Source: Acidobacteriota bacterium (GTDB taxonomy: Bacteria > Acidobacteriota > UBA6911 > RPQK01 > JAJDTT01). Taken from it: DNA of 64,000 nucleotides. Both the position numbers and the translations under genes were made by a program. The stretch's first letter is position 1. The number at the start of each line of letters is the position of its first letter. Below the pieces are notes generated by a model that saw only the letters and a list, made by a program, of their open reading frames with translations, was not told where the DNA came from and ran no database searches. This document shows positions 1 to 64,000 of this stretch, piece after piece. The stretch covers positions 2,976,001-3,040,000 of the forward strand of contig OZ242374.1 of the NCBI GenBank assembly GCA_965209055.1, in the 5' to 3' direction.

Positions 1-785
1 CACTGGGCGGCAAAAAGGGGGGGTCGCTCCCGTCCACCTCCATTTTCCCCGTGCGGCCACCCGGTGGCCGGAAATGGGGCCGCAACTGACTGAAAGGAAA
101 AAAGATCGGGGAGAGTGCATTTGTGAGTCACCGGGACCGCTTTTTGTGAATCCACCCCCTTTGTCCCATTCACATCCCGGAGCGGGCGCGAGACCCTCTT
201 GACGCACTGCCGAAACGAGCCTCCATTGGCCCTTGCGACTGCCAAGTGCGTTCACCGTCAATCACGACCTGGAAGGAGCGACTTTCCGCCGCTGGTTGCA
301 ACTCGACCGCCCGCTTCAGTGCGGCCGTCACCCTGCCTTAGGAGTTGAGGCGGCCCTGGTCGGTCGAGTGCCCCGGAATCGACACGGACGACGACGGTCC
401 GGTCGGCCTCGACGGCAATCGGCGGCTTGAGCGCGAAGTCGCATCGGGTCTTCCCCACCGTGCCGTAGTACAGTTGCCGGGGATGCCGATTCTTGGGAAT
501 GCCCCGCCGTTCGAAGCCGGACACCTTCGGCCTCAGGCAGAGTCCTCCGGTGGGGCCAAACGGTCGGCAAAGCCAATCGGATAAGGTCTTTGAGCCAGGC
601 AACGGAAGGGGAAAAAGGGCGCGTCGGCTTTCAGGAACCGATCCGGCTGCCTGTTTGTTGCCTGTTCAGTATGTCAAACATGGGGAGTCAATCACTTTTC
701 CGATTCGGCGAAGAACCCGGTAAATGATTGAAAACGTTAACGTTCGGTAGTCTTTGACTGTGGGACAGTTGGGACTAACAGTCCC
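1..785 (-). mobile_element. Left end (attL side) of a second copy of the 2.7-kb mini integrative element; truncated by window edge
   Basis: Reverse complement of 1-785 aligns along its whole length with 28455-29239, with scattered substitutions and small indels. Ends at the same core GGGACTGTTAGTCCC (771-785, minus strand). Confidence 0.9.
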
Positions 786-790
786 CCCTC

Positions 791-2146
791 CTAGACCTTC
801 TCCGGAACCTCGAACGGCTTCCGGTACTCGCGCCGCAACAGCCGGCTCGCCTCCTCGTCTCCCGGGATGGTCTCGGTGACCGGATCGAACCGGACTTCCC
901 GGCCCACCCGGTGGGAGATGTTGGCCAGCTCGCAGAAGATGCCCGACCGGTGAGTCACCTCGATGTCCGCCGTCAGGACGTCTCTGTCTCCGGCCCGCAG
1001 GGCGTTGACGAAGTTCTGGTAGTGGCCCCAACCTTCCAGATCCGGCGGGTTGGGCTCCGCCTTCTTGTTCCGTCCCAGAAAGACCTGGTAGTCGCACCCG
1101 GCGCCCCGCTTCTGGATCCTGTGTTTCATGTGGATGTAGCCTTCGGTGCCGTAGAGGTCCCAGGTGAATTCGGCCATCCATTGCAACCTGGGCTCGGGAT
1201 AGACGGCGCGCCGGGGTACGACGCGGCCATGATCCGAGTAGAGATTCCGCAGGTCGCAGGTGAGCAGGGAACCGTCCTGGAACTCGAAGGTGGCCCGGTG
1301 CGTGTTGGGGGTCTCGGCCTGGTCCTCCGCTCCGAAACGGCCACCTCCCGAATGGGCCCGGACCGGAACCTCCTGGCCCATGATCCAGCGGCAGACGTCG
1401 ATGATGTGGATCCCGTTGTTGCCCATCTCCCCGTTGCCGAAGTCCCAGAACCAGTGCCAGTTGTAGTGCACCAGGTTCCGGTGGAAGGCCTGGTCCGGCG
1501 CCGGTCCCAGCCAGAGGTTCCAATCCAGCCAGGAGGGAGGCGGTTCCGCAGGCTTGAAGCCCAACGGATCCCTGGGACGGGGGAACTCGCAGCGCGCCCA
1601 GTAGACCCGGCCGATCAGCCCGTCCCGGACCAGTTGGGCCACCCGGCGGAAGGAGCCGCTGGAGCGGCGGTTGGTTCCGCCCTGGACGATGCGGTCGTAC
1701 TTGCGGGCGGCCTCCACCAGCTTGCGGCCTTCCCAGACGTTGTGGGCGATGGGCTTTTCCACGTAGACGTGCTTGCCGGCCTGGCATGCCCAGATTCCGG
1801 CCAGGGCGTGCCAGTGGTTGCAGGTGGCGATGGTGACGGCGTCGATGGACGTATCGTCCATGATCCGTCTCAGGTCCTTCTCGATCCGGGGCCTCCTGCC
1901 GCTGATTTTCTGAGCCTGTTCCGCCTTCTCCAGGGCCCGCCGTTCGTCCACGTCGCAGACCACGGCCAGATCCACACCCTCGTTTTCCAGGATCTCTTCC
2001 ACCAGGCGGCGGCCGCGGCCGCCGGCCCCGATCAACGCCACCCGGATACGGTTGTTGGCGCCGGCCCAGGCCTTGGCGGTTCCGATCAGGGAGGCTCCCG
2101 CCCAGGTGGAGGACTTGAGGAATTGTCGACGCTTCACTTCTGCCAT
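791..2146 (-). CDS. Gfo/Idh/MocA family oxidoreductase, Tat-exported
   Basis: RRQFLK Tat motif, GAGGRG Rossmann loop, HVYVEKP motif, LDWNLWLGPAP. Confidence 0.92.
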   Translation of the reverse strand: MAEVKRRQFLKSSTWAGASLIGTAKAWAGANNRIRVALIGAGGRGRRLVEEILENEGVDLAVVCDVDERRALEKAEQAQKISGRRPRIEKDLRRIMDDTSIDAVTIATCNHWHALAGIWACQAGKHVYVEKPIAHNVWEGRKLVEAARKYDRIVQGGTNRRSSGSFRRVAQLVRDGLIGRVYWARCEFPRPRDPLGFKPAEPPPSWLDWNLWLGPAPDQAFHRNLVHYNWHWFWDFGNGEMGNNGIHIIDVCRWIMGQEVPVRAHSGGGRFGAEDQAETPNTHRATFEFQDGSLLTCDLRNLYSDHGRVVPRRAVYPEPRLQWMAEFTWDLYGTEGYIHMKHRIQKRGAGCDYQVFLGRNKKAEPNPPDLEGWGHYQNFVNALRAGDRDVLTADIEVTHRSGIFCELANISHRVGREVRFDPVTETIPGDEEASRLLRREYRKPFEVPEKV

Positions 2147-2230
2147 GATCGTTCTCCCTGCGGACGCTGCTCAGACGGCGACCCGCAATGAGGGGGCCCC
2201 TACGGTCCCTATAATCCCCGGCGGAACGGT

Positions 2231-3346
2231 TCAGACCGGCTGGCTGACGCCGGTCTCCGCTGCCTTGTAGGCGCTGAAGACGACTTTCAGGACGTGGAGA
2301 GAATCCTCTCCCGTGAGCGGCGGATTCCCCATGCCGCGTCCCAGGTCCACCAGAGATTGGACCAGGGGGTAGTAGCTGCTGGGCCCGGTCTCGAAGTCGT
2401 GCACCTGGATTTTCCGAGGCGCGTCCGGGTGGGTCGAGTACCAATGCATGGGACCCTTCAGGAGGTTCATCCGGAGCCAACCCTTGGAGCCCCAGAGCTT
2501 GACGCCCAGGTGATATCCCCGGTCCAGGTAGTAGCCGCCATGGTAGGTTCCCACCATCCCTCCCTTGAACCGGAGGGCCAGGGCCACCGAATCCTCGATT
2601 TCCACCGGTTGGCCGCCCACGTTCCGGGTGACGGCGGAGACCTGCTCGATGCGGTCGCCGGTGAGGTATTGCACCAGGTCCAGGTAGTGGATCCCCAGCC
2701 AGATGAGCTGGCCTCCTCCGGCTTTGTCCTTGAACGCCAGCCAGGACTCCTGGTATCGGGGCCGGGTCAGACGGGTCTGGTCGGCGACGAAGACCAGGTG
2801 GGCGCCGAAGGGATCGCCCAGAAAACCGGACTGGATCAGTTCCCGGGCCTTGAGAACCGCCGGGTGAAGCCTCGACCCCAGGGCCAGCATCAGGTTCAGC
2901 TTCCTGGAATCGGCGAGCCGGACCAGTGGCTCGAAGTCCTCGGCCCGGACGCAGGCCGGTTTTTCGGCCAGGACGTGAGCGCCCGCCTCCAGGGACTCGC
3001 GGATCGGCGGGGGCGCCAAGTGGGCGGCCAGACTGACGAGGACCGCGCGCGGCTTCGCCTCCCGCAGCATCTTGCCGTGGTCCTGATACGTGGTGAGCTT
3101 CCCGCCCAGGACTTCACCGGCCCGGTCGAAGGTGGTTCCGCTCTCGTCCGAAAGGGCGACGGAGGCGACGCCCTGGGCCTGGGCCAAGGCTTTCAGGTAA
3201 ATACCCAGGTGAGGCCCTCTCTCCTGGGTGATGACGCCCACCGGGATGCCGTCACCGGCAGCGCCGATCCGGGTCGCCCGGGAGAAGGCCAGGGAAGAGA
3301 CCAGAGTTCCGCCGGCGGTCTTCTTGAGGAATGTTCTTCGTTTCAT
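2231..3346 (-). CDS. Gfo/Idh/MocA family oxidoreductase, Tat-exported
   Basis: KRRTFLK Tat motif, HVLAEKP, GGGQLIWLGIHYLD. Confidence 0.9.
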   Translation of the reverse strand: MKRRTFLKKTAGGTLVSSLAFSRATRIGAAGDGIPVGVITQERGPHLGIYLKALAQAQGVASVALSDESGTTFDRAGEVLGGKLTTYQDHGKMLREAKPRAVLVSLAAHLAPPPIRESLEAGAHVLAEKPACVRAEDFEPLVRLADSRKLNLMLALGSRLHPAVLKARELIQSGFLGDPFGAHLVFVADQTRLTRPRYQESWLAFKDKAGGGQLIWLGIHYLDLVQYLTGDRIEQVSAVTRNVGGQPVEIEDSVALALRFKGGMVGTYHGGYYLDRGYHLGVKLWGSKGWLRMNLLKGPMHWYSTHPDAPRKIQVHDFETGPSSYYPLVQSLVDLGRGMGNPPLTGEDSLHVLKVVFSAYKAAETGVSQPV

Positions 3347-3409
3347 GGTGCGGGCCGTTCCGATGATTGTCGCTCAGTCTAGCACGGCCGGAGCGGACCG
3401 GCCGTACGG

Positions 3410-5437
3410 TTAGAGTCTCTCCAACCGCACATCTCCCGGCTCGGACTGCACGGTCCACAGGTCACGTCCCCGATCCATCCCCACGACGATCGACCGGGAC
3501 CCGTCGTTTTCGAGCGAACTGGTGGCGATTCCGACCGCTGGCTGCCTGTTCGCCCCGTAGGGAGCGAAGACCGCAACGAAGGTGGCTTCGGCGGCCCTGC
3601 GGCGCCGGATGCAGGTAGAGAGAGTTTCGGATGCCGGGTTGGACGGAGCCGTACCCAGAAACATCGGGCCGGAAGGCTCCAGAGGATGCAGATCCAGCAG
3701 TCCACCCTGATGCCGCCAACTGAGCCTCCTGGTGGCCGACTCCGGGACCTGGCCCTCGAGCCGCACGTGGACGTAACCACCGTCGCCGGCCAACATCGGG
3801 GCCGGAGTCAAGTCCACTGGCTCCCCGATCCGCTCCCCGCGCACCTGACAGACCCAGTCCAGGTCTCGAACCGTGGGACACCGCACCTGGAGCAGGTCCA
3901 CGAAGTAGTGCTCCCGCCAGAGCAGGATTCTCCGCATCTCGACTCCGGTGTAAGCCCCCTCGTCCCAAGAGACGGAGGCGTCGCACACCGAATACCGGTC
4001 GTCGGAATAGTAGTAGTTGATCATTCCCTCGGCCAGCGGCTGGGACAGGCCGTCCACCAGCGCCGTGGCGTGGCTGGCCGTCTGCTGATACCAGGTGTCA
4101 TTGAGCTCGATGCCGTATCCGGGGGTTCCCAGGTCGGGCAACCAGGGAGACCCGTGGGCGAAGAGCTGGATCCTGAGCTGGTCGTGGTGTCCGTGAACCC
4201 CTCCGTCCGGACCCGCCTTGAAGATCAGATGACTTCCGTTCTTGCGGTCCCCGCCGCGCAGCACGGCGAACCCCAGATCCTCCATGTGGAGGCTCTTCCA
4301 TTCCGGTTCCTCCCCGGATGGGATCTCCCGGGCGCCGTCCAGGAGAGCCTCGAAGCAGCTCCGGGGGCGGTCCTCATAGTTCTGCTGCAGGACCCAGGCG
4401 AAAACCGGGTCCCGCAACCAGCCGTAGGCGGTTTCGTAGAAGCCGTCCGCTTCCGGGATCCCGTGGCCGACCCGTTGCTGCAGGCCGATGAAATACCAGC
4501 AGTCGTTCACGGCCGGGAGCTTCAGGTCCGGGAAGGAGATGAGGATCGGCGCCAGGAACATCCGCTTGAGGATTCCGCCGTCGTCGAAGGAGCGGCCCGA
4601 AGCCCGCAGGACCCGGAGTGTCCAGACCACGGCGTCCAACATGTAGTAGTGATAGCTGAGGGAGCCCTCCCACCAGATGCCGTCGTGGGAGACTCCCTGG
4701 GTCAATTGAGGCTCCAGGCCCAGGTCGCCGCCCAGCGCCACCTCGAGCAGGTCCTCGTCCTCCAGCACCAGCGCCAGAGTGGCCAGCGCCGCATTGTTCC
4801 AATTCGTGGCGTTGTGGATCTCGGGCCATCGAACTCGCTGGATGTGCTCGGCGCCGGGCCGAAACATCTGTTGGGACAATCGGTCGGCCGACCCTTCAGG
4901 AAGCGTCTCCTCCAGGAGGGCAAAGGCCCAGCACATGCGAATCAGCCAGACCGACTCGTCCAGTCCCGACCAGGCGACGATCCCGGGATGGTTGGGGTGA
5001 TCCAGGGGAGGAGGCTCCATGTGCCGGTAGCGTTCGGCGTAGGTGAACAGGATCCGGCTGGACAGGTCGCGGTCCGCCCGGGCCTGTTCGCCTTGTCCGC
5101 CGGTGAGATGGCTCCGGAAGGCGAGCTTCAGGGCGGCGTCGCTGAGCATGTCGTTCACCGACCACCGCCAGGCGCTGTCGTACGGCTCGCCGCTGTAGAC
5201 GGCGCCGCACACAGGACAGAGGTGACGGTGCGGCTCCCGTGGGTCGTAAACGAATTGGGCGGCGCACTCGGGACAGAAAAATTCGTGGTAGTAGCCGGCC
5301 TGGTGCGTGGGGACCTGGGGCAGGAACCGGTGGTAATCGGCGAGTCGTTGGTCCAGCGCCTCCCGGGCGGCGGAGAAGGAGGGGTCCGAGGCGCGCCGGC
5401 GCAGGTCCCGGCTCCATTCCGGTGTCAGAAGAGTCAT
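3410..5437 (-). CDS. Heparinase II/III-like polysaccharide lyase
   Basis: Start re-called at MTLLTPEW (ATGA overlap with the upstream glycosyltransferase stop). IHNATNWNN, WWEGSLSYHYY, HGHHDQL, DLGTPGYG and ASHAT motifs. Confidence 0.85.
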   Translation of the reverse strand: MTLLTPEWSRDLRRRASDPSFSAAREALDQRLADYHRFLPQVPTHQAGYYHEFFCPECAAQFVYDPREPHRHLCPVCGAVYSGEPYDSAWRWSVNDMLSDAALKLAFRSHLTGGQGEQARADRDLSSRILFTYAERYRHMEPPPLDHPNHPGIVAWSGLDESVWLIRMCWAFALLEETLPEGSADRLSQQMFRPGAEHIQRVRWPEIHNATNWNNAALATLALVLEDEDLLEVALGGDLGLEPQLTQGVSHDGIWWEGSLSYHYYMLDAVVWTLRVLRASGRSFDDGGILKRMFLAPILISFPDLKLPAVNDCWYFIGLQQRVGHGIPEADGFYETAYGWLRDPVFAWVLQQNYEDRPRSCFEALLDGAREIPSGEEPEWKSLHMEDLGFAVLRGGDRKNGSHLIFKAGPDGGVHGHHDQLRIQLFAHGSPWLPDLGTPGYGIELNDTWYQQTASHATALVDGLSQPLAEGMINYYYSDDRYSVCDASVSWDEGAYTGVEMRRILLWREHYFVDLLQVRCPTVRDLDWVCQVRGERIGEPVDLTPAPMLAGDGGYVHVRLEGQVPESATRRLSWRHQGGLLDLHPLEPSGPMFLGTAPSNPASETLSTCIRRRRAAEATFVAVFAPYGANRQPAVGIATSSLENDGSRSIVVGMDRGRDLWTVQSEPGDVRLERL

Positions 5438-6498
5438 CTTCGATAGGCCTCCAGGGTGATCTCGGCGATTCGGTCCCAGTCGTAACGTTGGATGCTCGCC
5501 AGTGCGGTCCGGTATGCCTCTTCCAGGTCCCAGCCGCGGATTCCCTGCATGGCATCCAGGAGCGCGCCCGGCCGATCCGGGTCGTAGAGCAGACCGCCTC
5601 CCGGAAGGATGACCTCCGGCAGGCAGCCCATGTTCGGCGCGATCACGGGGCGGGACTCGGAAAGGGCCAGGGTGACGGTCCCCGACGACATGGTGGCCAA
5701 AAACGGCAGCACGACGGCGTTGGTGGCGCGCAGCACCCGGATCATGTCCGGCGTCGGTACCCGCGGCTCGACGATCTTGTCCAGGATCCGCGGGTGTCCG
5801 GCGGCCAGCTTTCGAATCTTGTCCAGGTAGGGCCTGTAGCGTCCCCCGCCGGCCAGCAGGAGCCAGGAATCCTCTCCCGGCACCCTGCGGAAGGTCTCGA
5901 TCAGAGTCTCCAGACCCTTGTAGGGCAGGACTCCCCCGATGAAGCCATACGCGAAGTCCCTGGCCGGAATGCCCAAATCCCGGCGGGCCTCCCTCTGGGT
6001 GGCGATGTCCGGGTAGACCCCGATGAAATGACCGTGGGGCGCCAGGAAGATGTCGTGGGAACGTCCGAAAGTTGCCCGCACGCCCTCGGCGGACGCCGCG
6101 CAATGGGCGATGATGGCCGTGCAGAGCCGGCACATGTGGAGCCGGAACTCGTGATCGATGTATTGGTGGGTCCGGTTGTGCGGGTAGATGTTATGGGCGG
6201 TCCAGACCACCTTGTAACCCAGTTCCCGGGCCAGCTCCAGGGAGGCGGCCATTTCCTCCATCTGCCGCTGCATGATTCGCGCGTCGTCGTTGTAGTAGTC
6301 GTGATGGGGCCAGTGGAGATGCAGGACCTGGATCCTGCCCTGGTTCCTGCGGAGATACTCGAGACTGTAGTCCGTCTCGAAGACCATTTCCACGCCGCGC
6401 CGCTCCAGGGCTTCCGCCAGGAGCGCCCCGTAGGGGTTGTTCCCCTCGTGGTTGGCGGGGAGGCGTTTCTGCTGGTGGTAGTAGAAGGCGACGCGCAA
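5434..6498 (-). CDS. Glycosyltransferase family 4 (GT-B)
   Basis: HLHW, VWTAHN, PYKGLE, SSGTVTLALS, PVIAPNMGCLPE; TTG start. Confidence 0.85.
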   Translation of the reverse strand: MRVAFYYHQQKRLPANHEGNNPYGALLAEALERRGVEMVFETDYSLEYLRRNQGRIQVLHLHWPHHDYYNDDARIMQRQMEEMAASLELARELGYKVVWTAHNIYPHNRTHQYIDHEFRLHMCRLCTAIIAHCAASAEGVRATFGRSHDIFLAPHGHFIGVYPDIATQREARRDLGIPARDFAYGFIGGVLPYKGLETLIETFRRVPGEDSWLLLAGGGRYRPYLDKIRKLAAGHPRILDKIVEPRVPTPDMIRVLRATNAVVLPFLATMSSGTVTLALSESRPVIAPNMGCLPEVILPGGGLLYDPDRPGALLDAMQGIRGWDLEEAYRTALASIQRYDWDRIAEITLEAYRR

Positions 6499-6538
6499 GA
6501 TGAACCCGGGAGTCCGATCCGGCCGGCAAAAAGATGGC

Positions 6539-7693
6539 TCAGCGCGGGTCGGGCTCGATGAAGAAGACGTATTCGTTGGTGTCCCGTCCGTCGTAGATGA
6601 TGCTGTATTCCACCATCAATTTGAGCGGCTCCTCGTCGTTGTACCGGTTGATGATGCAATTGTGGCTGTAGCCGTCGGGGTGCCGGGTATCTCCGCTGAC
6701 GATGATCCCGCCGCCCCAGTCGATGCCGTCGTCGGACTGGTAGAGGACGAAACGGCGGCTGCCTTCCCCCTCCTGGCCTGACCGTCCGTGCAGGTAGTAC
6801 TTGCCCCCCAGATAGGCCAGCTCCGGATCGCGGATCATCTTGTCCACGTAGGTCTTCCGCTGCTCGCCCCAGGTATGCCCCTGATCCTGGCTGATGCAGT
6901 AGTAGAAGTGGTGCTCGTCCTTTTCCGTGTAGGCGCCGGCCAACAGGCGCCCGTCCGCCATAACGACCATGGTCCCGTACCACTTGTCGTCGTCGAGCGG
7001 CAGCGTGCTCCTCCGGGTCCAGCTCAGTCCGTCGTCGCTGCTCGAGTAGAGGACGTGGGGACCGCCGTCTTTGCTGTCATACAGGACGTAGTTGGTTTCG
7101 CCGGACACCGCCACGGCACAGGGATACCCGACGAAGTCGCCATCGATGGGCTGGTAGTCGCTCCAGGTGGCGCCGTGATCCAGGCTCCTCATGAATCCGC
7201 TGTCCCTTTTGCCCTCGCCGAACCTGAAATGGGTCAGGAACAGGACTGCGGTTCCCTTTTCGGTGACCAGACCCTCCTCGACCCAGACGGATCGCTTCCG
7301 CTCCGCGTCGTACTGGTCATAGGAGTATTGGAACTTGTTGTACCTCTTCCAGGTCCGGCCGCCGTCGGAGCTCTCGGCGTATTCGGTCCAACCGTCCACG
7401 TTGTGGTCGGTGGTGTTGGTATGGAAGGCCACGATCCGGCCGTCGGCATACTCCATGCAGACGGGCCCGCCGTGGGTGCAGCGTCCGGGAGCGTCGTTCT
7501 CGAGATCGGCAATGATGTCCCCGAAGATGTCATCGCCAAGCTCAGTGGACGGATCGTAGTCGTAGATTCGCGCGCCGTCGATTCGCCCCGGATCGACAGC
7601 CTCATCGGGGGATGCGTCCTGGACCACGTCGCCGGTTCCGCAACCGAAGACGATCATGACTGCGATCACGGAGACTGTTGCTCTGATGATCAT
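6539..7693 (-). CDS. BNR/Asp-box (sialidase-like) lipoprotein
   Basis: Five SxDxGxxW boxes; lipobox-like VFGC after a hydrophobic N-terminus; GGAG RBS before ATG at 7693. Confidence 0.8.
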   Translation of the reverse strand: MIIRATVSVIAVMIVFGCGTGDVVQDASPDEAVDPGRIDGARIYDYDPSTELGDDIFGDIIADLENDAPGRCTHGGPVCMEYADGRIVAFHTNTTDHNVDGWTEYAESSDGGRTWKRYNKFQYSYDQYDAERKRSVWVEEGLVTEKGTAVLFLTHFRFGEGKRDSGFMRSLDHGATWSDYQPIDGDFVGYPCAVAVSGETNYVLYDSKDGGPHVLYSSSDDGLSWTRRSTLPLDDDKWYGTMVVMADGRLLAGAYTEKDEHHFYYCISQDQGHTWGEQRKTYVDKMIRDPELAYLGGKYYLHGRSGQEGEGSRRFVLYQSDDGIDWGGGIIVSGDTRHPDGYSHNCIINRYNDEEPLKLMVEYSIIYDGRDTNEYVFFIEPDPR

Positions 7694-7829
7694 CCTGCTC
7701 CCCGTCCTCTCGGGCGTCCGCATCGGTTCGCGAGATACTACCACTTCGGAAGGGAAGTGAGGAGTCGTTTCTCGCCGCTCATCTTCCGTGTAGACTTGGC
7801 CCGCAACGTCAAGTCGAGGCCGGAAAACC

Positions 7830-9104
7830 ATGATGCATCGGCGTGATTTCTTGAGACCGTTGGGAGTGGGGGCGATGGTTGCGGCGGGAAAGGTCCGGCG
7901 CCTGTTCCCGGGAACGCTGCCGGCCGGATCGGGCCAACCGTTTTTCGAGAAGACGACCGTCTTCTATCCGGGCAAGGGTTTCGGAGTCCGGCTTCCCGGA
8001 CTGTTGGCGACGAGCCGAGGCTTCGTGGTCGCCATTTGCCAACGGCGGTGGGACAACATGCTCGACTTCGGCCACGACACCGACGTCCTGGTGCAGCGGA
8101 GCACGGACGGGGGGCGGACTTGGGGGAAGCAGCGAGTCCTCTTTCGGGAGCGGGGGACCTTCTGCCTCGTCGGTCCGCTGTTCGAGGAACGGTTCAGCGG
8201 GACGATCTTCTCCGCCTTCTGGAAGCTTCCGACGACGGCTCCTCACGACTTGCGGTATTTCCCCACCTACGCCAGGACCGATGGGCGCTTCTGGCTGGCC
8301 AAGAGCACCGACCAGGGCCAGACCTGGTCTGAGCCCACTCCCCACAAGGCTCGGACCAGCGCGGACGGTTGGGACGGTTGGACCAACAACTCGGTCCACG
8401 GCATCCAACTGACCCGGGGTCCGCACAAGGGCCGGCTGGTGATCCCTGGATTCCTCTACAAGGAGGGAGAAGAAGGCCAGATCCCAGGAGTCCGGGGAGG
8501 CGTCCTCTACAGCGACGACCATGGATCGAGCTGGCAGGTGGGGGGCGTCCTGCCGGTGGGTTCGGACGAGGTCACCGTGGTGGAGACGGCGGACGGGGGC
8601 GTTTACGCCAATTTCCGCAAGAACCGGCCCTTTCACAATGAATGGCGGTGGCACGCCTGGAGCCGGGACGGAGGCGAGAGTTTCGAGCCTCAGGAGACGC
8701 AGCCCAACGATCTCACGACTGTCATCTGTCACGCTGGGCTGACCCGCTACCCCACCGGGAAGAACGGGGGGAAGGACATCTTCCTCTTCTCCAATCCGGC
8801 GGGTCCCGACCCCTCCAATCCGACCAAAGGACAAAGGCAGCGGCTCACGGTTCGGGCCAGCTACGACGAAGGCCGGACCTGGCCGTTGTCGAAGCTGTTG
8901 GATGACGGTCCGTCCGCCTACTCCGACCTGGCGGTGCTGGAGGACAAGACGATTCTCTGTCTTCACGAAGACAGCCTCGACTGGCCCGAGCCGAAGCTCG
9001 CTGAGTGGTACGGCAGCTTTTCGAGCCTGGACCATCGCCGGCGCTGGTGCGAGCGGATCAGCATCGCCCGTTTCAACCTGGAATGGCTTAACAGCCCGTG
9101 GTAA
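7830..9104 (+). CDS. Exo-alpha-sialidase (GH33/BNR), Tat-exported
   Basis: RRDFLR Tat motif, VRLP (RIP-like) motif, five Asp-boxes, SAYSDL. Confidence 0.88.
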   Translation: MMHRRDFLRPLGVGAMVAAGKVRRLFPGTLPAGSGQPFFEKTTVFYPGKGFGVRLPGLLATSRGFVVAICQRRWDNMLDFGHDTDVLVQRSTDGGRTWGKQRVLFRERGTFCLVGPLFEERFSGTIFSAFWKLPTTAPHDLRYFPTYARTDGRFWLAKSTDQGQTWSEPTPHKARTSADGWDGWTNNSVHGIQLTRGPHKGRLVIPGFLYKEGEEGQIPGVRGGVLYSDDHGSSWQVGGVLPVGSDEVTVVETADGGVYANFRKNRPFHNEWRWHAWSRDGGESFEPQETQPNDLTTVICHAGLTRYPTGKNGGKDIFLFSNPAGPDPSNPTKGQRQRLTVRASYDEGRTWPLSKLLDDGPSAYSDLAVLEDKTILCLHEDSLDWPEPKLAEWYGSFSSLDHRRRWCERISIARFNLEWLNSPW

Positions 9105-9278
9105 AAGTCCTCACGGCATTCGACCGTCCCTGCATCCCGGCGGACTGCGTTGCGATTCGCTCACATACTCCCGGTATGCTCACGAATCGCGCCTTGTCCG
9201 GCGGGCGCAGGAACGGTCTCGGTGCTCGCGGGACTTTCACCACGGACTGTTAAAGAATGACGCGGAGGAAGACGTAGC

Positions 9279-10271
9279 ATGTACAGGATGGCCATCATCG
9301 GCGTGGGGATGATATCCACCAAGGCCATGATCCCGGGGATCAACCAAGCCAAGACGGCCGAGCTGACGGCTCTGGGGACCAGCTCCCCGGAGAAGGCGGA
9401 AGCGCTCTCCGCCAAGCACGGCGTCGCCCGCTGCTATCCCAACTACCAGGAGCTTCTGGAGGACCCCGGCATCGACGGTGTCTACATCGGTCTCCCCAAC
9501 CATCTCCACAAGGAGTGGACCCTGAAGGCGTTGGCGCACGGAAAGCATGTCCTTTGCGACAAGCCTCTGGGGATGGACCTGGCGGAAGCGCGGGAGATGG
9601 AGGCGGCCGCCCGAGCGGCGGGCCGGGTGCTGATGGAGGGGTTCATGTACCGCTTCCATCCGCAGCATGCCCTGGTGAAGAAGCTGATCCAGAAGGGTTC
9701 CATCGGGCGCGTGTTCCTTTTCGAAGCCCACTTCCACTACTTCATGGAAGATCCGGACAACATTCGCCTGAAACGAGAGACCGGCGGGGGAGGCCTCTAC
9801 GACGTGGGTTGCTACGGGATCAACAGCGCCCGGTACATCCTTGGCGCCGAACCCCGATCCGTTTCCGGCACCTGGCGGTTGGGGGCCGACACCGGAGTCG
9901 ACGAGTTCTGTCACTTCACCCTGCGGTTCGACGGCGGCCCGGTGGCCACCGTTACCTGCGGGACCCATCTTCCCCGGGAGCAGGGGTACAGCGTCTACGG
10001 TGACCGGGGAATCATCAAGGCGCCCCAGGGCTACGTACCCGCGCCTCACAAGCGGGTCCACGTGACGGTCATCGACCAGGATGGCAAACACGAGGTGCAC
10101 CGGGTCCGTGGCGTCAACCAGTATGCCGACGAGGTCGACGCCTTCGTCGCCGCCTGCGGCGGCATGGCGGACGACAGGATCGAGGCGGGCGTCGAGAACA
10201 TGGCCGTACTGGACGCGGTGCGGAAGGCTTGCCAATCGGGGGCCGTCGAGAGTTGCAGCGCATCCTCCTGA
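9279..10271 (+). CDS. Gfo/Idh/MocA family oxidoreductase
   Basis: IIGVGMI, VYIGLPNHLH, HVLCDKP, GGGGLYDVGCY. Confidence 0.92.
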   Translation: MYRMAIIGVGMISTKAMIPGINQAKTAELTALGTSSPEKAEALSAKHGVARCYPNYQELLEDPGIDGVYIGLPNHLHKEWTLKALAHGKHVLCDKPLGMDLAEAREMEAAARAAGRVLMEGFMYRFHPQHALVKKLIQKGSIGRVFLFEAHFHYFMEDPDNIRLKRETGGGGLYDVGCYGINSARYILGAEPRSVSGTWRLGADTGVDEFCHFTLRFDGGPVATVTCGTHLPREQGYSVYGDRGIIKAPQGYVPAPHKRVHVTVIDQDGKHEVHRVRGVNQYADEVDAFVAACGGMADDRIEAGVENMAVLDAVRKACQSGAVESCSASS

Positions 10272-10279
10272 GAAAACAG

Positions 10280-11824
10280 ATGGGGGCATCCTGGGTGGGG
10301 AGACAGTCTTGTCTCCGTCTTCAACACCTGATCATTCTCGTCGCCGCTATGGGAGCCTCCGCCCCGGGCGCTTCCGCGGAAACCGTCGACGTGGGCTCCC
10401 GTCTCGAGCTCATGGTGGATGAACATCTCATCGACCGCATGTCGGGAGGAGCCCGGTTGCAGGTCCACCGGCCGGTCCGGCGGAACGTGGCCCTGGAGAC
10501 CGGTGAGCCCTGGGAGGGAAACGCCTCCTTCTACCGGACGGTGTTCCAGGACGGAAGCGTCTACCGGATGTACTACGGCGCCTGGCACTACGAGACGACG
10601 GAGACGGGAATGACCTACCCCCACCGTCCGTACCTCTGCTATGCGGAGAGCAGCGACGGTATCCACTTCCGGAAGCCGAAGCTGGGGCTGGTGGAGTTCC
10701 GGGGCAGCACGGACAACAACATCGTCCTCTCCGAGACCACGCTCAACTCGGTCGAAGCCGACCCCGGCCACGCCGCCGTCTTCATTGACGACAATCCCGA
10801 CTGTCCCGAAGACGCCCGCTACAAGATGATCATCCGGTCCCGGGGCGAAAAGGGTCTCTTGGCGCTCAAGTCGCCGGACGGATTCCGCTTCACCCCCATG
10901 TCGGACCGCGTTGTGATTTCGGAAGGGGCCTTCGATTCCCAGAACCTGGCCTTCTGGGACCCCGTGCGGCGAGAGTACCGGGCCTATTTTCGAGGATTCC
11001 GGGAGGGGATCAGGGACATTCTGACCGCCACCTCGGCCGATCTCCTGAACTGGACGAAACCGGTCTGGTGCGAGTATCCGGGGGCTCCGTCGGAACATCT
11101 CTACACCAACCAATTGCGGCCCTACTACCGGGCGCCCCACATCCTGGTGGGCTTTCCCATGCGCTACAAGGACCGGGGACCCACCGAAGCGACTTGGCGG
11201 CTACCGGGGCGTGAAGCCCGGGAGCACAGATCCTCCGTCAACCAACGCTATGGAACAGCCGTGTCCGACGCCCTCCTGATGACGGGCCGGGACCGGCATG
11301 ACTTCAAGCGTTGGGGAGAGGCCTTCATTCGACCCGGGCCCGCCCGGACCGACAGTTGGGTCTATGGAGACAACATGATCGCCTGGGGAATCGTCCAGAC
11401 CCGATCGGATCGTGTCGGTTCTCCCGACGAACTCTCCATCTACGTGGTGGAAGGGTACTGGGTGGGGCGAGGCATCAACGTTCGGCGTTACTCCCTCCGG
11501 ATGGACGGATTCGTATCCGTGCGGGCGCCGTTGGCCGGTGGGGAGATCGTGACCCGTCCTCTCCGATTCGACGGCAATCGGCTACGCCTCAACTATTCCA
11601 CCTCCGGCAGCGGCGGAATCTGGGTCGAACTCCAGGACGCGGACGGCAGGCCCCTGGAGGGTTTCAGCCAGGCGGATGCGGATGAGGTCTTCGGAGACCA
11701 GATCGAAGGCGTCGTGACCTGGAAGGGGAACCGTGACGTCAGGTCGCTCGCCGGCCAACCGGTCCGGATCCGGTTCGTTCTCAAGGACGCCGACCTGTAC
11801 GCTTTTCACTTTGCCGCCGACTAG
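10280..11824 (+). CDS. Secreted beta-propeller glycoside-hydrolase-like protein (paralog 1)
   Basis: Signal peptide, YAESSDGIHF, FDSQN, C-terminal LRMDGF...PVRIRFVLKDADLYAF. Start position uncertain. Confidence 0.7.
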   Translation: MGASWVGRQSCLRLQHLIILVAAMGASAPGASAETVDVGSRLELMVDEHLIDRMSGGARLQVHRPVRRNVALETGEPWEGNASFYRTVFQDGSVYRMYYGAWHYETTETGMTYPHRPYLCYAESSDGIHFRKPKLGLVEFRGSTDNNIVLSETTLNSVEADPGHAAVFIDDNPDCPEDARYKMIIRSRGEKGLLALKSPDGFRFTPMSDRVVISEGAFDSQNLAFWDPVRREYRAYFRGFREGIRDILTATSADLLNWTKPVWCEYPGAPSEHLYTNQLRPYYRAPHILVGFPMRYKDRGPTEATWRLPGREAREHRSSVNQRYGTAVSDALLMTGRDRHDFKRWGEAFIRPGPARTDSWVYGDNMIAWGIVQTRSDRVGSPDELSIYVVEGYWVGRGINVRRYSLRMDGFVSVRAPLAGGEIVTRPLRFDGNRLRLNYSTSGSGGIWVELQDADGRPLEGFSQADADEVFGDQIEGVVTWKGNRDVRSLAGQPVRIRFVLKDADLYAFHFAAD

Positions 11825-11846
11825 GAGGGGCGACTTTCAGTCGCCC
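11824..11846 (+). repeat. REP-type palindrome
   Basis: GGAG-GGGCGAC-TTTCA-GTCGCCC overlapping the stop codon. Confidence 0.7.
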
Positions 11847-11916
11847 TGTGCGGGGAGTAGGGGAGACGGTAGTCCTTCCACTGCAGTTGATGCACAATCG
11901 ATTAGAGGGACGAGCC

Positions 11917-12093
11917 ATGGAGAACGAGCCGATCATGAATGACCAAGGCTATCGCCGCACACTCAAGGCGATTGAAGGCCTGATGACTGCCAAGCGCGGC
12001 ACTCCTGAAGGCGACCGGCTGGATGTTCCAGTAACGTCGGTCGAGGCTTGGGAGGCGCTAGATTTTCCTGCGGACACCGGGATCGAGACGTGA
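11917..12093 (+). pseudogene. Truncated HigA-like antitoxin (N-terminal part only)
   Basis: PIMNDQGYRRTLKAIEGLMTAKRGTPEGDRLDV...VEAWE resembles HigA N-termini; the HTH domain is absent. Confidence 0.65.
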
Positions 12094-12174
12094 TTAGAGA
12101 ACCTGGCCGCGATGGACGCAGTGCGGAGGGCTTGCCACTCGGGGGCTATCGAGAGTTGATGTGCATTCTCCTGT
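12070..12174 (+). pseudogene. Decayed duplicate of the 3' end of the 9279-10271 oxidoreductase
   Basis: gagaacctggccgcgatggacgcagtgcggagggcttgccactcgggggctatcgagagttg matches about 10194-10254; in-frame stops are present. Confidence 0.8.
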
Positions 12175-12221
12175 GGGAATGCCGGCATTAGAACCAGGGA
12201 ATTCAGGGAGGAATCCGAAAA

Positions 12222-13742
12222 ATGCCGCTATTCGTGATCTTGCTCGTACTCGTCACCGGAACCGCCGTCATGGGCGCCTCCGACGGGGTCGCCGACGTGG
12301 GTTCGCGTCTTGAACTCATGGTGGATGAACATCTCATCGACCGCATGTCGGGAGGAGCCCGGCTGCAGCTCCACCATCCGGTCCGGCGGAACGTGGCTCT
12401 GGTGACCGATGCGCCCTGGGAAGGGAACGCCTGCCATTACCGCTCGGTGTTCCAGGACGGAAGCGGCCACCGGATGCGCTACCGGATGTACTACGGCGCC
12501 TATCAGTACGAGGTGACGGAGACGGGCCAGACCTATCCTCACCGCCCGTACCTCTGTTACGCCGAGAGCAGCGACGGCATCCACTTCCAGAAACCGAAGC
12601 TGGGACTGGTGGAGTTCCAAGGCAGCACGGACAACAACATCATCCTCTCCCAGACGACGCTGAGCTCGGTCGAGGCGGACCCCGGCCACGCCGCCATCTT
12701 CAAGGACGACAATCCCGACTGCCCCGAAGACGCCCGCTACAAGATGATCATCCGGTCCAGGGGCGAGAAGGGCCTGTTGGCGCTCAAGTCGCCGGACGGA
12801 CTCCGGTTCACCCCCATGTCGGACCGGGTGGTGATCTCCGAAGGGGCCTTCGATTCGCAGAACCTGGCTTTCTGGGACCCGGTGCGGGGAGAGTACCGGG
12901 CCTACTTCCGCGGGTTCCAGAACAAGGTCAGGGACATCCTGACGGCCACCTCTCCCGATTTCCTGAACTGGACGGACCCGGTCTGGTGCGAGTATCCGGG
13001 GGCGCCCCGGGAGCATCTCTACACCAACCAGTTGCGGCCCTACTACCGGGCGCCCCACATCCTGGTCGGTTTCCCCATGCGCTACAAGGACCGGGGCTCC
13101 ACCGAAGCGACCTGGCGCCTGCCGGGCCGGGAAGCCCGGGAGAACAGGTCGAAGGTATCCCAGCGCTACGGCACGGCCGTGACCGACTCGCTTTTGATGA
13201 CGGGCCGCGACCGGCTCCACTTCAAACGCTGGGGAGAGGCCTTCCTTCGACCCGGTCCTGCCCGAATCGACAGTTGGGTCTACGGAGACAACAGCATCGC
13301 CTGGGGAATCGTCCAGACCCGCTCCGACCGCGCCGGTTCTCCGGAAGAACTTTCCATCTACGTGGTGGAAGGGTACTGGATGGGCCGGAGCCTGAACGTG
13401 CGCCGCTACTCCCTGCGGATGGACGGTTTCGTCTCCGTGCAGGCGCCGTTGGCCGGTGGCGAGATGGTGACCCGGCCTCTTCGCTTCGAAGGCAATCGGC
13501 TTCGCCTCAACTATTCCACCTCGGGAAGCGGCGGGATCTGGGTCGAGCTCCAGGACGCGGACGGCAATTCGCTGGAGGGCTTCAGCCAGGCGGATGCGGA
13601 TGAGGTCTTCGGAGACCAGATTGAGGGCGTGGTGACCTGGAAGGGGAACCGGGACGTCAGCTCACTGGCCGGCAAGCCGGTCCGGATTCGGTTCGTCCTC
13701 AAGGACGCGGACCTGTACGCGTTTCGCTTTGCTTCCGATTGA
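12222..13742 (+). CDS. Secreted beta-propeller glycoside-hydrolase-like protein (paralog 2)
   Basis: Near-identical in protein sequence to 10280-11824 after the signal peptide. Confidence 0.75.
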   Translation: MPLFVILLVLVTGTAVMGASDGVADVGSRLELMVDEHLIDRMSGGARLQLHHPVRRNVALVTDAPWEGNACHYRSVFQDGSGHRMRYRMYYGAYQYEVTETGQTYPHRPYLCYAESSDGIHFQKPKLGLVEFQGSTDNNIILSQTTLSSVEADPGHAAIFKDDNPDCPEDARYKMIIRSRGEKGLLALKSPDGLRFTPMSDRVVISEGAFDSQNLAFWDPVRGEYRAYFRGFQNKVRDILTATSPDFLNWTDPVWCEYPGAPREHLYTNQLRPYYRAPHILVGFPMRYKDRGSTEATWRLPGREARENRSKVSQRYGTAVTDSLLMTGRDRLHFKRWGEAFLRPGPARIDSWVYGDNSIAWGIVQTRSDRAGSPEELSIYVVEGYWMGRSLNVRRYSLRMDGFVSVQAPLAGGEMVTRPLRFEGNRLRLNYSTSGSGGIWVELQDADGNSLEGFSQADADEVFGDQIEGVVTWKGNRDVSSLAGKPVRIRFVLKDADLYAFRFASD

Positions 13743-13790
13743 GCGGAGAATCGGGCTCGACGGGGGCTATCTTAAAGGAACGAGGGGGCG

Positions 13791-14165
13791 ATGCAGGAGA
13801 GAGACAAGAGCTTGACGCCCATCCATCCCGGGGAAATTCTACGTAGCGAGTTCATGGAGCCGATGGGCGTCACTCAGTACCGGCTGGCCAAGGACCTCTC
13901 CGTGCAACCGCTGAGGGTCAGTGAAATCGTCCGGGGCAAGCGAGGAATCACGGCCGACACGGCCCTGCGCCTGGGTCGGTACTTTGGTCTGTCCGCCGCC
14001 TACTGGATGAATCTACAGGCGCTTTACGAGATTGAAGTCGCCGAAGATCGACTTCAGGATCGCCTGGAAAAAGAAGTGACCCCGCGTTGCGACGTCGCAG
14101 CCTGCTGCACATCGAGCGAGAAGCGATCAGTCGTTGGCGGTGCCGGCCTGCCTATTTCCGTTTAG
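13791..14165 (+). CDS. higA: HigA/VapI family antitoxin (orphan)
   Basis: PIHPGEIL, TQYRLAK, IVRGKRGITADTALRLGRYFG, YWMNLQ. Confidence 0.9.
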   Translation: MQERDKSLTPIHPGEILRSEFMEPMGVTQYRLAKDLSVQPLRVSEIVRGKRGITADTALRLGRYFGLSAAYWMNLQALYEIEVAEDRLQDRLEKEVTPRCDVAACCTSSEKRSVVGGAGLPISV

Positions 14166-14651
14166 GCTCTTGGAGTTGGGAGCAGCTTGGTAAATTTTGC
14201 ACATCCGCACTTGCCCCCAAGCTTCGGCGCCGAGAATCCCCCCAGCAATTCCAAGAAGGGAATATCCGGTAGGTACATCTCCCCAAAGATAGGCACCTCC
14301 GACATATCCGGCCGTAATGGACAGGGTCCCCCAAAGCAGCTCCCATCTCCAGAACGGCTTACGGATGCCCACCCGATGCACGTCTTGCTTACGGATGGTG
14401 CGTTGCTGGCCGTCCTTGAGCCGGAGCGTTAGGGAATCGTCGCTGACCCCGAGGAGGCGCCCTTTGATTTTCCGGTTCTCCTGGATTGCCGCGTCCTCGT
14501 GAAGTTGTACCTCGGTCCGGGTTTCAGCCTTCAACGATTGCACCTTGGCCCAATCGGACCAGTTCCTGTTGGCACAGCCCATCGCGCCGAATAGCAGGAG
14601 TCCTCCTGTCAGAAAAGTCGTGACTTTTTCCGGTGACGTGGCCCTGAGCAT
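14127..14651 (-). CDS. Hypothetical membrane/lipoprotein
   Basis: Lipobox-like AMGC, then a small beta domain and two C-terminal hydrophobic segments. Confidence 0.55.
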   Translation of the reverse strand: MLRATSPEKVTTFLTGGLLLFGAMGCANRNWSDWAKVQSLKAETRTEVQLHEDAAIQENRKIKGRLLGVSDDSLTLRLKDGQQRTIRKQDVHRVGIRKPFWRWELLWGTLSITAGYVGGAYLWGDVPTGYSLLGIAGGILGAEAWGQVRMCKIYQAAPNSKSLNGNRQAGTAND

Positions 14652-14813
14652 TTCTCAAGATCTCCTGATGCAGAGCAAAGACGGTTCTCGTCCCAATAGT
14701 TTGATGACTGTTTCTTGAAGATCGTTCATTTATCCGACGACCCCAGCTTGTCCTGCGGGGTGACTTGCCAAGAGTCTCGACGGCATGCATCCTGCCTGCG
14801 GGAGGTCTATCGT

Positions 14814-16358
14814 ATGAGATCAAAACGTTTCCTGGGATTCATCCTGTTGTTGCTCATTCTGCCGGCGCCGGGTCCGGCCTGGGCGGGGTCGAGCCACGAT
14901 TCCGATACCCGGGAGATCGGCTCCCGCCGGGAGCTTTTCGTCGACCACTATCTCATCGACCGGCTTCGGGGTGTCCACCTGCAACTGCACGAGCCGCGAC
15001 CCGCGGAGCAGGTGATCCGCATCGACCGTCCCTGGGAAAACGAGTTCAACTACGGGTACAAGGTCTTTCAGGAGGGGGGGCTTTACCACCTCTTCTACCT
15101 GGCCCGGACCACACTGCCGGCGGAGCAGAGGTTCCGCCGCGCCATCAGCTACGCCCGGAGCCGGGACGGGATCCACTGGGAGAAGCCGAACCTGGGACTG
15201 GTGGAGGTGGACGGCAGCCGGGAGAACAACGTGGTCATGCTGGGACGGCTGGTCCCCTTCGTGGACAACCGGCCGGGCGTACCGGCCAACCGGCGCATCA
15301 AGGCCACCAGCTCCCATTACCGGGACCGGCCCGATTGGAAGAACGAGCATCCCCTGGACGGAAGGAGGTACGTGGACCTGTTCCTCTACGAGTCCTCCGA
15401 CGGGTTGGATTTCCGCAAGGTGCAGGAAGATCCGGTCTTCATCACCACGCTCCCCAACGGCTTCGACGGCATCCAATCCATCTTCTGGTCCGAATCCGAG
15501 GGGAAGTATGTTCTCTACTTCCGATTCATGACCTCCAACCAAGGCCCCCGAAAACGCTCCGTGGCCCGGAGCACATCCCCGGATCTTCTGAGTTGGACCG
15601 ATCCCGTCCCCATGGAGTACACCACGGGAGGCATCGTCCCGCCCGAACATCTCTATGAGCACCAGACGGTCCAGTATTTCCGCGCTCCCCATATCTACGT
15701 CGCCTTCCCGCCGCGGTTCATGTATGGCCGCTCCGCGCTCACCAGGGAACAGGGCGAGGCCGCCGGCATCGTCTCGGACGCCACCCAACCGAACAATCCG
15801 AACTGGCTGACCCAGGACTGCGCGGACGCCGCCTTCATGACCTCCCGGGGGGGCACGCTCTACGACCGCACCTTCATGGGGGTCTTCGTCCGTCCGGGTC
15901 CGGACACCCTCAACTGGGTGTCCCGCACCAACTATCCGCTTCAGGGTGTGGTCCGGACGGGGCCGGCCGAGATGTCCATCTACGTGGGCCGGCACTATGG
16001 GCATCCCACGTGGCACATCCAGCGGTTGACCCTGCGGCTGGACGGATTCGCCTCCGTCAACGCGCCCTACGCCGGCGGCGAGATGATCACGAAGCCCCTG
16101 AAGTTTTCGGGGAGCCGTCTGGAGATCAACTACTCCACTTCGGCCGCTGGCGGATTGAGGGTGGAGATTCAAGACGGCGAGGGGAAGCCGATACCCGGAT
16201 TTTCACTTGCGGAGTGTCCCGAGATCATCGGAGACGAGATCGCCCGGGACGTGTCCTGGGAGAGTGGCGGGGACGTGGGCCGTCTTGCGGGGACCGCCGT
16301 GCGGCTCCGTTTCGTGATGAAGGACGCGGACCTCTACTCCATCCGGTTTCACGACTGA
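14814..16358 (+). CDS. Secreted beta-propeller glycoside-hydrolase-like protein (paralog 3, diverged)
   Basis: GGAGG RBS, signal peptide, IGSRRELFVD, YARSRDGIHWEKPNLG, LRLDGF...VRLRFVMKDADLYS. Confidence 0.75.
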   Translation: MRSKRFLGFILLLLILPAPGPAWAGSSHDSDTREIGSRRELFVDHYLIDRLRGVHLQLHEPRPAEQVIRIDRPWENEFNYGYKVFQEGGLYHLFYLARTTLPAEQRFRRAISYARSRDGIHWEKPNLGLVEVDGSRENNVVMLGRLVPFVDNRPGVPANRRIKATSSHYRDRPDWKNEHPLDGRRYVDLFLYESSDGLDFRKVQEDPVFITTLPNGFDGIQSIFWSESEGKYVLYFRFMTSNQGPRKRSVARSTSPDLLSWTDPVPMEYTTGGIVPPEHLYEHQTVQYFRAPHIYVAFPPRFMYGRSALTREQGEAAGIVSDATQPNNPNWLTQDCADAAFMTSRGGTLYDRTFMGVFVRPGPDTLNWVSRTNYPLQGVVRTGPAEMSIYVGRHYGHPTWHIQRLTLRLDGFASVNAPYAGGEMITKPLKFSGSRLEINYSTSAAGGLRVEIQDGEGKPIPGFSLAECPEIIGDEIARDVSWESGGDVGRLAGTAVRLRFVMKDADLYSIRFHD

Positions 16359-16395
16359 CGCCGGAACCCGAATCCCGGGGGGAAGGGGACGTCGG

Positions 16396-19300
16396 TCAGT
16401 CCTCCAGCATGTCTCCGGCCTGGATGTAGGCGATGAGGTCCGCCATCTCCTGCAGGTCGATGTTCTCTTCCAGGCCCTCAGGCATGAGGGAGACCCGGGA
16501 CGCGCGGATTTCGGCGATGCGGGCCCTGAGAATCGTCTCCTCCTCCCCGGGACCGCTGCGCAGGGTCAGGCTGCCGGGACCCTCCGCCGCCAGGACGCCG
16601 CCGTAGACCAGACCCTCGCGAGTGGTCACGATGTAGTTCTGGAACAGGCCCAGAATCTGGGCGTTGGGGTTCAGAATGGCCTGGAGCAACTCCTCCCGGG
16701 TGTGTCCCTGCACCCCGACGCGTAGATCCGGGCCCACCGCGTCCCCTTCCTGGGGTTGGTGACAACGCGCGCACTCCCGTTCGAAGATCTGCTCTCCCCG
16801 CGATGAGTCGGCAGCCAGGTCCAGAACCATTTGGTAGTGCCGAACCACGCGGTCCCTCTCGTCCGGCGTGTCGGGCCGGTACAAGTTCAGAGCCCGGTTC
16901 CGAATCGTTTCATCCGGATGCTGGGTGAGCAGGACCCGGTGGTCCTGCTCCAGGGCAGCCGTCTCCACGGTCCCCCGTTCCAGCGCGTCCAGCAGACGGG
17001 ACGCACGTCCGCGGTGGGCGATCAGGGAGTGAAGGGCAGGTCTCCGCTCCCGGGGAGAGAGGGTGCTCCAACGGGGGAGGATCAGGCCGGCAACCTCCAC
17101 GTCGTCGTATCCTCCCACGACCTTGAGAACCTCGGAACGCAGGGTGGAGTCGGAAACGGAATCCAGAAAGCGTCCGAAAATGGGACGCGCGTCCCGAAAT
17201 CGGACAGTTGCCAGGGTGCGGACCGCCCCCATCCGGTGTTGGAGCGGAAGGCCGGGGTCCAGGGCCTGACGGCGCGCCTGTGCCGTCAGCCTCGGCATCC
17301 GGAAATACCGGGCCACGCGGGCCGCCGCCGTTCGGAGACGTTCGGAATCACTTGCCAGGAGTTTACGGAACATGGCACGGGCGCCTGCCGGATCCAGACC
17401 GGCGGCCTTTCCCATTTCCAGACCTCGAGCCAATCCGTCGAGTCCGGCTCGCTGCCAGGCCTCGTTCTCCAGACCGGATGATCGGAAAACCAGTTCCAGG
17501 ATTCGCCTGATCTCCGCCGGCCGTCGACGGGCGCCGGCCACGGCCGCGAGTTCCTCCAGGAATTCTCCCCTCTGTTTCTGATTCTCTGCGCCGAAGAAGT
17601 CCAGCGTCAGGAGGTGCTCCAGAAGATCCGGCTCAGAACCGGCCTCCGAGCTCAGGATGGCCGCGCGAAGACCGGGCGTCAGGCTCTGGCGCAGAGCCAG
17701 ATGTGACAGGGCCCGGGTGGCGGCCTCGCCCTGGAACCGGCCGAGACTCAAGGCCAGTTGGAACCCGACCCGCGGCTCCTCTCCCGCCGCCATGCCGACG
17801 AGTCCCGGAAGCAGCTCGGGAAACTCCTCGGCCATCCGGACGGCATGTTCCCGGACCCCGGGACTCGAGTCCCGCAGGGCTGGGCCCAGGATTTCGGGAT
17901 CGAGGGCGCAGAGCCCTTCCAACGTGTTCAGCGCGTGCAGGCGGCCTTTGGCCGACTCCCCCCGGCGGACGACGTCCTTGAGCCCGGCGACAATCGACAT
18001 CTCCTGGCGCTGGACCAGAAGGCGCTGAGCCGTGAGTCGCCACCAGCGGTTGGGATGGGAGAGAAGCCGAACCAGGCTTTGGGGGTCCGTTCCCTTCAGG
18101 GCGGGTTTCCGGGGAGCCGGACCCGGCTCTCTTGCGGGGACGACCCGATAGATTCGGCCCCGGTCCGTTCCCGCATAGAAATCCAGATCCCGCTTGATGG
18201 GCTCCGGAATCGACTCGGGGTCCTCCACCAGCTTGCGGTAGATGTCCACGATGTAGAGATTTCCGTCCCAGCCGGTGGTGAACTGAACCGGCCGGAACCA
18301 GGGATCGGTGGAGGCCAGGAACTCCCGCTGCTGCTCCTCCGGCGCCCGGCTGGCCACGAAGCTGATGCCGCTCGGCGCCAGCAGATCCCGGTGAACCAGG
18401 TTCCCGGCGACTCCTCCGGTGAAGAGATTCCCCCGGTACGGCGGAGGAAGCCGGTCGCCCGAGTAGACGGTGCCTCCGGTGGCTCCGGTGAAGAAGCCTT
18501 GAACCTGCCGGGTGCGCCCCAGGCCCATCTCGTCGGAGCGCTCCTGTCTCACCCGGGTACGGAGTTCGCGCCACTTCTCGGGGGCCGTGCGGGAATAGAT
18601 GCGTCCGTCGTGGTCCGAGACGTCGCGGATGATGTCCCCGGGCGCCGCCAGATAGGGATTTCTCTCCAGGTAGCGGCGGGGCAGGAGCACGTGCAGGACG
18701 TGGGTCCCGGTGCGGGTGACGAAGCGATGGCCCCAGTCGTCGAAGGTCTGTCCGAATCGGGCCGCTCCCGAAGCCGATTCGAAGATGCCCCGGCCGGGGC
18801 GGAACCGGAAATCGGTTCCCAGGACCGAGACCGGGCCGGCCCCCGGCCGGTCCGGCGACCGGACGATTCCCGGGTGTCCGTCGTTGGAGACGTAGATCCA
18901 GTTGTCCAGGGAGTAGCGGAGGTTGCTGACCCGGCCCTGAGGCTGACCCACCTCGAAACCGGTAAACAGGACTCGCCGTTCATCCGCTCGGAGGTCGCCG
19001 TCCGTGTCCTTGAAGAAGAGGATGTCCGGCGCCGCCGAGGCGATCACGCCTCCGTCCCACAAGGCCAACCCCTTGAGTTGGAGAATTCCGTCGGCGAAGA
19101 CCACCGAGTGGTCCACTCTCCCGTCGCCGTCCCGGTCCTCCAGGACCCGGATCCGGCTCCTGGGCGGTTCGCCCGGCGGCGGATCGTAGGGGTAGTCCAG
19201 CATCTCGGCGACAAAGGCCCGCCCTTCCTCGTCGAAGACCAGGTCGACCGGGTCCCGCACGTACGGTTCGGCGGCGAAGATCTCGACCCGCACGTCTCCG

Positions 19301-19410
19301 GGGTGCAGAAAACTGGCCAGCGACTCCTCCGGCGAGAGGGGACCGGTGTCAGCGCGCTCGCCGCAGCCGGAGAGCAGCAACAGGCCGGGCAGGAGACGGT
19401 GCCATCGCAT
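16396..19410 (-). CDS. PVC-type membrane-bound dehydrogenase-domain protein with HEAT repeats and c-type heme
   Basis: Lipobox LSGC, FAAEP...DRDGDGRVD, EFLASTDPWFRPV, RGRIYR, CARCH heme motif, VGPDL, SLMPEG. Confidence 0.9.
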   Translation of the reverse strand: MRWHRLLPGLLLLSGCGERADTGPLSPEESLASFLHPGDVRVEIFAAEPYVRDPVDLVFDEEGRAFVAEMLDYPYDPPPGEPPRSRIRVLEDRDGDGRVDHSVVFADGILQLKGLALWDGGVIASAAPDILFFKDTDGDLRADERRVLFTGFEVGQPQGRVSNLRYSLDNWIYVSNDGHPGIVRSPDRPGAGPVSVLGTDFRFRPGRGIFESASGAARFGQTFDDWGHRFVTRTGTHVLHVLLPRRYLERNPYLAAPGDIIRDVSDHDGRIYSRTAPEKWRELRTRVRQERSDEMGLGRTRQVQGFFTGATGGTVYSGDRLPPPYRGNLFTGGVAGNLVHRDLLAPSGISFVASRAPEEQQREFLASTDPWFRPVQFTTGWDGNLYIVDIYRKLVEDPESIPEPIKRDLDFYAGTDRGRIYRVVPAREPGPAPRKPALKGTDPQSLVRLLSHPNRWWRLTAQRLLVQRQEMSIVAGLKDVVRRGESAKGRLHALNTLEGLCALDPEILGPALRDSSPGVREHAVRMAEEFPELLPGLVGMAAGEEPRVGFQLALSLGRFQGEAATRALSHLALRQSLTPGLRAAILSSEAGSEPDLLEHLLTLDFFGAENQKQRGEFLEELAAVAGARRRPAEIRRILELVFRSSGLENEAWQRAGLDGLARGLEMGKAAGLDPAGARAMFRKLLASDSERLRTAAARVARYFRMPRLTAQARRQALDPGLPLQHRMGAVRTLATVRFRDARPIFGRFLDSVSDSTLRSEVLKVVGGYDDVEVAGLILPRWSTLSPRERRPALHSLIAHRGRASRLLDALERGTVETAALEQDHRVLLTQHPDETIRNRALNLYRPDTPDERDRVVRHYQMVLDLAADSSRGEQIFERECARCHQPQEGDAVGPDLRVGVQGHTREELLQAILNPNAQILGLFQNYIVTTREGLVYGGVLAAEGPGSLTLRSGPGEEETILRARIAEIRASRVSLMPEGLEENIDLQEMADLIAYIQAGDMLED

Positions 19411-19508
19411 GGGCGCTGATTTTCTCCCGTGGGAGTCGGCTTCGGCAACAGACGGGCCGTCACGAAATTCCTGGGATGCCCGCTATTCGATTCTGATAGG
19501 GTGACCCC

Positions 19509-19955
19509 ATGGTCAGAAGCGCTGCCGCCACCGTTGAGGAATATCTGCTGGAGCTCTCCCCGGACCGCAGGGAGGGCATTCAGGCCGTGAGGCAGGTGTT
19601 CCTGGACAACCTGCCGCCGGGTTACGTCGAGACCATGAATTGGGGGATGATCACCTATGAGATCCCCTTGGACCGCTATCCCAAGACCTACAACAGCCAA
19701 CCCCTCATGTACGCCGCGCTGGCTTCGCAGAAGCGGCACATGGCTGTCTACCTGATGTGCGTCTACAGCCACGCCGAATCCAGGACCCGGTTTGTGGAGC
19801 GCTTCAAGGCGAGCGGGAAGAAGCTCGACATGGGAAAGTCGTGCGTCCGCTTCCGGAGGGTGGAAGACCTGCCGCTGGATCTCATCGCCGAGACCGTCGC
19901 CGGCACCTCGGTGGAGGACTACATCAAGTTCTACGAGGCGTCCCGCAAGCGGTAG
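19509..19955 (+). CDS. DUF1801 domain protein
   Basis: LPPGYVE, YNSQPLMYAALASQK, KLDMGKSCVRF. Confidence 0.85.
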   Translation: MVRSAAATVEEYLLELSPDRREGIQAVRQVFLDNLPPGYVETMNWGMITYEIPLDRYPKTYNSQPLMYAALASQKRHMAVYLMCVYSHAESRTRFVERFKASGKKLDMGKSCVRFRRVEDLPLDLIAETVAGTSVEDYIKFYEASRKR

Positions 19956-20069
19956 AAGGACGCTCCCTGCATTCCATCCGCTGAACCTCGGACGGCTCCG
20001 TTTGGCCGACTTTCTGCTATCCTAACAACCCTTGGGAAGGGGTCGTCGCGTCCTGGAGACCGGACGCCA

Positions 20070-20240
20070 GGAGCGGCGGTTGCCAAGCGCCGAACTCTGG
20101 AGCGAACGTGTGGAGCATGGAGGAGAGGGCGATTGGAAATCGCCCCTCCTTTTTCGAGGAATGGAGCGGCGGTTTCCAACCGCCGGATCCCCGTGGAGCA
20201 TGGAGGAATGGGCGGTTGGAAATCGCCCCTCCTTTTTCGT
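20070..20240. repeat. BIME-like cluster of alternating REP palindromes
   Basis: GGAGCGGCGGTT(G/T)CCAA(G/C)CGCC alternates with GGGCG(A/G)TTGGAAATCGCCCCTCC; two units. Confidence 0.8.
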
Positions 20241-20258
20241 AGAAGGGAAACCAGACTC

Positions 20259-21692
<1,434 letters not shown>

Positions 21693-21766
21693 GACCGACC
21701 CGCTGCTGCGGCTTCATTCCCAATGGCTTGTCGACCTTGATGTCAGGCATAGGTCTTGGCATTTCT

Positions 21767-21796
21767 TTGCCTCATATATTATGAGTCATATATACT
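21767..21796 (+). promoter_or_regulatory. Sigma70-like promoter with overlapping palindromic operator for vapBC
   Basis: TTGCCT-N18-TATACT; palindrome CTCATA-TAT-TATGAG at 21771-21785. Confidence 0.6.
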
Positions 21797-21804
21797 AATA
21801 GGAT

Positions 21805-22050
21805 ATGACCAAAAGGATGCAGGTGTTGTTCGCCGATGATGAGTATGAAGAGATTCAGGCTGCGGCCCAACGGCAACGAATGACTGTCGCCGAGTGGGTC
21901 CGGCAGTCGCTTCGGAAAGCACGGTACGATCAAGCCCGTGACGTTGACCTCAAGTTAAGAGCCATCGCCGAAGCAGTGCGATACGAGCATCCCACTGCCG
22001 ACATCGATGTCATGCTTGAAGAGATCGACGCCGGGCGAGGTCTTGAGTGA
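21805..22050 (+). CDS. RHH antitoxin (VapB-like)
   Basis: KRMQVLF beta strand followed by TVAEWVRQSL helix; GTGA overlap with the PIN gene. Confidence 0.8.
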   Translation: MTKRMQVLFADDEYEEIQAAAQRQRMTVAEWVRQSLRKARYDQARDVDLKLRAIAEAVRYEHPTADIDVMLEEIDAGRGLE

Positions 22051-22442
22051 TCTTCATCGACTCGAATGTGCCCATGTATCTGGTCGGCGCTTCGCATCCA
22101 AACCGGGAACGCGCAATCGAGATCGTGACCAGGCTCGTCCGTGAGAGGGAGCGCCTGATTACGGACGTGGAGGTCTATCAGGAGATTCTTCACCGATACA
22201 CGGCGATCAATAGACACGATGCTATTGACGCCGCCTTCCGGACATTGGACGCTATTGCCGACGAGGTTCTCAGTTTCGGCCTGGCCGAGGTGAGGGCCGC
22301 CCGACGGCTGATCAGCCTTGTTCCAAGGGTTTCATCGCGGGATGCGTTGCACGTTGCAGTGATGCGTCAGGCTGGCGCCAGCCGCATCCTCAGCTTCGAT
22401 CGCGGTTTCGACTCCTGCCCCGGGATTGAGCGCTTATGTTGA
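22047..22442 (+). CDS. vapC: VapC PIN-domain toxin
   Basis: IFIDSNV, EVYQE, SSRDALH, ILSFDRGFD. Confidence 0.9.
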   Translation: MIFIDSNVPMYLVGASHPNRERAIEIVTRLVRERERLITDVEVYQEILHRYTAINRHDAIDAAFRTLDAIADEVLSFGLAEVRAARRLISLVPRVSSRDALHVAVMRQAGASRILSFDRGFDSCPGIERLC

Positions 22443-22480
22443 TTCTCAACGGCGACCGATACGGTTGAGAGCGCAGATTT

Positions 22481-23815
22481 TCAAATTAGTTCTGTCACCG
22501 GCTGCCCGGTTTCGTCGTCGATGGAGTTGGCGATCTTCACGGGGCGTCCGATGGGGCTCATGTATTCCTTGTGCCAGTCGATGCCGAAGGCCTTGTAGAG
22601 GGTTGCGAACAGGTCTCCGATGGTGACCCTTCGCTCCGCCACGTAGGCTCCCCGGTCGTCGCTGGCGCCCACCACCTTGCCCCCTTCGATTCCGCCGCCC
22701 CCCAGCAGCAGGGACCAGCAGTGGGGCCAGTGGTCTCGTCCCGCCTTGGAGTTGTGGTGGGGGCTGCGTCCGAACTCGCCCATGACGACGACGATGGTGG
22801 ACTCCAACAGGCCGCGCTGGTGGAGGTCCTCCAGCAGGACCGGCAGGGATTCGTCCAACTTTGCGGTCTGCTTGATGTTGCGGCTGTCGTTGTTCGAGTG
22901 GGTGTCCCAGCCGTTGAGATCGTGGCCGGCGGCGGTGATGAACCGGCTTCCCGACTCCACCAGGCGCCGGGCCAGAAGCAGGCTCTGTCCGAAGCTGGTC
23001 CGTCCGTAGGCGTCCCGGGTCTTTTCCGATTCCTGGCTCAGATCGAAGGCTTGCCGCACCTCCGGCGCCGTGATCATTTCCAGGGCCTGTTGGCTGAAAC
23101 GGTCCATCTTGACGTGCTCGGCGGTCCGGACCTTCTTCCGGTAGTAGCTGTCCACCAGGTTCAGAAAGGTCTGCCGTTCCTCCAAGTGTTCCCGGGTGAG
23201 GGTCTTGGGAAGGCTGAGATCGGGGACCTGGAAGTCCTTCTCATTGGGGTTCCCCACCAGCATGGGATCGAATTCGGGTCCCAGGTACTGCCCCTTCTGG
23301 TAGAGGTAGTGCTGTTTGCCCGCTTTGGCCGGGACCACGACGTTGGGCGGCACGTGGTTGATCCGTCCCAGTTCACGGCAGACGATGGACCCGACGCCGG
23401 GAAAGTCCATGGCCGGCGTGGGCCGGTGGCCGGTGAGGCCGTAGTAGACCGCCTTTTCGTGGTTGGGCTCCAGGGACTGCATGGAGCGGATGATGGAGAC
23501 CTTGTCCATGTGCCGGGCCAGGTTGGGAAGCAGTTCCGAGATCCGGATGCCGGGCACATTGGTGGATATGGACCGGAAGCTGCTGTTGGGCTTGGGGTCC
23601 CAGGTGTCCATCTGGGCGGGTCCCCCCTCCAGCCAGATCAGGATGCACGAGCTCGCCTTGGCCGAATCGATGTCCTTTCCCGCCTTGGCCATGAGGTGGG
23701 CGGCTTCCAGGTAACGGCTCAGGGACATCCCCAGGAGGCTCAGCGAACCCACTTTGAGGAAGGATCGCCTCGCCAGGACCTCCGGAGTCGGCAACAGGCA
23801 CCCGGTGTATTTCAT
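22481..23815 (-). CDS. DUF1501 domain protein
   Basis: RRSFLK, WLEGGPAQMDTWDPKP, ARRLVESG, GWDTH, GEFGRSP, GRDHW. Confidence 0.92.
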   Translation of the reverse strand: MKYTGCLLPTPEVLARRSFLKVGSLSLLGMSLSRYLEAAHLMAKAGKDIDSAKASSCILIWLEGGPAQMDTWDPKPNSSFRSISTNVPGIRISELLPNLARHMDKVSIIRSMQSLEPNHEKAVYYGLTGHRPTPAMDFPGVGSIVCRELGRINHVPPNVVVPAKAGKQHYLYQKGQYLGPEFDPMLVGNPNEKDFQVPDLSLPKTLTREHLEERQTFLNLVDSYYRKKVRTAEHVKMDRFSQQALEMITAPEVRQAFDLSQESEKTRDAYGRTSFGQSLLLARRLVESGSRFITAAGHDLNGWDTHSNNDSRNIKQTAKLDESLPVLLEDLHQRGLLESTIVVVMGEFGRSPHHNSKAGRDHWPHCWSLLLGGGGIEGGKVVGASDDRGAYVAERRVTIGDLFATLYKAFGIDWHKEYMSPIGRPVKIANSIDDETGQPVTELI

Positions 23816-23838
23816 TTCGCTTCCCTCAGTCCGTTCAC

Positions 23839-26376
23839 TCAGTGGTTGTGGGCGAATTCCCGCGAGGCCAGGAGCGCCCAGACCAGGTTCTTCAGACCCT
23901 CGCTTCGGGAGGAACTCCGCCGGACCAGTTGGGCCAGCCCGTCCCGCTCTTCCGGACGGGGATAGCGGGACAGGCCCGCGAGATAGAGCTCCTCGATGAT
24001 TTCCCCGTCGGACGCGCCCGCATCCAGCAGGCGCGCCAAGCGGCTCCCCTCACCGGCCAACCGCTCCGTGTAGGTTGATCCCACCAGGAGGTGGAGCGCC
24101 TGGTTGAGACTGGGCTCGACGGTCCGCTCCGGGACCTGCTGGCGATTGGTTCTCCCGTACATGTCCAGAAAGGCCGACGGGTAGAGGTCCGGCATGGTCA
24201 GCTCGATGGCCCGGGTGCCCGGGGGCGCCAGTCCCTTGTCGGTGGTCTCGAAGGTCTGGGCCACCGCCGTCACCGAGGTCATGGCGTCCAGGAGGACCTC
24301 GGCGTCCAGCGGCTGGGGCAGGGAGTGGGAGTAGTTGATTCGGTCCCCTTCCGAGCCGGGATGGGGCGTGGAGGAGAGCTGGTAGGTCTCCGACAGGACC
24401 ATTCGCCGGAGCAGTCGCTTCAGGTCGTATCCCTGCTCCCGGAAATCACGGGCCAACGCCTTCAGGAGGCGCGGATGCGTCGGAGGGTTGGACGATCGGA
24501 AGTCGTCCACCGGTTCCACCAGTCCTCGCCCGAAGAGTTGGCCCCAGAACCGGTTGACCGCGGCCTCGGCGAACCAGGGGTGATTGGTCACCCAGCGGGC
24601 GAAGGTCTGGCGGGGGCTGGTGTGGGTGTGAGCCGGCACCGGTGAACCGTCGGGCAAAGCCGGATCCGCTTCCTGGCCCGTCCGTGGATGGATGGTCTTC
24701 TTGCTGTCGGGACCGGCTCCGAAATCCGGATCGGGCCCTTCCGGGTCGTCGTAGATCAGGGCGGTGCCGAAGCCGGCCCACTCGGACCGCGTGACCCGCT
24801 TGAAGAAGGCGGCCAAACCCCAGAATTCGTCCTGACTCCACGACTCGTAGGGATGGTTGTGGCACTGGGCGCAGTCCAGGCGCCGTCCCAGGAAGACCCG
24901 GAACTGTTCGGCCATGGAGTTCTCGGCCCGGGAGATGACACCGTTTTGCAGGAAATGGCGCGAGGCGCCGTCGTAGCCCTGAGCCGTGATCCGTTCCCGG
25001 GCCATTCGGTCATAGGGCTTGTTGGCCGCCACCGAGTCCCGGACCCATTGCCAGTAGACGTGGCCGTGCTCGGCCATTCCGGTGGAGATGTGACCGACTC
25101 GGAACAGGTCGGCCAGCCGGAAGGTCCAATAATCGGTGAACTCCAACGACTCCAGAAGGACGTCCACCAACTTCTCCCGCTTGTCCGGGTCCCGGCTGTT
25201 CAGAAACTCCCGGACCCGATGGGGAGGGGGCAAGGTTCCGGTCAGATCCAGGCAAATGCGCCGGATAAACTCGGAGTCGGTGGAGCGGCGCGCCGGCCGG
25301 AGGTGGAACTTCCGCAGTTTGGCCAGGATGTAGTCGTCGATGTAGTTGCGCGGGACGTAGGAGGCAGAGTCGGTCACGGCATCGGCGATGACGCCGATCC
25401 GGGCACTCACCACGTGACCCGGAGCCCGCACCAGGATAGTGGTTTCCCCCGCGTTGACGGCCCGAACCGTTCCTTCGGAATCCACCTTCACGGTCTCCAG
25501 GTTCGAGGATTCATAGCGGACCTGGTCCGTCACGTCTTCACGGGTGCCGTCCGGAAGATCCGCTAACACCAGCAACCCGTGGCGGCCTCCGGATTCCAGG
25601 ACCACTTCCGAAGGGAGGACCTCCAATCGACGGATCTTCCGCGCCGCCTCGGCCGTTTCGTCGCCGTAGCGGGCGCCCTGCCGGATCCAGTCCAGCAGCG
25701 TCCCGTAGTCCGTGGAGTCCGCGGTCATGCGTTCCCCGCCGCCGTGGGGGACCTGGAGCGACGGTTTCTGCAACAGGAGGCTCCGGTCCGGGGCACTCAT
25801 GTCCACCCGGGGCTCAATGGCGCCGCCCGCCTCCATGCTCATGACCTGATAGTCTCCGCCCTGGACGATCCACCGGTAGTCCTCGCGGGGATGAAGGGCG
25901 TCGATGGAGAGCTTGAATCCGGCTCGGCCCTTGACTCCGCCGTGGCAGTCGCTGGAATTGCATCCTCGTTTGGTGAGGATGGTTCCGATGTCCCGGGAGA
26001 AGCTGAAGGGTCTTTCCACCCCGTCATTGGAGACACGAACGGGAACCTGGCCAGTCAGGCCGCCCAGGTGAGCCCTTAGGGTCGTCTCTCCATCCGTCAG
26101 GGAAGTCACTCGTCCCGCCGGGTCCACCTGGGCAATTCCGCCTGAAGCCAGGGAGAATCGGCTCTGGGAGGTGACGTCCCGCTCCAGACCGTCGGCTCCC
26201 CGTCCCAGGACCAGGACGCGTTGAGTCGCTCCGGGACCTGAGAGAACCACCTCTTCCGGCAACAGACGCAGCGACAGGAAGGTCGATGAGCCGGCCGCCG
26301 CCGGCGTCGAAGCGCCCACGAGAACGACCGCCGTCACGCAGGAGCACAGAATTCGGACCACGCTCGGAGATTTCAT
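23839..26376 (-). CDS. DUF1549/DUF1553 protein with Ig-like domains
   Basis: GCNSSDCHGG, NYIDDYI, FIRRICLDLTG, CAQCHNHP, GRGLVEPVDD, LVWALLASREF. Confidence 0.92.
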   Translation of the reverse strand: MKSPSVVRILCSCVTAVVLVGASTPAAAGSSTFLSLRLLPEEVVLSGPGATQRVLVLGRGADGLERDVTSQSRFSLASGGIAQVDPAGRVTSLTDGETTLRAHLGGLTGQVPVRVSNDGVERPFSFSRDIGTILTKRGCNSSDCHGGVKGRAGFKLSIDALHPREDYRWIVQGGDYQVMSMEAGGAIEPRVDMSAPDRSLLLQKPSLQVPHGGGERMTADSTDYGTLLDWIRQGARYGDETAEAARKIRRLEVLPSEVVLESGGRHGLLVLADLPDGTREDVTDQVRYESSNLETVKVDSEGTVRAVNAGETTILVRAPGHVVSARIGVIADAVTDSASYVPRNYIDDYILAKLRKFHLRPARRSTDSEFIRRICLDLTGTLPPPHRVREFLNSRDPDKREKLVDVLLESLEFTDYWTFRLADLFRVGHISTGMAEHGHVYWQWVRDSVAANKPYDRMARERITAQGYDGASRHFLQNGVISRAENSMAEQFRVFLGRRLDCAQCHNHPYESWSQDEFWGLAAFFKRVTRSEWAGFGTALIYDDPEGPDPDFGAGPDSKKTIHPRTGQEADPALPDGSPVPAHTHTSPRQTFARWVTNHPWFAEAAVNRFWGQLFGRGLVEPVDDFRSSNPPTHPRLLKALARDFREQGYDLKRLLRRMVLSETYQLSSTPHPGSEGDRINYSHSLPQPLDAEVLLDAMTSVTAVAQTFETTDKGLAPPGTRAIELTMPDLYPSAFLDMYGRTNRQQVPERTVEPSLNQALHLLVGSTYTERLAGEGSRLARLLDAGASDGEIIEELYLAGLSRYPRPEERDGLAQLVRRSSSRSEGLKNLVWALLASREFAHNH

Positions 26377-28379
26377 GGCGCCAATGCCACCTCCTGCTGG
26401 CCGGTGCCGGTTTCCGCGATCTCAGGAGAATCCAGGATCAGTAGGGGAATCCTGCCCGCCATGAGCGGGGGGCCGGTCCGGTTCGCCGACATGGGCCGGG
26501 CCCGAATCCTCAGGAACCGGGGCAGGGGAGTGGGTTGAACCTGGGGGTCTGCTTGCAAAACCAACGTGACCGCCTTCCGCTTGGGACGATGGCTCTTGGG
26601 GTCGACGATGTGTTCGCCCGGCGGCCGGTATTGGATTCCCTGAACCAACAGCCCGCTCCAACTGGCGGGAGTGGAGGCCTGGACCCGCATACCGGCGGGA
26701 AGGCCGTCGACTTCCACCAGGACCTCTCCGTCGAATCCTTCCTCCAGATCAGCCACCAGTGTCAGGCGCCTGGATTCCCCCGGCTTCAGGTTGAGGCGGT
26801 CCGTCATTTCGATAAGTTGGGAGGACACCGAGAAGACGCCTAACGACACCTCCATTCGACCCAGATGAGGAACCTGCGGCCGGATCAGAACCCGGTATTG
26901 GTATTCGTCTCCCCAGGCATGGTCGGTCACGTCCCGGACCAGCAGCCAGTAATCCCCTTCCTTGTCAAAGGTGTGCAGTGTCTTCCGCTCGATGGTCTTG
27001 TTGGGGTCGATGCCGTTGCCCCCGTATTCCCGGTAGATGTTGTGGGTCACCACCTCCCCCTTGGCGTCCAGCACCTTGAGCCAGGGGCTGAAGTGGGGGG
27101 GAGCGAGCCGGGGCGTCTCGACCTCTATTGCCACGGATTGACCCGCGCCGACCCGGAATCGGAAACGGTCCACGTCGCCGGGAAAGTCGATGCGCCCTTC
27201 GGCGAAGCTGGGAAGGGGCAGCTCCTGGGCGGCCTCCGCCGAGTCGTTGGGTTCTTGGTCCCGAGTGGAGGCCATGGTGGGGGAGGCATCGCTTCCGGAC
27301 GAGGAGGCGGTCACCGAACGGGTTTTCAATTCGGCCAGCCGATCGTCCCCGAGTCTCCGGTAAAAGCTTCCGAACTGACGCAGGGTCGTGGAGTCCCTTT
27401 CCAGCCAGTCGGCCGGGTCGGCGTGGGCCGGCTGGCCGAAGGCCCCGATCACACGGCGCGAGACAGTCTCGTTCCGGGCCGGTCCGACCCGCAACTGATA
27501 ACTGTTGTCCGAACTCCGGCCCAGAAACGTGCCCACGGAAAGCAGATAACGTCCAGCCTTCTCGAAACGATGCTCCAACAGAGGGTAGAGGACGAACTGG
27601 GCCACGAAGTCACGCCGGTCGAACGAGGTGCTCCGAACCCGGATCGGTTCCCAGGAAAGCCGAGGGCCTTTCAGGACCAGAGGACGAGCCCGATCGGTCC
27701 CGAACCAGCTCTGATGAGGTTCGTAGAGCCGGATCTCGGTCTGGGCCCAATAACTGACGCCCAGCTCGAAGCCGGACAACACCTGGAAGGCCAGCGTCTC
27801 GCCTGCTTCCACCTCGAAGGAGTAGTAATCCAGTTCTCCCTTCTTTTCGATGGTGCCGTTGACGACGGCCGGGAGGCTGATTTCCTGAGCTTGGGAAGGT
27901 CGCTGGTGAGGCGATTCGACTTCATCCTGGAGTTTCTGATTCACCAGGTGGAGGCTCAGGGAGTTGGAGACGCCGGTGGGACCCACGAGCCGGAAGTGGT
28001 GAAGTCCGGGACGAGTTTCGGACGAGGTCGCCACTTCGAGCACGGCCAGGAACTCCGGTTCTTTCGCGTCCTGGCCCAGGAGTTTCAACGCCCTCCTCCT
28101 GTAGTATTCGTCCTCGTCGTTTGCCTCGTTCTCCGTGACCTCGCTCACGGTAAGGAGACGGGCGCGCACGTCGTCACACTCAAACCAGACGGCGTGAGTC
28201 CCCTGCAGGCGTTTCCCGCGCACCTGGATTTTGAACGGAGATCCGATGAGCCCGCCGATTGGATGGTGCGAACGCATCTCAGGGTCCCGGGGCTGGGGCT
28301 TGTCATTGGCGTGGACGCCTTGAGGGCTCCACAAGGCGAAGCATAGAACGGCGCAAGCTGGAAGAAGTTTCCGTTTCAT
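26373..28379 (-). CDS. Secreted pre-peptidase C-terminal (PPC) repeat protein
   Basis: Signal peptide MKRKLLPAC..., PAVVNGTIEKKGELDYYSF and EPNDS...GDVDRFRF repeats; operonic with the DUF1549 and DUF1501 genes. Confidence 0.75.
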   Translation of the reverse strand: MKRKLLPACAVLCFALWSPQGVHANDKPQPRDPEMRSHHPIGGLIGSPFKIQVRGKRLQGTHAVWFECDDVRARLLTVSEVTENEANDEDEYYRRRALKLLGQDAKEPEFLAVLEVATSSETRPGLHHFRLVGPTGVSNSLSLHLVNQKLQDEVESPHQRPSQAQEISLPAVVNGTIEKKGELDYYSFEVEAGETLAFQVLSGFELGVSYWAQTEIRLYEPHQSWFGTDRARPLVLKGPRLSWEPIRVRSTSFDRRDFVAQFVLYPLLEHRFEKAGRYLLSVGTFLGRSSDNSYQLRVGPARNETVSRRVIGAFGQPAHADPADWLERDSTTLRQFGSFYRRLGDDRLAELKTRSVTASSSGSDASPTMASTRDQEPNDSAEAAQELPLPSFAEGRIDFPGDVDRFRFRVGAGQSVAIEVETPRLAPPHFSPWLKVLDAKGEVVTHNIYREYGGNGIDPNKTIERKTLHTFDKEGDYWLLVRDVTDHAWGDEYQYRVLIRPQVPHLGRMEVSLGVFSVSSQLIEMTDRLNLKPGESRRLTLVADLEEGFDGEVLVEVDGLPAGMRVQASTPASWSGLLVQGIQYRPPGEHIVDPKSHRPKRKAVTLVLQADPQVQPTPLPRFLRIRARPMSANRTGPPLMAGRIPLLILDSPEIAETGTGQQEVALAP

Positions 28380-28573
28380 TCGTACGAAACACTCCCGTTG
28401 GAAAAGCCTTGCACGATTATATCCCGCCACCGCGACTTCCTTCCACCTGGGCCGGGGACTGTTAGTCCCAACTGTCCCACAGTCAAAGACTACCGAACGT
28501 TAACGTTTTCAATTATTTACCGGGTTCTTCGCCGAATCGGTAAAGTGGTTGACTCTCCATGTTTGACATGCTG

Positions 28574-28592
28574 AACAGGCAACAAACAGGCA
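28574..28592 (+). promoter_or_regulatory. Putative integrase arm-type binding repeats (left)
   Basis: AACAGGCAACAAACAGGCA; the same motif recurs at 31077-31098 and in copy 1 (about 648-666). Confidence 0.65.
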
Positions 28593-29205
28593 GCCGAATC
28601 GGTTCCTGAAAGCCGACGCGCCCCTTATCCCCCTTCCGTTGCCTGGCTCAGAGACCTTATCAGATAGGCTTTGCCGACCGTTTGGCTCCACCGGAGGACT
28701 CTGCCTGAGGCCGAAGATGTCCGGCTTCAAGCGGCAGGGCATTCCCAAGGATCAGCATCCCCAGCAAGTGTACTACGGCGCGGTGGGGAAGACCCGCCGC
28801 GACTTGGCGTTCAAACTGCCGATTGCCGTCAAGGCGGACCGGACCGTCTTCGTCCGTGTCGATCCGGAGCACTCGACCGACCAGGGCCGGCTCAACTCCT
28901 AAGGCAGGGTGACGGCCGCCCTGAAGCGGGCGGTCGAGTTGCAACCAGCGGCAGAAGTTCGCTCCTTCCAGGTCGGGATTGACGGTGAACGCACTTGGCC
29001 GTCGCAAGGGCCAATGGAGGCTCGTTTCGGCAGTGCGTCAAGAGGGTCTCGCGCCCGATCCGGGATGTGAATGGGACAAAGGGGGTGGATTCACAAAAAG
29101 AGGTCCCGGTGACTCACAAATGCACTCTCCCGGATCTTGTTTCCTTTCAGTCAGTTGCGGCCCTATTTCCGGCCACCGGGTGGCCGCACGGGGAAAGTGG
29201 AGGTG

Positions 29206-29302
29206 GACGGGAGCGACCCCCCCTTTTTGCCGCCCAGTGCGGGCGCGGGGGTGTTGCGCAATTCACATTTGCGCAGCACCCCCTGGGGGGGTCGCTCCCG
29301 TC
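29206..29302. repeat. Nested inverted repeats (large hairpin)
   Basis: Perfect 18-bp arms 29206-29223/29285-29302 enclose a 15-bp hairpin 29247-29261/29269-29283 with one G-T pair. Confidence 0.85.
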
Positions 29303-30030
29303 GAAATTATCCCTAGCGGGAAGGCAAGAGATGACACCCTGACGGGCAAGATGGGATGCAGGAGCATCCCTGATATCCACAACAATAAGGAACGGCTGGA
29401 GGCCCTCAGGAAGCAGGCGGTGGAGAAGCTCCGCGGCCGCCGCGCTTACCGCTGTCCGCGCTGTGGCTGTCAGAGCTACGAGAAAGATTTTGACCGGACA
29501 AGAAGAAGAGACACCTACCAACTGAAAAGCCCTTCCAGTGAGCGCCGAGGCCCTGTGTTCGAGCCTCCCCACCGTGTGGAAAATCAGAGATTTCCCACAG
29601 GGTGCGTCGTTTTGCTGACCCCACAATCAGCGCCGCCCACGAAAGAAAGCCGGCTCCCGGCTGGAAGCCGTCCGAGACCGCGCGAGGGACCCGTTCTTAT
29701 GGGACGCGACAAACAGGAGCGCGTGAAAAAGAGTCCGGCATGGTGAGCCTGACTCTTTGAGGGCGCAACTGGGGGGTCTGGGGGGATAGTTCCCCCCGGT
29801 CCGTCATCCGTTCCGGCTTGCCGGCCTCGCGGACCAGGACGAAATCGGCCCGCCGTTGGAGGACCTCGACCACGGTCGCGGTCCAGGCCTCTCCGGCCCG
29901 CGTTGTGATCTGGATGGAGCCGCCGCCGCGTCCTCGCTCTGAAGGACCTGAACGCCGACGTCGATTCTCTGGCGCCGTGGTAGGATTCGCCCCATGGCGA
30001 AGAACCCGGATCCGGAAAGGAGGAGATGCT

Positions 30031-31119
30031 ATGGGCATCTACAAGGTGAAGGATCGCCGGGGGAGAAGACGCTATGTCGTCAGCAAGTACTGGCCGCACG
30101 GATCCGGTCGGCTTCGAATGTACGCCCCCAACTACCGGAGCGCACAGGCGCTTCAAACACGAATCGAGTCCAGCATCCTGGACGGCACATGGAAGCAGCT
30201 CAAGGAGGAACTCGCCGGCGGGAACCGCACCGTCTGGACGGTCCGGAGCTTCTACGAGCGTTTCTTCGAGGAGTACTGCAAACCTCGCATGCGCTCCCGG
30301 CGTCGCTATGCGCTCTCGTTCAAGAGCCTCAACGCCATGCTGGGAAACATTCCCCTGAAGGAGTTCCGACGCAAGGACCTGTACCGCTATGTCGCCAAAA
30401 GGAAGAAGCAAGTGCAGCCGGCCACGGTGAACCGGGACATTGCCGCCATCAGCAAGCTGTTTTCCTACGCGCTTGAGTGCGGAGAAGTGGACACGCACCC
30501 GCTGGTGAGATTCCCCAAACTCAAAGAACCCAAGAAGGTCTTCCGGCCCTTGACGGTTCAACAGTTCCGCGACCTGGTCGAGGCGATGGACAACCCCTGC
30601 CTGCAAGCCATGGTTGCGGTGATCGGCGAGACGGGGATACGGAAAGGCGAAGCGTTGTCGCTCACCTGGAAACGGGTGGACCTATCCCGGAGTCTGCTAT
30701 GGGTGGAGTTCACCAAGAACGACGAGCCGAGGGAGATTCCGCTCTCGAAGTATGCTGCTGGATACCTGACCGGGCTGGTTCGCTACCTGAACACGCCATA
30801 CGTTTTCGTCAACAGCCGGACTGGCACGAGATGGGTGAATCCGGACAAGCCGTTGCGCCGGGCCGCCGAGCGGGTGGGGTTGAAGGTCGGATTTCACGAC
30901 CTGAGACGATTCCGGTGCAGCCATTGGCTGATGCAGGGGGTGGACGTGAGAACGGTGCAGAAGCTGATGGGTCACTCGGCGATCAGCACGACCATGCGCT
31001 ACGCCGGGTACGTCAGTTCCCATGCGCTTGCCAGCATACGGGAGGCACAGGCTACCGAAGACTCACAAATGCGCCCGGCAACAAACAGGCAACAGGCAGG
31101 AAATAGGGGGAATGACTAG
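30031..31119 (+). CDS. Phage-type tyrosine integrase
   Basis: AGGAGG RBS; PATVNRD, TGIRKGE (R), TKND (K), HDLRR, LMGHS, MRY catalytic set intact. Confidence 0.95.
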   Translation: MGIYKVKDRRGRRRYVVSKYWPHGSGRLRMYAPNYRSAQALQTRIESSILDGTWKQLKEELAGGNRTVWTVRSFYERFFEEYCKPRMRSRRRYALSFKSLNAMLGNIPLKEFRRKDLYRYVAKRKKQVQPATVNRDIAAISKLFSYALECGEVDTHPLVRFPKLKEPKKVFRPLTVQQFRDLVEAMDNPCLQAMVAVIGETGIRKGEALSLTWKRVDLSRSLLWVEFTKNDEPREIPLSKYAAGYLTGLVRYLNTPYVFVNSRTGTRWVNPDKPLRRAAERVGLKVGFHDLRRFRCSHWLMQGVDVRTVQKLMGHSAISTTMRYAGYVSSHALASIREAQATEDSQMRPATNRQQAGNRGND

Positions 31120-31157
31120 AGGAGAGCAGTGGCGTAACCCCTTGAAAATAAAAGCAA

Positions 31158-31201
31158 GCGCCCCAAGCTCAGCAGGACAGAGCGCGGGACTGTTAGTCCC
31201 C
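31158..31201 (+). other. tRNA-like 5' half (acceptor strand, D arm, anticodon arm) overlapping attR
   Basis: GCGCCCC-AA-GCTC-AGCAGGACA-GAGC-G-CGGGA-CTGTTAG-TCCC; no T arm or 3' acceptor strand follows. Confidence 0.7.
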
Positions 31202-31720
31202 CCGTCCCCTTTGCGCCAATCCTCCAATTGAAGTTCGGCGGTTGAAAACCCCCGTTCCTTCTCCACGGTCCCACTCCCGGGCCATTTGCTTCAAATCCGC
31301 CACAATACTGCTGTAGGCGGGGTCGCCGTACAGGTTGCGCTGCTCCCAGGGGTCGTTCAGGAGATGGTAGAGGGACCCGTCCTCGTCGGGTACCCGCTCG
31401 TCCATGAAGAAGACCAGCTTCCATTCCCGGGTCCGGACCATGACCCGCCGTCCCCCGCTGCGGCGAAGTTCCTCGTAGGCATCTTCGCTGTGATCGTGCT
31501 CCGAGAAACAGGCCCGGCGCCACTCCCGGACCTCGCCCCGGATCAAGGGCAGCAGGCTCCGGCCCCGAATCCCGGAGGGCGGGTCGAAACCGGACAGCTC
31601 CAGCAGCGTCGGCAGGAAGTCCACCATCTCCACCGGCTCCGTCACCACCTTGCCCTGAGGCAGCAGCCCTGGAGCCCGAAGGATGAACGGGACCTTGACG
31701 TTGGTGTCGTAGAAATCCCG
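31193..31720 (-). pseudogene. 3' part of a split sulfatase
   Basis: DFYDTNVKVPFILRAPG...VDFLPTLLEL...GRSL...MVRTREWKL...LYHLLNDPWEQRNL is a sulfatase C-terminus; joins in frame to 43366-44366. Confidence 0.9.
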
Positions 31721-31780
31721 ATTGTCGGGTGTCCTGGTCTGGAAACCAACGGCCGAACGTATAATAAACCGGAGGTTGTA

Positions 31781-32767
31781 ATGGGAAAAGTCATCAACTT
31801 CAGACCGAGACGAGCCTGTCTGTTCAATGTGGAGACCATGGCCCGGATCAACACCAAAACCGAGTCGCCACGACTCACCCGAGCCCTGGAGAGCAAATCG
31901 GAGACCACGGCCAGAACCTACAGGAACGCCATAAACGGATTTGACCGGTGGGCCAACGGCCGCCCCGTCTCGGATGAGACTTTGGCCGAATATGTCACTC
32001 ACCTCCATGAGACCGGGAAGTCTCCTGCATATGTTCGAGTCTGCATTTCCGGTCTCCGGTTTCGGGAAAAGGCACTGGGAAGACGAGACCCTAAAGGCAT
32101 GGAGACCGGTATGGCCCTGGATATCTCCCGCAGGAAGGGCAGAGGCAGAGGGAAGGGACAGGCACCCCACCTCACTAAAGACCAGATTCAGAAAATTGGC
32201 GAGGTAGCGGTGTTGTCCGGGAGTCTCTGGGGCCTGAGAGACCGGGCCGTCATCTCCACCATGTTCGCGGCCGGTCTGAGAGTCTCTGAGGCTTGCGAGT
32301 TGGAGGTGAGAGACCTGGAATGCCTCGAAGACGGGAGCGGCCTGCTCACAGTTCGATTCTCGAAGACGGATTCAGAGGGTAAGGGATTCACCATGGGTCT
32401 GTCTCCCGGACCGGTCCGGCATCTTTGCGAATGGATAGAACGAGCTAGTCTCAGGGACCGGGATCCCCTATTCCCGGCGATTCATTCCAAGGGTGTGGAC
32501 AATTTCCAAACCCGGATTGTCAGATACAAGGCATCAACCAAGACCATGGCCCGGATCGTCTCAACTCGTGCTGAGGCTGCCGGGTTTCCCGGTGTGACAA
32601 GTCATTCCATGCGGCGGTCGTTTGCCGCTCATTTGAGTTTACAGGGTCTCCGAACTCATCAAATCCAAGAGGCGGGTAGGTGGACTTCACCTAATATGGT
32701 GCTCCAGTACACACAAGGGGCCCGGGCCACTCGGTCCAAAGTCGTGGCGGCCATGGCATGGGAGTAG
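31781..32767 (+). CDS. Cre-like tyrosine recombinase
   Basis: GGAGG RBS with TATAAT upstream; LRDRA, AGLRVSE, FSKTD, SHSMRR, GRW (Cre-type Trp), MVLQY. Confidence 0.92.
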   Translation: MGKVINFRPRRACLFNVETMARINTKTESPRLTRALESKSETTARTYRNAINGFDRWANGRPVSDETLAEYVTHLHETGKSPAYVRVCISGLRFREKALGRRDPKGMETGMALDISRRKGRGRGKGQAPHLTKDQIQKIGEVAVLSGSLWGLRDRAVISTMFAAGLRVSEACELEVRDLECLEDGSGLLTVRFSKTDSEGKGFTMGLSPGPVRHLCEWIERASLRDRDPLFPAIHSKGVDNFQTRIVRYKASTKTMARIVSTRAEAAGFPGVTSHSMRRSFAAHLSLQGLRTHQIQEAGRWTSPNMVLQYTQGARATRSKVVAAMAWE

Positions 32768-32878
32768 GCGGCCCCACCTTCGCGGTTCACTGAGAGTGAT
32801 GAGCTGTCCCGGCCTGCTTTGAAGCGGTGAGACGGACGTACAATAAAGGTGCCACTTTAATCACGAAGGGAGGAGACA

Positions 32879-33130
32879 ATGGAACTGATACCGCAGGAAT
32901 CAACGCGTGAGGATGTGCAGGATGCCTACAAAAGAGGTTTCCGGTCCGGTAACGAGTTAGGTCACCGAAAAGGGAAAACAGAAGGCTATCAGAGGGGCTT
33001 GAAGACAAAGGAACTACGGGAAGCCTTTGATAAGGGCCATGAGCTCGGAGAGGCGGAAGGCCACGCCATGGGTTTTACCAAGGGCTGGAACGCAAGAGGG
33101 AGAGAAAGAAATGAAGTTGATGCCGAATGA
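32879..33130 (+). CDS. Small hypothetical protein with GxxxG repeats
   Basis: GGAGGAG RBS; YKRGFRSG, YQRG, FDKGHELGEAEGHAMGFTKGW periodicity. Confidence 0.7.
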   Translation: MELIPQESTREDVQDAYKRGFRSGNELGHRKGKTEGYQRGLKTKELREAFDKGHELGEAEGHAMGFTKGWNARGRERNEVDAE

Positions 33131-33434
33131 CACGGAGCCGAAAATTCTTTTCTTTTATCTGAGCCTTGCCGCGAATGTGGAGCGTGCGGAGAAGAATCCC
33201 GGTATGCTCCCGGAAGTCAGTGAGCAGTGGAGAAGGGGAGTGGACGCTCTGCCACGGATGCACGAAGACGCCCCCGATTTGTGGCGATTACTCCAACAGG
33301 GTAAGGATACTCCCGAAGTTCGGGAGAGAATGAGGGCTGTTAGTCGGCGCCAACCGTCCGAACGGACAGATGCGGAGCAGGCATTTTTCCTATGGGTGAC
33401 AATCGCCCTTATGGTGCCTGTCACGGTCCATTAG
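33111..33434 (+). CDS. Hypothetical protein
   Basis: Overlaps the preceding ORF and converges on the portal stop. Confidence 0.55.
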   Translation: MKLMPNDTEPKILFFYLSLAANVERAEKNPGMLPEVSEQWRRGVDALPRMHEDAPDLWRLLQQGKDTPEVRERMRAVSRRQPSERTDAEQAFFLWVTIALMVPVTVH

Positions 33435-33438
33435 TGGC

Positions 33439-33594
33439 CTACACCCCGGCCAGACGTTCTGCATCCGCCGCAGACCATCCCTTGTCCCGCAAACGGGCGG
33501 CCATGGCCAGCCGTTGATTGAGCGGGACCAACCTTGCCAACACTGGCGAGGTGTCCAACATCACCGGACGTTCCAGCACCCTAGCGGTCTCGTC
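33439..33594 (-). pseudogene. Portal gene 3' end separated by the IS
   Basis: DETARVLERPVMLD...AERLAGV* continues the 35628-36500 frame once the IS and one repeat are removed (342 aa). Confidence 0.75.
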
Positions 33595-33722
33595 TTGGAG
33601 GGTGCGGACCCAACCGCCGCATGTCGTCGCTACCCAACTCCGCAAGGCGTCCGGCCTTGTCGTCGTGGAGTTTGGACCAAGACCCACTAAGGCACGGGGA
33701 ATCCCTAGAGACTCGCTCAGGT
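33595..33722. repeat. 128-bp direct repeat (target duplication), left copy
   Basis: Identical to 35628-35755. Confidence 0.92.
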
Positions 33723-35627
33723 CCTGACTTCGACGGTTTTGAACCGTAAGTTATTGATTTAATTATGCAAGTGTTCTCAGAGTACACTACAGAGCTAGGA
33801 AATGGAGAGCGGGGCGGGGTTCAACTCTGGGGACGATTTGGCGACAACAGCAGGGTCGTGGTCCGGCGGAGGGTGAGGCCGACCGTCTTGTAGAGCAAGC
33901 GCTGCTCCCGGGTGGAGCCGAAGGGGACCAGGTAGCGGTTGCCGTTGCCCTGATCGCGGATCAGCGAGACGGTCACGTTGCCGAGTTCCGCCAGGATTCG
34001 GTCCTCGCTCAGCGACGGCTGGCCGGCATGCTGCCGGGCGTACTTCCAGCGCAGGATGCGCAACAGCGCGAAAGCGACGTAACAGAGGGCGACGTGGGCG
34101 CGAACCCGGCGCTCAGTCCAGTGAAAGACCGGGCGTACCCGGAGCGTGTGTTTGAGCACCCGGAAGCCCTGCTCGATCCTCCACAACTCGGCATAATGCG
34201 CCCGGATCTGTGAGGCGGGGGGTTCGCCCAGGCTGGTCCAGACCCCGTGCAGTCCATCAAAGAGAGCATCGCGTTCGATCGCCTGGCGGTTGAGCGTGAC
34301 CGCATGGCGTTTCAGCTTCAGGAACCGTCCCGGGCGCCGCCCGAGCGGTTCTCCCTTCGCGATCTTCTCTTCGGCCTTCTTCACCGCCTGCTCTCGGGCT
34401 CGGGCGTCCCGGCGCGCCTTGCTCGGACAGTACCGCACCACCAGCCGGCGACCGTTGACTTGCCGTTCGGTCAGACGCCTCAGACGTCCCTTCCGGTCCA
34501 GCGGCTGTGGAGTCCACTCCTGCGGAGAGCCCAGGGCAGCGAAGTCGGCCCGCTTGAGCTGCCGGAGCCGTGCCGCGACCACCCAGTCCAACCCCGCCTT
34601 TGTCAGCGCCCGCAGGTTCTTGTCGCTCAGCAACCCGGCGTCGGCCACCACCACCGCCCGTCCAACTTCGAACTGCTCTCGCAACTCCTGAAGCATCGGC
34701 AACAGCGTCTTGACCTCCGTCGTGTTCCCCGGGAACAAGCGATACCCGACCGGCAACCCTTCCGTCGTCTGCATCAACGCCAGCACCACTTGCGAGCGAT
34801 ACGGTTTCCCGTCCTTGCTGTATCCCTTGCGTCGCAAATCGTCTTCCACTTCGGTCGCGAAGGAGAGCGTCGTCGTGTCCAGGAACACGACTTGCACCGG
34901 CCCTCCCAACAAGCCCCGGACGGTTCCGTCCAAATGCTTCAGCAATCGGCTCTGCCGCTGACGATTCAGGCGATCCATCATCCGGTAGACCCGCTCCAGG
35001 GGGAGGTTCACCCCCTGCTCGGACAACTCCGCCGCCAGGTGGCGCTTGCTTTTGCCGGGCGCAGCCAGGCGCGCCAGCATCAACTGCCGGAACACCCGCT
35101 CGGACCCCCGTTGATTCCGGGGCCAGAGGCGAGCCAGACCGAGATCGTCGTAGAGTTGGCCGAAGACCTCGTGAAAGCCCAGCTTCAGATCCTTTTCTCC
35201 CTGGAGCTTCCGGGCGTCGGCAATCGGGATCGGCCCCAAAGCCTTCCGCTCCCGCCGCGCGGCCACCGCCTGCTCGGCCAGATACGCCGGCGGGAACAGC
35301 GCGGGCTGCCGTTGCTCCAGCAGGCGCACCTTCTCGTACTCGGCGACCCGGAGGAGTTCCTCAAGTGCGGGCCCCTCGGGAGCGGAACCCATGGAGCGGA
35401 TCAGGCGCTGGCGGGGTTGACGGTGTTCGTTGCGGTAAGACTCGACAATTTGGACGACGACATTGGGCGTGTGTCGGCGGCGAATCTGTCGCACAAACAT
35501 GGGGAAAGTCTAACAGAACAATAAGATAATATCAATATTCCAGGTACACTACAGACGGGCCCAAAACTCAACCTCAATGGGCTCAAACGTTTCCGAGCCT
35601 CAGCGCCGATAATTTGTCGAAGTCAGG
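33723..35627 (-). mobile_element. IS1634-family insertion sequence (1905 bp)
   Basis: 12-bp terminal inverted repeats CCTGACTTCGAC / GTCGAAGTCAGG; single DDE transposase. Confidence 0.92.
33821..35500 (-). CDS. IS1634-family DDE transposase
   Basis: MFVR...QIVESYR, FLDTTT, GYSKD, VVADAG, LWRIEQGFRVLK, RPVFHW. Confidence 0.93.
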   Translation of the reverse strand: MFVRQIRRRHTPNVVVQIVESYRNEHRQPRQRLIRSMGSAPEGPALEELLRVAEYEKVRLLEQRQPALFPPAYLAEQAVAARRERKALGPIPIADARKLQGEKDLKLGFHEVFGQLYDDLGLARLWPRNQRGSERVFRQLMLARLAAPGKSKRHLAAELSEQGVNLPLERVYRMMDRLNRQRQSRLLKHLDGTVRGLLGGPVQVVFLDTTTLSFATEVEDDLRRKGYSKDGKPYRSQVVLALMQTTEGLPVGYRLFPGNTTEVKTLLPMLQELREQFEVGRAVVVADAGLLSDKNLRALTKAGLDWVVAARLRQLKRADFAALGSPQEWTPQPLDRKGRLRRLTERQVNGRRLVVRYCPSKARRDARAREQAVKKAEEKIAKGEPLGRRPGRFLKLKRHAVTLNRQAIERDALFDGLHGVWTSLGEPPASQIRAHYAELWRIEQGFRVLKHTLRVRPVFHWTERRVRAHVALCYVAFALLRILRWKYARQHAGQPSLSEDRILAELGNVTVSLIRDQGNGNRYLVPFGSTREQRLLYKTVGLTLRRTTTLLLSPNRPQS

Positions 35628-36500
35628 TTGGAGGGTGCGGACCCAACCGCCGCATGTCGTCGCTACCCAACTCCGCAAGGCGTCCGGCCTTGTCGTCGTG
35701 GAGTTTGGACCAAGACCCACTAAGGCACGGGGAATCCCTAGAGACTCGCTCAGGTCTCCCGACAGGGCCGCGTGAGACTTCATGAGTTGGTCCAGGTCAT
35801 TGGGTGCGAGTCTCACGGGCAGAGGGTAAGGCCCTGAACCGTCCATTGCCGAACGTCCGGCCAGAGGGAGGAATGAGATACCTCCGGCCAGTTCCCGGAG
35901 TTTCTGAGCCTTTTCTCTCAGGCCCTCTGGATTGTCATTCCAGGTTGCATGAATCGCAGTTCCACGGGGGGAGCCCGCGTCTAGTTCAATGGCCAAATCG
36001 ACCACGGCCAGTTGACGGGAGGCAATGCCGCAGTCTCTCCAATTCTCCCCCCGCCACGGTAGGGTCCGGGAGGGACGAATCACGGCATGGACGACTTGCT
36101 CAGGCCGGACGTTACGGTGAACCTCCGAGCGGTCAGGCCCTTCCACCGTGAGGGTCTTGTAGCGGAGCATTGAGGCGGTCCCGGTCAGTTCGTAGTCCAC
36201 CACGGGCCGCAGGGTCAGGCTATCGTCCAGGAATAGGACGGCCTCCCCTTCCTCAATGATGCAATTCGCTATCCAGGGCCAGAGCCCGGAAAAGACGGGG
36301 TCATAGTCAGAGGCCGCTAGAACGCCCTCCAAGCGTCTGGCACAAGCCATAAGGACGGCGGGCCTATACCCCCATGAAAAGACCGCGGAATGGACGGGGA
36401 GACCTGCCAGGGCCGCTATGAGAGGGTCTCCATAACCTGCCAGGCTGCGGTGTTCCTCTGCCCGTGGAGGCGGTTCCAGGTTCAGACTGATTAGAGCCAC
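35628..36500 (-). pseudogene. HK97-like portal protein, 5' part (IS-truncated)
   Basis: Lies after capsid and protease; GEAVLF, EQVVH and LGIPRALVG resemble portal motifs; divergent. Confidence 0.65.
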
Positions 36501-36991
36501 GAGGGAACCTCCCGGACTCTCTCAGTCGGTCTATGCCGTTTCGCAACCTGGACCGAGGAATCCGAATAGGCCGGACGGTCCACAATGCCGAGACCGGAGA
36601 GTCTCGCCCGTTGGATGGTCCGCAGAGTGCCGGACCACGTTTCCCGCGTAGCCTGGAACTCAAGCGAGAGACCCCGCAAGACGCCGGACTCTACAAGGGC
36701 CAGCGTATCGTCTGCGTCCCTTGTCTGCGGGAGTTCGGCGCGAATCTCCAACTGAGTGGCACTGTCCCTCAGTTCGAGGCCGCCCCCGCCGGATCTGGCG
36801 AGAGGCCGGGACCGTTGGTGCTGGACGTTCAGGATAACGTCCAGGGAGGAAACATCACCAAACGCCCCAGGCTGGAACCGCTCCCGGAAGTCAGGGAAGA
36901 TTCGGGCCTCCGAACCGTAGACAATGGCGACGCCGGAAAGGGTCCGCCCTTCCCGGCGCAGCTCCACAAATCGCCGTTCCAGGGTCTTCAC
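36491..36991 (-). CDS. HK97-family prohead protease
   Basis: RTLSGVAIVYG, FRERFQPGAF, LNVQH, GLSLEF, GIVDRPAY. Confidence 0.93.
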   Translation of the reverse strand: MKTLERRFVELRREGRTLSGVAIVYGSEARIFPDFRERFQPGAFGDVSSLDVILNVQHQRSRPLARSGGGGLELRDSATQLEIRAELPQTRDADDTLALVESGVLRGLSLEFQATRETWSGTLRTIQRARLSGLGIVDRPAYSDSSVQVAKRHRPTERVREVPSWL

Positions 36992-37000
36992 GGTGGACCC

Positions 37001-38206
37001 TTAGCTGGCCAGCTTGAACCGGAGGCGGCCAAATCCGTCGGCCCGTAGAACCTTGAGGTTCCAAAGGGCGACGGCGGTCAGCACGACTTGGCCGGTCTTG
37101 GCCTTTGTGATGCGGTCTGGAATGAGGGTGACTCCCCGCCATACCGGAAAGACCGCGTGAGTGGCATTGATCCGACGGGCCGCTACTGCGCCCTGGATAT
37201 GGGCCGCCGTCTTCTCCGGGACGTGAGAAGACACCCTCACGCCTCCACTCTTGCGGGTGAGGGTCTCATAGGCACTTTCGTTTGTGCCTCCGGCGGATTC
37301 CGTGGTCCGGTACACGGACTCAGTGTGAGAGTAGGTCTGACTTCCGAGCACCATCCGGACCTGATCGGTCATGGAGGCAAAGTGGCCGTCCACTTGATCG
37401 GTCAGGGACTTCTTATAGGCCGTCCAGTCCGCTACGGCGGTGGGAGCGGTGGGAGCGGTCAGACCTCCCCCTAGCAGACCCTCTGCGGTGTCGGTCAATA
37501 GCAGTTCATCAAACTTGCTACTGAGGGCCATTCTGAGGTTATCCCTCAATGCGTTTTCCAGTCCGGCAAGGCCATACTCGTCTTCCAGGTTCCAGTAGAA
37601 AGACGCTTGCGCCCGTTTCCGGTCCAACACACTGGCCGTAAATGCGCCCGTGGTCTCCGTGGCCGCCGCACCCTTGGCCGGAGTTCGAACCGTGGCACCG
37701 GTGGTCAGGACCGTATAGGTCTGGTCTCCCACTCCCACCGTCGGCATGGAGACTCCCAAAAAGTCTATGAGGCCGTCGGGGAAGATTTGCGGAATAATCG
37801 GGTGCTGCATCTGACCGACGTCGGAAGGTGCGGGAGTCACTGCCCGTTCCTCACCTCTCAACTGCTCAATGGCGATTTGATTTGAGGCGAGACCGAAATG
37901 GGTCTGCAACTCGGCCTCCGCTCCCTCCGTCGCCCGTTGATTGAGGGCCGCCCCTAGCACGTTACCCACAGAGGCGCGACTGACAAGGCGGTCTAGCTCC
38001 CTCTGCTCGGCATCAATCACGGTGACTTGAGGTGCTGGATTCTCTCGAACCGCGTCCCGGTATTCGGTCTCAATCTGAGGCAGTCTTTCCCGGAGTTCGG
38101 TGAGTTCGGTATTCTCGGCCTCCGTCCGGTCTCCCTTGCGTTCCAACTCGTTCATACGAGTACGCTTTTCAGAGAGTCTCACTTGCAGACGTTGAAGTTT
38201 AGTCAC
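37001..38206 (-). CDS. HK97-fold major capsid protein with N-terminal coiled-coil scaffold
   Basis: GTG start after RBS; E/R-rich coiled coil of about 80 aa; about 400 aa; C-terminal AKTGQVVLTA...VLRADGF; adjacent to the protease. Confidence 0.8.
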   Translation of the reverse strand: MTKLQRLQVRLSEKRTRMNELERKGDRTEAENTELTELRERLPQIETEYRDAVRENPAPQVTVIDAEQRELDRLVSRASVGNVLGAALNQRATEGAEAELQTHFGLASNQIAIEQLRGEERAVTPAPSDVGQMQHPIIPQIFPDGLIDFLGVSMPTVGVGDQTYTVLTTGATVRTPAKGAAATETTGAFTASVLDRKRAQASFYWNLEDEYGLAGLENALRDNLRMALSSKFDELLLTDTAEGLLGGGLTAPTAPTAVADWTAYKKSLTDQVDGHFASMTDQVRMVLGSQTYSHTESVYRTTESAGGTNESAYETLTRKSGGVRVSSHVPEKTAAHIQGAVAARRINATHAVFPVWRGVTLIPDRITKAKTGQVVLTAVALWNLKVLRADGFGRLRFKLAS

Positions 38207-38207
38207 T

Positions 38208-38528
38208 TTAGTTTCCCCCTGTATACAGGTTTTCAAGATATGCGGCCCACTGCCGCCGAACCGGCGGGACTTTATTCATGCGTTCCCGCCGGTGGACTTC
38301 CAAATGACAATCGACACAGAGCAAAAGCACGTTATCCAGGCTATGCCGTCCACCCTCACTCAACGGCCTTACATGGTGGAGTTCACAACGGCGGGAACCT
38401 AGACGTGAGGTGCGGCCGGCGGTGATTCTGTGGCCGCACTTCTCGCACTTGAACCGTGCGCGATTGACCAAGACCCACCGGCGCAAGCGGTGCTGATCTG
38501 GCCCTACTTGTCTGTGCCATTCGCTCAT
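38208..38528 (-). CDS. HNH endonuclease (packaging-associated type)
   Basis: CEKCG, ELHHVRPLSEGG, DNVLLLCVDCH. Confidence 0.9.
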   Translation of the reverse strand: MSEWHRQVGPDQHRLRRWVLVNRARFKCEKCGHRITAGRTSRLGSRRCELHHVRPLSEGGRHSLDNVLLLCVDCHLEVHRRERMNKVPPVRRQWAAYLENLYTGGN

Positions 38529-38582
38529 TCTGAGTCCATAATATTGGATAAGGTGTTGCAATTGCAACAATCACAACCGAAA

Positions 38583-38924
38583 ATGTTGGATATGCAGCAG
38601 TCGATAGGCCATCAAGTCCATTACGACGCGCCCGTAATGAGGCGCGCCAGTTCCTCCCAATGCTCATACCGAACGCTATGGCGCAAGGTGCTATGGTCCG
38701 CAGTCAGGGACTATCACGGGCTGGAAATGACTAGCCTTGTCAAAAACCTCCACGCCTCCCCGGTCCAGATCCAGGCAGACGCTAGGGCATGGGTCCACTC
38801 TGAGGAGACCGGACCCGCCACGTTCGAATGGGTAGCGGAGTTGCTCGGATTCTCCCCGGACGCTCTGCGCCAAGCTATTGACCGAATGGATAAAAGATCC
38901 ATAAACAGAAGGTTTAGGCCGTGA
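38583..38924 (+). CDS. Phage-type hypothetical protein
   Basis: LWRKVLWSAVRD...DARAWVHS...TFEWVAELLG; directly upstream of terL. Confidence 0.6.
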   Translation: MLDMQQSIGHQVHYDAPVMRRASSSQCSYRTLWRKVLWSAVRDYHGLEMTSLVKNLHASPVQIQADARAWVHSEETGPATFEWVAELLGFSPDALRQAIDRMDKRSINRRFRP

Positions 38925-39053
38925 ACAGGTCACTAAGTATGCACCTATCAGGGATTAACCATGCATTAGTGGGCTGCCCGAGGCCCCTATATGCAAGTTT
39001 CCAAACCGGCTTGCTCCCCAAGTCTTAGTTATAGCAACGTAAACGGCTGATTT

Positions 39054-40544
39054 ATGAACTGGAAGTACGAAACATTAATAACTCTGAGGCCGTTCCAACA
39101 TGAGTTCATAAAATATGCACTTATGCCGGGAATCCATACGGCGGCCTTGTCACTGCCGAAAGGGAACGGCAAGAGCACTCTGGCCGCGTTTCTGGCCTTG
39201 CAGACCCTTCTCCCGGAGTCTCCGCTATTCGTCCGGGGAGCGGAAAATCATATCGTGAGTAGTTCGGTGGGCCAGTCCCGCCGTAGCACGTTCGGAATAC
39301 TCCGGCGGATGTTGGCGCAGGTTCCGAACTGGGGAAGGGACTACCGGGTGACGGATAACGCAACCTCCGCAAGAATCGTCCACCCTCAGAGTCTCACTGA
39401 GGTCTCGGTACTCCCGGCCAACTCAAAAGCGGCGCAGGGCATCGTCCATGCGCGTCTGGTCATTGCAGACGAGCCCGGAGCCTGGAAGGTGGGCGACGGG
39501 GAAGAGATGCACGACACCCTACAGGCCACGGTAGGGAAACCGGGAGTGAACCTCCGTTTGCTCTACATTGGCACCCTTGCTCCGGCGGGCCGGGGTCATT
39601 GGTGGCCGGAGTTGATAGAGGATGGAGGCGACGGCCTCACCCACGTCACCTTTTACGGGGGAACGCCGGAGGAAGTAGCGGAGCGGTGGGATACGTGGCC
39701 TTTGATCCGCCGGAGCAATCCGTTGATGAGTCACTTCCCGGAGTCCCGGCGGGTGCTACTCGCAGAGCGGGACAAGGCCCGGAGGGATTCGAGGTTGCAG
39801 GCCCGATTTTGCAGCTATCGCTTGAACTGCCCTTCTCGGGACCGCTCGGAGATGGTGTTGACCGTGGCGGACTTCGAGAGGGCCTCAAATCGCACTCTGC
39901 CAGTCCGGGACGGTGCTCCCGTCGTCGGTCTCGATTTGGGCCAGGGGAGGGCCTGGTCTTCTGCCGTCGCCCTCTGGCCCTCTGGCCGTTGTGAGGCCGT
40001 GGCCGTCGCTCCCGGCCTCCCGTCAATCGAGGCGCAAGAGCGGAGGGACCGCGTACCGAAAGGCACCTACCGGAGACTGATAGAGGTGGGGTCTCTGACC
40101 GTCGCAGAGGGCCTGAGAGTGCCTCCCGTGGCCTCCATCATGCGGCAGATCCGGGAATGGCAGCCACGGGTGATCCTCTGCGACAGGTTCCGGTATGGGG
40201 AGGTTTTGGACTCAAACCCGCCCTGTCTGGTAGTTCCACGGGTGTCCCGGTGGTCTTCCAGCACGGAAGACATTACCCACCTCCGCAGAATGGCCGCAGA
40301 CGGGCCCTTGTCGATAGCGGTGGGGAGCCGTCACCTACTGGCCGCCTCTCTGAGTGCGGCCAAAGTCATCACCGACGACGCCGGGAACGTGAGACTGAGC
40401 AAGTCAAAGGAAAACACGGCAAGGGACGACGTGGCGGCAAGCCTGATTCTATCGGCGGGGGAATGGGGGAGGCGGTATGCAGGCGAGACTCAAGAACCGG
40501 TTTTTGTATTCGCCCCTTCTAACGGTCCCGTCGCGGTGATGTAA
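39054..40544 (+). CDS. Terminase large subunit
   Basis: LRPFQ adenine motif, PKGNGKST Walker A, LVIADE Walker B, SNP, VVGLDLG nuclease, RDDVAAS. Confidence 0.9.
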   Translation: MNWKYETLITLRPFQHEFIKYALMPGIHTAALSLPKGNGKSTLAAFLALQTLLPESPLFVRGAENHIVSSSVGQSRRSTFGILRRMLAQVPNWGRDYRVTDNATSARIVHPQSLTEVSVLPANSKAAQGIVHARLVIADEPGAWKVGDGEEMHDTLQATVGKPGVNLRLLYIGTLAPAGRGHWWPELIEDGGDGLTHVTFYGGTPEEVAERWDTWPLIRRSNPLMSHFPESRRVLLAERDKARRDSRLQARFCSYRLNCPSRDRSEMVLTVADFERASNRTLPVRDGAPVVGLDLGQGRAWSSAVALWPSGRCEAVAVAPGLPSIEAQERRDRVPKGTYRRLIEVGSLTVAEGLRVPPVASIMRQIREWQPRVILCDRFRYGEVLDSNPPCLVVPRVSRWSSSTEDITHLRRMAADGPLSIAVGSRHLLAASLSAAKVITDDAGNVRLSKSKENTARDDVAASLILSAGEWGRRYAGETQEPVFVFAPSNGPVAVM

Positions 40545-40824
40545 AACCTACCTCCCGGCGGGTCTTTTCGTTTCGCTTGGCCTGTAAAATGGCATGACCC
40601 AAAACGCAGGTTACAGCGAACACTCCGAGGCGGTACAAAAAGTAAGTCAGACCTACCAACGCGGCCAACAAAATCAGTAATTCCACCTCACGGCCTTCCT
40701 TTTGAAGTGAGCGGGAAAATCCACTTTCTCTCAGGTCTCAAAACTCCCCCTCTCAGACTCTCCCATTTTCTACCAAGACGGCCAGAATAGGGTGACTATC
40801 TGTGTTGGCTCAGGTAACACCAAA

Positions 40825-41847
40825 TCACGCGTACTGATTCAGGCGTGATTTGTAGTGCCACGGGAAAGGCCCCGGACGGTGAAAGATACGGTGAACCGCA
40901 CGGCCAGACAGGCCCCAACCATTCGCCACTTCCCGCATTGAAAAACCTAACGCCACTGCTACAGAAATTGCGTGGTCCCTGTCTTCGGTTCGCTGCCTCC
41001 GCTTGTCCGCTCCGATTCTCGCCCTTGTCCGTTGCCGCCGAATCCAGGCCGGGCAATGCCAGTTTCTGGCCGCCCACGCTTGGCGGTATTCCGTCACTTT
41101 TTTCACCGTGGCCCGGACTTCACTTGCAGGGAGTCTCCCCCGGCCCTCTTTCTCGAAGACTTGATTGCGAGTCTCTGCGGCCACGGCCACGTCGATACCC
41201 CGGTTTTCCTTACGTCCGGCCCAACGCATCAACTCTTGGAACATATCCACGTTCCGGCCAATTCCGGTTCGGACTTTGCACGGCATCTTCCAGCCAAAGG
41301 GAATCACCTCTGCGAGCTCCTCCAGGGAGTAACCGCCCTTGTGTTTCCAATGGGTAACGGTGGACCTATCGGCCCAATGCATAGGGTTTCGGGTGAGGAA
41401 TCCGCTGTATCCAGGGTCCGCCGAGGTCTGGCCGTGGTAGTACGAATCGACCCGTTTCAAGAGTTGTAGCGGTTTCGGTCTGGCCTCCGGGTAACGGTGG
41501 ACTGGTTTTCTCAGGGTCCATACGGCATGACAGTGGCCGTTGGCCTTGTTTTGGACAATCCAGGACGGTTCCCGGACTCTCGGCCAGACGATGGCCTCCC
41601 ACATGGCTTGTTCGTCGTCGCAGTCGAGAATCAGGCCGACGTAGGTATTAGCGGCATGGAGTTGTAGAAACGGGTGCCTCCATGCATTGGCCGGGGGGAC
41701 GTGGATCCGAGATTTGAAGTCTCTGCGCCGGGATGCGCCGCGCCCGACGTATCCGCAAACCTTGGGGCGGATATGAGCATCACTCAGGCCGTGGAGCCTC
41801 ACCTTCGGCGGGGCGTCTTCAATGGGGAGTCTTGCCGGTACAGGCAT
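40825..41847 (-). CDS. ColE2-type replication initiator (Replicase + PriCT + HTH)
   Basis: LILDCD, NGHCHAVWTL, DPGYSGFLTRNP, GIGRNVDMF, LPASEVRATVK, C-terminal HTH. Confidence 0.88.
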   Translation of the reverse strand: MPVPARLPIEDAPPKVRLHGLSDAHIRPKVCGYVGRGASRRRDFKSRIHVPPANAWRHPFLQLHAANTYVGLILDCDDEQAMWEAIVWPRVREPSWIVQNKANGHCHAVWTLRKPVHRYPEARPKPLQLLKRVDSYYHGQTSADPGYSGFLTRNPMHWADRSTVTHWKHKGGYSLEELAEVIPFGWKMPCKVRTGIGRNVDMFQELMRWAGRKENRGIDVAVAAETRNQVFEKEGRGRLPASEVRATVKKVTEYRQAWAARNWHCPAWIRRQRTRARIGADKRRQRTEDRDHAISVAVALGFSMREVANGWGLSGRAVHRIFHRPGPFPWHYKSRLNQYA

Positions 41848-41940
41848 GGTTCCCTTCGATACGGAAATACTCGGTCACGTCAATTCTTCCTTTTCACCCC
41901 TCGCTCTCAGTCGCCAAACATCCGAGCCGGGGTGGGTCTA

Positions 41941-42309
41941 CTACTTCCCGGCAGGAATCAACGTGGAGGAGTCCATTCTCGCCAGCTTCAAGAGTTCCAC
42001 CCGATCCGCCGCCGGATGGGGATAGTTGTCGTCTCCACTGGTCCGGTGACTCAGGACGTACTCGGTCACCAAGGCCCGAATCACCCGGTTCAACGACACT
42101 CCGTTAAACTGGCTGGCCCAGCGGAGCATCTCTTTTTCGTCCGCAGTGAAGCGGACGCAAAATGTCTTCGGCTTGCCCCGAGCCGGGACCAAGAATGTCC
42201 CCTCGGGCCCAATCACTATAGTGGCCTGGACTTTGCCGTTGCGGTCCATGGGGATTTCTCCCATCACCCGCGCCCCTGCAAACTCATCACCTCTTTGCAG
42301 TTTCTTCAT
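41941..42309 (-). CDS. Putative ribbon-helix-helix DNA-binding protein
   Basis: GGAGG RBS; TFCVRFTADEKEMLRWAS...VSLNRVIRALV. Confidence 0.6.
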   Translation of the reverse strand: MKKLQRGDEFAGARVMGEIPMDRNGKVQATIVIGPEGTFLVPARGKPKTFCVRFTADEKEMLRWASQFNGVSLNRVIRALVTEYVLSHRTSGDDNYPHPAADRVELLKLARMDSSTLIPAGK

Positions 42310-42472
42310 TTTCGGGTCCTCCAAATGAAAATTGATATCACTGGAAATGATATCACGAATGGAAGGGGAGAGTCCAAACCCTAGACGCACGAGTGGGCGG
42401 GGTGTCGGGAATCCATGACGGACGGCAAATTTGTCAGATCCTCGTTCTATAATCCCCGGTTTTCTGGAGAGA

Positions 42473-42715
42473 ATGATGGAAATGGAATTGGAGCAGAGGC
42501 TAGACGAGATCGAACGGAAGATTGAAGCAGATACGGTCCTCCTAATTGGACTATTTGATCTTGCTTGTACCCCTATAGAGGAACGGAACAGGGAGGGGCA
42601 ACTCGCCTTCATCGCCGATAAGCTCGGTCTTCGATACGAGGGACTGGCTCCGACCAAACGCTACTTGGAGGAGATTGGGAACACATTGCGCGAACTTCAA
42701 AACTACGGAAATTGA
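42473..42715 (+). CDS. Small hypothetical protein
   Basis: TATAAT and GGAG upstream; helical 80-aa ORF. Confidence 0.55.
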   Translation: MMEMELEQRLDEIERKIEADTVLLIGLFDLACTPIEERNREGQLAFIADKLGLRYEGLAPTKRYLEEIGNTLRELQNYGN

Positions 42716-42718
42716 GGG

Positions 42719-42802
42719 TCCCCGGCGTGGGACTCGAACCCACACGACCTCTCGGCCACCAGATTTTAAGTCTAGCGCGTCCGCCAATTCTGCCAACCGG
42801 GG
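42719..42802 (-). tRNA. tRNA-Leu(UAA)
   Basis: Acceptor CCCCGGT/GCCGGGG, A73, anticodon arm CTAGA-CTTAAAA-TCTGG, long variable arm, GTGGG-TTCGAGT-CCCAC; CCA not encoded. Confidence 0.92.
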
Positions 42803-42899
42803 ACATTCCCAATACTGATCCAAACTGCGAGTTCCGTACAGGCCAGCAGTCCGGCACAGAGACGGGAACGGTTATCGGTAGCCGCCGAAAGGGGGGGTG

Positions 42900-43262
42900 A
42901 TGAACCTCGTAATCTGTGGATTGATTTATGACGCAATGGGGGTGTCTCTCTTGGGTCTGTCGTTCATCAAAAAGCCAAAAACGATCCGCGATGAAGTTGG
43001 AACGTATTGGAATCTGAACGAGAAGTTGCTCCTGGGGAATGTGAAAAAAGACTTGGATGGAGCAGTCGGAACCTCGATTCTTCTCCTCGGATTTATTTTC
43101 CAAACAATCGGCCAATTTTGTTTCCGGGCCGGGCCGTGGCCCTGGGTGCTTCTTCTTCTTCTTTTTCTCTTCGTCTGTACGTATGCCTCAATGGTACGTG
43201 GCGTCTGGATCCGATACAGAATCAAAAGCGTCAAGCGGACACTGGAAGAATCTGAAGTTTGA
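42900..43262 (+). CDS. Small membrane protein (3 hydrophobic segments)
   Basis: AT-rich ORF with three transmembrane-like stretches. Confidence 0.65.
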   Translation: MNLVICGLIYDAMGVSLLGLSFIKKPKTIRDEVGTYWNLNEKLLLGNVKKDLDGAVGTSILLLGFIFQTIGQFCFRAGPWPWVLLLLLFLFVCTYASMVRGVWIRYRIKSVKRTLEESEV

Positions 43263-43303
43263 CCACGAGTCGTTCGAGCCGATTCCGCTAGGCGGGGACA
43301 AAG

Positions 43304-43332
43304 TTGACGCGGGAATCAGGGCGCACTATAAG
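43304..43332 (+). promoter_or_regulatory. Outward-facing sigma70-like promoter near attR
   Basis: TTGACG-N17-TATAAG. Confidence 0.55.
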
Positions 43333-43365
43333 GAAGGCACTGTTTTCAGACGGGGTCTATCCCAA

Positions 43366-44366
43366 AAATCCCGTTTCTTCCAGTTGCGGTGCTCTCCAAG
43401 TTGGAAACCCTGATCGGAGTTGACGACGATGATGGTTTCAGTCAGGCGTCCGGCCTGTTCCAGGACCGAAAGCAACCTTCCGACCTCCCGGTCCACGGCC
43501 CGGATCATGCCGTAGTAAGTTCCCCGGGCGAGCCCGATCTCTTCCCGGCTCAGGTGGGGAGCGCCGCTGTAGACATGGATATTCTCCCGCTCGTAACGGG
43601 GCTTTCCCCGGGTCTCCCCGGGTGTCGGAAAAGGCAGATCGATTCGGCTGGGATCGACGAACCAGGAGGGCGTGGTGGAGCAGGCGACGTGCGGCGCGTG
43701 GAAGGAGACGCGCAGGAAGAAGGGCTCCGGCGATCGAACCAGTTCCCGCAGGCGGCCGAGCGCCAGGTTTCCCAGCCGGGCCGTGCGGATCTGGCCGGGA
43801 GGAATGTCGAGCAGGCCCCCGATCATCCATTGATGGGTCTGGGTTCGAACCACCGACAGGAGGCGGCGGCGCCACTCGGAGGGCAGGTGCGGGGTGGGCC
43901 GTCCCCGGTTGTCGAGATACCGGGGAGGGTCGCCCAAGAGACGCCAATCCTCCCGGAAGGCGTGGGCCTTGCCCACGTTCTCGGGGGTGATGCCGGCTTC
44001 GGTCCAGGCCTTGAGGAGGTTCGGGGTTTCGTTCCGTGACCGGGTCCGGTAGCGTCCCGGCTTCGAAGCCGGCTTTCCCATGGCCATGACGCCGGTCTGG
44101 TGCGCGTAGAGACCGGTCTTCATCGAGGTCCGCGATGGGACGCAGACCGGATTCTGGACGATGGCCGTCTCGAAGCGGACCCCCTCGCGGGCGATACGGT
44201 CCATGTGCGGCGTATCGGCCCAGGGCCGGCCGTAGCAGCTCAGCGTATCCGCCCGCCCGTCGTCCAGCATGATCCAGAGGACGCTGGGCGGGGAGGTTGA
44301 GGCCGCGGCGGCGGTTCCACTTCCGGCGAGCAGAAGGAGATAAACGGAGAGGCCGTATCGGGTCAC
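43366..44366 (-). pseudogene. 5' part of a split sulfatase
   Basis: Signal peptide, WIMLDD, CVPSR formylglycine motif, SDQGFQLGEH...KRDF at the junction. Confidence 0.9.
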
Positions 44367-45907
44367 GGAAACTTCGGCTGTCCGCCTCTCCGCTGGGACC
44401 AGGGCTGGTTCAGATCCATCGCCACGGGATCCTCCACTTCCTTCTGGCGAACCCGAAGCCGGGCCCACATTTCCCGAACCTGGTCCTGGTAGTCCGGAAG
44501 AAAATAGAGGTTCCGCATCTCCTTGGGGTCGCGGCCCAGGTGGTAGAGCTCCCCGTCGCCGGCGGAGCTCACCGTGAGCTTCCAACCCTCGGGCGTGACC
44601 AGGGTCCGGTGCTGGTAGACGTGCCGCCGGTTCCAGGGATGGCTGAAACCCTGTTCGTCGCTGACGACCAGGATGTCCCGGTCGGGGAACTCCCGTCCCG
44701 AGCGCAGGTCAGCGGCCCAGCTCTCTCCCTGCAGGTGCTCGGGCAGCGGCTGCCCCATCAGGTCCAGCAGGGTCGGTGTCACATCCACCTGGCTCACGGG
44801 CTTCCCGACGCGCCGGGAGCGGTCCCACAATCCCGGAACCGAAAGCAGGAACGGTACCTTCGCCGCCTCCTCGTAGCTGTTCATCTTGGACATGAGGCGG
44901 TGGTCGCCCAGCATCTCGCCGTGCTCGCTGGTGAAGACGACGATGGTGTTCTCCTCCAGCCCCAATTCCCGAAGCCGGTCCAGCACGCGGCCCACCATTT
45001 CGTCCACCAGGGTGACCAGGCCCCAGTAGCGGGCCATGGCGTCCCTCAGCTCCTCGACGGTCTGGGGATAGGCGATGGGAAGCTCGCCCCGGATCAACGC
45101 CAGCCGCATCTGCCGCTTGGCGAAGGATACGGTGGGGTCCATCGGTTGGAAAAAGGAATCGGGGATCGGCATGTCGGCCGGGTCGTAAAGGTCCCCGTAG
45201 ACGTTGGTGAAGGGCGGCCCCTGCTTGTGATCGGCGAAGGCGTGGGGCGCCAGGAAGCTCAGATAGAGGACGAAGGGCCGGTCCTTGTGCTGCTCCAGGA
45301 ACCGGATCCCCCGCCGGGCCAGGTAGACCGGCTTGGAGAGTTCCTTGGGCAGGCGGTTGGCCAGGTCGCGGGAATGGCCGTAGGGCTCGTCCGCCTCGAT
45401 CCCCTTCCCCTTCAGGAAGTGGTAGTAGCCGGAGCGCTGGGAATGATCCTGATCCTCGGACCACCATCTTTGATAGATCTCGGTGCTGTCGAAGTCGGTG
45501 AAGCCCCGCTGCTTGAAGATCTCGTTTCCCAGGTGCCACTTGCCGTAGTAGGCGGAGGCGTACTCGGGGTGCTGCAGCATTTCCACCAGGATCGGCACCT
45601 TGGGATCGAGGGGGAGGTTGTTTTTCCATGAGCCGTGCTTATGAGGGTAGAGCCCGGTGAGCAGGCTGGCCCGGGAGGGAGTGCAGACCGGGGCGGACAC
45701 GTAGAAGGAGTCGAAGACGAAGCTTCGCCGGGCCAGTCGGTCCAGGTGGGGCGTCCGGATCTGCTTGTTGCCGTAGACGCCCAGCGTGTCGACCCGCTGT
45801 TGGTCGGTCAGGAATACGATCAGGTTCGGCGGCTTCTCTTCAGCTTCCGCAAAGGGAGAGCCATGGAGAAGGGCCGCGGCCAGGAGAGTTAGGATCCAGC
45901 GTTGCAT
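44363..45907 (-). CDS. Sulfatase (S1, Cys-type)
   Basis: PNLIVFLTDQ, CTPSRASLLTG, GKWHLG, TSEHGEMLGDH. Confidence 0.95.
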   Translation of the reverse strand: MQRWILTLLAAALLHGSPFAEAEEKPPNLIVFLTDQQRVDTLGVYGNKQIRTPHLDRLARRSFVFDSFYVSAPVCTPSRASLLTGLYPHKHGSWKNNLPLDPKVPILVEMLQHPEYASAYYGKWHLGNEIFKQRGFTDFDSTEIYQRWWSEDQDHSQRSGYYHFLKGKGIEADEPYGHSRDLANRLPKELSKPVYLARRGIRFLEQHKDRPFVLYLSFLAPHAFADHKQGPPFTNVYGDLYDPADMPIPDSFFQPMDPTVSFAKRQMRLALIRGELPIAYPQTVEELRDAMARYWGLVTLVDEMVGRVLDRLRELGLEENTIVVFTSEHGEMLGDHRLMSKMNSYEEAAKVPFLLSVPGLWDRSRRVGKPVSQVDVTPTLLDLMGQPLPEHLQGESWAADLRSGREFPDRDILVVSDEQGFSHPWNRRHVYQHRTLVTPEGWKLTVSSAGDGELYHLGRDPKEMRNLYFLPDYQDQVREMWARLRVRQKEVEDPVAMDLNQPWSQRRGGQPKFP

Positions 45908-45949
45908 GTTCGTCTCCGGGGAGATTCGCGATTCATCAAATTACCCTGC

Positions 45950-46147
45950 TGCGGGGGAGTCCGGCGGTTAGGAAACCGCCGCTCCAGGAAGGGCGATTTC
46001 CAATCGCCCGTTCTTCCGTCGCCGCTTTGTTGCGGGGGAGTCCGGCGGTTAGGAAACCGCCGCTCCAGGAGGGGCGATTTCCAATCGCCCGTTCTTCCGT
46101 CGCCGCTTTGTTGCGGGAGAGTCCGGCGGTTAGGAAACCGCCGTTCC
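45950..46147. repeat. BIME-like tandem array with 81-bp period (about 2.4 units)
   Basis: Units start at 45950, 46031 and 46112; palindromes GGCGGTTAGGAAACCGCC and GGGCGATTTCCAATCGCCC alternate with identical linkers. Confidence 0.88.
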
Positions 46148-46176
46148 TTTTGGGAAAAGATATAGTCCATTCCACG

Positions 46177-47310
46177 TCATTCTCCGGCAACGGCCTGTTC
46201 CAGTTGGCGGGCCGCCTGGCTCAACGCCTTCACCCTTCCGGTCGCCGTGTCCACTCCCCAGACGAAATGCACCGGTTGTCCGCCGAACTGTTCGGCAATC
46301 AGATCCACCAGGAGTTCCGAGCCCCGGCGGCCGGCGATGCTCCATTCCGCGAAACGCGTGCTGGGAACCTGGCCGTCCACCAGCCGTTGCGCCGCCTTCG
46401 ATCCCGACAACAGGTCCCGGTAAGCCTTTTCGGCCTCCTCCAACTGGCGCTTTTCCGCCTCCTCGTCGGCGGACTTCCGCTCAGGCGCGGGGGGTGTGCC
46501 GGCGGTCGGGGCTGTCCCGCCGTCAGGCTCCCGGACCAGGACCGGCCGGTCCCCCGGGCGCGGCGGCCGCGGGGGCTTGGGCTTTTCCGGTTTGGGGGGT
46601 GGCAAGGGGGCCGGTTCGGGCGCAGCGGCGGCCCGTGCCTTCGGTGGCGGCTTGATCTCCTGCTGGGGAGGGGAGGCGGTCGGGGTAGTGCCGGCGCCGG
46701 ATTCATCGGTCTCGACGGGATCCGAGTCGACGGCCGTGGTGGCGCTGGAAGCCGCAGTTTGGCCGGAACCGGCGTCGACGGGCGTCCCGACAGGCGCGGG
46801 GGGGACCGGCGGCTCGGGTGCGGGATCCGTGACGGCGGCCGGAGCCGTTTCCGTTGGAGCTTCTCCACCGCCGATCAGAAGCAGGACCAGGACCGCCGAC
46901 AGAACCACCACCGCTCCGGCCAGAATGGGTGCCATGGGCAGGCGGCGCCGCTTCTCGGTCTTGCGGTCTCGAAAGACCTCGTCGAAGAGGGACGCCGTAC
47001 CGCTGGCGGGGGGAAGGGGCGCGTCCGCCGACGGACCGGGGCCGGCCTCCGAAACCGGAGAAGGAACCCTTGCGACGGAGGCCTCCGCGCCGGCGCGGGC
47101 CTCTTTCTGTCCGGGATGCTGCATCAGGACCTGGTAGGCGTCGTGAATCTCCCGGATCTTGACGGCGGCCTTGGACCGGAGCCGCGGGTGCGATTTCAGG
47201 CGGCTCGGGTCCCACAGCGCCAGGAGATCGTCACGAGCCTCCACGATTTCCTTGACGGTGGCACCCGGCTTCAGGTCCAGGATGCGAAAGGCTTGCTCGA
47301 TATCGGTCAT
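46177..47310 (-). CDS. J-domain-like membrane protein with Pro-rich linker
   Basis: AFRILDL...EIHDAYQVL J-like N-terminus (WDPS in place of HPD), one TM segment, Pro/Ala-rich region. Confidence 0.7.
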   Translation of the reverse strand: MTDIEQAFRILDLKPGATVKEIVEARDDLLALWDPSRLKSHPRLRSKAAVKIREIHDAYQVLMQHPGQKEARAGAEASVARVPSPVSEAGPGPSADAPLPPASGTASLFDEVFRDRKTEKRRRLPMAPILAGAVVVLSAVLVLLLIGGGEAPTETAPAAVTDPAPEPPVPPAPVGTPVDAGSGQTAASSATTAVDSDPVETDESGAGTTPTASPPQQEIKPPPKARAAAAPEPAPLPPPKPEKPKPPRPPRPGDRPVLVREPDGGTAPTAGTPPAPERKSADEEAEKRQLEEAEKAYRDLLSGSKAAQRLVDGQVPSTRFAEWSIAGRRGSELLVDLIAEQFGGQPVHFVWGVDTATGRVKALSQAARQLEQAVAGE

Positions 47311-47338
47311 GGGATGATTGTCGACGGGTTGCCGTTGC

Positions 47339-48721
47339 TCAGAAACTCCATGCCGGCCGGCTCTCTCCTCCGGTCAGCACTTCTTCCACGTATGCGCCCG
47401 TATGGGGAGTCGGGGCTTCTCCTCGAAGGACCTCCCCCAGATCGCAGATCCGCATGCCGATGACGTCGTGCCATTTCCCGTCCGCCAGGCGCACCGTATG
47501 GGCGGAGGGGTGGTCCACCCCCCAGGTGAACCCCGACGGGGCCGGACCGAAGTCGCCGGCGCAATGGCGCACCAGGAGAGGCGTCTCCAGGCCCCGCCGT
47601 TCCTGGTCCAGCGGCCAGAACGCCAAGCGCTCCCGGAGCCATCCGCCCAGCCGTTTGTTCCCCTGCTCGTCACGCGGATACCGGTGCCCCGGCACCATCG
47701 GTTCCTCCAGGACGCTGTAAAGGTTGGAGGCCACATAGGGGTCTCCGCTGCGGCTCCTGTTGATGGCGATGGGCGCCGTGGAGACGACGCCGCGGACGTG
47801 GATGACCTTCTTCCAGGGGGCGTCCCCGCCGGTCGATCGCCAGACCCGGATGTCGTTGTAGTCGGGCCCGCGGCCCCCCCGGGCGCAGAAGAGGAGGGTG
47901 CCGTCCCGGTCCCGGACCACGCTGGGCTCGAAGGCGTTGTCGGGCCCGGTGATGGGACTCCAGGAGACGGGTCGCCAACCCTCCCGGCCGCGGCGCCAGC
48001 GGGTCAGTCCCGAACCCCGGTCCTGCTCGATCCGGCCGCCCATGGCGAAGAGCAGGTCCTCGCCGTCGGGGATCGCCGTGGTGATTCCCGGGTTGGACAG
48101 CACCGCGCCGTGCAGAAGCCGGCCGAACGTCAGCCGCGCAGTCGCCGTGACCTGGAACTGCCGGCCGTCGAAGGCCAGCTGGTAAACCTCCATGTAGTCT
48201 TCGCGACGGTCTTGGGGGTAGACCCCCTTCCGGTCCGGAGTCCAGGCGATGACCTGGCTGCATCCGAATCCGGTTCCCGCGTGGGGATGGGGCGATCCGT
48301 CGGCAAGCAATGCGCCCATGGGGACGAAGCCGCCCCGGACCGGGTACTTGACCATGATGGCCGGTTGGCCCGGAGGATCGGAGTGGGGATTCGTCTCCTC
48401 GTGGTTGCGGGAGATGGGAATGGCTTCGCGCTCCCGGAGGCCGGAGAGTTCGCGAAAGAGAAAGACATCGGTCCCGATTTCGTAGTCATGGCCCGACTGG
48501 CCGCGGATGTTGCAGAAAATGGCCGCCGTGTCGGAGGAGACTTGAAAGGGAAACGTCAGGCCGTATCGCCAGGTCTCGTTTGTGGGCTGATCGGGAGGGA
48601 CGGCGACGTCAGGGGAGCCCTTGGTCATGGTGAGCGTCCCCCCGCCGGAACCGGCCAAAACGAATCCCATGGCGTTCGCAAAGCTGCGTCTCGTCAGTGA
48701 ACTGGTCATGATGCGCTCCAA
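47339..48721 (-). CDS. Uncharacterised Tat-exported beta-propeller/BNR-like protein (paralog A)
   Basis: RRSFAN Tat motif; shares GGFVP...HPHAGTGFG, EPS, VDHPS with 48845-50335. Confidence 0.7.
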   Translation of the reverse strand: MERIMTSSLTRRSFANAMGFVLAGSGGGTLTMTKGSPDVAVPPDQPTNETWRYGLTFPFQVSSDTAAIFCNIRGQSGHDYEIGTDVFLFRELSGLREREAIPISRNHEETNPHSDPPGQPAIMVKYPVRGGFVPMGALLADGSPHPHAGTGFGCSQVIAWTPDRKGVYPQDRREDYMEVYQLAFDGRQFQVTATARLTFGRLLHGAVLSNPGITTAIPDGEDLLFAMGGRIEQDRGSGLTRWRRGREGWRPVSWSPITGPDNAFEPSVVRDRDGTLLFCARGGRGPDYNDIRVWRSTGGDAPWKKVIHVRGVVSTAPIAINRSRSGDPYVASNLYSVLEEPMVPGHRYPRDEQGNKRLGGWLRERLAFWPLDQERRGLETPLLVRHCAGDFGPAPSGFTWGVDHPSAHTVRLADGKWHDVIGMRICDLGEVLRGEAPTPHTGAYVEEVLTGGESRPAWSF

Positions 48722-48786
48722 GGCGGGCGATGTCCAATCGCCCTTTTTCTCATTTCGGATCCGGCGGTTGGGAAACCGCTGCTCCT
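48722..48786. repeat. REP pair
   Basis: GGGCGATGTCCAATCGCCC ... GGCGGTTGGGAAACCGCTGCTCC. Confidence 0.7.
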
Positions 48787-48844
48787 ACCCTTTTCCCACC
48801 GGGCCTCCGGCGGATCGCGCCGGTGGGGGTGATTGCCTCATTCC

Positions 48845-50335
48845 TCAGAATCTCCAGTTGGGAATCGGTTCTCCCGCAGAGATGACCTCTTCCAGGTACG
48901 CCCCCGTCTGGGGTGGAGACGGCAACTCGTGGCTCTCGACGTCGTCGTGGATCCGGTATCCCATGACGTTGTGCCAGTTGCCGTCGGCCAGTTGAACCGT
49001 GGTGGACGAGGGATGGTCCACCCGCCACATGGAACCGCTCGGAGCCGGACCGAATTCGGCCTTGCAGTGGCGGCCCAGGATCGGCGCCTCCAGGCTGGTC
49101 CGGTCGTCGCTCAAGGGCCAGAGGTACAGTTTCTGCCGGGTCCATCCGCCTCCCCGGACGCGGCCTTCCGTGTCGGCCGGTATCCGGAAACGCTTGGGTA
49201 TGGGGTCCAATGGCACCAGGTACATGTTGGAGGCGATGTAAGGAGTCCCGTCCGCCGCCTGGTTCAGAGTGATGGGACAACTGGAGATGACGCCCACCAC
49301 GTGAATGATCTTTTCCCAGGTCTCACCACCGTCCCGGGAGCGCCAGACGCGTATGGCGTGGGGTCGCGTGCCCCCCTTGCCCCGGGCCGAGAAGAGCAGG
49401 TCGCCGTTGGTGTCGCGGATCAGGCTGGGCTCGGTCGACCCGTCCGTGCCGGTCACCGAAACGAAAGAGACGGGGCGCCACACGCCGTTGGTCCGCCGCC
49501 AGCGCAGGACGCCGGATCCACCGGGGACCGGTTCGCCGGACTCCGCCACCCTGGAGGCGTGCATGCCCAGCAGCAAGTCGTCCCCGTCGGCGATGGCGTT
49601 GGTGAGGCTGCCGTTGCTGATGTTCCAGCCGGAAACCAGATCGGTGGGGAGAACCCTCTCCTCGCCGGTCACCCGGAACTGGCCTCCGTCGTAGCTGAAC
49701 TGGAAGACCTCCATGATCTGGTAACGTTCGGCGTCCTCGTACATCCCTCCCCCGTGGGCGCTCTTGGGGTCGCCCGGGTGCCGCGCCAATCCGGTGTCGA
49801 TCCCGAAACCGGTCCCGGCGTGGGGGTGGGGAGAACCGTCCGGGTTCTTGGCTCCCAGGGGAACGAATCCGCCCCTCATGGGGTACTTGACCATGATGGC
49901 GGGCTGGTTGGGCGGGTCGGAGTTGGGATTGGCCTGCTCGTGGTTTCGGGTCACCGGTACGGCGGGTGCGGAAGGGGGACGGCTGAGGTCGTCGAAGAGG
50001 ACCACGTCGTTGCCCACCTCGTAGTCGTCGCCGCTGCGGGCCGGCGCCATGACGCCGTTGCGGATCCGGATGTTGACGAAGGCGGCGGCCATGCGGGGAG
50101 CCACCTGGAACGGAAAGATGAGTCCGTAGCGCCAGCTCTTGCCCTCGGGAACGTCGGGGGGAACGGTCAGGTCCGGACCTCCCCGAGTCACGCTCAGGAT
50201 CCCGAGGCCGGGGCCGCTGGATGCCGGTTGCCCCTCCTCTCCCGAAGAGCACCCGCCGATGGTACCCAGCGAAGCGCCTCCCAAGAGCAGGGCCAATCGC
50301 TTCTGAAACTCCCGGCGGTGAAATCGAGCGTTCAT
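48845..50335 (-). CDS. Uncharacterised Tat lipoprotein, BNR-like (paralog B)
   Basis: RREFQK, GGC lipobox, SRDGGETW Asp-box. Confidence 0.72.
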   Translation of the reverse strand: MNARFHRREFQKRLALLLGGASLGTIGGCSSGEEGQPASSGPGLGILSVTRGGPDLTVPPDVPEGKSWRYGLIFPFQVAPRMAAAFVNIRIRNGVMAPARSGDDYEVGNDVVLFDDLSRPPSAPAVPVTRNHEQANPNSDPPNQPAIMVKYPMRGGFVPLGAKNPDGSPHPHAGTGFGIDTGLARHPGDPKSAHGGGMYEDAERYQIMEVFQFSYDGGQFRVTGEERVLPTDLVSGWNISNGSLTNAIADGDDLLLGMHASRVAESGEPVPGGSGVLRWRRTNGVWRPVSFVSVTGTDGSTEPSLIRDTNGDLLFSARGKGGTRPHAIRVWRSRDGGETWEKIIHVVGVISSCPITLNQAADGTPYIASNMYLVPLDPIPKRFRIPADTEGRVRGGGWTRQKLYLWPLSDDRTSLEAPILGRHCKAEFGPAPSGSMWRVDHPSSTTVQLADGNWHNVMGYRIHDDVESHELPSPPQTGAYLEEVISAGEPIPNWRF

Positions 50336-50391
50336 GGGGTGTCTCCCTCACAGGAATTGAATTTTGGCGCCCAGTCTACTACGCTGCCAAC

Positions 50392-53300
50392 GTGCTCTGC
50401 CATGACCTCCGGCGATTGCAAGCGCTCCCGAAGGCCCTGATTCCGGTGGCGATCGTCAGCTTGGTTGCCATGCACGTTCCTGTCGTTGCGCAGCAGCAGG
50501 TGGGCGGTCTCCGAGTCCTCGTCACCGACCGGACCGGCAGCGTCATTCCCGGCGCCGAAGTCGAGTTCGGCAGCCGGGTGTTGATCCGGCCGGACTTCGG
50601 AGTCTCCGATGATCAGGGATTGGTGATCAAGAACAACCTGCCGCCCGGAACCTACGCGGTGACCGTCCGATTCCCGGGGTTCCGGACCGCCGTGAACGAA
50701 GACGTCGCTGTCCAGGCCGGCCGGATATTTTCCGTTGAGATACCCCTCGAAGTCGGCGGGATCGACAGTACGATCATCGTGGAGGCGGGCCAAGCGGCCA
50801 TCGATACGTTCAAGAGCGAGTCGGCGTCGATCTACACCGGGCAACGGATTACCGACGCCCCCGGGGGCCGGGACTTCAGCGACTACGCGCGCTTCACGCC
50901 GAGCGTCAACGTCGAAGCCCAGGCGGGCAACGTGACCTACCGGGGGCAGACCGTCCGTGGTATCTCCGTCGACGGTTCCTCGGGCGCGGAGAACGTCTTC
51001 TATATCGACGGTGTCGATACGACGAGCATGTACAACGGGTTGAACAATCAGAACCTGCGTGTCGAAACGGTGCAGGAGTTCCAATTGAAGACCGCCGGTT
51101 ACGAGGCGGAGTTCGGCGGCGCCATGGGAGGCGTGCTCAGCATCCGGACCAAGAGCGGATCGAACGATTTTCACGGAAGCGTGCTTTGGTACGGCAGCGG
51201 CAGCACACTGACCGGCGCCCCGAGCCAGCGGCTGCGCCTGGACCCGTCCCAGGCCGTCGACGTGGCCGAATACGTGTTCGACGCCGAAGACGATGAGGCG
51301 ATCAATGAATTTGGCTTCACCCTGGGAGGTCCGATCTGGCGCGACCGCATCTGGTTCTTCGGCGCGCTCCTCCCGCAAGTCCGAAACCGGACGCGCTCCA
51401 TAACCTTCACATCCGGAGAAACGGGCGTCTTCAAGCGCAAGGATCAGCTCCGGAGCACGACCGTCAAGATCGATTTCCAACCCGCGGAGAGAGTCCGATT
51501 GATGTCCTCGTACGTATCGGACCGGTCGAAATGGAAGGGTGGACTGCCCCATCGCGACGGCACCTCCAACCCGGACTTCGAGTGGGAGAAGGAAGGGTTC
51601 GAACATCCCGGCTACACGGTGACGGGAGCCATGACCTTCACGCCGTCCCCGGTGGCGATCCTGGATGCCCGTTGGGGACTGAATGCCATTCAAACAGAAC
51701 AACTGCTGGGGCCGAATCAGGTCCGTCACAGGTTTCCCCAAACCCCGGGACTGGTCGGGTATTCGCCGGAGGACCCCCTCTATCGACCACGCGGCTTCTC
51801 TTCGATCGGCCATTCGGCAAGCTTCAATACCTCCCAGGATTTCCAGAAAAAGAGCACCGTATCTCTCAGTGGGAATTATCTGGCCACCCTGGCCGGCCAG
51901 CAGCATGACCTTCGCTTCGGATGGCAGTTCAACGGGCTCGCACACGACGTCAACAACGCCTACCAGTTCGACTACGTCCTTCACTACTACGCCCGGCCCT
52001 ACAACACCGTGGACGGGACCGTCCGGACCAGCGTCTGCACGGGTCCGGACGGCGTGCGCTACGATCCTTGCGGCTACTATTCGGTGAGGACGCCGTTCGG
52101 CGTCGTGGCGAACGTCGCCACTTTCCGCCATGCCCTGTTCTTCCAGGACGCCTGGACCATCAACGGTTCCCTCACCCTGAACCTGGGCCTTCGCTTCGAA
52201 CGCGAAGAGATCCCCTCCTTCAGCGATCTTCCGGAATTTTCCGGAGCCGTCTTCAAGTGGGGCTTTCTGGACAAGACCGCGCCCCGCCTGGGCTTCGCCT
52301 ATGACCTCCTGGGGAACGCGAAGGTCAAGGTCTTCGGCAGTTGGGCGCGGTTCTACGACGCCATGAAGCTCGAGATGGCCAACGGCTCGTTCGGCGGGTT
52401 CAAGTGGTTGAGCAATTACTACCTGATGGACGATACCACGCTGGATTGGACCCGGATCGGCGGGCTGTCGGGCCAGGGGAACTATCCCGGGACCTTCGTC
52501 GAGACCAGGAACTGGAGACTTCCGTCGTTCGAGGATCTGGATCCAAGCCTGAAGCCCATGCGCATGACGGGAGTCGTGGCCGGGGCTGAGTATGAGGCCG
52601 CAACGGACTATGTGGTTTCTTTCCGTTACACGCGCAAGAATCTGGACGAGGCGATCGAGGACGTGGGCCGCCAGACACCGGCCGGCGAAGCCTACTACAT
52701 CACCAACCCGGGGCGAGGCCTGTCGGTCGACCGTTTCCTGGAAGCGGGGCTGCCGGCCACCCCCAAACCAAAGCGAACCTACAATGCCGCCGAATTCCGC
52801 TTGCGCAAGTCCATCCGAGACAGTTGGTTTGCGGACGTCGCCTATGTGTACTCGAGGCTGTACGGCCTCTATTCGGGCCTGGGAAGCTCCGACGAGAACG
52901 GGCGCCTCAGTCCCAACGTCGACCGGGATTTCGATCTCTGGTTCCTGAACTACGACTCCGCCGGCAACCTGATCGACGGACCGCTGGGCACCGACCGAAC
53001 GCACCAACTCAAGATCAATGGGATGTGGATCACGCCGTGGAATATGGCCGTGAGCGGTTTTTTCCGCGCCATGAGCGGAACGCCCATCACCCGGACCGTC
53101 GACCTGGAACACGTGGATGTCATCGTGGACAACCGCGGCAGCGACGGGCGAAACCCGTTCTGGACCCAGACGGACCTCTCCCTCGTCCAGCGCTTCTACC
53201 CTTTCCGGGACGAGACCCGATCGTTCGAGATCAACTTCAACGTCATCAATCTCTTCAACCAGAAGACCGGCTTGCGGACATTTCGAAGCCTGTACCGCCA

Positions 53301-53469
53301 GTCCCTTCCCTTGTGGCAACCGGGCGATCCCGCCTCGCAGGTCCTGAACGGCTACGACTATCGCGCCATAGCCGCCTCCCAGGGCGCGACCCAGGATCCG
53401 CGTTTCCTGCAGCAGGACCGGTTCCTGGACCCGATCGCGGCCCGCTTCGGGGTCCGATTCGTCTTCTGA
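50392..53469 (+). CDS. TonB-dependent receptor (Oar-like, carboxypeptidase regulatory-like N-domain)
   Basis: VTDRTGSVIPGAEV, LPPGTY, AEFGGAMGG, TKSGSNDFHGS, QDAW, APRLGFAYD, C-terminal RFVF. Start position uncertain. Confidence 0.92.
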   Translation: MLCHDLRRLQALPKALIPVAIVSLVAMHVPVVAQQQVGGLRVLVTDRTGSVIPGAEVEFGSRVLIRPDFGVSDDQGLVIKNNLPPGTYAVTVRFPGFRTAVNEDVAVQAGRIFSVEIPLEVGGIDSTIIVEAGQAAIDTFKSESASIYTGQRITDAPGGRDFSDYARFTPSVNVEAQAGNVTYRGQTVRGISVDGSSGAENVFYIDGVDTTSMYNGLNNQNLRVETVQEFQLKTAGYEAEFGGAMGGVLSIRTKSGSNDFHGSVLWYGSGSTLTGAPSQRLRLDPSQAVDVAEYVFDAEDDEAINEFGFTLGGPIWRDRIWFFGALLPQVRNRTRSITFTSGETGVFKRKDQLRSTTVKIDFQPAERVRLMSSYVSDRSKWKGGLPHRDGTSNPDFEWEKEGFEHPGYTVTGAMTFTPSPVAILDARWGLNAIQTEQLLGPNQVRHRFPQTPGLVGYSPEDPLYRPRGFSSIGHSASFNTSQDFQKKSTVSLSGNYLATLAGQQHDLRFGWQFNGLAHDVNNAYQFDYVLHYYARPYNTVDGTVRTSVCTGPDGVRYDPCGYYSVRTPFGVVANVATFRHALFFQDAWTINGSLTLNLGLRFEREEIPSFSDLPEFSGAVFKWGFLDKTAPRLGFAYDLLGNAKVKVFGSWARFYDAMKLEMANGSFGGFKWLSNYYLMDDTTLDWTRIGGLSGQGNYPGTFVETRNWRLPSFEDLDPSLKPMRMTGVVAGAEYEAATDYVVSFRYTRKNLDEAIEDVGRQTPAGEAYYITNPGRGLSVDRFLEAGLPATPKPKRTYNAAEFRLRKSIRDSWFADVAYVYSRLYGLYSGLGSSDENGRLSPNVDRDFDLWFLNYDSAGNLIDGPLGTDRTHQLKINGMWITPWNMAVSGFFRAMSGTPITRTVDLEHVDVIVDNRGSDGRNPFWTQTDLSLVQRFYPFRDETRSFEINFNVINLFNQKTGLRTFRSLYRQSLPLWQPGDPASQVLNGYDYRAIAASQGATQDPRFLQQDRFLDPIAARFGVRFVF

Positions 53470-53471
53470 TT

Positions 53472-53534
53472 GGAGGGGGGACATTCTTGTCCCCCACTCT
53501 TTGTCTGGGATTCGGCGGCTGAATGCTCCGGTCC
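53472..53534. repeat. REP pair downstream of the TonB receptor
   Basis: GGAGGGGGGACATTCTTGTCCCCC followed by a degenerate inverted partner. Confidence 0.65.
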
Positions 53535-53634
53535 CGCCGATTCCCGGCCCCGTTTCACCCGCGATTCTGCTGGGGACGGGCCGTGAGACAATCGGGGACG
53601 AATTGGGCAATTTGCAAGGGAATTTGACCGGCTC

Positions 53635-53781
53635 ATGACTTGCCCACGCTGCCGGACCAAGATGAAGGTCGCCGCTCATCGGGCCCACAAGCAGGAGAAA
53701 TGGCGCTGCCCCAAGTGCGGCAAGGTGCGGATGAAACCGGCCAGCTACCGCCGTTCCAAGTACCGGACCCGAGGGGCCTGA
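53635..53781 (+). CDS. 48-aa basic zinc-ribbon microprotein (not in the ORF track)
   Basis: MTCPRCRTKMKVAAHRAHKQEKWRCPKCGKVRMKPASYRRSKYRTRGA; two CxxC motifs. Confidence 0.65.
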   Translation: MTCPRCRTKMKVAAHRAHKQEKWRCPKCGKVRMKPASYRRSKYRTRGA

Positions 53782-53864
53782 GCGCTGGACGGCAGACCGG
53801 AGAGCAGCTTCCGGCCCGGGTCCACCGCGGCCGTCCGCCGCGGGGGCTCGATCCCTTCCGCCCT

Positions 53865-55367
53865 CTATTTCACGCCGGCGGCCAGCCACCGGATCGGCCG
53901 CGCGCAGATCAGGAACACGGCCCCGGCGATGACCGAGGTGACGGCGACGTTGAAGAACAGCTCCTCGGCGGTCATGGTCTCGAGTCGTCCGGCCATGAGC
54001 CCGGCGATGAGGTTCCCCAGGGCCGCTCCCATGAACCAGGTGCCCATCATCTGCCCCACGAGACGCGCCGGGGAGAGCTTGGTGATGCTGCTCAATCCCA
54101 CGGGACTCAGGCAGAGCTCGCCGACGGTGTGGAAAAAGTAGGTCGTCACCAGCCACACCGGGCTCACCTTGCCGGCGGCGACGTATTGGGAACCCCAGGC
54201 CATGACGAAAAAACCGGCTCCCAGGAAGGTGAGCGCGAAGGCGAACTTGACCCCCAGGGAGGGATTCCTCGATCCGAGGCCGACCCAGAGCATCCCCATC
54301 AAGGGCGCCAGCATGACGATCAGCAGCGGATTGACCTGCTGCAGCCAGCCGGCGGGAAACTCCCAGGAGAAGATCATCAGGTCGGTGTGTTCCTTGGCGA
54401 AGAGGTTCATGCTGGAGCCGGCCTGCTCGAAGCCGGACCAGAAGATCGCGGCTGCGATGAAGAGGACGAAGATGAGACCCACCCTGCGTCTCTCCAGGCC
54501 GTCTCTGCAGGCGAACAGGATCACGTAGCTGAAGTAGAGGATGGCCAGAACCGAAATCGAGAGGGAGACGGTTCGGGCCACACCCTCGACGGTAAGTGTC
54601 AGCAGACCGGCCGACGTCAGAGCGGCCAGCGCCAGCGCCGCGGCGGCCACCACTCCCAGCCCCTTCAGGAACTGGCTGCGGGACCGGGCCTGCGCCTGGA
54701 GGCCGGCGGCGTCCCCCTTGAGTTCACCGGCCCCGGCCAGATGGCGGCGTCCCAGCACGTATTGCAGCACGGCGAAGGTCATGCCGACGCCGGCGGCGCC
54801 GAAGCCCAGATGCCAGTCCACCTTCTCGCCCAGAAAGGAGCAGATCCCCGGCCCCAGGAAAGCGCCGACGTTGATTCCCATGTAGAAGATGGAGAATCCG
54901 GCGTCCCGCCGAGCGTCGTTTCCCGTGTAGAGGTCGCCGACGATGGCGCTGACGTTGGGTTTCAGCAGGCCGGTGCCCAGCGCCACCAGACCCAGCCCCA
55001 CGTAGAAAGTGAGCTCGGCCGGGACCGCCAGCGCGTAGTGGCCGGCGGCGATGATGATCCCGCCCACCAGGACGGCGCGCCGCTGGCCGATGAGCCGGTC
55101 GGCCACCCACCCTCCGGGGAGCGCCAGCGCGTAGACCGCAAAGGTGTACAAGCCGTAGACGGCGCCCGCTTCGGCCTTGCCCATGCCCATGCCCCCGCTG
55201 GCGGTGTCGATCATGAACAGGACCAGGAGGGCCCTCATGCCGTAGTAGCTGAAGCGCTCCCACATTTCGGTGAAGAAGAGGGTCGAGAGTCCCCGGGGAT
55301 GGCCGAAGAAGGTCTGTTGCCGGCGGCCGCCGCCGGATGTCTGCGATGGGTCCATGGAGGCCTCCAT
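53865..55367 (-). CDS. POT/PTR family peptide:H+ symporter
   Basis: FFGHPRGL, EMWERFSYYGMRA, TGLLKPN, FYMGINVGA, GELCLSPVGLS. Confidence 0.95.
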   Translation of the reverse strand: MEASMDPSQTSGGGRRQQTFFGHPRGLSTLFFTEMWERFSYYGMRALLVLFMIDTASGGMGMGKAEAGAVYGLYTFAVYALALPGGWVADRLIGQRRAVLVGGIIIAAGHYALAVPAELTFYVGLGLVALGTGLLKPNVSAIVGDLYTGNDARRDAGFSIFYMGINVGAFLGPGICSFLGEKVDWHLGFGAAGVGMTFAVLQYVLGRRHLAGAGELKGDAAGLQAQARSRSQFLKGLGVVAAAALALAALTSAGLLTLTVEGVARTVSLSISVLAILYFSYVILFACRDGLERRRVGLIFVLFIAAAIFWSGFEQAGSSMNLFAKEHTDLMIFSWEFPAGWLQQVNPLLIVMLAPLMGMLWVGLGSRNPSLGVKFAFALTFLGAGFFVMAWGSQYVAAGKVSPVWLVTTYFFHTVGELCLSPVGLSSITKLSPARLVGQMMGTWFMGAALGNLIAGLMAGRLETMTAEELFFNVAVTSVIAGAVFLICARPIRWLAAGVK

Positions 55368-55383
55368 ATCTACGTCTTCGAGA

Positions 55384-56343
55384 TCAGCGAACCGCGATGG
55401 GATTCCCCGGAGATCCGGTGGCTCCCTTCAGGCGCAGAGGGGAGAAGATGAATGCGAACTCGTAGGCCTTGTCCCGCGCCAGCTCCTCCAGCGTCAGATT
55501 CTCCAGGTTGTAGATCCCGTGGCGAACCAGCATCCACTGGTGCACTTCGAAGGGACGGTCCGGATTCTCGTGCGGGACCACTTCGATGGCCCAGTTGTCG
55601 GCCCCGGTCAGCACTGTTTTCCTGCTGCTGAGCCAGCGGGCCGCCTCCATGCCGATCCCCGGCTCACCCGAGTTGTAACGGTCGTTGTCCCGCATCCAAA
55701 GTTTTTCGTGTCCGGTGCGGATCAGGACCGCGTCCCCCTCTCGAATCTCCACGCCCTGTCGTTTCAGGGCGCCCTCCAGGTCGTCCGAGGTGATGACGTA
55801 GCCTGGCTGCAGGCGGTCCACGCCCTTGTACGAAGCCACGTCGATGAGGACTCCGCGAGTGAAGAAGACGCCCACATTCTCGACGCCCAGCTTCAGGAGT
55901 CCGTAGGGGGTCGCGAATCGGGACCGCCGGAAGCCGTTGTAGAAATAGTCGTCGTCGGGCAGCCGTACGCCCACGTGGCCGAGTCCGTCGAACTGGGTTC
56001 CCACCTGACCGATCTCCCCGCTGAACATCTCGTCAAATCCCACGAGTCCATTGGTTCCCGTAGGGTCGCCCGAAGTCGGGGATCCCGGAATGGTCAGCTT
56101 GAAATGCCGCTTGCCCGCCAGCGGCATCCCTTCCTGGTAGACCTGACCCAGGGAGTAGATCTTGCCGGTGCGGATGAGCCGGCCGGCTTCCAGGACCTTG
56201 GCCGGAGTGATCCGGTTGGCGGCGCCGCGTTGATCCCCGGCGCCCCACTCGGAAGGCCACCAGCGGGAACCGACGGGTGTTTCCTGGGGCCCGGCAACCG
56301 ACTGCATGGACCAGCAGAGCAGTATGAACCCGATGAGCCTCAT
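55384..56343 (-). CDS. Cyclase family (kynurenine formamidase-like) secreted hydrolase
   Basis: WGAGDQRGAAN, QVGTQFDGLGH, TRGVLID, GADNW, GATGSPGNPIA. Confidence 0.9.
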   Translation of the reverse strand: MRLIGFILLCWSMQSVAGPQETPVGSRWWPSEWGAGDQRGAANRITPAKVLEAGRLIRTGKIYSLGQVYQEGMPLAGKRHFKLTIPGSPTSGDPTGTNGLVGFDEMFSGEIGQVGTQFDGLGHVGVRLPDDDYFYNGFRRSRFATPYGLLKLGVENVGVFFTRGVLIDVASYKGVDRLQPGYVITSDDLEGALKRQGVEIREGDAVLIRTGHEKLWMRDNDRYNSGEPGIGMEAARWLSSRKTVLTGADNWAIEVVPHENPDRPFEVHQWMLVRHGIYNLENLTLEELARDKAYEFAFIFSPLRLKGATGSPGNPIAVR

Positions 56344-56380
56344 GAATTGTTTCTCCCTCGCGTCATGTTCGGCTTCCGAA

Positions 56381-57496
56381 TCAATTCGTCTCGGCCGGCT
56401 CGGGAGGACCGGCATTCAGAGCAGGAATCACCTCCTGAGCCATGAGCTCCAGACTCCGGATCCAACTCTGCTTGTCGTCCCAGTCATGAGCGGTCAGGAC
56501 GAGAGTCCCGAAGCCGCCGACCTGGTCCCTCAATTCCCGGAGCATCTGCGTGACCCGGGGCGGGTCCCCCGCAATCACGACCTCGTCCATGAAATAGTCC
56601 AGATTGCAATCGGCGTCGCTCATGGAAGGATCCCGTTTCCAGATCTCCAGGCCCGGTCCCCTCCGGGTCAGCTCCAGGATGTATTCGATGCATTTCCCCA
56701 TGGAGTTTCCGGCGGCGAGCCGGCGGGCCTCCCCGGTGGTTTCGGCCACGAGGACGTTGCGGGCGACCCTCCAGTCGTCGATTCGCGCGCGGCGGCCGTG
56801 TCGGCGGGCTCCCGAATCGTAGGTCGACCAATGGTTCTGCAAGGTCTCTGTCGACACCATGTGGTGGCTGATGGGAAGGAAGCCGCGGCCGGCCGCCTTC
56901 TCGACGCCCACCGAGTCGCGGGTGATGCAGGGAACCATGATGGGCGGGTGGGGTTGCTGCAGCGGCCTGTGGAGGACGCCCACGCCCATTTCCGGGTCGA
57001 TGGTCTCGGAGAGACGGAAGTCCCAGAACTTCCCGTGGAACTCGATGGGGGGTTCCTGGCTCCAGATTCCCAGGATGGCTTCGATGGCCTCGCCGACCAG
57101 ACCGCCGGATTGCTTCGGATCGACGCCGTAGATCTCCATGTCGCTGGGGATCGCCCCGGGACCGAAGCAGAGATTGAGGCGCCCGTGGGACAGGTGGTCA
57201 AGAAAGGCCAGGCGCGACGCGACGTGGGCCGGATGGTGGTACTGAAGGCAGACCGGAGCCGGTCCGATCCGGATTCGCGAGGTCATTCCCAACGCCTTGC
57301 CGATGAAGATCTCCGGCATGACGATGTTTTCCACGCTGGAGGAGTGATGTTCTCCCACCCAGAACTCCGAAAATCCCAGTTCCTCGCATCGCACGACCAG
57401 TTCCAGGTCCTCGTCGAAGCATTGGGCCAGTGGCTTGTCCGGATCGTGCACGGGCATGAGGAACATCCCGAGCTGCAGGGCCGGCTGATGGGTCAT
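56381..57496 (-). CDS. LLM-class flavin-dependent monooxygenase
   Basis: LGMFLMP, FWVGEHH, YHHPAHVA, LDHLSHGR. Confidence 0.92.
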   Translation of the reverse strand: MTHQPALQLGMFLMPVHDPDKPLAQCFDEDLELVVRCEELGFSEFWVGEHHSSSVENIVMPEIFIGKALGMTSRIRIGPAPVCLQYHHPAHVASRLAFLDHLSHGRLNLCFGPGAIPSDMEIYGVDPKQSGGLVGEAIEAILGIWSQEPPIEFHGKFWDFRLSETIDPEMGVGVLHRPLQQPHPPIMVPCITRDSVGVEKAAGRGFLPISHHMVSTETLQNHWSTYDSGARRHGRRARIDDWRVARNVLVAETTGEARRLAAGNSMGKCIEYILELTRRGPGLEIWKRDPSMSDADCNLDYFMDEVVIAGDPPRVTQMLRELRDQVGGFGTLVLTAHDWDDKQSWIRSLELMAQEVIPALNAGPPEPAETN

Positions 57497-57718
57497 GGCG
57501 GGATCCTTTCTTGAATTGCGGCGCGTCATGGTCCCTGGTGTCGCCAATCAGGATGGGCGCGAACGCGTGCAGAGTCAACGTCTTCCCTCAGGTCCCAAGT
57601 TGCACCCCGGACTTGCGAGCGAATAAAATTATGCAGGTATTCCCATGAGGCAAGATAACCTTGTCCCGGTTGGAAACGGGTTCAGACTTGGGGCCGCCAG
57701 AGGTCCAGGCATGATGCG

Positions 57719-58813
57719 ATGATGTGGCACCTGATTCTCTCCAACCTCCGCCAGCGGCCGACCCGCACCTGCGTCAACGTCATGGCCGTTTCCCTGGGCG
57801 TGGTGCTGGTTCTGGTCAGCGTGGGGCTTTCCTACGGGCAGTTGCTCGATCAGGCCGAGCGGACCCGCCGCATCGGTGGGGACTTCATGCTTCAGCCACC
57901 GGACGCCTCCTTTTTCCTGGCGCTCAACAGCGGCGCCATGGACGTGAGGATCGGGCGGGTCATCGAGAAGGTGGACGGCGTCGAGGCTTCGACTCCGATC
58001 ATGGTCAAGGTCGTCAGCAGGAACTTCTTCGCGGTCTTCGGCGTGGAGGCGGCCAGCTTCCGGAGAGTCAATGATGGACTGAAGTTCGTCCAGGGCCGGT
58101 TTTTCGAGTCAGAGGATGAGGCGGTCGTCGACGAACTCTACGCCTCCACCAACGATGTCGAAGTCGGACAGGAAATCGATCTCCTCGGGCACGATTTCAA
58201 GATAACCGGGATCTACCAGAGGGGAACCGCCGGCCGGGCCATGATCCCACTCGAGACCCTGCAGAAGATCAACGGGACTCCGGGCAAGTGCTCGGTCTTC
58301 TTCATCCGTGCCGAGGACGGAAGGTCTCACGACGAAGTGCGAACGGCGCTGGAAACCCGGTTCGAAAACTACAATGTGACAGCCACCAGGAACCTGGATC
58401 AACTCTTCACTTCCACCACACCCGTTTTCCGCGAGTTCCTCCTGGTGATCGTCGCATTGGCCGTGGCCATGAGCTTCCTGGTGACACTCACGGCCACCTA
58501 CAGCACCATTGTCGAGCGGACCCGGGAAATCGGAATCCTCAAGTCCCTGGGGGCTTCAAAGTCCTATATCGTCCGCCTCTTTCTCGAGGAGTCGCTGCTG
58601 GTCTCGGTGCTGGGCCTGATCTCCGGCTTCCTCCTGACCTGGGGAGTCCTCAGCCTGATCGCGGTCAATTTCCCCTCCTTGCCCGTGATTATCCAGCCCC
58701 TCTGGCGGGTGGCGGTGGTGGGGATATCCATGGGCGGAACCGTGATGGGCGCTCTCTATCCCGCGTGGAAGGCGGCCAAGATGGACCCGGTCACGGCCCT
58801 GGGCTACGAGTAG
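57719..58813 (+). CDS. MacB/FtsX-like ABC transporter permease
   Basis: ERTREIGILKSLGAS, YPAWKAAKMDPVTAL. Confidence 0.92.
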   Translation: MMWHLILSNLRQRPTRTCVNVMAVSLGVVLVLVSVGLSYGQLLDQAERTRRIGGDFMLQPPDASFFLALNSGAMDVRIGRVIEKVDGVEASTPIMVKVVSRNFFAVFGVEAASFRRVNDGLKFVQGRFFESEDEAVVDELYASTNDVEVGQEIDLLGHDFKITGIYQRGTAGRAMIPLETLQKINGTPGKCSVFFIRAEDGRSHDEVRTALETRFENYNVTATRNLDQLFTSTTPVFREFLLVIVALAVAMSFLVTLTATYSTIVERTREIGILKSLGASKSYIVRLFLEESLLVSVLGLISGFLLTWGVLSLIAVNFPSLPVIIQPLWRVAVVGISMGGTVMGALYPAWKAAKMDPVTALGYE

Positions 58814-58856
58814 TGCCTGCCGTCCGGGATTCGTCTCCGGCCGCAGGACAATTTCC

Positions 58857-60017
58857 TCAATTCGGGCGGCTACCCCTATTCCGAACCGCATTGGAAGGGG
58901 CGCGGGCGGCGATCTCTCCCACCAGCCGGACCATCTCTTCCTGGTGCTCTTGGATGGATTCCACCAGTTTGAACTGGGCGCGGCAGCGATCCAGATTCTG
59001 ACCCTCCCTTCGGATCTTGAAATAGACGTCCCCTTCCAAATGGTCCGTGAGGAACCGGAGGCCCAGTTCGTAGGCGATGAGCTGTCCCGAGAAGGGGAGG
59101 TATTGCCGTTCGGTCGGGGTGAGAAAGTGGGCGGTCTCCGCAAGGTAACCTCGAGCCAGAGCTTCGAAAAGAGGCAGCTCGACACCCACTCTGGAGAGGT
59201 CGCGCTCGTCCTCCCGATGGGTTCCGGAGCCGGTCCTCATGAGGTCTCCGAAATCATGAACGGACAGGCCCGGCATGACCGTGTCCAGGTCGATGACGCA
59301 CAGCATCTTGCCGGTCGCCGCGTCCAGCAGGACGTTGTTGATCTTGGTGTCGTTGTGGGCGACCCGCTCGGGCATCCGGCCCTGCTTCCGGAGGCGGGGC
59401 AGTACCCGGATCAGCGACTCCGAGGAGTGGGCGAATCGGATCTGTTCCCGGGCGTCCTGAGCACGATTCCAGGGGTCCCGCTCCAATGCCGAGAGGAACT
59501 GCCGGTAACGGAGTTCCGTATCGTGGAAGCCGGGGATGGTCTCGTCAAGACGCGGGGGCGGCAGGTCCAGAAGCAGTTTCTGAAAGCGTCCGAAAGCGCG
59601 GGCCGCCTCGTAGGCCATCCGGGGAGAAGCGACGGTGTCATAGATCGAAGCGCCTTCGACGAAGTCGTAGGTGCGCCAGTAGTTCCCGCCAGGATCTTGA
59701 AAAAAGCTGGAGCCGTCGTTTGCCGGCACCAGGGTCAGGGAACGGCGCGTCAGATCTTCGACTCCAGCCTGCCGCAGCTTCAGCCTGATGTGCCGGGTGA
59801 CTCTCTGAATGTTACCCATGAGGGCGGCAGGATCCCGGAAGACCTGCTGGTTGATACGCTGATGAACGTAACGCTTCCGGTGCCCCCGATGCCGGTAGCT
59901 GGCGAGGTAGGTGTCATGGATGTGGCCGTTCCCGTAGGAGCGAATCTCCTCCAGATCGCCCTGCACGGCGAAACGGGAGCTGACGGTTGCGAGATCGTCT
60001 TTTTGCTGCCGGGTCAT
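58857..60017 (-). CDS. Phosphotransferase (APH-like; N-acetylhexosamine 1-kinase-like)
   Basis: GNGHIHDT, HNDTKINN, VIDLDTVMPG, RFLTDHLEGDVYF. Confidence 0.88.
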   Translation of the reverse strand: MTRQQKDDLATVSSRFAVQGDLEEIRSYGNGHIHDTYLASYRHRGHRKRYVHQRINQQVFRDPAALMGNIQRVTRHIRLKLRQAGVEDLTRRSLTLVPANDGSSFFQDPGGNYWRTYDFVEGASIYDTVASPRMAYEAARAFGRFQKLLLDLPPPRLDETIPGFHDTELRYRQFLSALERDPWNRAQDAREQIRFAHSSESLIRVLPRLRKQGRMPERVAHNDTKINNVLLDAATGKMLCVIDLDTVMPGLSVHDFGDLMRTGSGTHREDERDLSRVGVELPLFEALARGYLAETAHFLTPTERQYLPFSGQLIAYELGLRFLTDHLEGDVYFKIRREGQNLDRCRAQFKLVESIQEHQEEMVRLVGEIAARAPSNAVRNRGSRPN

Positions 60018-60197
60018 TCCTGCGCCCTTCCCGAGGGGCCGCGGCAATCGCCACGAATTCCGGGATTCTAGCTCCGGCGATCCCGAACGCAAAGCCGGAC
60101 CGGAGAAGACGGGAGCGAGAAGTGACGAGTGTGACGCTTTCGGCGCACCTCTTCCTCGCTCGCCCGCGATTCCGCTCTCGTCAGTCCGCATTCTCCC

Positions 60198-61658
60198 TCA
60201 CTTCTCTCCGAGTGGATACACTCGTCGGCCCAGCCGCTGGTACGTGATGGCGTCCGGACTGTGGACCCCCGGCTCCGATACGACCTGGATCTGACCGGCC
60301 CACTCCTCGTAGCCGGCCCGGAAATGCGCCGCCGATTTCAGGCCGATGTATCGCATTTTCTTGGGATCGAGCCCCAGAGTGAGAGAAAAGGCGGTGTCGA
60401 AGGGCTGCTCCCGAACGCTGACCAGCAGGATGTGGACGCCGTCGACTCGAATCCGGGCCGAGACCCCCATGCTTCCCCGCAGGCCGGCGTACATGGGACC
60501 GTTGTAGGCGAAATCTCCGTCGGAGACGGTTTCCACCACGGCCTCCACGGGAACCGGCGGTCCCTGGTTGGGGGTCGATTTGCCCCCGACCTGGAGCGAT
60601 ACGGTGGCGCCGGCGCCGGCGCGATGACAGGCCAGCGCGGATTCGTGGTCCACGATGTAGAGGACGCAGGCGTCCTTGAGCCTCTGGTCCAGAAAGGTTC
60701 TGAGCATTCCTGTGCTGTCCCCCGGAGAACCGCCGCCCGTATTGTCATTTTTGTCCGCGAAGACCGCCGGATACCGGCCCAGCATTTCCGCCTTGGCCAG
60801 GGCTTCCCGCGTGGAGGGAAGATGGTGATGCCAATCGGCCCGGCGCCGGTAGATCCACTCCGCCAGGTCGTCGGCGTGGCGTTGCGCCGAAGCCGGGTCG
60901 TTGTCCGTAACCACGTGAACGGAAGCTCCCACGTGCGGCGCGTCGGCCAAGGGAAAACAGGTGGCAATGGATGCCGCCACGACACCCGGTTCGGCCTCCA
61001 ACCGGTGCAGTCGCTCGATGGCATCGCGCATGGGCGGATGCGCGGTCACCTGGTTCAGACCCCAGAACATGGGGATCTGGGAGAGGGCCATGGTGGGACG
61101 CAAGCCCTCCCTGACGATCCGGACCATCACGTCGGCGCACTCCCGGCCCCGCGCCGCCATGTCCACCTCGGGGTAGGTTTCCCGTCCGATGAGAACGTCG
61201 GCCAGTTCGACCATGCGCTGGGAGACGTTGGAGTGGATGTCCAACTGGGCGACGATGGGCACCTTCGGCCCCACCAGGTCCCGAACCGCCGCCAGAATGT
61301 AGGCCTCTCCGTCGTCGATGCCTTGGGCCGCCATGGAGCCGTGGAGCTCCAGCAGGACTCCGTCCGCCGGAGACGCGGCCTTCATGAGGCCCAGCATCCG
61401 GTCCAGAAGGCGGTCCAGATCACGCTTGGGGACCGGGCCGCTGGGTTGGGCCTCGGCGAAAATTGTCGGCACCAGCTCGAAGCCGTGAGCTTCCGCCGCC
61501 TCGATGAACCCGCCGGTGGGGACGTTGGCGCCCCGAAACGCCGGGATGATCTGGTCGGGTTGAAGCTCCCCGAACCTCTCGCTGAAGCTCCGCAGGGTGG
61601 TGGGAACGGGAGTGAAGGTGCTGGTCTCGTGGCTGATGGTGCCCATGAGGATCTTCAT
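60198..61658 (-). CDS. M81 (MlrC-like) metallopeptidase
   Basis: HETSTF, LELHGSM, DIHSN, TYPEVD, DNTGGGSPGD, KSAAHFRA. Confidence 0.92.
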   Translation of the reverse strand: MKILMGTISHETSTFTPVPTTLRSFSERFGELQPDQIIPAFRGANVPTGGFIEAAEAHGFELVPTIFAEAQPSGPVPKRDLDRLLDRMLGLMKAASPADGVLLELHGSMAAQGIDDGEAYILAAVRDLVGPKVPIVAQLDIHSNVSQRMVELADVLIGRETYPEVDMAARGRECADVMVRIVREGLRPTMALSQIPMFWGLNQVTAHPPMRDAIERLHRLEAEPGVVAASIATCFPLADAPHVGASVHVVTDNDPASAQRHADDLAEWIYRRRADWHHHLPSTREALAKAEMLGRYPAVFADKNDNTGGGSPGDSTGMLRTFLDQRLKDACVLYIVDHESALACHRAGAGATVSLQVGGKSTPNQGPPVPVEAVVETVSDGDFAYNGPMYAGLRGSMGVSARIRVDGVHILLVSVREQPFDTAFSLTLGLDPKKMRYIGLKSAAHFRAGYEEWAGQIQVVSEPGVHSPDAITYQRLGRRVYPLGEK

Positions 61659-61825
61659 CGGATGTGTCTCCGCTCTACAGTCCGCAGCCGACGGCATATT
61701 TCCGGCCCCGGGTCCGATTTTTAAATTCAAGAGCATGATTTCATAAGCGTCTGATAGGCACTCCCGGCCTGGCCGGGAGGCGTCGGAGTGTGACGAAGTC
61801 TCTCTCGGGCTGGTAAGATCCGGGT

Positions 61826-62599
61826 GTGTTGAGAACCTGCGGAATTGCCGGTGTCCGAAACCGGGTGAGAGTTCGCGCCCGATTCGCATGGGTCCTGTTG
61901 TGGTGCCTCCTGACTCCCGTTCAACCGCGTGCAAGCGATTGGATTGCTCTGTACAACGGGAAGAACCTGGAGGGATGGGAGTCCGTCGGGTCGGGGTTCT
62001 GGATGCCGACTCCCGAAGGCTACCTGCTGGGGCAGTGGGATCCCTTCGATCCGCCCGACCCCGAACCCGGGCTCAACGGCATCAAGGCTCGTCTGAACCG
62101 TTCCCGGTTCAAGACCGACTTCAAGGTCGTCATCAACCAGGCTTGGCTCTACACCCGCCGGGAATTCTACGAATACGACCTCCACTTGGAGTGGAAGGTC
62201 CCTCCGGGCGGCAACAGCGGCATTGCGCTGCACGATCCGAGCCGGGGGCGCTATACGTCCGGTCCCGGGGCCGACCTCGCCCGGACTCCGTCCCAGATCG
62301 CCTACGAAGTCCAGATCGTCAATCTGGACGTGGAGCAGGATTTCACGGGGAGCATCTACATGGTCCAGACCGCCCGGGAGGATGTACGCAAGGCGGATGA
62401 CTGGAACGTGTTCGACATCGAGGTGCGCCGGGAAGTGATCAGGGTCCGGCTCAACGGACACCTGGTCACTGAAGGAACTCCCATTCCCGGCCGTCCCGAA
62501 TCGGGGCCCATCGGCATTCAGCTCCACGACCCCGGCAGCTTCATCCTGCTGCGGGACCTTCGGATTCGGGAGCTGACCCCGGCCTCGGCTCGCGAGTGA
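61826..62599 (+). CDS. DUF1080 (3-keto-disaccharide hydrolase-like) protein
   Basis: WIALYNGKNLEGW, GNSGI, YEVQI, GPIGIQLH. Start position uncertain. Confidence 0.88.
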   Translation: MLRTCGIAGVRNRVRVRARFAWVLLWCLLTPVQPRASDWIALYNGKNLEGWESVGSGFWMPTPEGYLLGQWDPFDPPDPEPGLNGIKARLNRSRFKTDFKVVINQAWLYTRREFYEYDLHLEWKVPPGGNSGIALHDPSRGRYTSGPGADLARTPSQIAYEVQIVNLDVEQDFTGSIYMVQTAREDVRKADDWNVFDIEVRREVIRVRLNGHLVTEGTPIPGRPESGPIGIQLHDPGSFILLRDLRIRELTPASARE

Positions 62600-62633
62600 G
62601 GCCTCGTCCCGCCGCGAATCAGGTGCCCGCCCG

Positions 62634-63389
62634 CTAATGGGCCAGATACCCGCCGTCTATGGGTAGCGCCAGTCCGTTGACGTAAGAAGCAGCGTCGCTG
62701 CAGAGCCACACAGCCGTTTTCGCAATCTCGTCCGGAGTCCCGAATCGAGCCATGGGAATGAACTGAGTCATCCGTTCCGCACGATCGTCATCGGCCCCCA
62801 GGAGCCGGTCGGTCATGGGGGTCCGGACAGCTCCCGGACAGAGCGCATTGACGCGAATCCCCTTGGCTCCGTACTCGACGGCGGCGGTCCTGGTCAGGCC
62901 GAGCACTCCGTGTTTGCTGGCAATGTAGGCGGACATCCGGCCCCGGGAGCCGACATGGCCGGCAGTCGACGAGGTGTTGACGATGGCGCCCTTCCCCTGT
63001 TTCAGCATCTGCCGCAGTTCGTACTTCATGCAGAGCCAGGTCCCCTTGAGATTGACTTGGATGATCCGGTCCCACACCGTATCCGGGTACTCGTGGAAAC
63101 GGGCGATGGCGCCCTCGATGCCCGCATTGTTGAACGCGCAATCCAGCCTTCCGTGAAGGTCGACCGCTTGCCGGATCAGGCGCTTGACCTGAGACGTGAC
63201 CGAGACGTCGGCCTGGACAAAGGTCGACGCCGCCGGCATCATCCGCACGGTTTCGGCGCCTTTTTCCGGATCGACATCGGAGACGACGACGCTGGCTCCA
63301 GCCCGGGCGAAGGCCAGAGCGGCGGCTCTCCCGATCCCCGATCCTGCTCCGGTCACCAGGGCGACTCGGTCCCGTAGCGAATTCTTCAT
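62634..63389 (-). CDS. Short-chain dehydrogenase/reductase
   Basis: TGAGSGIG, NNAG, YIASKHG, IDGG. Confidence 0.95.
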   Translation of the reverse strand: MKNSLRDRVALVTGAGSGIGRAAALAFARAGASVVVSDVDPEKGAETVRMMPAASTFVQADVSVTSQVKRLIRQAVDLHGRLDCAFNNAGIEGAIARFHEYPDTVWDRIIQVNLKGTWLCMKYELRQMLKQGKGAIVNTSSTAGHVGSRGRMSAYIASKHGVLGLTRTAAVEYGAKGIRVNALCPGAVRTPMTDRLLGADDDRAERMTQFIPMARFGTPDEIAKTAVWLCSDAASYVNGLALPIDGGYLAH

Positions 63390-63484
63390 CCCGACCCGCT
63401 CTCCTTTCTGGCTGGGCGTCCAGTCTCTCATACTTGTCCCGGGCCCTCATGCGGGTTCGGGACCGGGCTGATAGACTCCGGATC

Positions 63485-64000
63485 ATGAATCGATTCTCAC
63501 TTGGACTCCGTCTCCTGCCGCCGGTTCTGATTCTCGGCGTCCTCACGGCCGGAACCGCGCGGGGACAGGACGGGCCCACCGGGGCGGACTGGCCCCACTA
63601 TGGAGGGAGCTACCAATTCTGGCGCTACAGCTCCCTGGACCAGGTGAATCGGAAGACGGTGAAGAAGCTGGTTCCGGTCTGGGCCTTTCAGACCGGAATC
63701 GTGGACGGCGGACTTCAGGCCACCCCCATCGTTCTGGACGGCGTCATGTATCTGACTTCGTCCTGGAACCGGGTCTTTGCCATCGACGCCGCGACCGGAG
63801 ACGAGATCTGGCACTACTATTATGAGAATCCCCGGCAGATCGGGATCATCTACAGCCCCTGGAACCGGGGCGTCGCGGTCTCCGGCCCGCGCGTCTTCAT
63901 GGGCACTCTCGACAACTATGTCGTGGCCCTGGATCGGAAGACGGGGCGCGAACTGTGGAAGGTCAACGTCGAGGATTTGAAACAGTGCGGCTGCAACATC
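63485..64000 (+). CDS. PQQ-binding beta-propeller dehydrogenase, N-terminal part (truncated by window)
   Basis: Signal peptide; DWPHYGG...RYSSLDQVN...QATPIVLDGVMY...AIDAATGDEIW...NRGVAV. Confidence 0.88.
   Translation, partial: MNRFSLGLRLLPPVLILGVLTAGTARGQDGPTGADWPHYGGSYQFWRYSSLDQVNRKTVKKLVPVWAFQTGIVDGGLQATPIVLDGVMYLTSSWNRVFAIDAATGDEIWHYYYENPRQIGIIYSPWNRGVAVSGPRVFMGTLDNYVVALDRKTGRELWKVNVEDLKQCGCNI

Follow-up and report, generated by a model that had tools for sequence, protein, structure and literature searches.

What mobilizes a 2.7-kb unit that codes for a single protein, ends in short palindromic direct repeats and sits in a host repeat instead of a tRNA gene? The unit occupies positions 28455-31200 of a 64,000-nt stretch (the window) of a 6.08-Mb acidobacterial genome (G000, the host genome). 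An earlier note on this DNA had proposed that a tRNA-targeting integrase was redirected to the repetitive extragenic palindromes (REPs) of its host. Our findings support a model in which the unit is, very probably, a minimal member of a site-specific integrative family retargeted from tRNA-Arg(TCT) to REP hairpins. It spans 2,746 bp when both cores are counted and has a period of 2,731 bp, and the 15-bp direct repeats read by the earlier note are exact. The repeated word, GGGACTGTTAGTCCC, matches the window three times (twice on the forward strand and, at 771-785, once on the reverse strand) against 0.11 expected, with at least three matches in 0 of 100 shuffles. At the left end (attL), the left half of the core belongs to the host, with ...CTGGGCCG as flank, and the right half to the element, whose left end begins AACTGTCCCACAGTC...; at the right end (attR), the loop of the core holds the TAA stop of a flanking sulfatase ORF (31193..32170, reverse strand). 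The third match bounds a second copy, likewise anticipated, which lies in reverse orientation, runs past the window start and shows 94.6% identity across 2,747 aligned bases; its host flank passes from a TAG stop codon through GAGG to the core. Classical insertion sequence (IS) features are absent: the single conserved gene is a tyrosine integrase, the two ends are unlike each other, and the direct repeat derives from a site that existed before insertion, of which the empty allele has one copy.

The integrase ORF matches the Pfam Phage_integrase profile with an E-value of 6.6e-26 (91.6 bits, cut-off 27.1, profile positions 3-166 of 172), and GGAGGAG stands 7 nt upstream of it. The motifs ...ETGIRKGE..., ...HDLRRF... 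and ...GHSAISTTMRYAGY..., picked out by eye and not by alignment to a solved structure, are candidates for the catalytic Arg, His-x-x-Arg, His/Trp and Tyr. Substitutions between copies are strongly biased toward third codon positions in the integrase (max-phase fraction 0.55-0.86); no such bias is found in the 1.5 kb to its left (0.35-0.59). Three small ORFs there (87 aa, forward; 115 aa, reverse; 255 aa, forward) were rejected, having neither a Pfam match nor third-position bias. Comparing stop-to-stop frames across copies gave no information, since the DNA is so conserved that every frame looks the same. By the comparison of substitution patterns across elements, the mini element contains neither an excisionase nor any further conserved protein gene, and the description of an integrase-only unit thus stands as far as proteins are concerned (table 1).

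Table 1. Features of the unit and of related sites, in window coordinates
Feature	Position	Strand	Remark
Second A-type mini element, left 785 bp	1..785	-	attL core 771-785; genome 2974087-2976785
Unoccupied REP of the same superfamily	11824..11846	+	CTA-GGAG-G-GGCGAC-TTTCA-GTCGCC-C
attL core, REP hairpin GGGAC-TGTTA-GTCCC	28455..28469	+	exact 15-mer
Conserved left arm with two ACAGGCA heptamers (28575-28581, 28586-28592)	28470..28605	+	aligned in about 24/24 other elements
Conserved non-coding module	28965..29330	+	present in 25/25 elements
Variable spacer, where the mini element has its cargo slot (empty)	29331..29950	.	aligned in just 3-8 other elements
Tyrosine integrase, 362 aa	30031..31119	+	PF00589, Int_N and SAM-like N-terminal domains
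Two right-arm ACAGGCA heptamers, within the 3' end of the integrase gene	31085..31098	+	a heptamer at a fixed position in 25/25 elements
Relic tRNA-Arg 5' half (acceptor strand and D arm), GCGCCCCAAGCTCAGCAGGACAGAGCGC	31158..31185	+	BLAST to the real tRNA-Arg(TCT) gene of the host genome
attR core, left half element, right half host	31186..31200	+	exact 15-mer

The host genome holds 25 complete elements of 2.7-25 kb, in four subfamilies (A, eight, plus one cut by a contig end; A', seven; B, five; C, five), each bounded by the core of its own subfamily and sitting in a REP hairpin whose loop matches that core. The integrase occurs in 26 full-length copies at 88-100% identity. The larger elements insert extra DNA, up to about 22 kb each, between the non-coding module and the region upstream of the integrase. 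Among the cargo ORFs scanned (124 of 228), Pfam matches are mostly to restriction-modification (types I, III, ISP, MmeI-like), GmrSD, AbiTii/Abi_alpha, Mrr-like and NucS-like proteins, the remainder being IS transposases and a small number of unrelated proteins (LRR, fibronectin-type, ion channel, trypsin, thioredoxin-like). The idea of a multi-copy, IS-like mini element survives as to copy number; as to size it does not, since 18 of the 25 complete elements exceed 4.2 kb and the family is mostly cargo-bearing.

Nor is the mini element wholly bare, as had been supposed: it retains a structured non-coding module. In this module, the stretch 29010-29280 evolves slowly (substitution rates 0.058-0.09, with 0.13-0.16 in two windows), and its core, about 29205-29303, forms a three-way-junction hairpin structure. 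BLAST finds 66 copies in the host genome, 33 of them outside these integrase elements. Over 39 distinct copies, 97.9% of pairs in the fold are canonical, G-U cells outnumber A-C cells (87 vs 12), and 8 of 41 pairs carry compensatory changes as opposed to at most one in shifted controls. The core is thus probably an RNA read in the sense of the integrase, to judge from this covariation. Rfam, even in a relaxed scan, returned no family at threshold for the module and only implausible matches below it. ARAGORN calls of tRNA-Val on two copies were taken as false because the remaining copies are uncalled. A role as guide RNA was dropped, the variable part being independent of core type: A-type copies differ among themselves, and one equals a B-type copy. 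There is a small chance that this RNA-like module, retained in all copies, has a role in control or targeting.

The tRNA ancestry of the family is written at the right end of its members. The last 27 nt have a tRNA-Arg 5' end as their best match among the 68 tRNAs of the host genome, in 25 of 25 elements; this relic half is diverged and not functional. ARAGORN called no tRNA at the left or the right junction of the unit, and an Rfam scan of 31080-31300 at E<=10 gave sub-threshold, implausible matches; Rfam misses the relic because a half-tRNA is too short to score. Over the entire window, tRNA-Leu alone reached the Rfam gathering score. In the closest relatives, by contrast with REP-targeting members, the tRNA gene itself is used: integrases at 83%, 73% and 72% identity have a complete tRNA-Arg gene after them on the same strand, and the relatives L005, L007 and L008 have their att site in a tRNA gene with an intact tRNA at one junction. 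For instance, in a congener (G003), the 83%-identical integrase bounds an island of ~47 kb in a genuine tRNA-Arg(TCT) gene; its attL combines a tRNA 5' half with GGACTTCTAATCC and with a left end homologous to that of the window element (81% identical over 140 nt). For the two tRNA-Arg integrases co-directional with their tRNA gene in G010 and G035, a search of 8-9 kb yielded neither a second 13-bp core nor a recognisable left end. A tree of 58 integrases, from a quick search with SH-aLRT support only and with a single long-branched outgroup as root, unites the 34 REP-targeters in one clade (94) nested among tRNA-targeters; its sister is the G003 integrase (98), followed by two other tRNA-Arg integrases (99) and then by convergent tRNA-targeters. 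Relic, congeneric island and nested clade together bear out the proposed retargeting, and support tRNA-Arg(TCT) as the ancestral target, though the A-type loop now resembles an Asn anticodon.

We therefore favor, on the strength of comparative sequence data, the following scheme. A lambda-type, probably heterobivalent, tyrosine integrase would drive the element. The anticodon loop of tRNA-Arg(TCT) would have been the integration site of the family's ancestor, which contributed the 5' half of the gene, and the attachment site would have switched to host REP hairpins within this acidobacterial genus, the REP stem replacing the anticodon stem as core-binding sites and the REP loop replacing the 7-nt anticodon loop as the overlap for strand exchange. 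Identity of overlap between element and REP would select the REP subfamily used, and the asymmetric central triplet of the overlap would fix orientation. The element would be multi-copy because matching REPs lie at many intergenic sites, and would serve as a carrier of defence genes, the 2.7-kb copies being those with an empty slot. Several features agree with this scheme. ACAGGCA heptamers recur at fixed places in both arms: on the left, 24 of 25 elements have one at +106 and all 25 have one at +117; on the right, every one of the 25 has a forward heptamer some 100 nt (99-102) before its end. They are candidate arm-type integrase sites. In four of the five C-type elements, the only sequence common to attL and attR is TTTCCTA or TTTCCAA, at the position of the anticodon loop; judging from these junctions, strand exchange is confined there to 7 bp matching that loop. 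A and A' cores differ solely in a triplet, GTT or AAC, and their integrases are interleaved on the tree. A GGAG head precedes 7 of the 8 other A-type left junctions (counting the copy cut by a contig end), or 8 of 8 with the GGGAG variant at 4664884; of the 9 A-type elements, 8 thus have it at attL, the headless ninth being the window copy. All 7 A' elements have its complement, CCTCC, at attR instead (CTCC at 2106491). The central triplet sets the orientation of insertion in 16 of 16 elements.

How the target is read admits more than one answer. In the B and C types the element and its REP have unlike stems, and core-site recognition thus looks looser than in textbook integrases. There is a small chance that the integrase reads mainly shape, a G+C-rich, anticodon-arm-like hairpin, together with the 7-nt loop; if so, a few point changes in the loop could re-aim the element at any REP subfamily in either orientation, making this a naturally re-programmable tyrosine integrase. 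Alternatively, the REP may be recognised as a folded hairpin (single-stranded or cruciform), as in integron attC, and not as duplex core sites; specificity would then come from structure together with loop sequence. Between attP and attB the loop is shared and the stem is not (in C-type, CGGA/TCCC on the element side vs GGGGGT/CCCCC on the host side, and similarly in B-type), near-identical integrases use REPs of differing stem as well as one REP in both orientations, and every target is a perfect hairpin. Nevertheless, we give folded recognition rather little credence: the closest relatives use their tRNA gene in the ordinary way, with a duplicated segment of 42 bp, and arm-type motifs in both arms suggest a lambda-like intasome on duplex DNA.

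Variants of the host REP hairpin occur in 14-81 copies apiece, and their flanks share the consensus GGAG(G/C); described REP superfamilies are reportedly headed GTAG or CGTC, and the head here is GGAG. A RAYT-like gene lies next to such REPs, a 307-aa open frame with a match to PF01797 (30.8 bits, cut-off 23) and ...NHVHVL...; at its 5' end are three perfect-stem hairpins (two GGGCGATTAGGAAATCGCCC, one CGGCGGTTTCCCAACCGCCG) overlapping the stop-to-stop frame, and on the opposite side no hairpin was seen within 1.3 kb. The empty REP that the earlier note had pointed to at 11824 is present. Of the 37 exact cores in the host genome, 12 are unoccupied, and 11 of these 12 are GGAG-headed. The proposed GGAG-headed host REP holds for the sites as a superfamily and fails for the left flank of the window copy itself. 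With 16 complete A/A' insertions vs about 12 empty A-type sites, the A-type variant is rare, and "abundant repeat" better suits the B-type target, GGCGATTTCCAATCGCC, of which 79 copies are unoccupied. That over half of the A-type sites are occupied would also be expected if these sites were footprints of elements, produced by loop conversion at integration or excision, instead of pre-existing host repeats; the loop TGTTA is moreover unlike the TTCC-type loops of abundant REPs. This origin is very improbable, given that a second genome (G001) without an intact family integrase holds 18 exact cores, and that 14 of 14 sites examined there are unoccupied in REP-type flanks (GGAG head at 9 of 14). 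A 21-residue integrase remnant (L050), possibly from G001, makes past presence of an element there possible; conservative recombination between identical overlaps, on the other hand, leaves no footprint.

The elements also show signs of recent movement. The window locus lacks the element in five of five congeners, and in another metagenome (run X6) a single 205-nt contig at depth 4.2 joins 28450 to 31182, skipping 2,731 bp. Two copies at different loci match at 100% over 2,752 bp, and 1 mismatch in 2,703 separates the window copy from one at another locus. None of the 37 exact cores in the assembled host genome forms a circle junction (right end-core-left end), and none appeared among the joints of four public runs kept as contigs, a form that does not reveal rare excision products. 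Excision as a circle, the exact cleavage positions, the arm-site role of the heptamers and the manner in which copy number rises are parts of the scheme that we infer. Spread by the RAYT (an HUH transposase) acting on flanking REPs, or by homologous recombination or segmental duplication, with the integrase a passenger, is scarcely credible: a RAYT-like gene and a REP-like hairpin at each element end are indeed present, but the integrase is in 25 of 25 complete elements, boundaries fall inside the hairpin loop with exactly 7 bp shared in four elements, the flanking hairpins are direct where those of REPINs are inverted, the tRNA-Arg island of G003, a case that involves no REP, has the same left end and integrase at its boundaries, and the flanks of separate copies are unrelated.

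How does retargeting to REPs compare with known systems? Literature searches returned no description of a tyrosine integrase retargeted from tRNA to REPs; the earlier note, too, had known of none. Such a history turns a single-site tRNA integrase into a multi-site one by replacing its attB with a host repeat that has the same geometry, with intermediates persisting in sister species, and provides a natural experiment on integrase specificity and direction through a 7-bp overlap and its central triplet. With the tRNA islands of Islander class A the family shares the enzyme class, the 7-bp anticodon-loop overlap and the stem as inverted core sites; as in islands displacing the 5' part of the tRNA gene, the integrase gene adjoins attP and the element carries a tRNA 5' half. 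In the relevant part of the Islander paper, 2,083 islands have anticodon-centred sites and a 5' fragment is found in 159 of 3,919 (PMC4383910). The present family departs from those islands in recombining with a REP hairpin on the host side and not with a tRNA gene, in carrying its tRNA piece as a non-functional relic, and in having target sites and copies by the tens in a genome where an island has one. Tyrosine integrases would thereby join the enzymes using REPs as safe landing sites. Known REP-targeting ISs comprise IS1397/ISKpn1 (IS3), IS621, ISPpu9/10 and ISPa11 (IS110), and also members of IS4, IS5 and IS256. These likewise target REP palindromes in multiple copies, inserting between genes and therefore with low harm, but they use DDE/DEDD transposases (with a bridge RNA in IS110), whereas the present elements combine a tyrosine integrase with att-site logic and carry up to about 22 kb of cargo. 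REP targeting is attributed to five IS families in the relevant part of Tobes and Pareja 2006 (PMC1525189). Integron IntI/attC, IMEX and dif modules with XerC/D resemble our family as tyrosine recombinases acting on short, imperfect, multi-copy palindromes; integron cassettes and dif modules, however, lack a recombinase of their own, and the integrase here groups with tRNA-type integrases on the tree. The enzyme/overlap pairs could supply genome engineering with a set of related integrases that differ in their short targets. Finally, the mostly restriction-modification and abortive-infection cargo, in the part scanned, recalls the defence islands of integrase-bearing satellites and genomic islands; there, the hotspots are a few conserved genes, whereas here they are chromosome-wide REPs, offering a route for spreading defence genes over many intergenic sites within one genome.

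The genome of this Acidobacteriota bacterium, a single contig of 6.08 Mb (62.8% G+C) in which the window spans 2976001-3040000, houses a true tyrosine-integrase island family. Within the window, the 15-mer GGGACTGTTAGTCCC occurs three times (~0.11 expected; three in 0/100 shuffles), and between its two direct copies lies a single long ORF, whose 362-aa product matches Pfam Phage_integrase (E 6.6e-26) and N-terminal SAM-like domains; this is the repeat-bounded unit with one integrase, and the core again elsewhere, that the earlier note had described. At the third copy, the TAG stop of the neighbouring gene immediately precedes the GGAG head. The TAA stop of a minus-strand sulfatase ORF falls in the loop of the core at the right junction (attR), so that the C-terminus of this ORF is unaltered by the insertion. 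Genome-wide, the search for occupied and empty sites suggested in the earlier note gave 37 exact GGGACTGTTAGTCCC cores, 12 of them unoccupied; by BLAST, the left end of the element has 30 matches and the right end 29, the latter including one real tRNA-Arg gene and one fragment short of the end. Once left and right ends are paired, 25 complete elements emerge (2,669 to 25,051 bp, seven of them ≤4.2 kb), and a further one is truncated where the contig ends; four left ends without a partner and a small number of decayed right ends are left over. Four subfamilies are defined by their core (see table). Among the 25 copies, substitutions in the integrase are strongly third-position biased (max-phase fraction 0.55-0.86); the 1.5 kb left of it lacks this bias (0.35-0.59) and has no Pfam match. 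The extra DNA of the larger elements sits between the conserved non-coding module and the integrase: a Pfam scan of 124 of 228 ORFs ≥90 aa (integrase ORFs excluded), taking in 12 of the 16 larger elements fetched and half of another, returned restriction-modification types I, III, ISP and MmeI-like, GmrSD, Mrr-like and NucS-like nucleases, AbiTii and Abi_alpha, and IS transposases.

Features, cores and repeats of the element family and its surroundings (window positions unless a genome is named; G000 is the present genome)
Feature	Position	Strand	Detail
GGGACTGTTAGTCCC, left core	28455-28469	+	
GGGACTGTTAGTCCC, right core	31186-31200	+	
GGGACTGTTAGTCCC, third copy	771-785	-	
Integrase ORF	ATG 30031		
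Left arm	28470-28605		kept in all copies
Module	28965-29330		kept in all copies
Integrase upstream region			kept in all copies
Module copy	29186-29330		
Empty REP	11824		CTA-GGAG-G-GGCGAC-TTTCA-GTCGCC-C
Second island	31724-43365		11.6 kb
Xer-like integrase	~31844-32767		PF00589 1.2e-18
tRNA-Leu(TAA)	42716-42803		carried by second island
tRNA-Leu(TAA), six, ARAGORN	G000: 477237, 1381642, 1991443, 2104898, 2524782, 3018716		at least one (2104898) within an A' element; one in the second island
RAYT-like frame	G000:C1:1142808-1143728	-	PF01797 30.8 bits
B-type element, right end	G000: 1143786		
tRNA-Arg between two integrases	G010:C21:320527-322467		
tRNA-Arg between two integrases	G035:C1:5131139-5133451		
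Subfamily A			core GGGACTGTTAGTCCC; 8 elements + contig-end-cut copy
Subfamily A'			core CGGACTAACAGTCC; 7 elements
Subfamily B			core CGGATTTCCAATC; 5 elements
Subfamily C			core GGATTTCCTAC or TTTTCCAA; 5 elements
REP variant GGCGGTTTCCTAACCGCC			81 copies
REP variant GGCGATTTCCAATCGCC			79 copies
REP variant GGCGACTTTCCTGTCGCC			43 copies
GGGGAC-stem REP variants			15-18 copies

Directly left of the right-hand core, every element carries sequence readable as a tRNA acceptor strand and D arm. By BLAST this end matches the genome's real tRNA-Arg(TCT) gene, and tRNA-Arg is best in 25/25 elements when the last 27 nt are compared with the 5' ends of 68 tRNAs (TCT 20, TCG 4, CCG 1). Three homologues of the integrase have a complete tRNA-Arg ~40 bp downstream on the same strand (83% identity in the congener G003, 73% and 72% in the relatives G010 and G035). 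The 52%-identical integrases L011 and L012 have the usual arrangement, tail-to-tail with a tRNA-Arg(TCT); so have those of 32-43%, which face tRNA-Leu, Arg, Asp or Cys, the exception being L061 (35%), co-directional with tRNA-Arg(CCG). A 28%-identical outgroup integrase is without a tRNA. The genome G016 contributes to a single 41/41 tally and to none of the claims made here. In G003 a second GGACTTCTAATCC copy is found 47 kb upstream, with the 5' half of the tRNA before it and, after it, a left end that matches that of the window element at 81% identity over 140 nt; thus, the same element type delimits a ~47-kb island that sits in a real tRNA gene. In a phylogeny of 58 integrases (quick search with IQ-TREE, supports from SH-aLRT only; four rows with internal stops excluded), a comparison with homologues and their attachment sites that the earlier note had also proposed, one clade holds all 34 REP-targeters (support 94), its sisters being, in order, the G003 integrase (98), the G010 and G035 pair (99), the convergent tRNA-Arg integrases and the rest. 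The direction of change can be read from the relic half-tRNA without recourse to the tree root. The idea that a tRNA-targeting integrase was retargeted to a REP is supported by the relic, the G003 tRNA island and the sister order. In G010 and G035, one tRNA-Arg gene has integrases on both sides, a co-directional 72-73% relative upstream and a convergent 49-55% relative downstream; it looks as if a single anticodon-loop site served two distinct islands, one on either side.

A perfect-hairpin scan of the genome recovers a large repeat superfamily whose members combine a GGAG(G/C) head with a G+C-rich stem and a loop of the TTCC type, and the empty REP at 11824 reads as previously quoted. B-type insertions occupy the 79-copy variant, and A and A' insertions GGGGAC-TGTTA-GTCCCC. 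The earlier description of an abundant GGAG-headed REP target holds for its identity, the head being present on 11/12 unoccupied A-type cores, and, as to abundance, suits the B-type target better than the A-type REP, which is not abundant. In the congener G001 no intact family integrase was found (best match E 9e-15); it has 18 exact A-type cores, and the 14 fetched are all unoccupied (GGAG head on 9/14), so the hairpin is a host repeat rather than element-borne. Exact cores number one in G003 and none in G002, G004 and G005; the G004 elements have other REPs as cores. Three hairpins, two of GGGCGATTAGGAAATCGCCC and one of CGGCGGTTTCCCAACCGCCG, stand at the 5' end of a Y1-transposase frame resembling REP-associated transposases (RAYT-like), and the REP adjoining this frame holds a B-type integrase element.

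The segment common to element and host, taken from the comparison of attL (the left junction) with attR, is 15 bp in A-type, 14 bp in A' and 11 bp in B elements; 4/5 C-type elements have just TTTCCTA or TTTCCAA in common with the host. Numbered on the relic tRNA, this 7-bp stretch corresponds to positions 32-38, which make up the anticodon loop. Core stems differ across the family. What separates A from A' cores is solely the triplet at the centre of the loop CT-NNN-AG: GTT in the former and AAC in the latter, each the reverse complement of the other. The GGAG head (one GGGAG) is on the attL side in 8/9 A-type elements, the window copy being the ninth, without head, and its complement (one CTCC) is on the attR side in 7/7 A' elements. 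The integrases of both are 94-98% identical to that of the window and intermixed on the tree (e.g. A-type at 4661822, sister to A' at 2828147); orientation thus goes with the overlap and not with the protein. The heptamer ACAGGCA is found at +106 (24/25) and +117 (25/25) from the left end and, always forward, 99-102 nt before the right end in all 25, with 8 more forward occurrences in all interiors combined; these heptamers are putative arm-type sites of a lambda-like integrase.

The module has a predicted three-way junction fold and no Rfam family. Across 39 distinct copies, canonical pairs make up 97.9% of cells and 8/41 pairs show compensatory double changes (≤1 when partners are slid by 1-2 columns); the excess of G-U over A-C cells (87 vs 12) favours a transcript with the same polarity as the integrase gene. 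With related copies, and a structure taken from that very alignment, these figures are no more than suggestive. The genome has 66 copies, the one at 29186-29330 and 65 elsewhere, 33 lying outside the REP elements. Just upstream of the latter a second, P4-like integrase of 411 aa recurs (a cluster of 23 ORF rows), and many are nested 3' fragments with one common end, as if the module itself were an attachment target.

At the locus, the flanking genes are adjacent, tens to ~300 bp apart and without the element, in 5/5 congeners examined (G001, G003, G004, G005, G007). In X6, a public metagenome run of a different study, a single contig (205 nt, depth 4.2) passes from 28450 straight to 31182, skipping 2,731 bp with 18 letters that fit either side; it shows a precise empty site that has a single core, for which excision and a never-inserted state are indistinguishable. 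No circle junction was found among the 37 exact genome cores or the metagenome-run contig joints. Some copies are recent: those in the window and at the contig end differ by 1 base in 2,703, two A-type copies are 100% identical over 2,752 bp, and two C-type copies are 100% identical save one 1.9-kb insert. The elements are presumably active. Beside the window element, the sulfatase gene is split by a second island: homology to the G005 ortholog breaks off at 31723 and is picked up again at 43366, an 8-bp repeat, AAATCCCG, flanks the insertion, and the island has its own Xer-like integrase, single-copy in the genome. In other genomes, tRNA-Leu(TAA) adjoins distant homologues of the family integrase.

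A tyrosine integrase with a REP as attB was not found in the full-text literature searched, which does not extend to subscription journals, nor is one described in the accessible parts of PMC3390384 and PMC12884075. According to the accessible text of PMC1525189, REPs are targets for five IS families, every enzyme being DDE or DEDD, whereas the present family uses a tyrosine integrase. Neither ARAGORN nor Rfam found a tRNA at the junctions of the window element and, because of this, the family falls outside tDNA islands as these are defined; yet it works like them. As far as the accessible text of PMC4383910 goes, a displaced 5' fragment is known from a minority of tRNA islands (159/3,919), Islander counts 2,083 islands with anticodon-centred sites, and a 7-bp exchange at the anticodon-loop position follows the known logic of anticodon-loop integrases.

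Follow-up and report, generated by a model that had tools for sequence, protein, structure and literature searches.

A tRNA-Arg-derived element end in an Acidobacteriota genome points to an integrase lineage retargeted from a tRNA gene to REP-like hairpins

Forty-four bases spaced like the 5' half of a tRNA stand 38 nt behind an integrase gene, and the locus raises the question of what such a half tRNA is and how it came to lie at the end of a mobile element. The window analyzed here is the whole stretch of 64,000 nucleotides (G000:C1:2976001-3040000) from a genome of 6.08 Mb and 62.8% G+C, a metagenome-assembled genome in a single contig with an estimated contamination of 7.4%; public sequencing runs that contain the 44-base stretch are mainly sponge and coral-reef metagenomes. 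The original prediction had described an Arg-like tRNA body with an Asn-like loop in the spacing of tRNA positions 1-42, and this spacing is indeed present from 31158 to 31200/1, in segments of 7-2-4-9-4-1-5-7-4 nt. As argued below, the stretch is very probably the element-borne half of attR, with its origin in nt 1-32 of a tRNA-Arg gene, in a lineage that was retargeted from a tRNA gene to REP hairpins.

The stretch forms the right end of a 2.75-kb element (28455-31200) bounded by a 15-bp direct repeat, GGGACTGTTAGTCCC, which occurs on the forward strand at 28455-28469 and 31186-31200 and, inverted, at 771-787. A search with a 17-mer, allowing up to three mismatches, returned these three matches in the window against 0.20 expected, and none of 100 shuffles reached three. 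In the left copy, the attL core, the heptamer lies at 28459-28465, flanked on the left by a host hairpin arm and on the right by the element; in the right copy, the attR core, the 3' arm of the host hairpin begins at 31197. The relic of the tRNA (nt 1-32, 31158-31189, forward strand) starts 38 nt past the integrase stop codon, on the inner, integrase side of attR and thus within the direct repeats, and comprises the acceptor strand (31158-31164), the D arm (31167-31183) and the anticodon stem's 5' strand (31185-31189). Where a tRNA would have its anticodon loop stands the putative crossover heptamer CTGTTAG (31190-31196, forward strand), identical to the loop of the targeted REP hairpin taken together with its closing pair. 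On its 3' side follow the host hairpin arm and then the flank with the sulfatase gene; the T arm and the 3' acceptor strand are absent. The 7-nt loop had been placed at the center of the direct repeat, and CTGTTAG is exactly central in GGGACTGTTAGTCCC; as a loop of seven it holds for the tRNA layout only, the REP hairpin itself having a 5-nt loop and a closing pair.

The sulfatase reading frame in this flank (31196-32170, reverse strand) encodes a C-terminal domain only (PF16347), and homology to same-genus genomes ends at about 31723. A second, unrelated PF00589 recombinase is encoded nearby at 31901-32764 on the forward strand, and from the sequence it looks as if another insertion truncated the sulfatase gene. 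Elsewhere in the window, a coding segment of 1.9 kb is duplicated in tandem (10329-12778, 81-88% identity), with a third, more distant copy at about 15134-16084.

The element's integrase gene (30031-31119, forward strand) encodes a tyrosine integrase of 362 amino acids plus stop (PF00589, E 6.6e-26) with N-terminal SAM-like domains. It is the only enzyme that Pfam finds in the element, with no DDE or DEDD transposase, and the five other reading frames of the element match no Pfam family. The attL core is followed by a conserved left-end module (28470-28610, forward strand), the P' arm, which recurs at 30 places in the genome and is also found beside a displaced tRNA-Arg fragment in the same-genus genome G200. 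Within it, two ACAGGCA-like repeats (28575-28596, forward strand) are candidate arm-type integrase sites, with similar motifs near the 3' end of the integrase gene; the left end shares a 19-nt match with the 3' end of the G200 integrase gene. Candidate arm-type repeats of the P arm lie within the 3' end of the window's own integrase gene (31078-31100, forward strand), with similar motifs in G200 and in a further genome, G190. Between the integrase stop codon and the tRNA or relic stands the motif TAA, four bases, TTGAAAA (31135-31148, forward strand), which is kept in hairpin-type relatives and in tRNA-linked relatives of both co-directional and convergent arrangement, and is possibly an accessory-protein site. 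A sigma-70 promoter of the ancestral tRNA in the conserved TTGAAA motif was considered and rejected by eye, as transcription would then start inside the tRNA. The interior of the element holds a module with a core at 29200-29335 (wider extent 28990-29335, forward strand) and a sharp right edge at about 29335; its approximately 62 genome copies are more than twice the number of integrases, and the depth of metagenome contigs is highest over 29200-29335. This module may contain an open reading frame of about 110 amino acids on the forward strand, and its overlapping reading frames have no Pfam match.

To what extent is the likeness to tRNA-Arg real? In a blastn-short search of the whole 6.08-Mb genome, a query of 34 nt from the start of the host tRNA-Arg(TCT) gene (c[307704,307778]) matches 31158-31191 of the window over its full length with 28/34 identities and E 5e-4, and the match begins exactly at tRNA nt 1. 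The best matches of this query are its own gene and tRNA-Arg(TCG), followed by the right ends of integrase elements interleaved with other Arg genes; sister copies of the element match over 29-31 nt at 93-97% identity (E 2e-6). When the 32-mer of the window was compared with the 5' parts of 68 host tRNAs, the top five were the five tRNA-Arg genes (27, 26, 25, 25 and 24 identities of 32), the best non-Arg score was 22/32 for a tRNA-Gly, and the median was 15. The same anchored search in 20,000 random genome windows of 330 nt, a sample that retained the real tRNAs and element copies, had its mode at 14/32 and reached at least 22 in 18 windows. The Arg-like body of the original prediction is thereby borne out, with tRNA-Asn outside the seven top-scoring host tRNAs. 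It should be noted that the copy in the window (26/32 ungapped identities to Arg(TCT), 27/32 to Arg(TCG)) does not by itself tell the isoacceptor; we consider Arg(UCU) the most likely source.

Structure-based searches were silent at this site. RF00005, with a gathering score of 29 bits, gave no match at E<=10 at the locus in searches of 601 and 101 nt, Rfam at gathering thresholds found nothing at the relic in a search of the whole window, and the sole ARAGORN call in the window is a tRNA-Leu. The stretch is not a tRNA gene, and since both the covariance model and ARAGORN are silent, its identity as tRNA-derived rests on primary-sequence homology and context. Two observations had been named in advance as together speaking against a tRNA origin, silence of the covariance model and integrase homologs that are never tRNA-linked; the first was made here, whereas linkage to tRNA genes was found among the homologs, as described below. 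The silence of RF00005 and ARAGORN is also what one would expect if a GC-rich hairpin flank resembled the tRNA spacing by chance, a reading to which we give next to no credence given the genome-wide E-value of 5e-4 for the window copy and down to 2e-6 in sister copies, the exclusive presence of Arg among the five best of 68 host tRNAs, the scarcity of scores of at least 22/32 in the random windows, and the complete tRNA-Arg genes that relatives hold at the same place.

The tRNA-Leu(TAA) called by ARAGORN (42716-42803, reverse strand) is one of seven in the genome, and three of the others (477237, 1991443 and 2524782) are each contained in a repeat of about 4 kb, the repeats sharing 90-93% identity; these copies are thus probably carried by another repeated element. 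They were considered as a second case of the same integrase and rejected, as no such integrase lies within 2.5 kb.

The genome encodes 26 copies of the integrase, with 88-100% amino acid identity, none less than 4 kb from a tRNA gene; one is cut by the contig end, and the counts of relics refer to the 25 complete copies. All 25 carry the relic, with 22-28 of 32 positions identical to nt 1-32 of tRNA-Arg(TCT), ungapped and whatever the flanks, and in all 25 the register of relic to heptamer is constant. The heptamers fall into five types, CTGTTAG (8 copies), CTAACAG (7), TTTCCAA (5), TTTCCTA (4) and TTTCTAA (1), each of which matches the loop of the REP-like hairpin family occupied by its subfamily, and on the 3' side the heptamer is continued by the 3' arm belonging to a host hairpin family. 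The left ends mirror this arrangement: 28 of 30 consist of a host hairpin 5' arm, the same heptamer, TCCC and the element. In the TTTCCTA subfamily the identity of attP and attB is confined to the heptamer, which would place strand exchange inside it and bounds the staggered cuts, 6-8 bp apart in integration of the lambda type. The heptamer TTTCTAA differs by a single base from the Arg anticodon loop CTTCTAA.

These subfamilies also bear on two details of the original prediction. The loss of U8 stands in so far as T8 is replaced in the window (AA for the TA of the tRNA), and among the copies it is restricted to the window's subfamily. The Asn-like loop does not stand: GTT is the loop of the hairpin and has no tRNA-Asn meaning, and a sister subfamily uses the same hairpin reversed (CTAACAG).

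The targets fit REP sequences in being short, many-copy, intergenic palindromes, and hairpins differ among the orthologous spacers of same-genus genomes. With flanks read by eye, the 37 exact copies of GGGACTGTTAGTCCC in the genome divide into 10 attL, 8 attR, a further 7 attL that belong to the inverted subfamily, and 12 unoccupied hairpins; the hairpin half of the TTTCCAA type, TTTCCAATCGC, occurs 98 times, mostly as hairpins, and that of the TTTCTAA type, TTTCTAATCGC, 16 times. From the order and orientation of the GGGACTGTTAGTCCC copies, elements of the CTGTTAG type range from 2.7 to about 20.6 kb. The window holds part of a second element of this subfamily, with the left end and attL core at 650-787 on the reverse strand; it spans 2974085-2976786 of the genome, extending beyond the window start, and its integrase is 98% identical to that described above. 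The genome is rich in several hairpin families, as illustrated by tandem units of 81-83 nt at 45947-46189 and 20110-20248 of the window, each with two REP-like hairpins (one of CGGCGGTTAGGAAACCGCCG type and one of GGGCGATTTCCAATCGCCC type). For a Y1 transposase of the RAYT type, there are two weak PF01797 matches (30.8 and 23.6 bits), one beside an element copy: the match of 30.8 bits (L069, G000:C1:1142970-1143203) lies about 650 nt past the right end of the TTTCTAA copy.

Evidence for mobility comes from both occupied and empty sites. At 6074464-6077182 a twin element with 99.96% identity over 2719 nt stands between different flanks. A metagenome contig (run X2; a single contig of 205 nt and depth 4.2, with 18 ambiguous letters, placed at 90% likeness) joins 28450 to 31182 and omits 2731 nt. 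In four same-genus genomes both flanks are 54-202 nt apart with no integrase between them; an exact orthologous empty site with the same hairpin was not found among these four, the spacers of which carry other hairpins. Displaced tDNA fragments are common at island ends according to the Islander study (PMC4383910), and the relic might likewise be what the insertion left of a host tRNA-Arg gene formerly present here, in which case the 5' half would be host DNA. We regard this as extremely improbable, because the relic is enclosed by the direct repeats, toward the integrase gene, recurs in 25 complete copies with unrelated flanks and is absent from the empty-site contig, and because the spacers of the same-genus genomes contain REP hairpins only and no tRNA.

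An element-borne origin of the relic leads to the question of where the element acquired it. Close relatives come from metagenome-assembled genomes of Acidobacteriota or Candidatus Aminicenantes. In 12 of 15 close-relative loci, in other Acidobacteriota genomes, the integrase is again followed by an Arg-like relic, a heptamer and a hairpin arm, with the further heptamers CTTTCCT, TTTCTAG, CTTCCAG, CTTTTAG and CTTTCAG; of the remaining three, two (L011 and L014) are interrupted, and the third, L018, holds a distant homolog next to a tRNA-Leu. ARAGORN found no tRNA on 24 close-relative loci save beside L018, and 23 tRNAs in 22 of 30 loci from a sample of 401 genomes of the phylum; none of the conclusions drawn here depends on the unpublished genome G152. 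The three nearest integrases that are not of the hairpin type, L028 (83% amino acid identity, TCT), L029 (73%, TCG) and L030 (72%, TCT), all lie upstream of a complete, co-directional tRNA-Arg with a gap of about 40-50 nt, which answers the call in the original prediction to look for integrase homologs next to complete tRNAs. Among homologs with at most 52% identity, the usual geometry prevails, in which the integrase gene is directed at the 3' end of a tRNA (Arg, Thr, Leu, Ser, Ala).

Phylogenetic analysis of 39 rows placed the hairpin clade (17 rows, 100/95) as sister to L028 (100/96), followed by L029 and L030 (100/100) and then by the types convergent with tRNAs, such that the hairpin-targeting clade is nested among tRNA-Arg-linked integrases. 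The tree is midpoint-rooted, and rows L045, L050 and L053 are without an established target; because of this rooting, the polarity of the target change is inferred. Two of the distant homologs, L043 and L053, run co-directionally into a tRNA with the integrase stop codon inside the tRNA 5' part (Arg-CCG and a Met-like 3' part, respectively), a further arrangement of integrase and tRNA genes. At L060 (G190:C1:5128001-5148000) and L059 (G250:C21), one tRNA-Arg(TCG) stands between two integrases, of which the homolog of 72-73% identity is 5' of it and that of 48-55% converges on its 3' end; with both sides flanked in this way, both halves of the tRNA may be element-supplied.

The putative ancestral arrangement is preserved in G200, where only 40 nt separate a sister integrase gene from a complete tRNA-Arg(TCT) downstream of it. 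The homology of this region to the ends of the elements in G000 runs through the integrase gene and the tRNA 5' part, ending at tRNA nt 34-42. A pattern search with the first 34 nt located a second fragment, 47 kb upstream and co-oriented, which is identical to the tRNA over nt 1-42 but is not itself a tRNA gene. This far fragment has the loop CTTCTAA and TCC and continues into sequence homologous to the left end of the window's element, the left-end module being matched at 2022394-2022548 of G200 with 80% identity over 155 nt. G000 aligns both to the downstream flank and the whole of the G200 tRNA and to tRNA nt 1-42 with 1.3 kb upstream; since these two alignments overlap in nt 1-42, G000 represents the unoccupied tRNA site, and the island in G200 supplies the 5' part of its tRNA. 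G200 thus carries a 47-kb island in tRNA-Arg(TCT), with an element-borne copy of nt 1-42 beside the integrase gene and the displaced host copy at the far end. In the window, by contrast, each end of the element is half a hairpin, and a full cognate tRNA gene is absent; the pair of tRNA and displaced fragment is seen only in the relative G200.

In G190, two blocks of 2427 bp, each of 1.2 kb plus integrase gene and tRNA-Arg, are 99.9% identical with three differences, one in approximately 2384 nt before the anticodon and two in approximately 43 nt from anticodon position 3 onward; these two are the third anticodon base (TCT vs. TCG) and a base of the T loop. Such a distribution is what one would expect if the same element-borne 5' part had been joined to different genes of the host. 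Neither block has an att-like repeat at its left edge, and no displaced 5' fragment was found at the loci in G190 and G250 within the DNA examined there; the pattern search that located the G200 fragment allowed no indels and would have missed the longer D loop of G190.

Since the tRNA relic is retained in the element, the target change would have run from tRNA to hairpin, and the direction suggested by the tree is in line with the decay of the relic. Between subfamilies, the relic has p-distances of 0.46 (nt 1-9), 0.24 (nt 10-26) and 0.31 (nt 27-32), compared with 0.057 for codon positions 1+2 of the integrase gene, 0.18 for position 3 and 0.35 for the 45-nt spacer. Ten of the 25 copies have an incompletely paired D stem with no consistent compensation, and these uncompensated losses indicate that no tRNA-type constraint acts on it. 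Some columns are retained nevertheless: CTCA, GGACAGAG and the GGA by the heptamer are at least 90% conserved across subfamilies, which makes a role as protein-binding DNA possible. The D-arm part might accordingly have been co-opted from the tRNA and kept as a working attP site for the integrase or an accessory protein. The increase of conservation toward the crossover (0.46 for nt 1-9 vs. 0.24 for nt 10-26) and the unchanged register to the heptamer in all 25 copies agree with such a site, whereas the faster divergence of the D-arm part than of integrase third positions (0.24 vs. 0.18) and the broken, uncompensated D stem do not. We judge a co-opted site to be a realistic possibility, though less likely than not; it is compatible with the tRNA origin of the relic and does not exclude it.

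By analogy to RNA-guided recombinases, the tRNA-like end could instead be transcribed into a tRNA-like or guide RNA that helps to choose the hairpin target. Integrases of the CTGTTAG and CTAACAG subfamilies are 95-96% identical, and such a shift of target with few protein changes could be taken to place the determinant of specificity in nucleic acid beside the relic. Yet tyrosine recombinases ordinarily require the attP and attB heptamers to be identical, and no RNA is needed to account for the pattern; structural covariation is absent, with D-stem pairs lost uncompensated, no Rfam family matches, and none of the public runs holding the stretch is recorded as RNA. A transcribed guide is, in our estimation, very unlikely.

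The explanation that we favor, descent from a tRNA-Arg target, would then comprise the following steps. An ancestral element would have integrated in the anticodon loop of tRNA-Arg in the rare geometry of the 5' type, its attP carrying a copy of the tRNA 5' part beside the integrase gene, so that the gene was rebuilt from the 5' half of the element and the 3' half of the host. A descendant lineage would have moved to REP-like hairpins, which are laid out alike, with a 7-bp spacer between inverted arms; the strands would be exchanged inside the heptamer, and the attP heptamer would have been replaced by the sequence of the hairpin loop, the subfamilies now having different heptamers for different hairpin families. 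With no tRNA left to be rebuilt, the tRNA-derived part would decay, fastest at its acceptor end, while the GGA/TCC pairs beside the heptamer and much of the D-arm sequence would persist, probably as core or accessory sites of the integrase. The original prediction of a relic of a tRNA-Arg target with its heptamer changed to match the REP loop thus finds support in the alignment, in G200, in the tree and in the subfamily heptamers matching their loops.

As an object, the relic is of a known kind, an island-end tDNA fragment of the rare 5' type. Islands using the 5' part of a tRNA gene were reportedly described by Zhao and Williams in 2002 as having a "reversed target orientation". In both such islands and the window's element, the integrase-proximal end holds the tRNA 5' part in gene orientation, G200 being a plain example; the window's element differs in that its partner is a REP-like hairpin, no tRNA is rebuilt, the tDNA is degenerate and the loop heptamer has been replaced. 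That an element carrying the 5' part is the rarer case, as had been stated at the outset, agrees with the Islander study, which counts 3760 islands with 3' fragments and 159 with a 5' tDNA fragment among 3919 (PMC4383910), and with a second source according to which 5'-distal integration in tRNAs is considerably rarer than 3' (PMC6563490). Islander also gives 2083 anticodon-centered attP sites (PMC4383910), and in a further paper the 7-bp anticodon loop and its palindromic stem are said to match the layout of att overlap and core, and pTN3-like archaeal integrases are given as users of the tRNA 5' part (PMC8371274).

The window family shares with anticodon-centered integration of the lambda type a heptamer at the position of the anticodon loop, flanked by stem-derived GGA and TCC, and the features of lambda-type integration are present in the direct repeat of 15 bp at both ends, the 12 empty hairpins and the one bridging contig. 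It differs in targeting multi-copy extragenic hairpins, and in having at least 10 heptamers among integrases that are 72-100% identical, most of them at least 88%. Insertion into REP or BIME hairpins is known for IS1397 and ISKpn1 (IS3 family) and for ISPpu9/10 and IS621 (IS110 family). REP-inserting IS elements use DDE or DEDD transposases, with RNA guides in the IS110 family. They too use REP-like palindromes as specific, multi-copy landing sites with insertion centered on the hairpin; the window's element differs in its PF00589 tyrosine integrase with att-site homology. Specificity that moves with the crossover or overlap sequence of attP, and not with the protein, has counterparts in Ms6, the attP core of which was altered to reach other tRNA-Ala T loops (PMC1762012), and in the overlap promiscuity of HK022 Int (PMC7736782); both are laboratory manipulations, whereas the series in the window family is natural and has left tRNA genes altogether. 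Full-text literature searches returned nothing on point for tyrosine recombinases or integrases that target REP hairpins, and no retargeting from a tRNA to such hairpins came up in that literature; the move of the lineage to REP hairpins, its heptamer being replaced serially, appears to be new.

Tyrosine recombination that recognizes hairpins exists in the integron integrase IntI with attC and in XerCD with the folded attP of the CTX phage. As there, the target of the window's element is a sequence that forms a stem-loop and has variable arms; in contrast to these systems, ordinary duplex recombination at a dyad-symmetric site suffices to account for it. A bolder proposal is that the integrase family reads the geometry of a dyad with a 7-bp spacer and not the arms, that the attP heptamer programs the target in cis, and that the enzyme may, like integron integrases, act on extruded or single-stranded hairpins; we put this forward tentatively and think it unlikely as a whole. 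If it were true, a single-site tRNA integrase could become a transposon-like colonizer of any REP family, and ten natural settings of the heptamer are already on record.

Related genomes thus keep both states side by side, an island in the anticodon loop of tRNA-Arg, the probable ancestral state, and insertion into hairpins at 26 copies per genome, the derived one. The series of heptamers indicates that specificity was rewritten mainly in the DNA of attP, the integrases staying at least 88% identical, and the family offers a natural experiment in recombinase retargeting that bears on the evolution of mobile DNA and of REP sequences and on the reprogramming of integrases.

Follow-up and report, generated by a model that had tools for sequence, protein, structure and literature searches.

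A small head-only integrative element in an Acidobacteriota genome, probably a member of a new lineage of capsid-forming phage satellites

The window analysed here is a stretch of 64,000 nt from an Acidobacteriota bacterium (OZ242374.1, 2,976,001-3,040,000; assembly GCA_965209055.1), and all coordinates are positions in it. A sulfatase gene is split by an insert of 11,653 bp (31713-43365) plus an 8-bp direct repeat, AAATCCCG, whose left copy (31714-31721) is the attL crossover region and whose right copy (43366-43373) belongs to attR. The Pfam Sulfatase domain is divided accordingly; profile positions 1-256 are found in the ORF 43326-44585 and positions 259-300 in the ORF 31193-32170, both on the minus strand. 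Host sequence outside the element thus encodes the N-terminal part of the sulfatase at 43374-44585 (minus strand; Sulfatase 6.4e-30) and the C-terminal part at 31193-31721 (minus strand; SGSH_C 4.4e-23, besides Sulfatase positions 259-300). The two halves are contiguous in all five same-genus genomes tested (G007, G010, G011, G013, and G014), where the orthologs are uninterrupted and 80-88% identical. Contigs from public runs contain the empty-site joint, in which 31712 is followed by 43366, 11,653 bp being skipped and eight letters fitting both sides. The public-run contigs examined did not contain the attP joint that an excised circle would have. In the source sample the element shows no episomal excess, with a read depth of 13-15 where the flanks have 13-21. 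Subtracting an insertion sequence and one copy of its duplication (2,033 bp) leaves about 9,620 bp. The insert is thus a small element that is complete, has defined ends, and encodes a head only. A sequence-only reading of the window had already proposed that both ends are defined and that the size without the IS and its duplication is about 9.6 kb; the repeat, the five intact sulfatase genes and the empty-site joint bear out the former, and the calculated length agrees with the latter.

The gene located 60 bp from the left end encodes a Cre/Xer-type tyrosine recombinase of 328 aa (31781-32767, plus strand; PF00589, 1.2e-18), with a GGAGG upstream of the start. Its residues 62-314 align to residues 65-328 of Cre (E 2e-7), and it also aligns to the XerC-like 4a8e (E 1e-9). 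Homologs are found at the ends of the same-genus elements L001, L002, L003, L004, and L031. Downstream lies ORF135 (33027-33434, plus strand), which is overlapped by ORF83 (32879-33130), and it is uncertain which of the two is real. ORF135 has no assigned function, no match in Pfam, PHROGs, NCBIfam, or PADLOC, and no homolog in related loci.

The head genes are found on the minus strand. The major capsid protein (37001-38206, with a probable GTG start at 38206 as read from the sequence) has the HK97 fold and an N-terminal helical, delta/scaffold-like region. The protein itself has no Pfam or PHROG match; PF05065 is carried by its homologs. The AlphaFold model (pLDDT 79.5, helices 13-114) gives a Foldseek probability of 1.0 to phage capsids and encapsulins, and at least 321 of its matches at E<=1e-3 are HK97-fold capsids. 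The capsid gene is followed by that of an HK97-type prohead serine protease of the S78 type (36491-36991; PF04586, 1.1e-22; TIGR01543, 3e-14) and preceded by that of a packaging-associated HNH endonuclease (38208-38570; PF01844, 2e-10; phrog_1271, 6e-12). The portal gene is present as an N-terminal piece (35628-36500; family portal HMM 8-305, E 6e-29) and a C-terminal piece (33439-33723; HMM 254-350, E 4e-12). The family portal profile matches portals in the PDB (9i8c, 2e-9; RcGTA 6te8/6tba, 5e-6), and a structure model of the L031 portal ortholog likewise matches portals. The large terminase TerL is encoded on the opposite strand (39054-40544, plus strand; phrog_9, 3.5e-42; TerL_nuclease weak), and the coordinates agree with the order capsid-protease-portal and the reversed terL given by the earlier reading. 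Upstream of terL lies a small conserved ORF (38583-38924, plus strand), a candidate TerS by position, which that reading had overlooked. It has no family match in profile searches; jackhmmer finds homologs at the same position in L031 (4e-34) and L004 (1e-26).

The two portal pieces are separated by an insertion sequence of 1,904 bp (33724-35627, minus strand) with a transposase gene at 33821-35500. The transposase scores 335.9 bits against NF033559 (transpos_IS1634; cut-off 100) and is thus an IS1634-type DDE transposase. The IS is flanked by a perfect 129-bp repeat (33595-33723 and 35628-35756, spacing 2,033), one copy of which is included in each portal piece, and sequence arithmetic places the pieces in one frame when the offset of 2,033 bp is allowed for. 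Long and variable target duplications are typical of the IS1634 family, and the four identical copies of this IS in the genome have duplications of 129, 7, 0, and 0 bp. A relative about 87% identical, from run X5, has the portal gene without the IS. With its portal gene split the element as it stands cannot make heads, which points to a recently inactivated copy; the window element is best read as a broken member of its lineage. The inactivation of the portal gene had not been noticed in the sequence-only reading.

The right arm has a lower G+C content than the head module. It encodes a plasmid-type replication initiator of the PF03090 Replicase family (40825-41847, minus strand; 1.2e-20), which is 26-30% identical to Rep proteins of 4-9 kb plasmids (2,473 small-plasmid records). 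Ahead of rep is an ORF of 122 aa (41941-42309, minus strand; GGAGG upstream, start read from the sequence), possibly a ribbon-helix-helix regulator; its matches to DUF6290 and NikA-like proteins are below threshold, and a weak homolog is found in L082. The element also carries a tRNA-Leu(UAA) gene (42716-42803, minus strand; ARAGORN); the genome has five others for this tRNA, and the gene of the element differs from them. ORF121 (42897-43262, plus strand) encodes a small protein of low G+C in which three hydrophobic stretches can be read from the sequence, and has no family match in Pfam, PHROGs, NCBIfam, or further searches. All members of the gene list first drawn up (recombinase, capsid, protease, portal, HNH, TerL, Rep, and tRNA) are thereby confirmed. 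Searches of the remaining ORFs against Pfam, PHROGs, NCBIfam, and PADLOC found no tail, connector, lysis, or defence family, in line with the earlier statement that tail, head-tail connector and lysis genes are unrecognizable. For connectors the window was searched with Pfam, PHROGs, an HMM of the family post-protease protein, and jackhmmer from six connector seeds, all without a match. No partition or mobilization genes were found in the element, nor any match to HTH_17 or AlpA, the only regulator-like gene being the possible ribbon-helix-helix ORF.

The relatives form a coherent family. The synteny set consists of 59 sources, i.e., the window and 58 other loci, among which the capsid cluster is found in 58, TerL in 52, the portal/c3 cluster in 48, HNH in 47, and the protease in 45. 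The gene order TerL-HNH-capsid-protease-portal is common to most relatives, and in most of the 47 sources holding HNH this gene is immediately upstream of the capsid gene. All relatives examined are small head-only elements, with capsid identities between 68% and about 28%, and none is the full-length tailed prophage whose discovery would have made the window element a deletion remnant. When the ends were set with G000 as the empty site, same-genus copies measured about 8.45, 9.2, and 9.9 kb. In other phyla 10 of the 11 direct repeats tested coincide with the end of a tRNA gene, giving elements of 9,444-10,314 bp. Two of the contigs are circular, namely L036 (9,794 bp, 55-bp overlap, coverage 1463 in the contig name) and L051 (10,002 bp, 127-bp overlap). 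In total at least 16 bounded or circular relatives are found in several phyla, all of 8.4-10.3 kb. The hosts of the family include Acidobacteriota, Chloroflexota, Alphaproteobacteria, Thermodesulfobacteriota, and others. Within the genus the element is variably present (with G000 included, in 5 of 15 family genomes) and the insertion sites differ. G014 has eight capsid matches. The PHROG tail category is without a match both in 94 ORFs from six further same-genus loci and in 100 ORFs that follow the portal gene in 37 loci, and neither the capsid nor TerL has a tblastn match in 50,697 GenBank phage records. Damage is seen in two of the five close same-genus copies, L002/L064 having a stop in the capsid gene and L004/L066 a stop, a frameshift, and an IS, so that decay may be widespread in the family within this genus.

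Some properties of the window copy are not shared by its relatives. Head-closure, neck, adaptor, or gp10-like genes (Phage_HCP, HK97-gp10_like, PHROG head closure/Neck1/adaptor, or homologs) are found in 19 related loci, and the lack of connectors is hence a trait of the window copy; PHROG connector matches after the portal gene at E<=1e-3 are seen in only seven of 37 portal-bearing loci. In L006, L036, and L022 the conserved post-protease domain is fused to a large extension of 300-600 aa, for which the Atlas gave no usable lead (scores 0.75). AlpA/HTH_17 and HTH_36 genes, which resemble the regulators of satellites, adjoin the integrase in typical relatives, HTH_17/AlpA being present in L027, L046, and L049. 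A homolog of Rep is found in only one of the 58 other loci (L055), and it is weak. Judged from these comparisons the ColE2-type Rep is peculiar to the window copy and not a trait of the class. The proposal of a distinct, smaller satellite class built on a ColE2-type replicon thus holds for the small size, when set against the cf-PICI median of 14 kb, but not for the replicon.

Capsid-forming PICIs are the closest known parallel in gene content. SatelliteFinder defines a cf-PICI by at least nine of 11 core components and the lack of tail and holin. Like EcCIEDL933 and EcCI2, the window element is integrative and without tail and holin: no such family was matched in Pfam, PHROGs, or NCBIfam, ORF121 being left without assignment. 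Genes for an integrase, replicon, HNH, TerL, HK97 capsid, protease, and portal are common to both, and AlpA-like genes and connectors occur in relatives of the window element. The window element has its recombinase gene at one end, although of Cre/Xer type and not of the usual PICI integrase type. Its HNH, TerL, protease, and capsid genes are all present, as is the IS-interrupted portal gene; the PF03090 initiator is a possible counterpart of the primase-replicase and the small ORF upstream of terL one of TerS, and an AlpA/MerR/Stl-type regulator and connectors were not recognized. The order capsid-protease-portal is no distinction, since the order capsid-protease-portal-connectors is described for proteobacterial cf-PICIs (10.1101/2022.09.08.507074). 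Differences are found elsewhere. The family measures 8.4-10.3 kb, while a median of 14 kb is given for cf-PICIs and 15.4 kb for EcCIEDL933 (10.1101/2022.09.08.507074; PMC10085698). The packaging genes of the family are located before the head genes, those of cf-PICIs after them, and the hosts of the family are not Enterobacteria or Firmicutes. The window copy further differs by a Cre-type recombinase that inserts into coding genes, by its PF03090 Rep, and by having no recognizable AlpA, TerS, or connectors. The capsid family profile A1 has no PDB chain at E<=0.01 in a set including the cf-PICI EcCI2 entry 9gyi, and in the fold search 9gyi_B ranks 29, no better than generic HK97 capsids; sequence kinship with known cf-PICI clades is therefore not indicated.

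P4 and the classical PICIs and SaPIs resemble the element in being integrative, about 10 kb long, and equipped with their own replicon, and they are dependent on a helper. Their capsids are small, with room for about 10-11.6 kb. As described, these satellites use capsid proteins of the helper phage and encode neither capsid nor portal nor TerL (PMC10085698). Mini HK97 genomes of less than 11.6 kb have been reported as a 'twilight zone' (Aguilar et al., 2026, PMC13669383). The group detailed there comes from the human gut and is described as lacking portal, terminase, and connectors, whereas the present family has TerL, HNH, and portal. The remaining mini genomes are said to form no homogeneous group, and the comparison with the present family is with that published description (PMC13669383).

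We consider it likely that the element belongs to a new, smaller lineage of capsid-forming, tail-borrowing phage satellites that would work like a cf-PICI. Upon induction the element would leave the chromosome as a 9.6-kb circle, approximately, and be replicated from its own PF03090 Rep. Small procapsids would be assembled from the portal, the S78 protease, and a capsid protein that brings its own scaffold-like region at the N-terminus. Unit-length DNA would then be cut and packaged by an HNH-dependent cos mechanism, in which the small ORF upstream of terL may act as TerS, and the filled heads would be joined to the tails of a helper phage. In relatives their own head-closure and neck proteins would serve this joining; in the window copy none is recognizable. 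The search for a helper counts against this reading: in G000 none of PF10145, PF04984, PF04860, and PF04865 found a match, nor did PF10145 and PF04984 in five same-genus genomes. On the same side stand the missing attP joint, the lack of recognizable connectors and AlpA in the window copy, the assignment of TerS by position, the small number of loci with PHROG connector matches after the portal gene, and the damaged same-genus copies.

That the element is what remains of a full tailed prophage might be suggested by the isolated head genes, the disrupted portal gene, and the stops or frameshifts in some same-genus copies. This reading is already largely refuted and highly improbable: all relatives examined are equally small, the at least 16 bounded or circular ones lying within 8.4-10.3 kb across several phyla, none of them is inside a tailed prophage, the ends are precise and an empty site exists, and capsid and TerL are without tblastn match among the phage records. 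It is just as improbable that a domesticated GTA-like or encapsulin-like capsid system serves the host here. The portal and capsid models do resemble RcGTA parts, among many others, RcGTA likewise has a small HK97 head, and 6tba is the best structural match of the family portal (E 1e-8). GTAs are non-mobile, encode their own tail, and package host DNA. The window element differs by its att sites, recombinase, and replicon and by having no tail. The att repeat, the empty sites, and the variable presence at differing insertion sites (5 of 15 genomes) also argue against a GTA; the elements insert into and break host genes, and their TerL, HNH, and narrow range of sizes suggest that they package their own genome. 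Neither a syntenic position conserved across species nor the packaging of random host DNA, both of which a host-serving system would lead one to expect, is observed. A small ColE2-type plasmid joined to a head module, i.e., a phage-plasmid-like episome integrated here by accident, could account for the PF03090 Rep with its possible regulator and plasmid-like similarity, for the lower G+C of the right arm, and for the near-absence of the Rep module from relatives (one weak match in 58 loci), which would be expected after a recent fusion. It seems quite improbable given the element's own recombinase at one end, the precise insertion at an 8-bp core, a total size inside the narrow range of the family, and integration at single-copy depth (13-15 against 13-21 in the flanks). 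A phage-plasmid would be a complete phage with tail and lysis genes plus plasmid replication and partition; tail, lysis, partition, and mobilization genes were not found here, and in published accounts replication modules are normal parts of satellites.

A small but real chance is left to autonomy. The elements of about 10 kb would then be minimal viruses or self-transmissible capsid elements, whose tail-less or minimally tailed HK97 particles enter cells with no helper phage involved. A TMP or sheath family is missing from six genomes of the genus, yet one of them, G014, has eight capsid matches, and the circular 9.8-kb contig has very high coverage. The 300-600 aa extension in L006, L036, and L022 could be an adsorption device, and papers on HK97 genomes below 11.6 kb, as far as their accounts go, leave such lifestyles open. 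Against this, the neck/tail-completion and head-closure proteins of relatives have the known role of joining a tail, no family for receptor binding, the tail tube, or lysis was found, and the Atlas scores for the extension offer no usable lead. To our knowledge no HK97 virion of bacteria is known to do without a tail, which we also count against it. If autonomous, these integrative elements would rank as the smallest self-sufficient members in the HK97 (Duplodnaviria) world. They would build heads of their own, package their own unit-length genome, spread to other cells with no conventional tail, and occur as swarms, with up to eight copies in a genome that has no recognizable tailed prophage; entry into the cell might then use the variable post-protease-fused protein of some members, or another route. 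Whether as tail-borrowing satellites, which we favour, or as such minimal viruses, these head-only elements of about 10 kb make up a large and apparently undescribed family in many environmental bacterial phyla.

The 11,653-bp insert splits a sulfatase gene, both parts of which lie on the minus strand. An ORF at 43326-44585 encodes the N-terminal part (positions 1-256 of the Pfam Sulfatase profile), and one at 31193-32170 encodes the C-terminal part (positions 259-300 plus SGSH_C). An 8-bp direct repeat, AAATCCCG, is found at both junctions (31714-31721 and 43366-43373), and when a single copy is read through, the sulfatase protein runs on as NWKKRDF-YDTNV. With the N-terminal part as query, an ortholog of 80-88% identity and an open frame of 506-1016 aa was found in all five same-genus genomes searched (G007, G010, G011, G013, and G014), and in each of them the C-terminal part follows directly without a gap. 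The empty site reads TAGAAATCCCG(T/C)TTC in four of these genomes and TAGAAATCCCTTTTC in the remaining one. Contigs from public sequencing runs also contain the empty form: 31712 is joined to 43366, 11,653 bp are skipped, and eight letters fit either side. In two runs from one sample the empty form had a depth of 5-7 and the occupied form one of 13-20; the joint has only 22 letters on its shorter side, which makes it weak evidence taken alone. The identical joint occurs at a depth of 193 in a run from another study, labelled as a sponge metagenome. Given the repeat, the uninterrupted orthologs, and the empty-form joint, the sequence-only reading had placed the ends of the element correctly, and what was inserted is a mobile unit in its own right. 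Neither an attP circle joint nor a copy-number excess was seen in the public-run contigs, in which rare forms are dropped. The runs listed as containing the region included no RNA data set.

A separate tyrosine integrase gene (29818-31119, plus strand) is located just outside the element, past the 3' end of the sulfatase. It is multi-copy, as tblastn finds 26 full-length copies in the 6.08-Mb genome at 76-100% amino acid identity, one of them at 100%, and it looks like an expanded recombinase-borne element. Its upstream region (29206-29302) contains a perfect inverted repeat of 18 bp whose arms are 61 bp apart.

The recombinase of the element is encoded at 31781-32767 (plus strand; PF00589) and aligns with a XerC-like protein (E 1e-9) and with Cre over residues 62-314 (E 2e-7). 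ORF135 and ORF83, which have no assigned family, lie between it and the portal gene. The head genes are on the minus strand and include the protease (36491-36991; PF04586, 1e-22) and the capsid protein (37001-38206), whose GTG start at 38206 comes after the stop of an HNH gene (38208-38570, minus strand; PF01844). On the plus strand, TerL (39054-40544; phrog_9, 3.5e-42) is preceded by a small ORF (38583-38924) with homologs at the same position in the related loci L031 (4e-34) and L004 (1e-26). By its position only, this ORF is a candidate TerS; the ESM Atlas returned nothing for it except unnamed clusters of comparable length. The capsid protein alone gave no match in Pfam, PHROGs, NCBIfam, or a single-sequence PDB search, and the same was true of the N-terminal piece of the portal. 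A fold search and the family HMM were needed to identify them. The AlphaFold model of the capsid protein (pLDDT 79.5) has N-terminal helices at residues 13-114 followed by an HK97 fold, and it has at least 321 Foldseek matches at E<=1e-3. The capsid family profile (A1), run against PDB sequences, found no chain at E<=0.01, the capsid of the capsid-forming PICI (cf-PICI) EcCI2 being among the entries. The portal family profile (A2) matches the PDB portals 9i8c (2e-9) and RcGTA (5e-6). The model of the intact portal ortholog of L031 (pLDDT 65.8) has 65 Foldseek matches at E<=1e-3, and those listed are nearly all portal or neck-complex structures.

The remaining part of the element encodes Rep (40825-41847, minus strand; PF03090, 1.2e-20), which has 26-30% identity to replication initiators of 4-9 kb plasmids and matches 2,473 plasmid records. 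TerL and Rep found no match among PDB sequences. It also contains a 122-aa ORF preceded by GGAGG with sub-threshold RHH-like matches (41941-42309, minus strand), a tRNA-Leu(UAA) gene (42716-42803, minus strand), and ORF121, which by translation has three hydrophobic stretches (42897-43262, plus strand). Only short repeats were found near rep, and the promoter and terminator scan was not usefully above shuffled sequences. Two 12-bp tandem repeats, AATTGATATCAC and AAATGATATCAC, 15 bp apart, overlap a promoter-like site upstream of the RHH-like ORF, and this pair (42330-42356) could be an operator. The genome of the window (G+C 60-69%) has 68 tRNA genes, six of which are tRNA-Leu(UAA); two of the six are identical to each other and the copy in the element is the most divergent. 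Among Leu codons, 64 of 269 are TTA or TTG in the element versus 40 of 278 in five neighboring genes, a shift too small to support a role for this tRNA. The ORFs of the element matched no tail, connector, lysis, or defence family, with Pfam, PHROGs, NCBIfam, and PADLOC among the searches, in line with the original observation that no tail, head-tail connector, or lysis gene is recognizable; PADLOC gave only generic HNH matches for the accessory ORFs.

The portal gene (minus strand) is interrupted, and its two pieces, 36500-35628 and 33723-33439, were recognized with an HMM built on 40 portal homologs. Within the gene, a 1,904-bp IS (33724-35627) is bracketed by the two copies of a perfect direct repeat of 129 bp, at 33595-33723 and 35628-35756 (spacing 2,033 bp). 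The 559-aa transposase scores 335.9 bits on the NCBIfam model transpos_IS1634 (cut-off 100), and the genome contains four identical copies of this IS1634-family element. The target duplications beside the four copies are 129, 7, 0, and 0 bp, so their length is very variable. HMM positions 8-305 are matched by 35586-36521 and positions 254-350 by 33442-33750, as would be expected of a gene split cleanly with 43 codons duplicated. Once the IS and one of the duplication copies are taken out, the element measures 9,620 bp. A relative with about 87% identity in the public run X5 has a portal gene that lacks the IS. Judged from its gene structure, the copy in the window is disabled by the IS.

Relatives of the capsid protein are numerous. 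A word-indexed search found at least 510 homologs, many of them on contigs of 7-13 kb, and an exhaustive search of 1.84 billion representatives found 2,256 at E<=1e-3, 1,541 at E<=1e-10, and 494 at E<=1e-30. A tblastn search of 50,697 GenBank phage records with the capsid protein and with TerL found no match at E<=1e-3 for either. When a 27-sequence capsid alignment was used to scan for loci, 44 were found in species-representative genomes, and few elsewhere (four in IMG/VR and 10 in JGI metagenomes). The hosts of the 44 loci belong to Acidobacteriota, Chloroflexota/Dehalococcoidia, Alphaproteobacteria, Gammaproteobacteria, Thermodesulfobacteriota, Binatia, and others. Clustering of the ORFs of 58 loci and the window (59 sources) found capsid in 58, TerL in 52, portal in 48, HNH in 47, and protease in 45. 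The genes recur in this order: integrase, small ORFs, TerL, HNH, capsid, in some loci a P-loop protein, protease, a conserved 100-120-aa protein, and portal. HTH_17/AlpA and HTH_36 proteins are among the products of the small ORFs beside the integrase. Within the genus, six capsid matches of greater distance (tblastn, 24-34% identity) all have TerL beside the capsid gene, and HNH (4/6), portal (4/6), protease (3/6), and a nearby integrase (3/6) are also found; none of the 94 ORFs of these six loci matches a PHROG of the tail category. The sequence-only reading had allowed that close relatives might turn out to be full-length tailed prophages. None was found at any distance among the relatives examined.

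Some features of single relatives may be added. The P-loop protein (about 145-190 aa) lies between the capsid and protease genes in 18 related loci (e.g., L017:11188-11619) and has weak AAA_33 or AAA_16 matches; this is an unusual location for an NTPase. In L006:3470-5272, L036:7688-9772, and L022:6713-7903, large extensions of 300-600 aa are fused to the conserved domain (about 100 aa) found after the protease. These extensions have no recognizable family, and the ESM Atlas scores of 0.75 for the 694-aa protein of L036 were unusable. A BrnT-type toxin gene (L017:15505-15813; PF04365, 2.8e-26) is found just beyond the tRNA-Asp attachment site of a gammaproteobacterial relative. Genome G014 has eight capsid matches at seven sites (L003, L004, L031, and L077-L080), since one split capsid gene accounts for two of them, and some of its head-only copies are intact and others degraded. 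Two families of MITE-like repeats of about 165 bp, with many copies of 82-95% identity, occur in the window (~9092-9255), elsewhere in its genome, and at L003, L004, and L031, with several in and around the degraded L004.

The sizes of the relatives fall within a narrow range. The genome of the window served as empty-site reference for three elements of G011 and G014, namely L031 (~9.2 kb, junction overlap 15 bp), which is inserted in a sodium:solute symporter gene, L002 (~8.45 kb, 8 bp), and L003 (~9.9 kb, 4 bp); the degraded L004 sits in a different sulfatase gene. A 13-bp direct repeat in L003 was dropped as it conflicts with the synteny boundary. In other phyla, a search for direct repeats with one copy on the integrase side and the other on the portal side gave 15 rows; of the 11 tested, 10 match a tRNA gene end exactly. 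The elements so delimited are 9,444 bp (L018, tRNA-Lys), 9,557 bp (L056, Ala), 9,667 bp (L049, Lys), 9,711 bp (L013, Asn), 9,957 bp (L024, Ser), 10,021 bp (L027, Cys), 10,055 bp (L017, Asp), 10,085 bp (L007, Met), 10,269 bp (L025, Arg), and 10,314 bp (L021, Glu). The repeat of L033 was rejected because its copies fall in two different tRNAs, L012 and L028 were left out with 13-bp matches, and the repeat of L051 is a terminal overlap rather than an att site. L051 closes on itself at 10,002 bp (127-bp overlap), as does L036 at 9,794 bp (55-bp overlap, coverage 1463 in the contig name).

Proteins that could dock a tail are found in several relatives. Phage_HCP matches occur in L031 and L006, HK97-gp10_like matches in L013, L036, and L003, and PHROG matches to head closure, Neck1, or adaptor proteins follow the portal gene in seven of 37 loci. 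Including homologs in further loci, head-completion or neck genes are found in 19 related loci. In the window element, Pfam, PHROGs, the family HMM, and jackhmmer from connector seeds found no such gene, and HMM and jackhmmer searches found neither the conserved post-protease protein nor the small P-loop protein. Where relatives have those proteins, it has the arm of lower G+C with Rep, the RHH-like ORF, the tRNA, and ORF121, and this arm has no homologs in the other loci except a weak Rep match in L055 and a weak RHH-like match in L082.

Most likely the family consists of capsid-forming satellites that borrow tails, given its gene set and att sites, its narrow size range, its lack of tails, and the tail-docking proteins of relatives. 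The element would then most likely work like a cf-PICI, going by the published descriptions (10.1101/2022.09.08.507074; PMC10085698). That these elements instead propagate without a helper is improbable. Some room is left for it, as no helper, circle joint, or copy excess was found, and as the window copy is disabled and damage is also seen in two of the five close copies from the genus. The genome of the window has no match to PF10145, PF04984, PF04860, or PF04865; this set covers a small number of tail families, and a helper that is virulent would not be carried in the genome. Five same-genus genomes have no match to the tape-measure family PF10145 or the sheath family PF04984, and no tape-measure or sheath family was detected in G014.

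A tail-borrowing satellite of this kind may be placed as a variant of the cf-PICI type rather than as a clear member. The order capsid-protease-portal does not mark it off, since 10.1101/2022.09.08.507074 describes the same order in proteobacterial cf-PICIs. The cf-PICI median stated in PMC10085698 is 14 kb; the family is smaller by about 30%, and its packaging genes come before the head genes. The window copy has no recognizable AlpA or connectors, its TerS is assigned by position only, and profile A1 does not find the EcCI2 capsid. The literature searched, in which subscription journals are thinly covered, contains no description of such elements in these phyla, and the 536 capsid-bearing mini genomes of PMC13669383 may include some.

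The capsid-forming satellites known to date come from Enterobacteria, other Proteobacteria, and Firmicutes and have a size of about 14 kb. The element is a cleanly bounded chromosomal example of a far smaller (~10 kb) head-only lineage, which is large (494 capsid clusters at E<=1e-30) and spans at least six environmental phyla. The range of 9.4-10.3 kb together with the intact relatives makes the capacity of the capsid directly testable. If helper-free, the family would be the smallest HK97 viruses known. If the elements are satellites, they would set a practical lower genome size for a complete HK97 head and packaging machine, and capsid-forming phage parasitism would be far wider spread and older than the known clades indicate.
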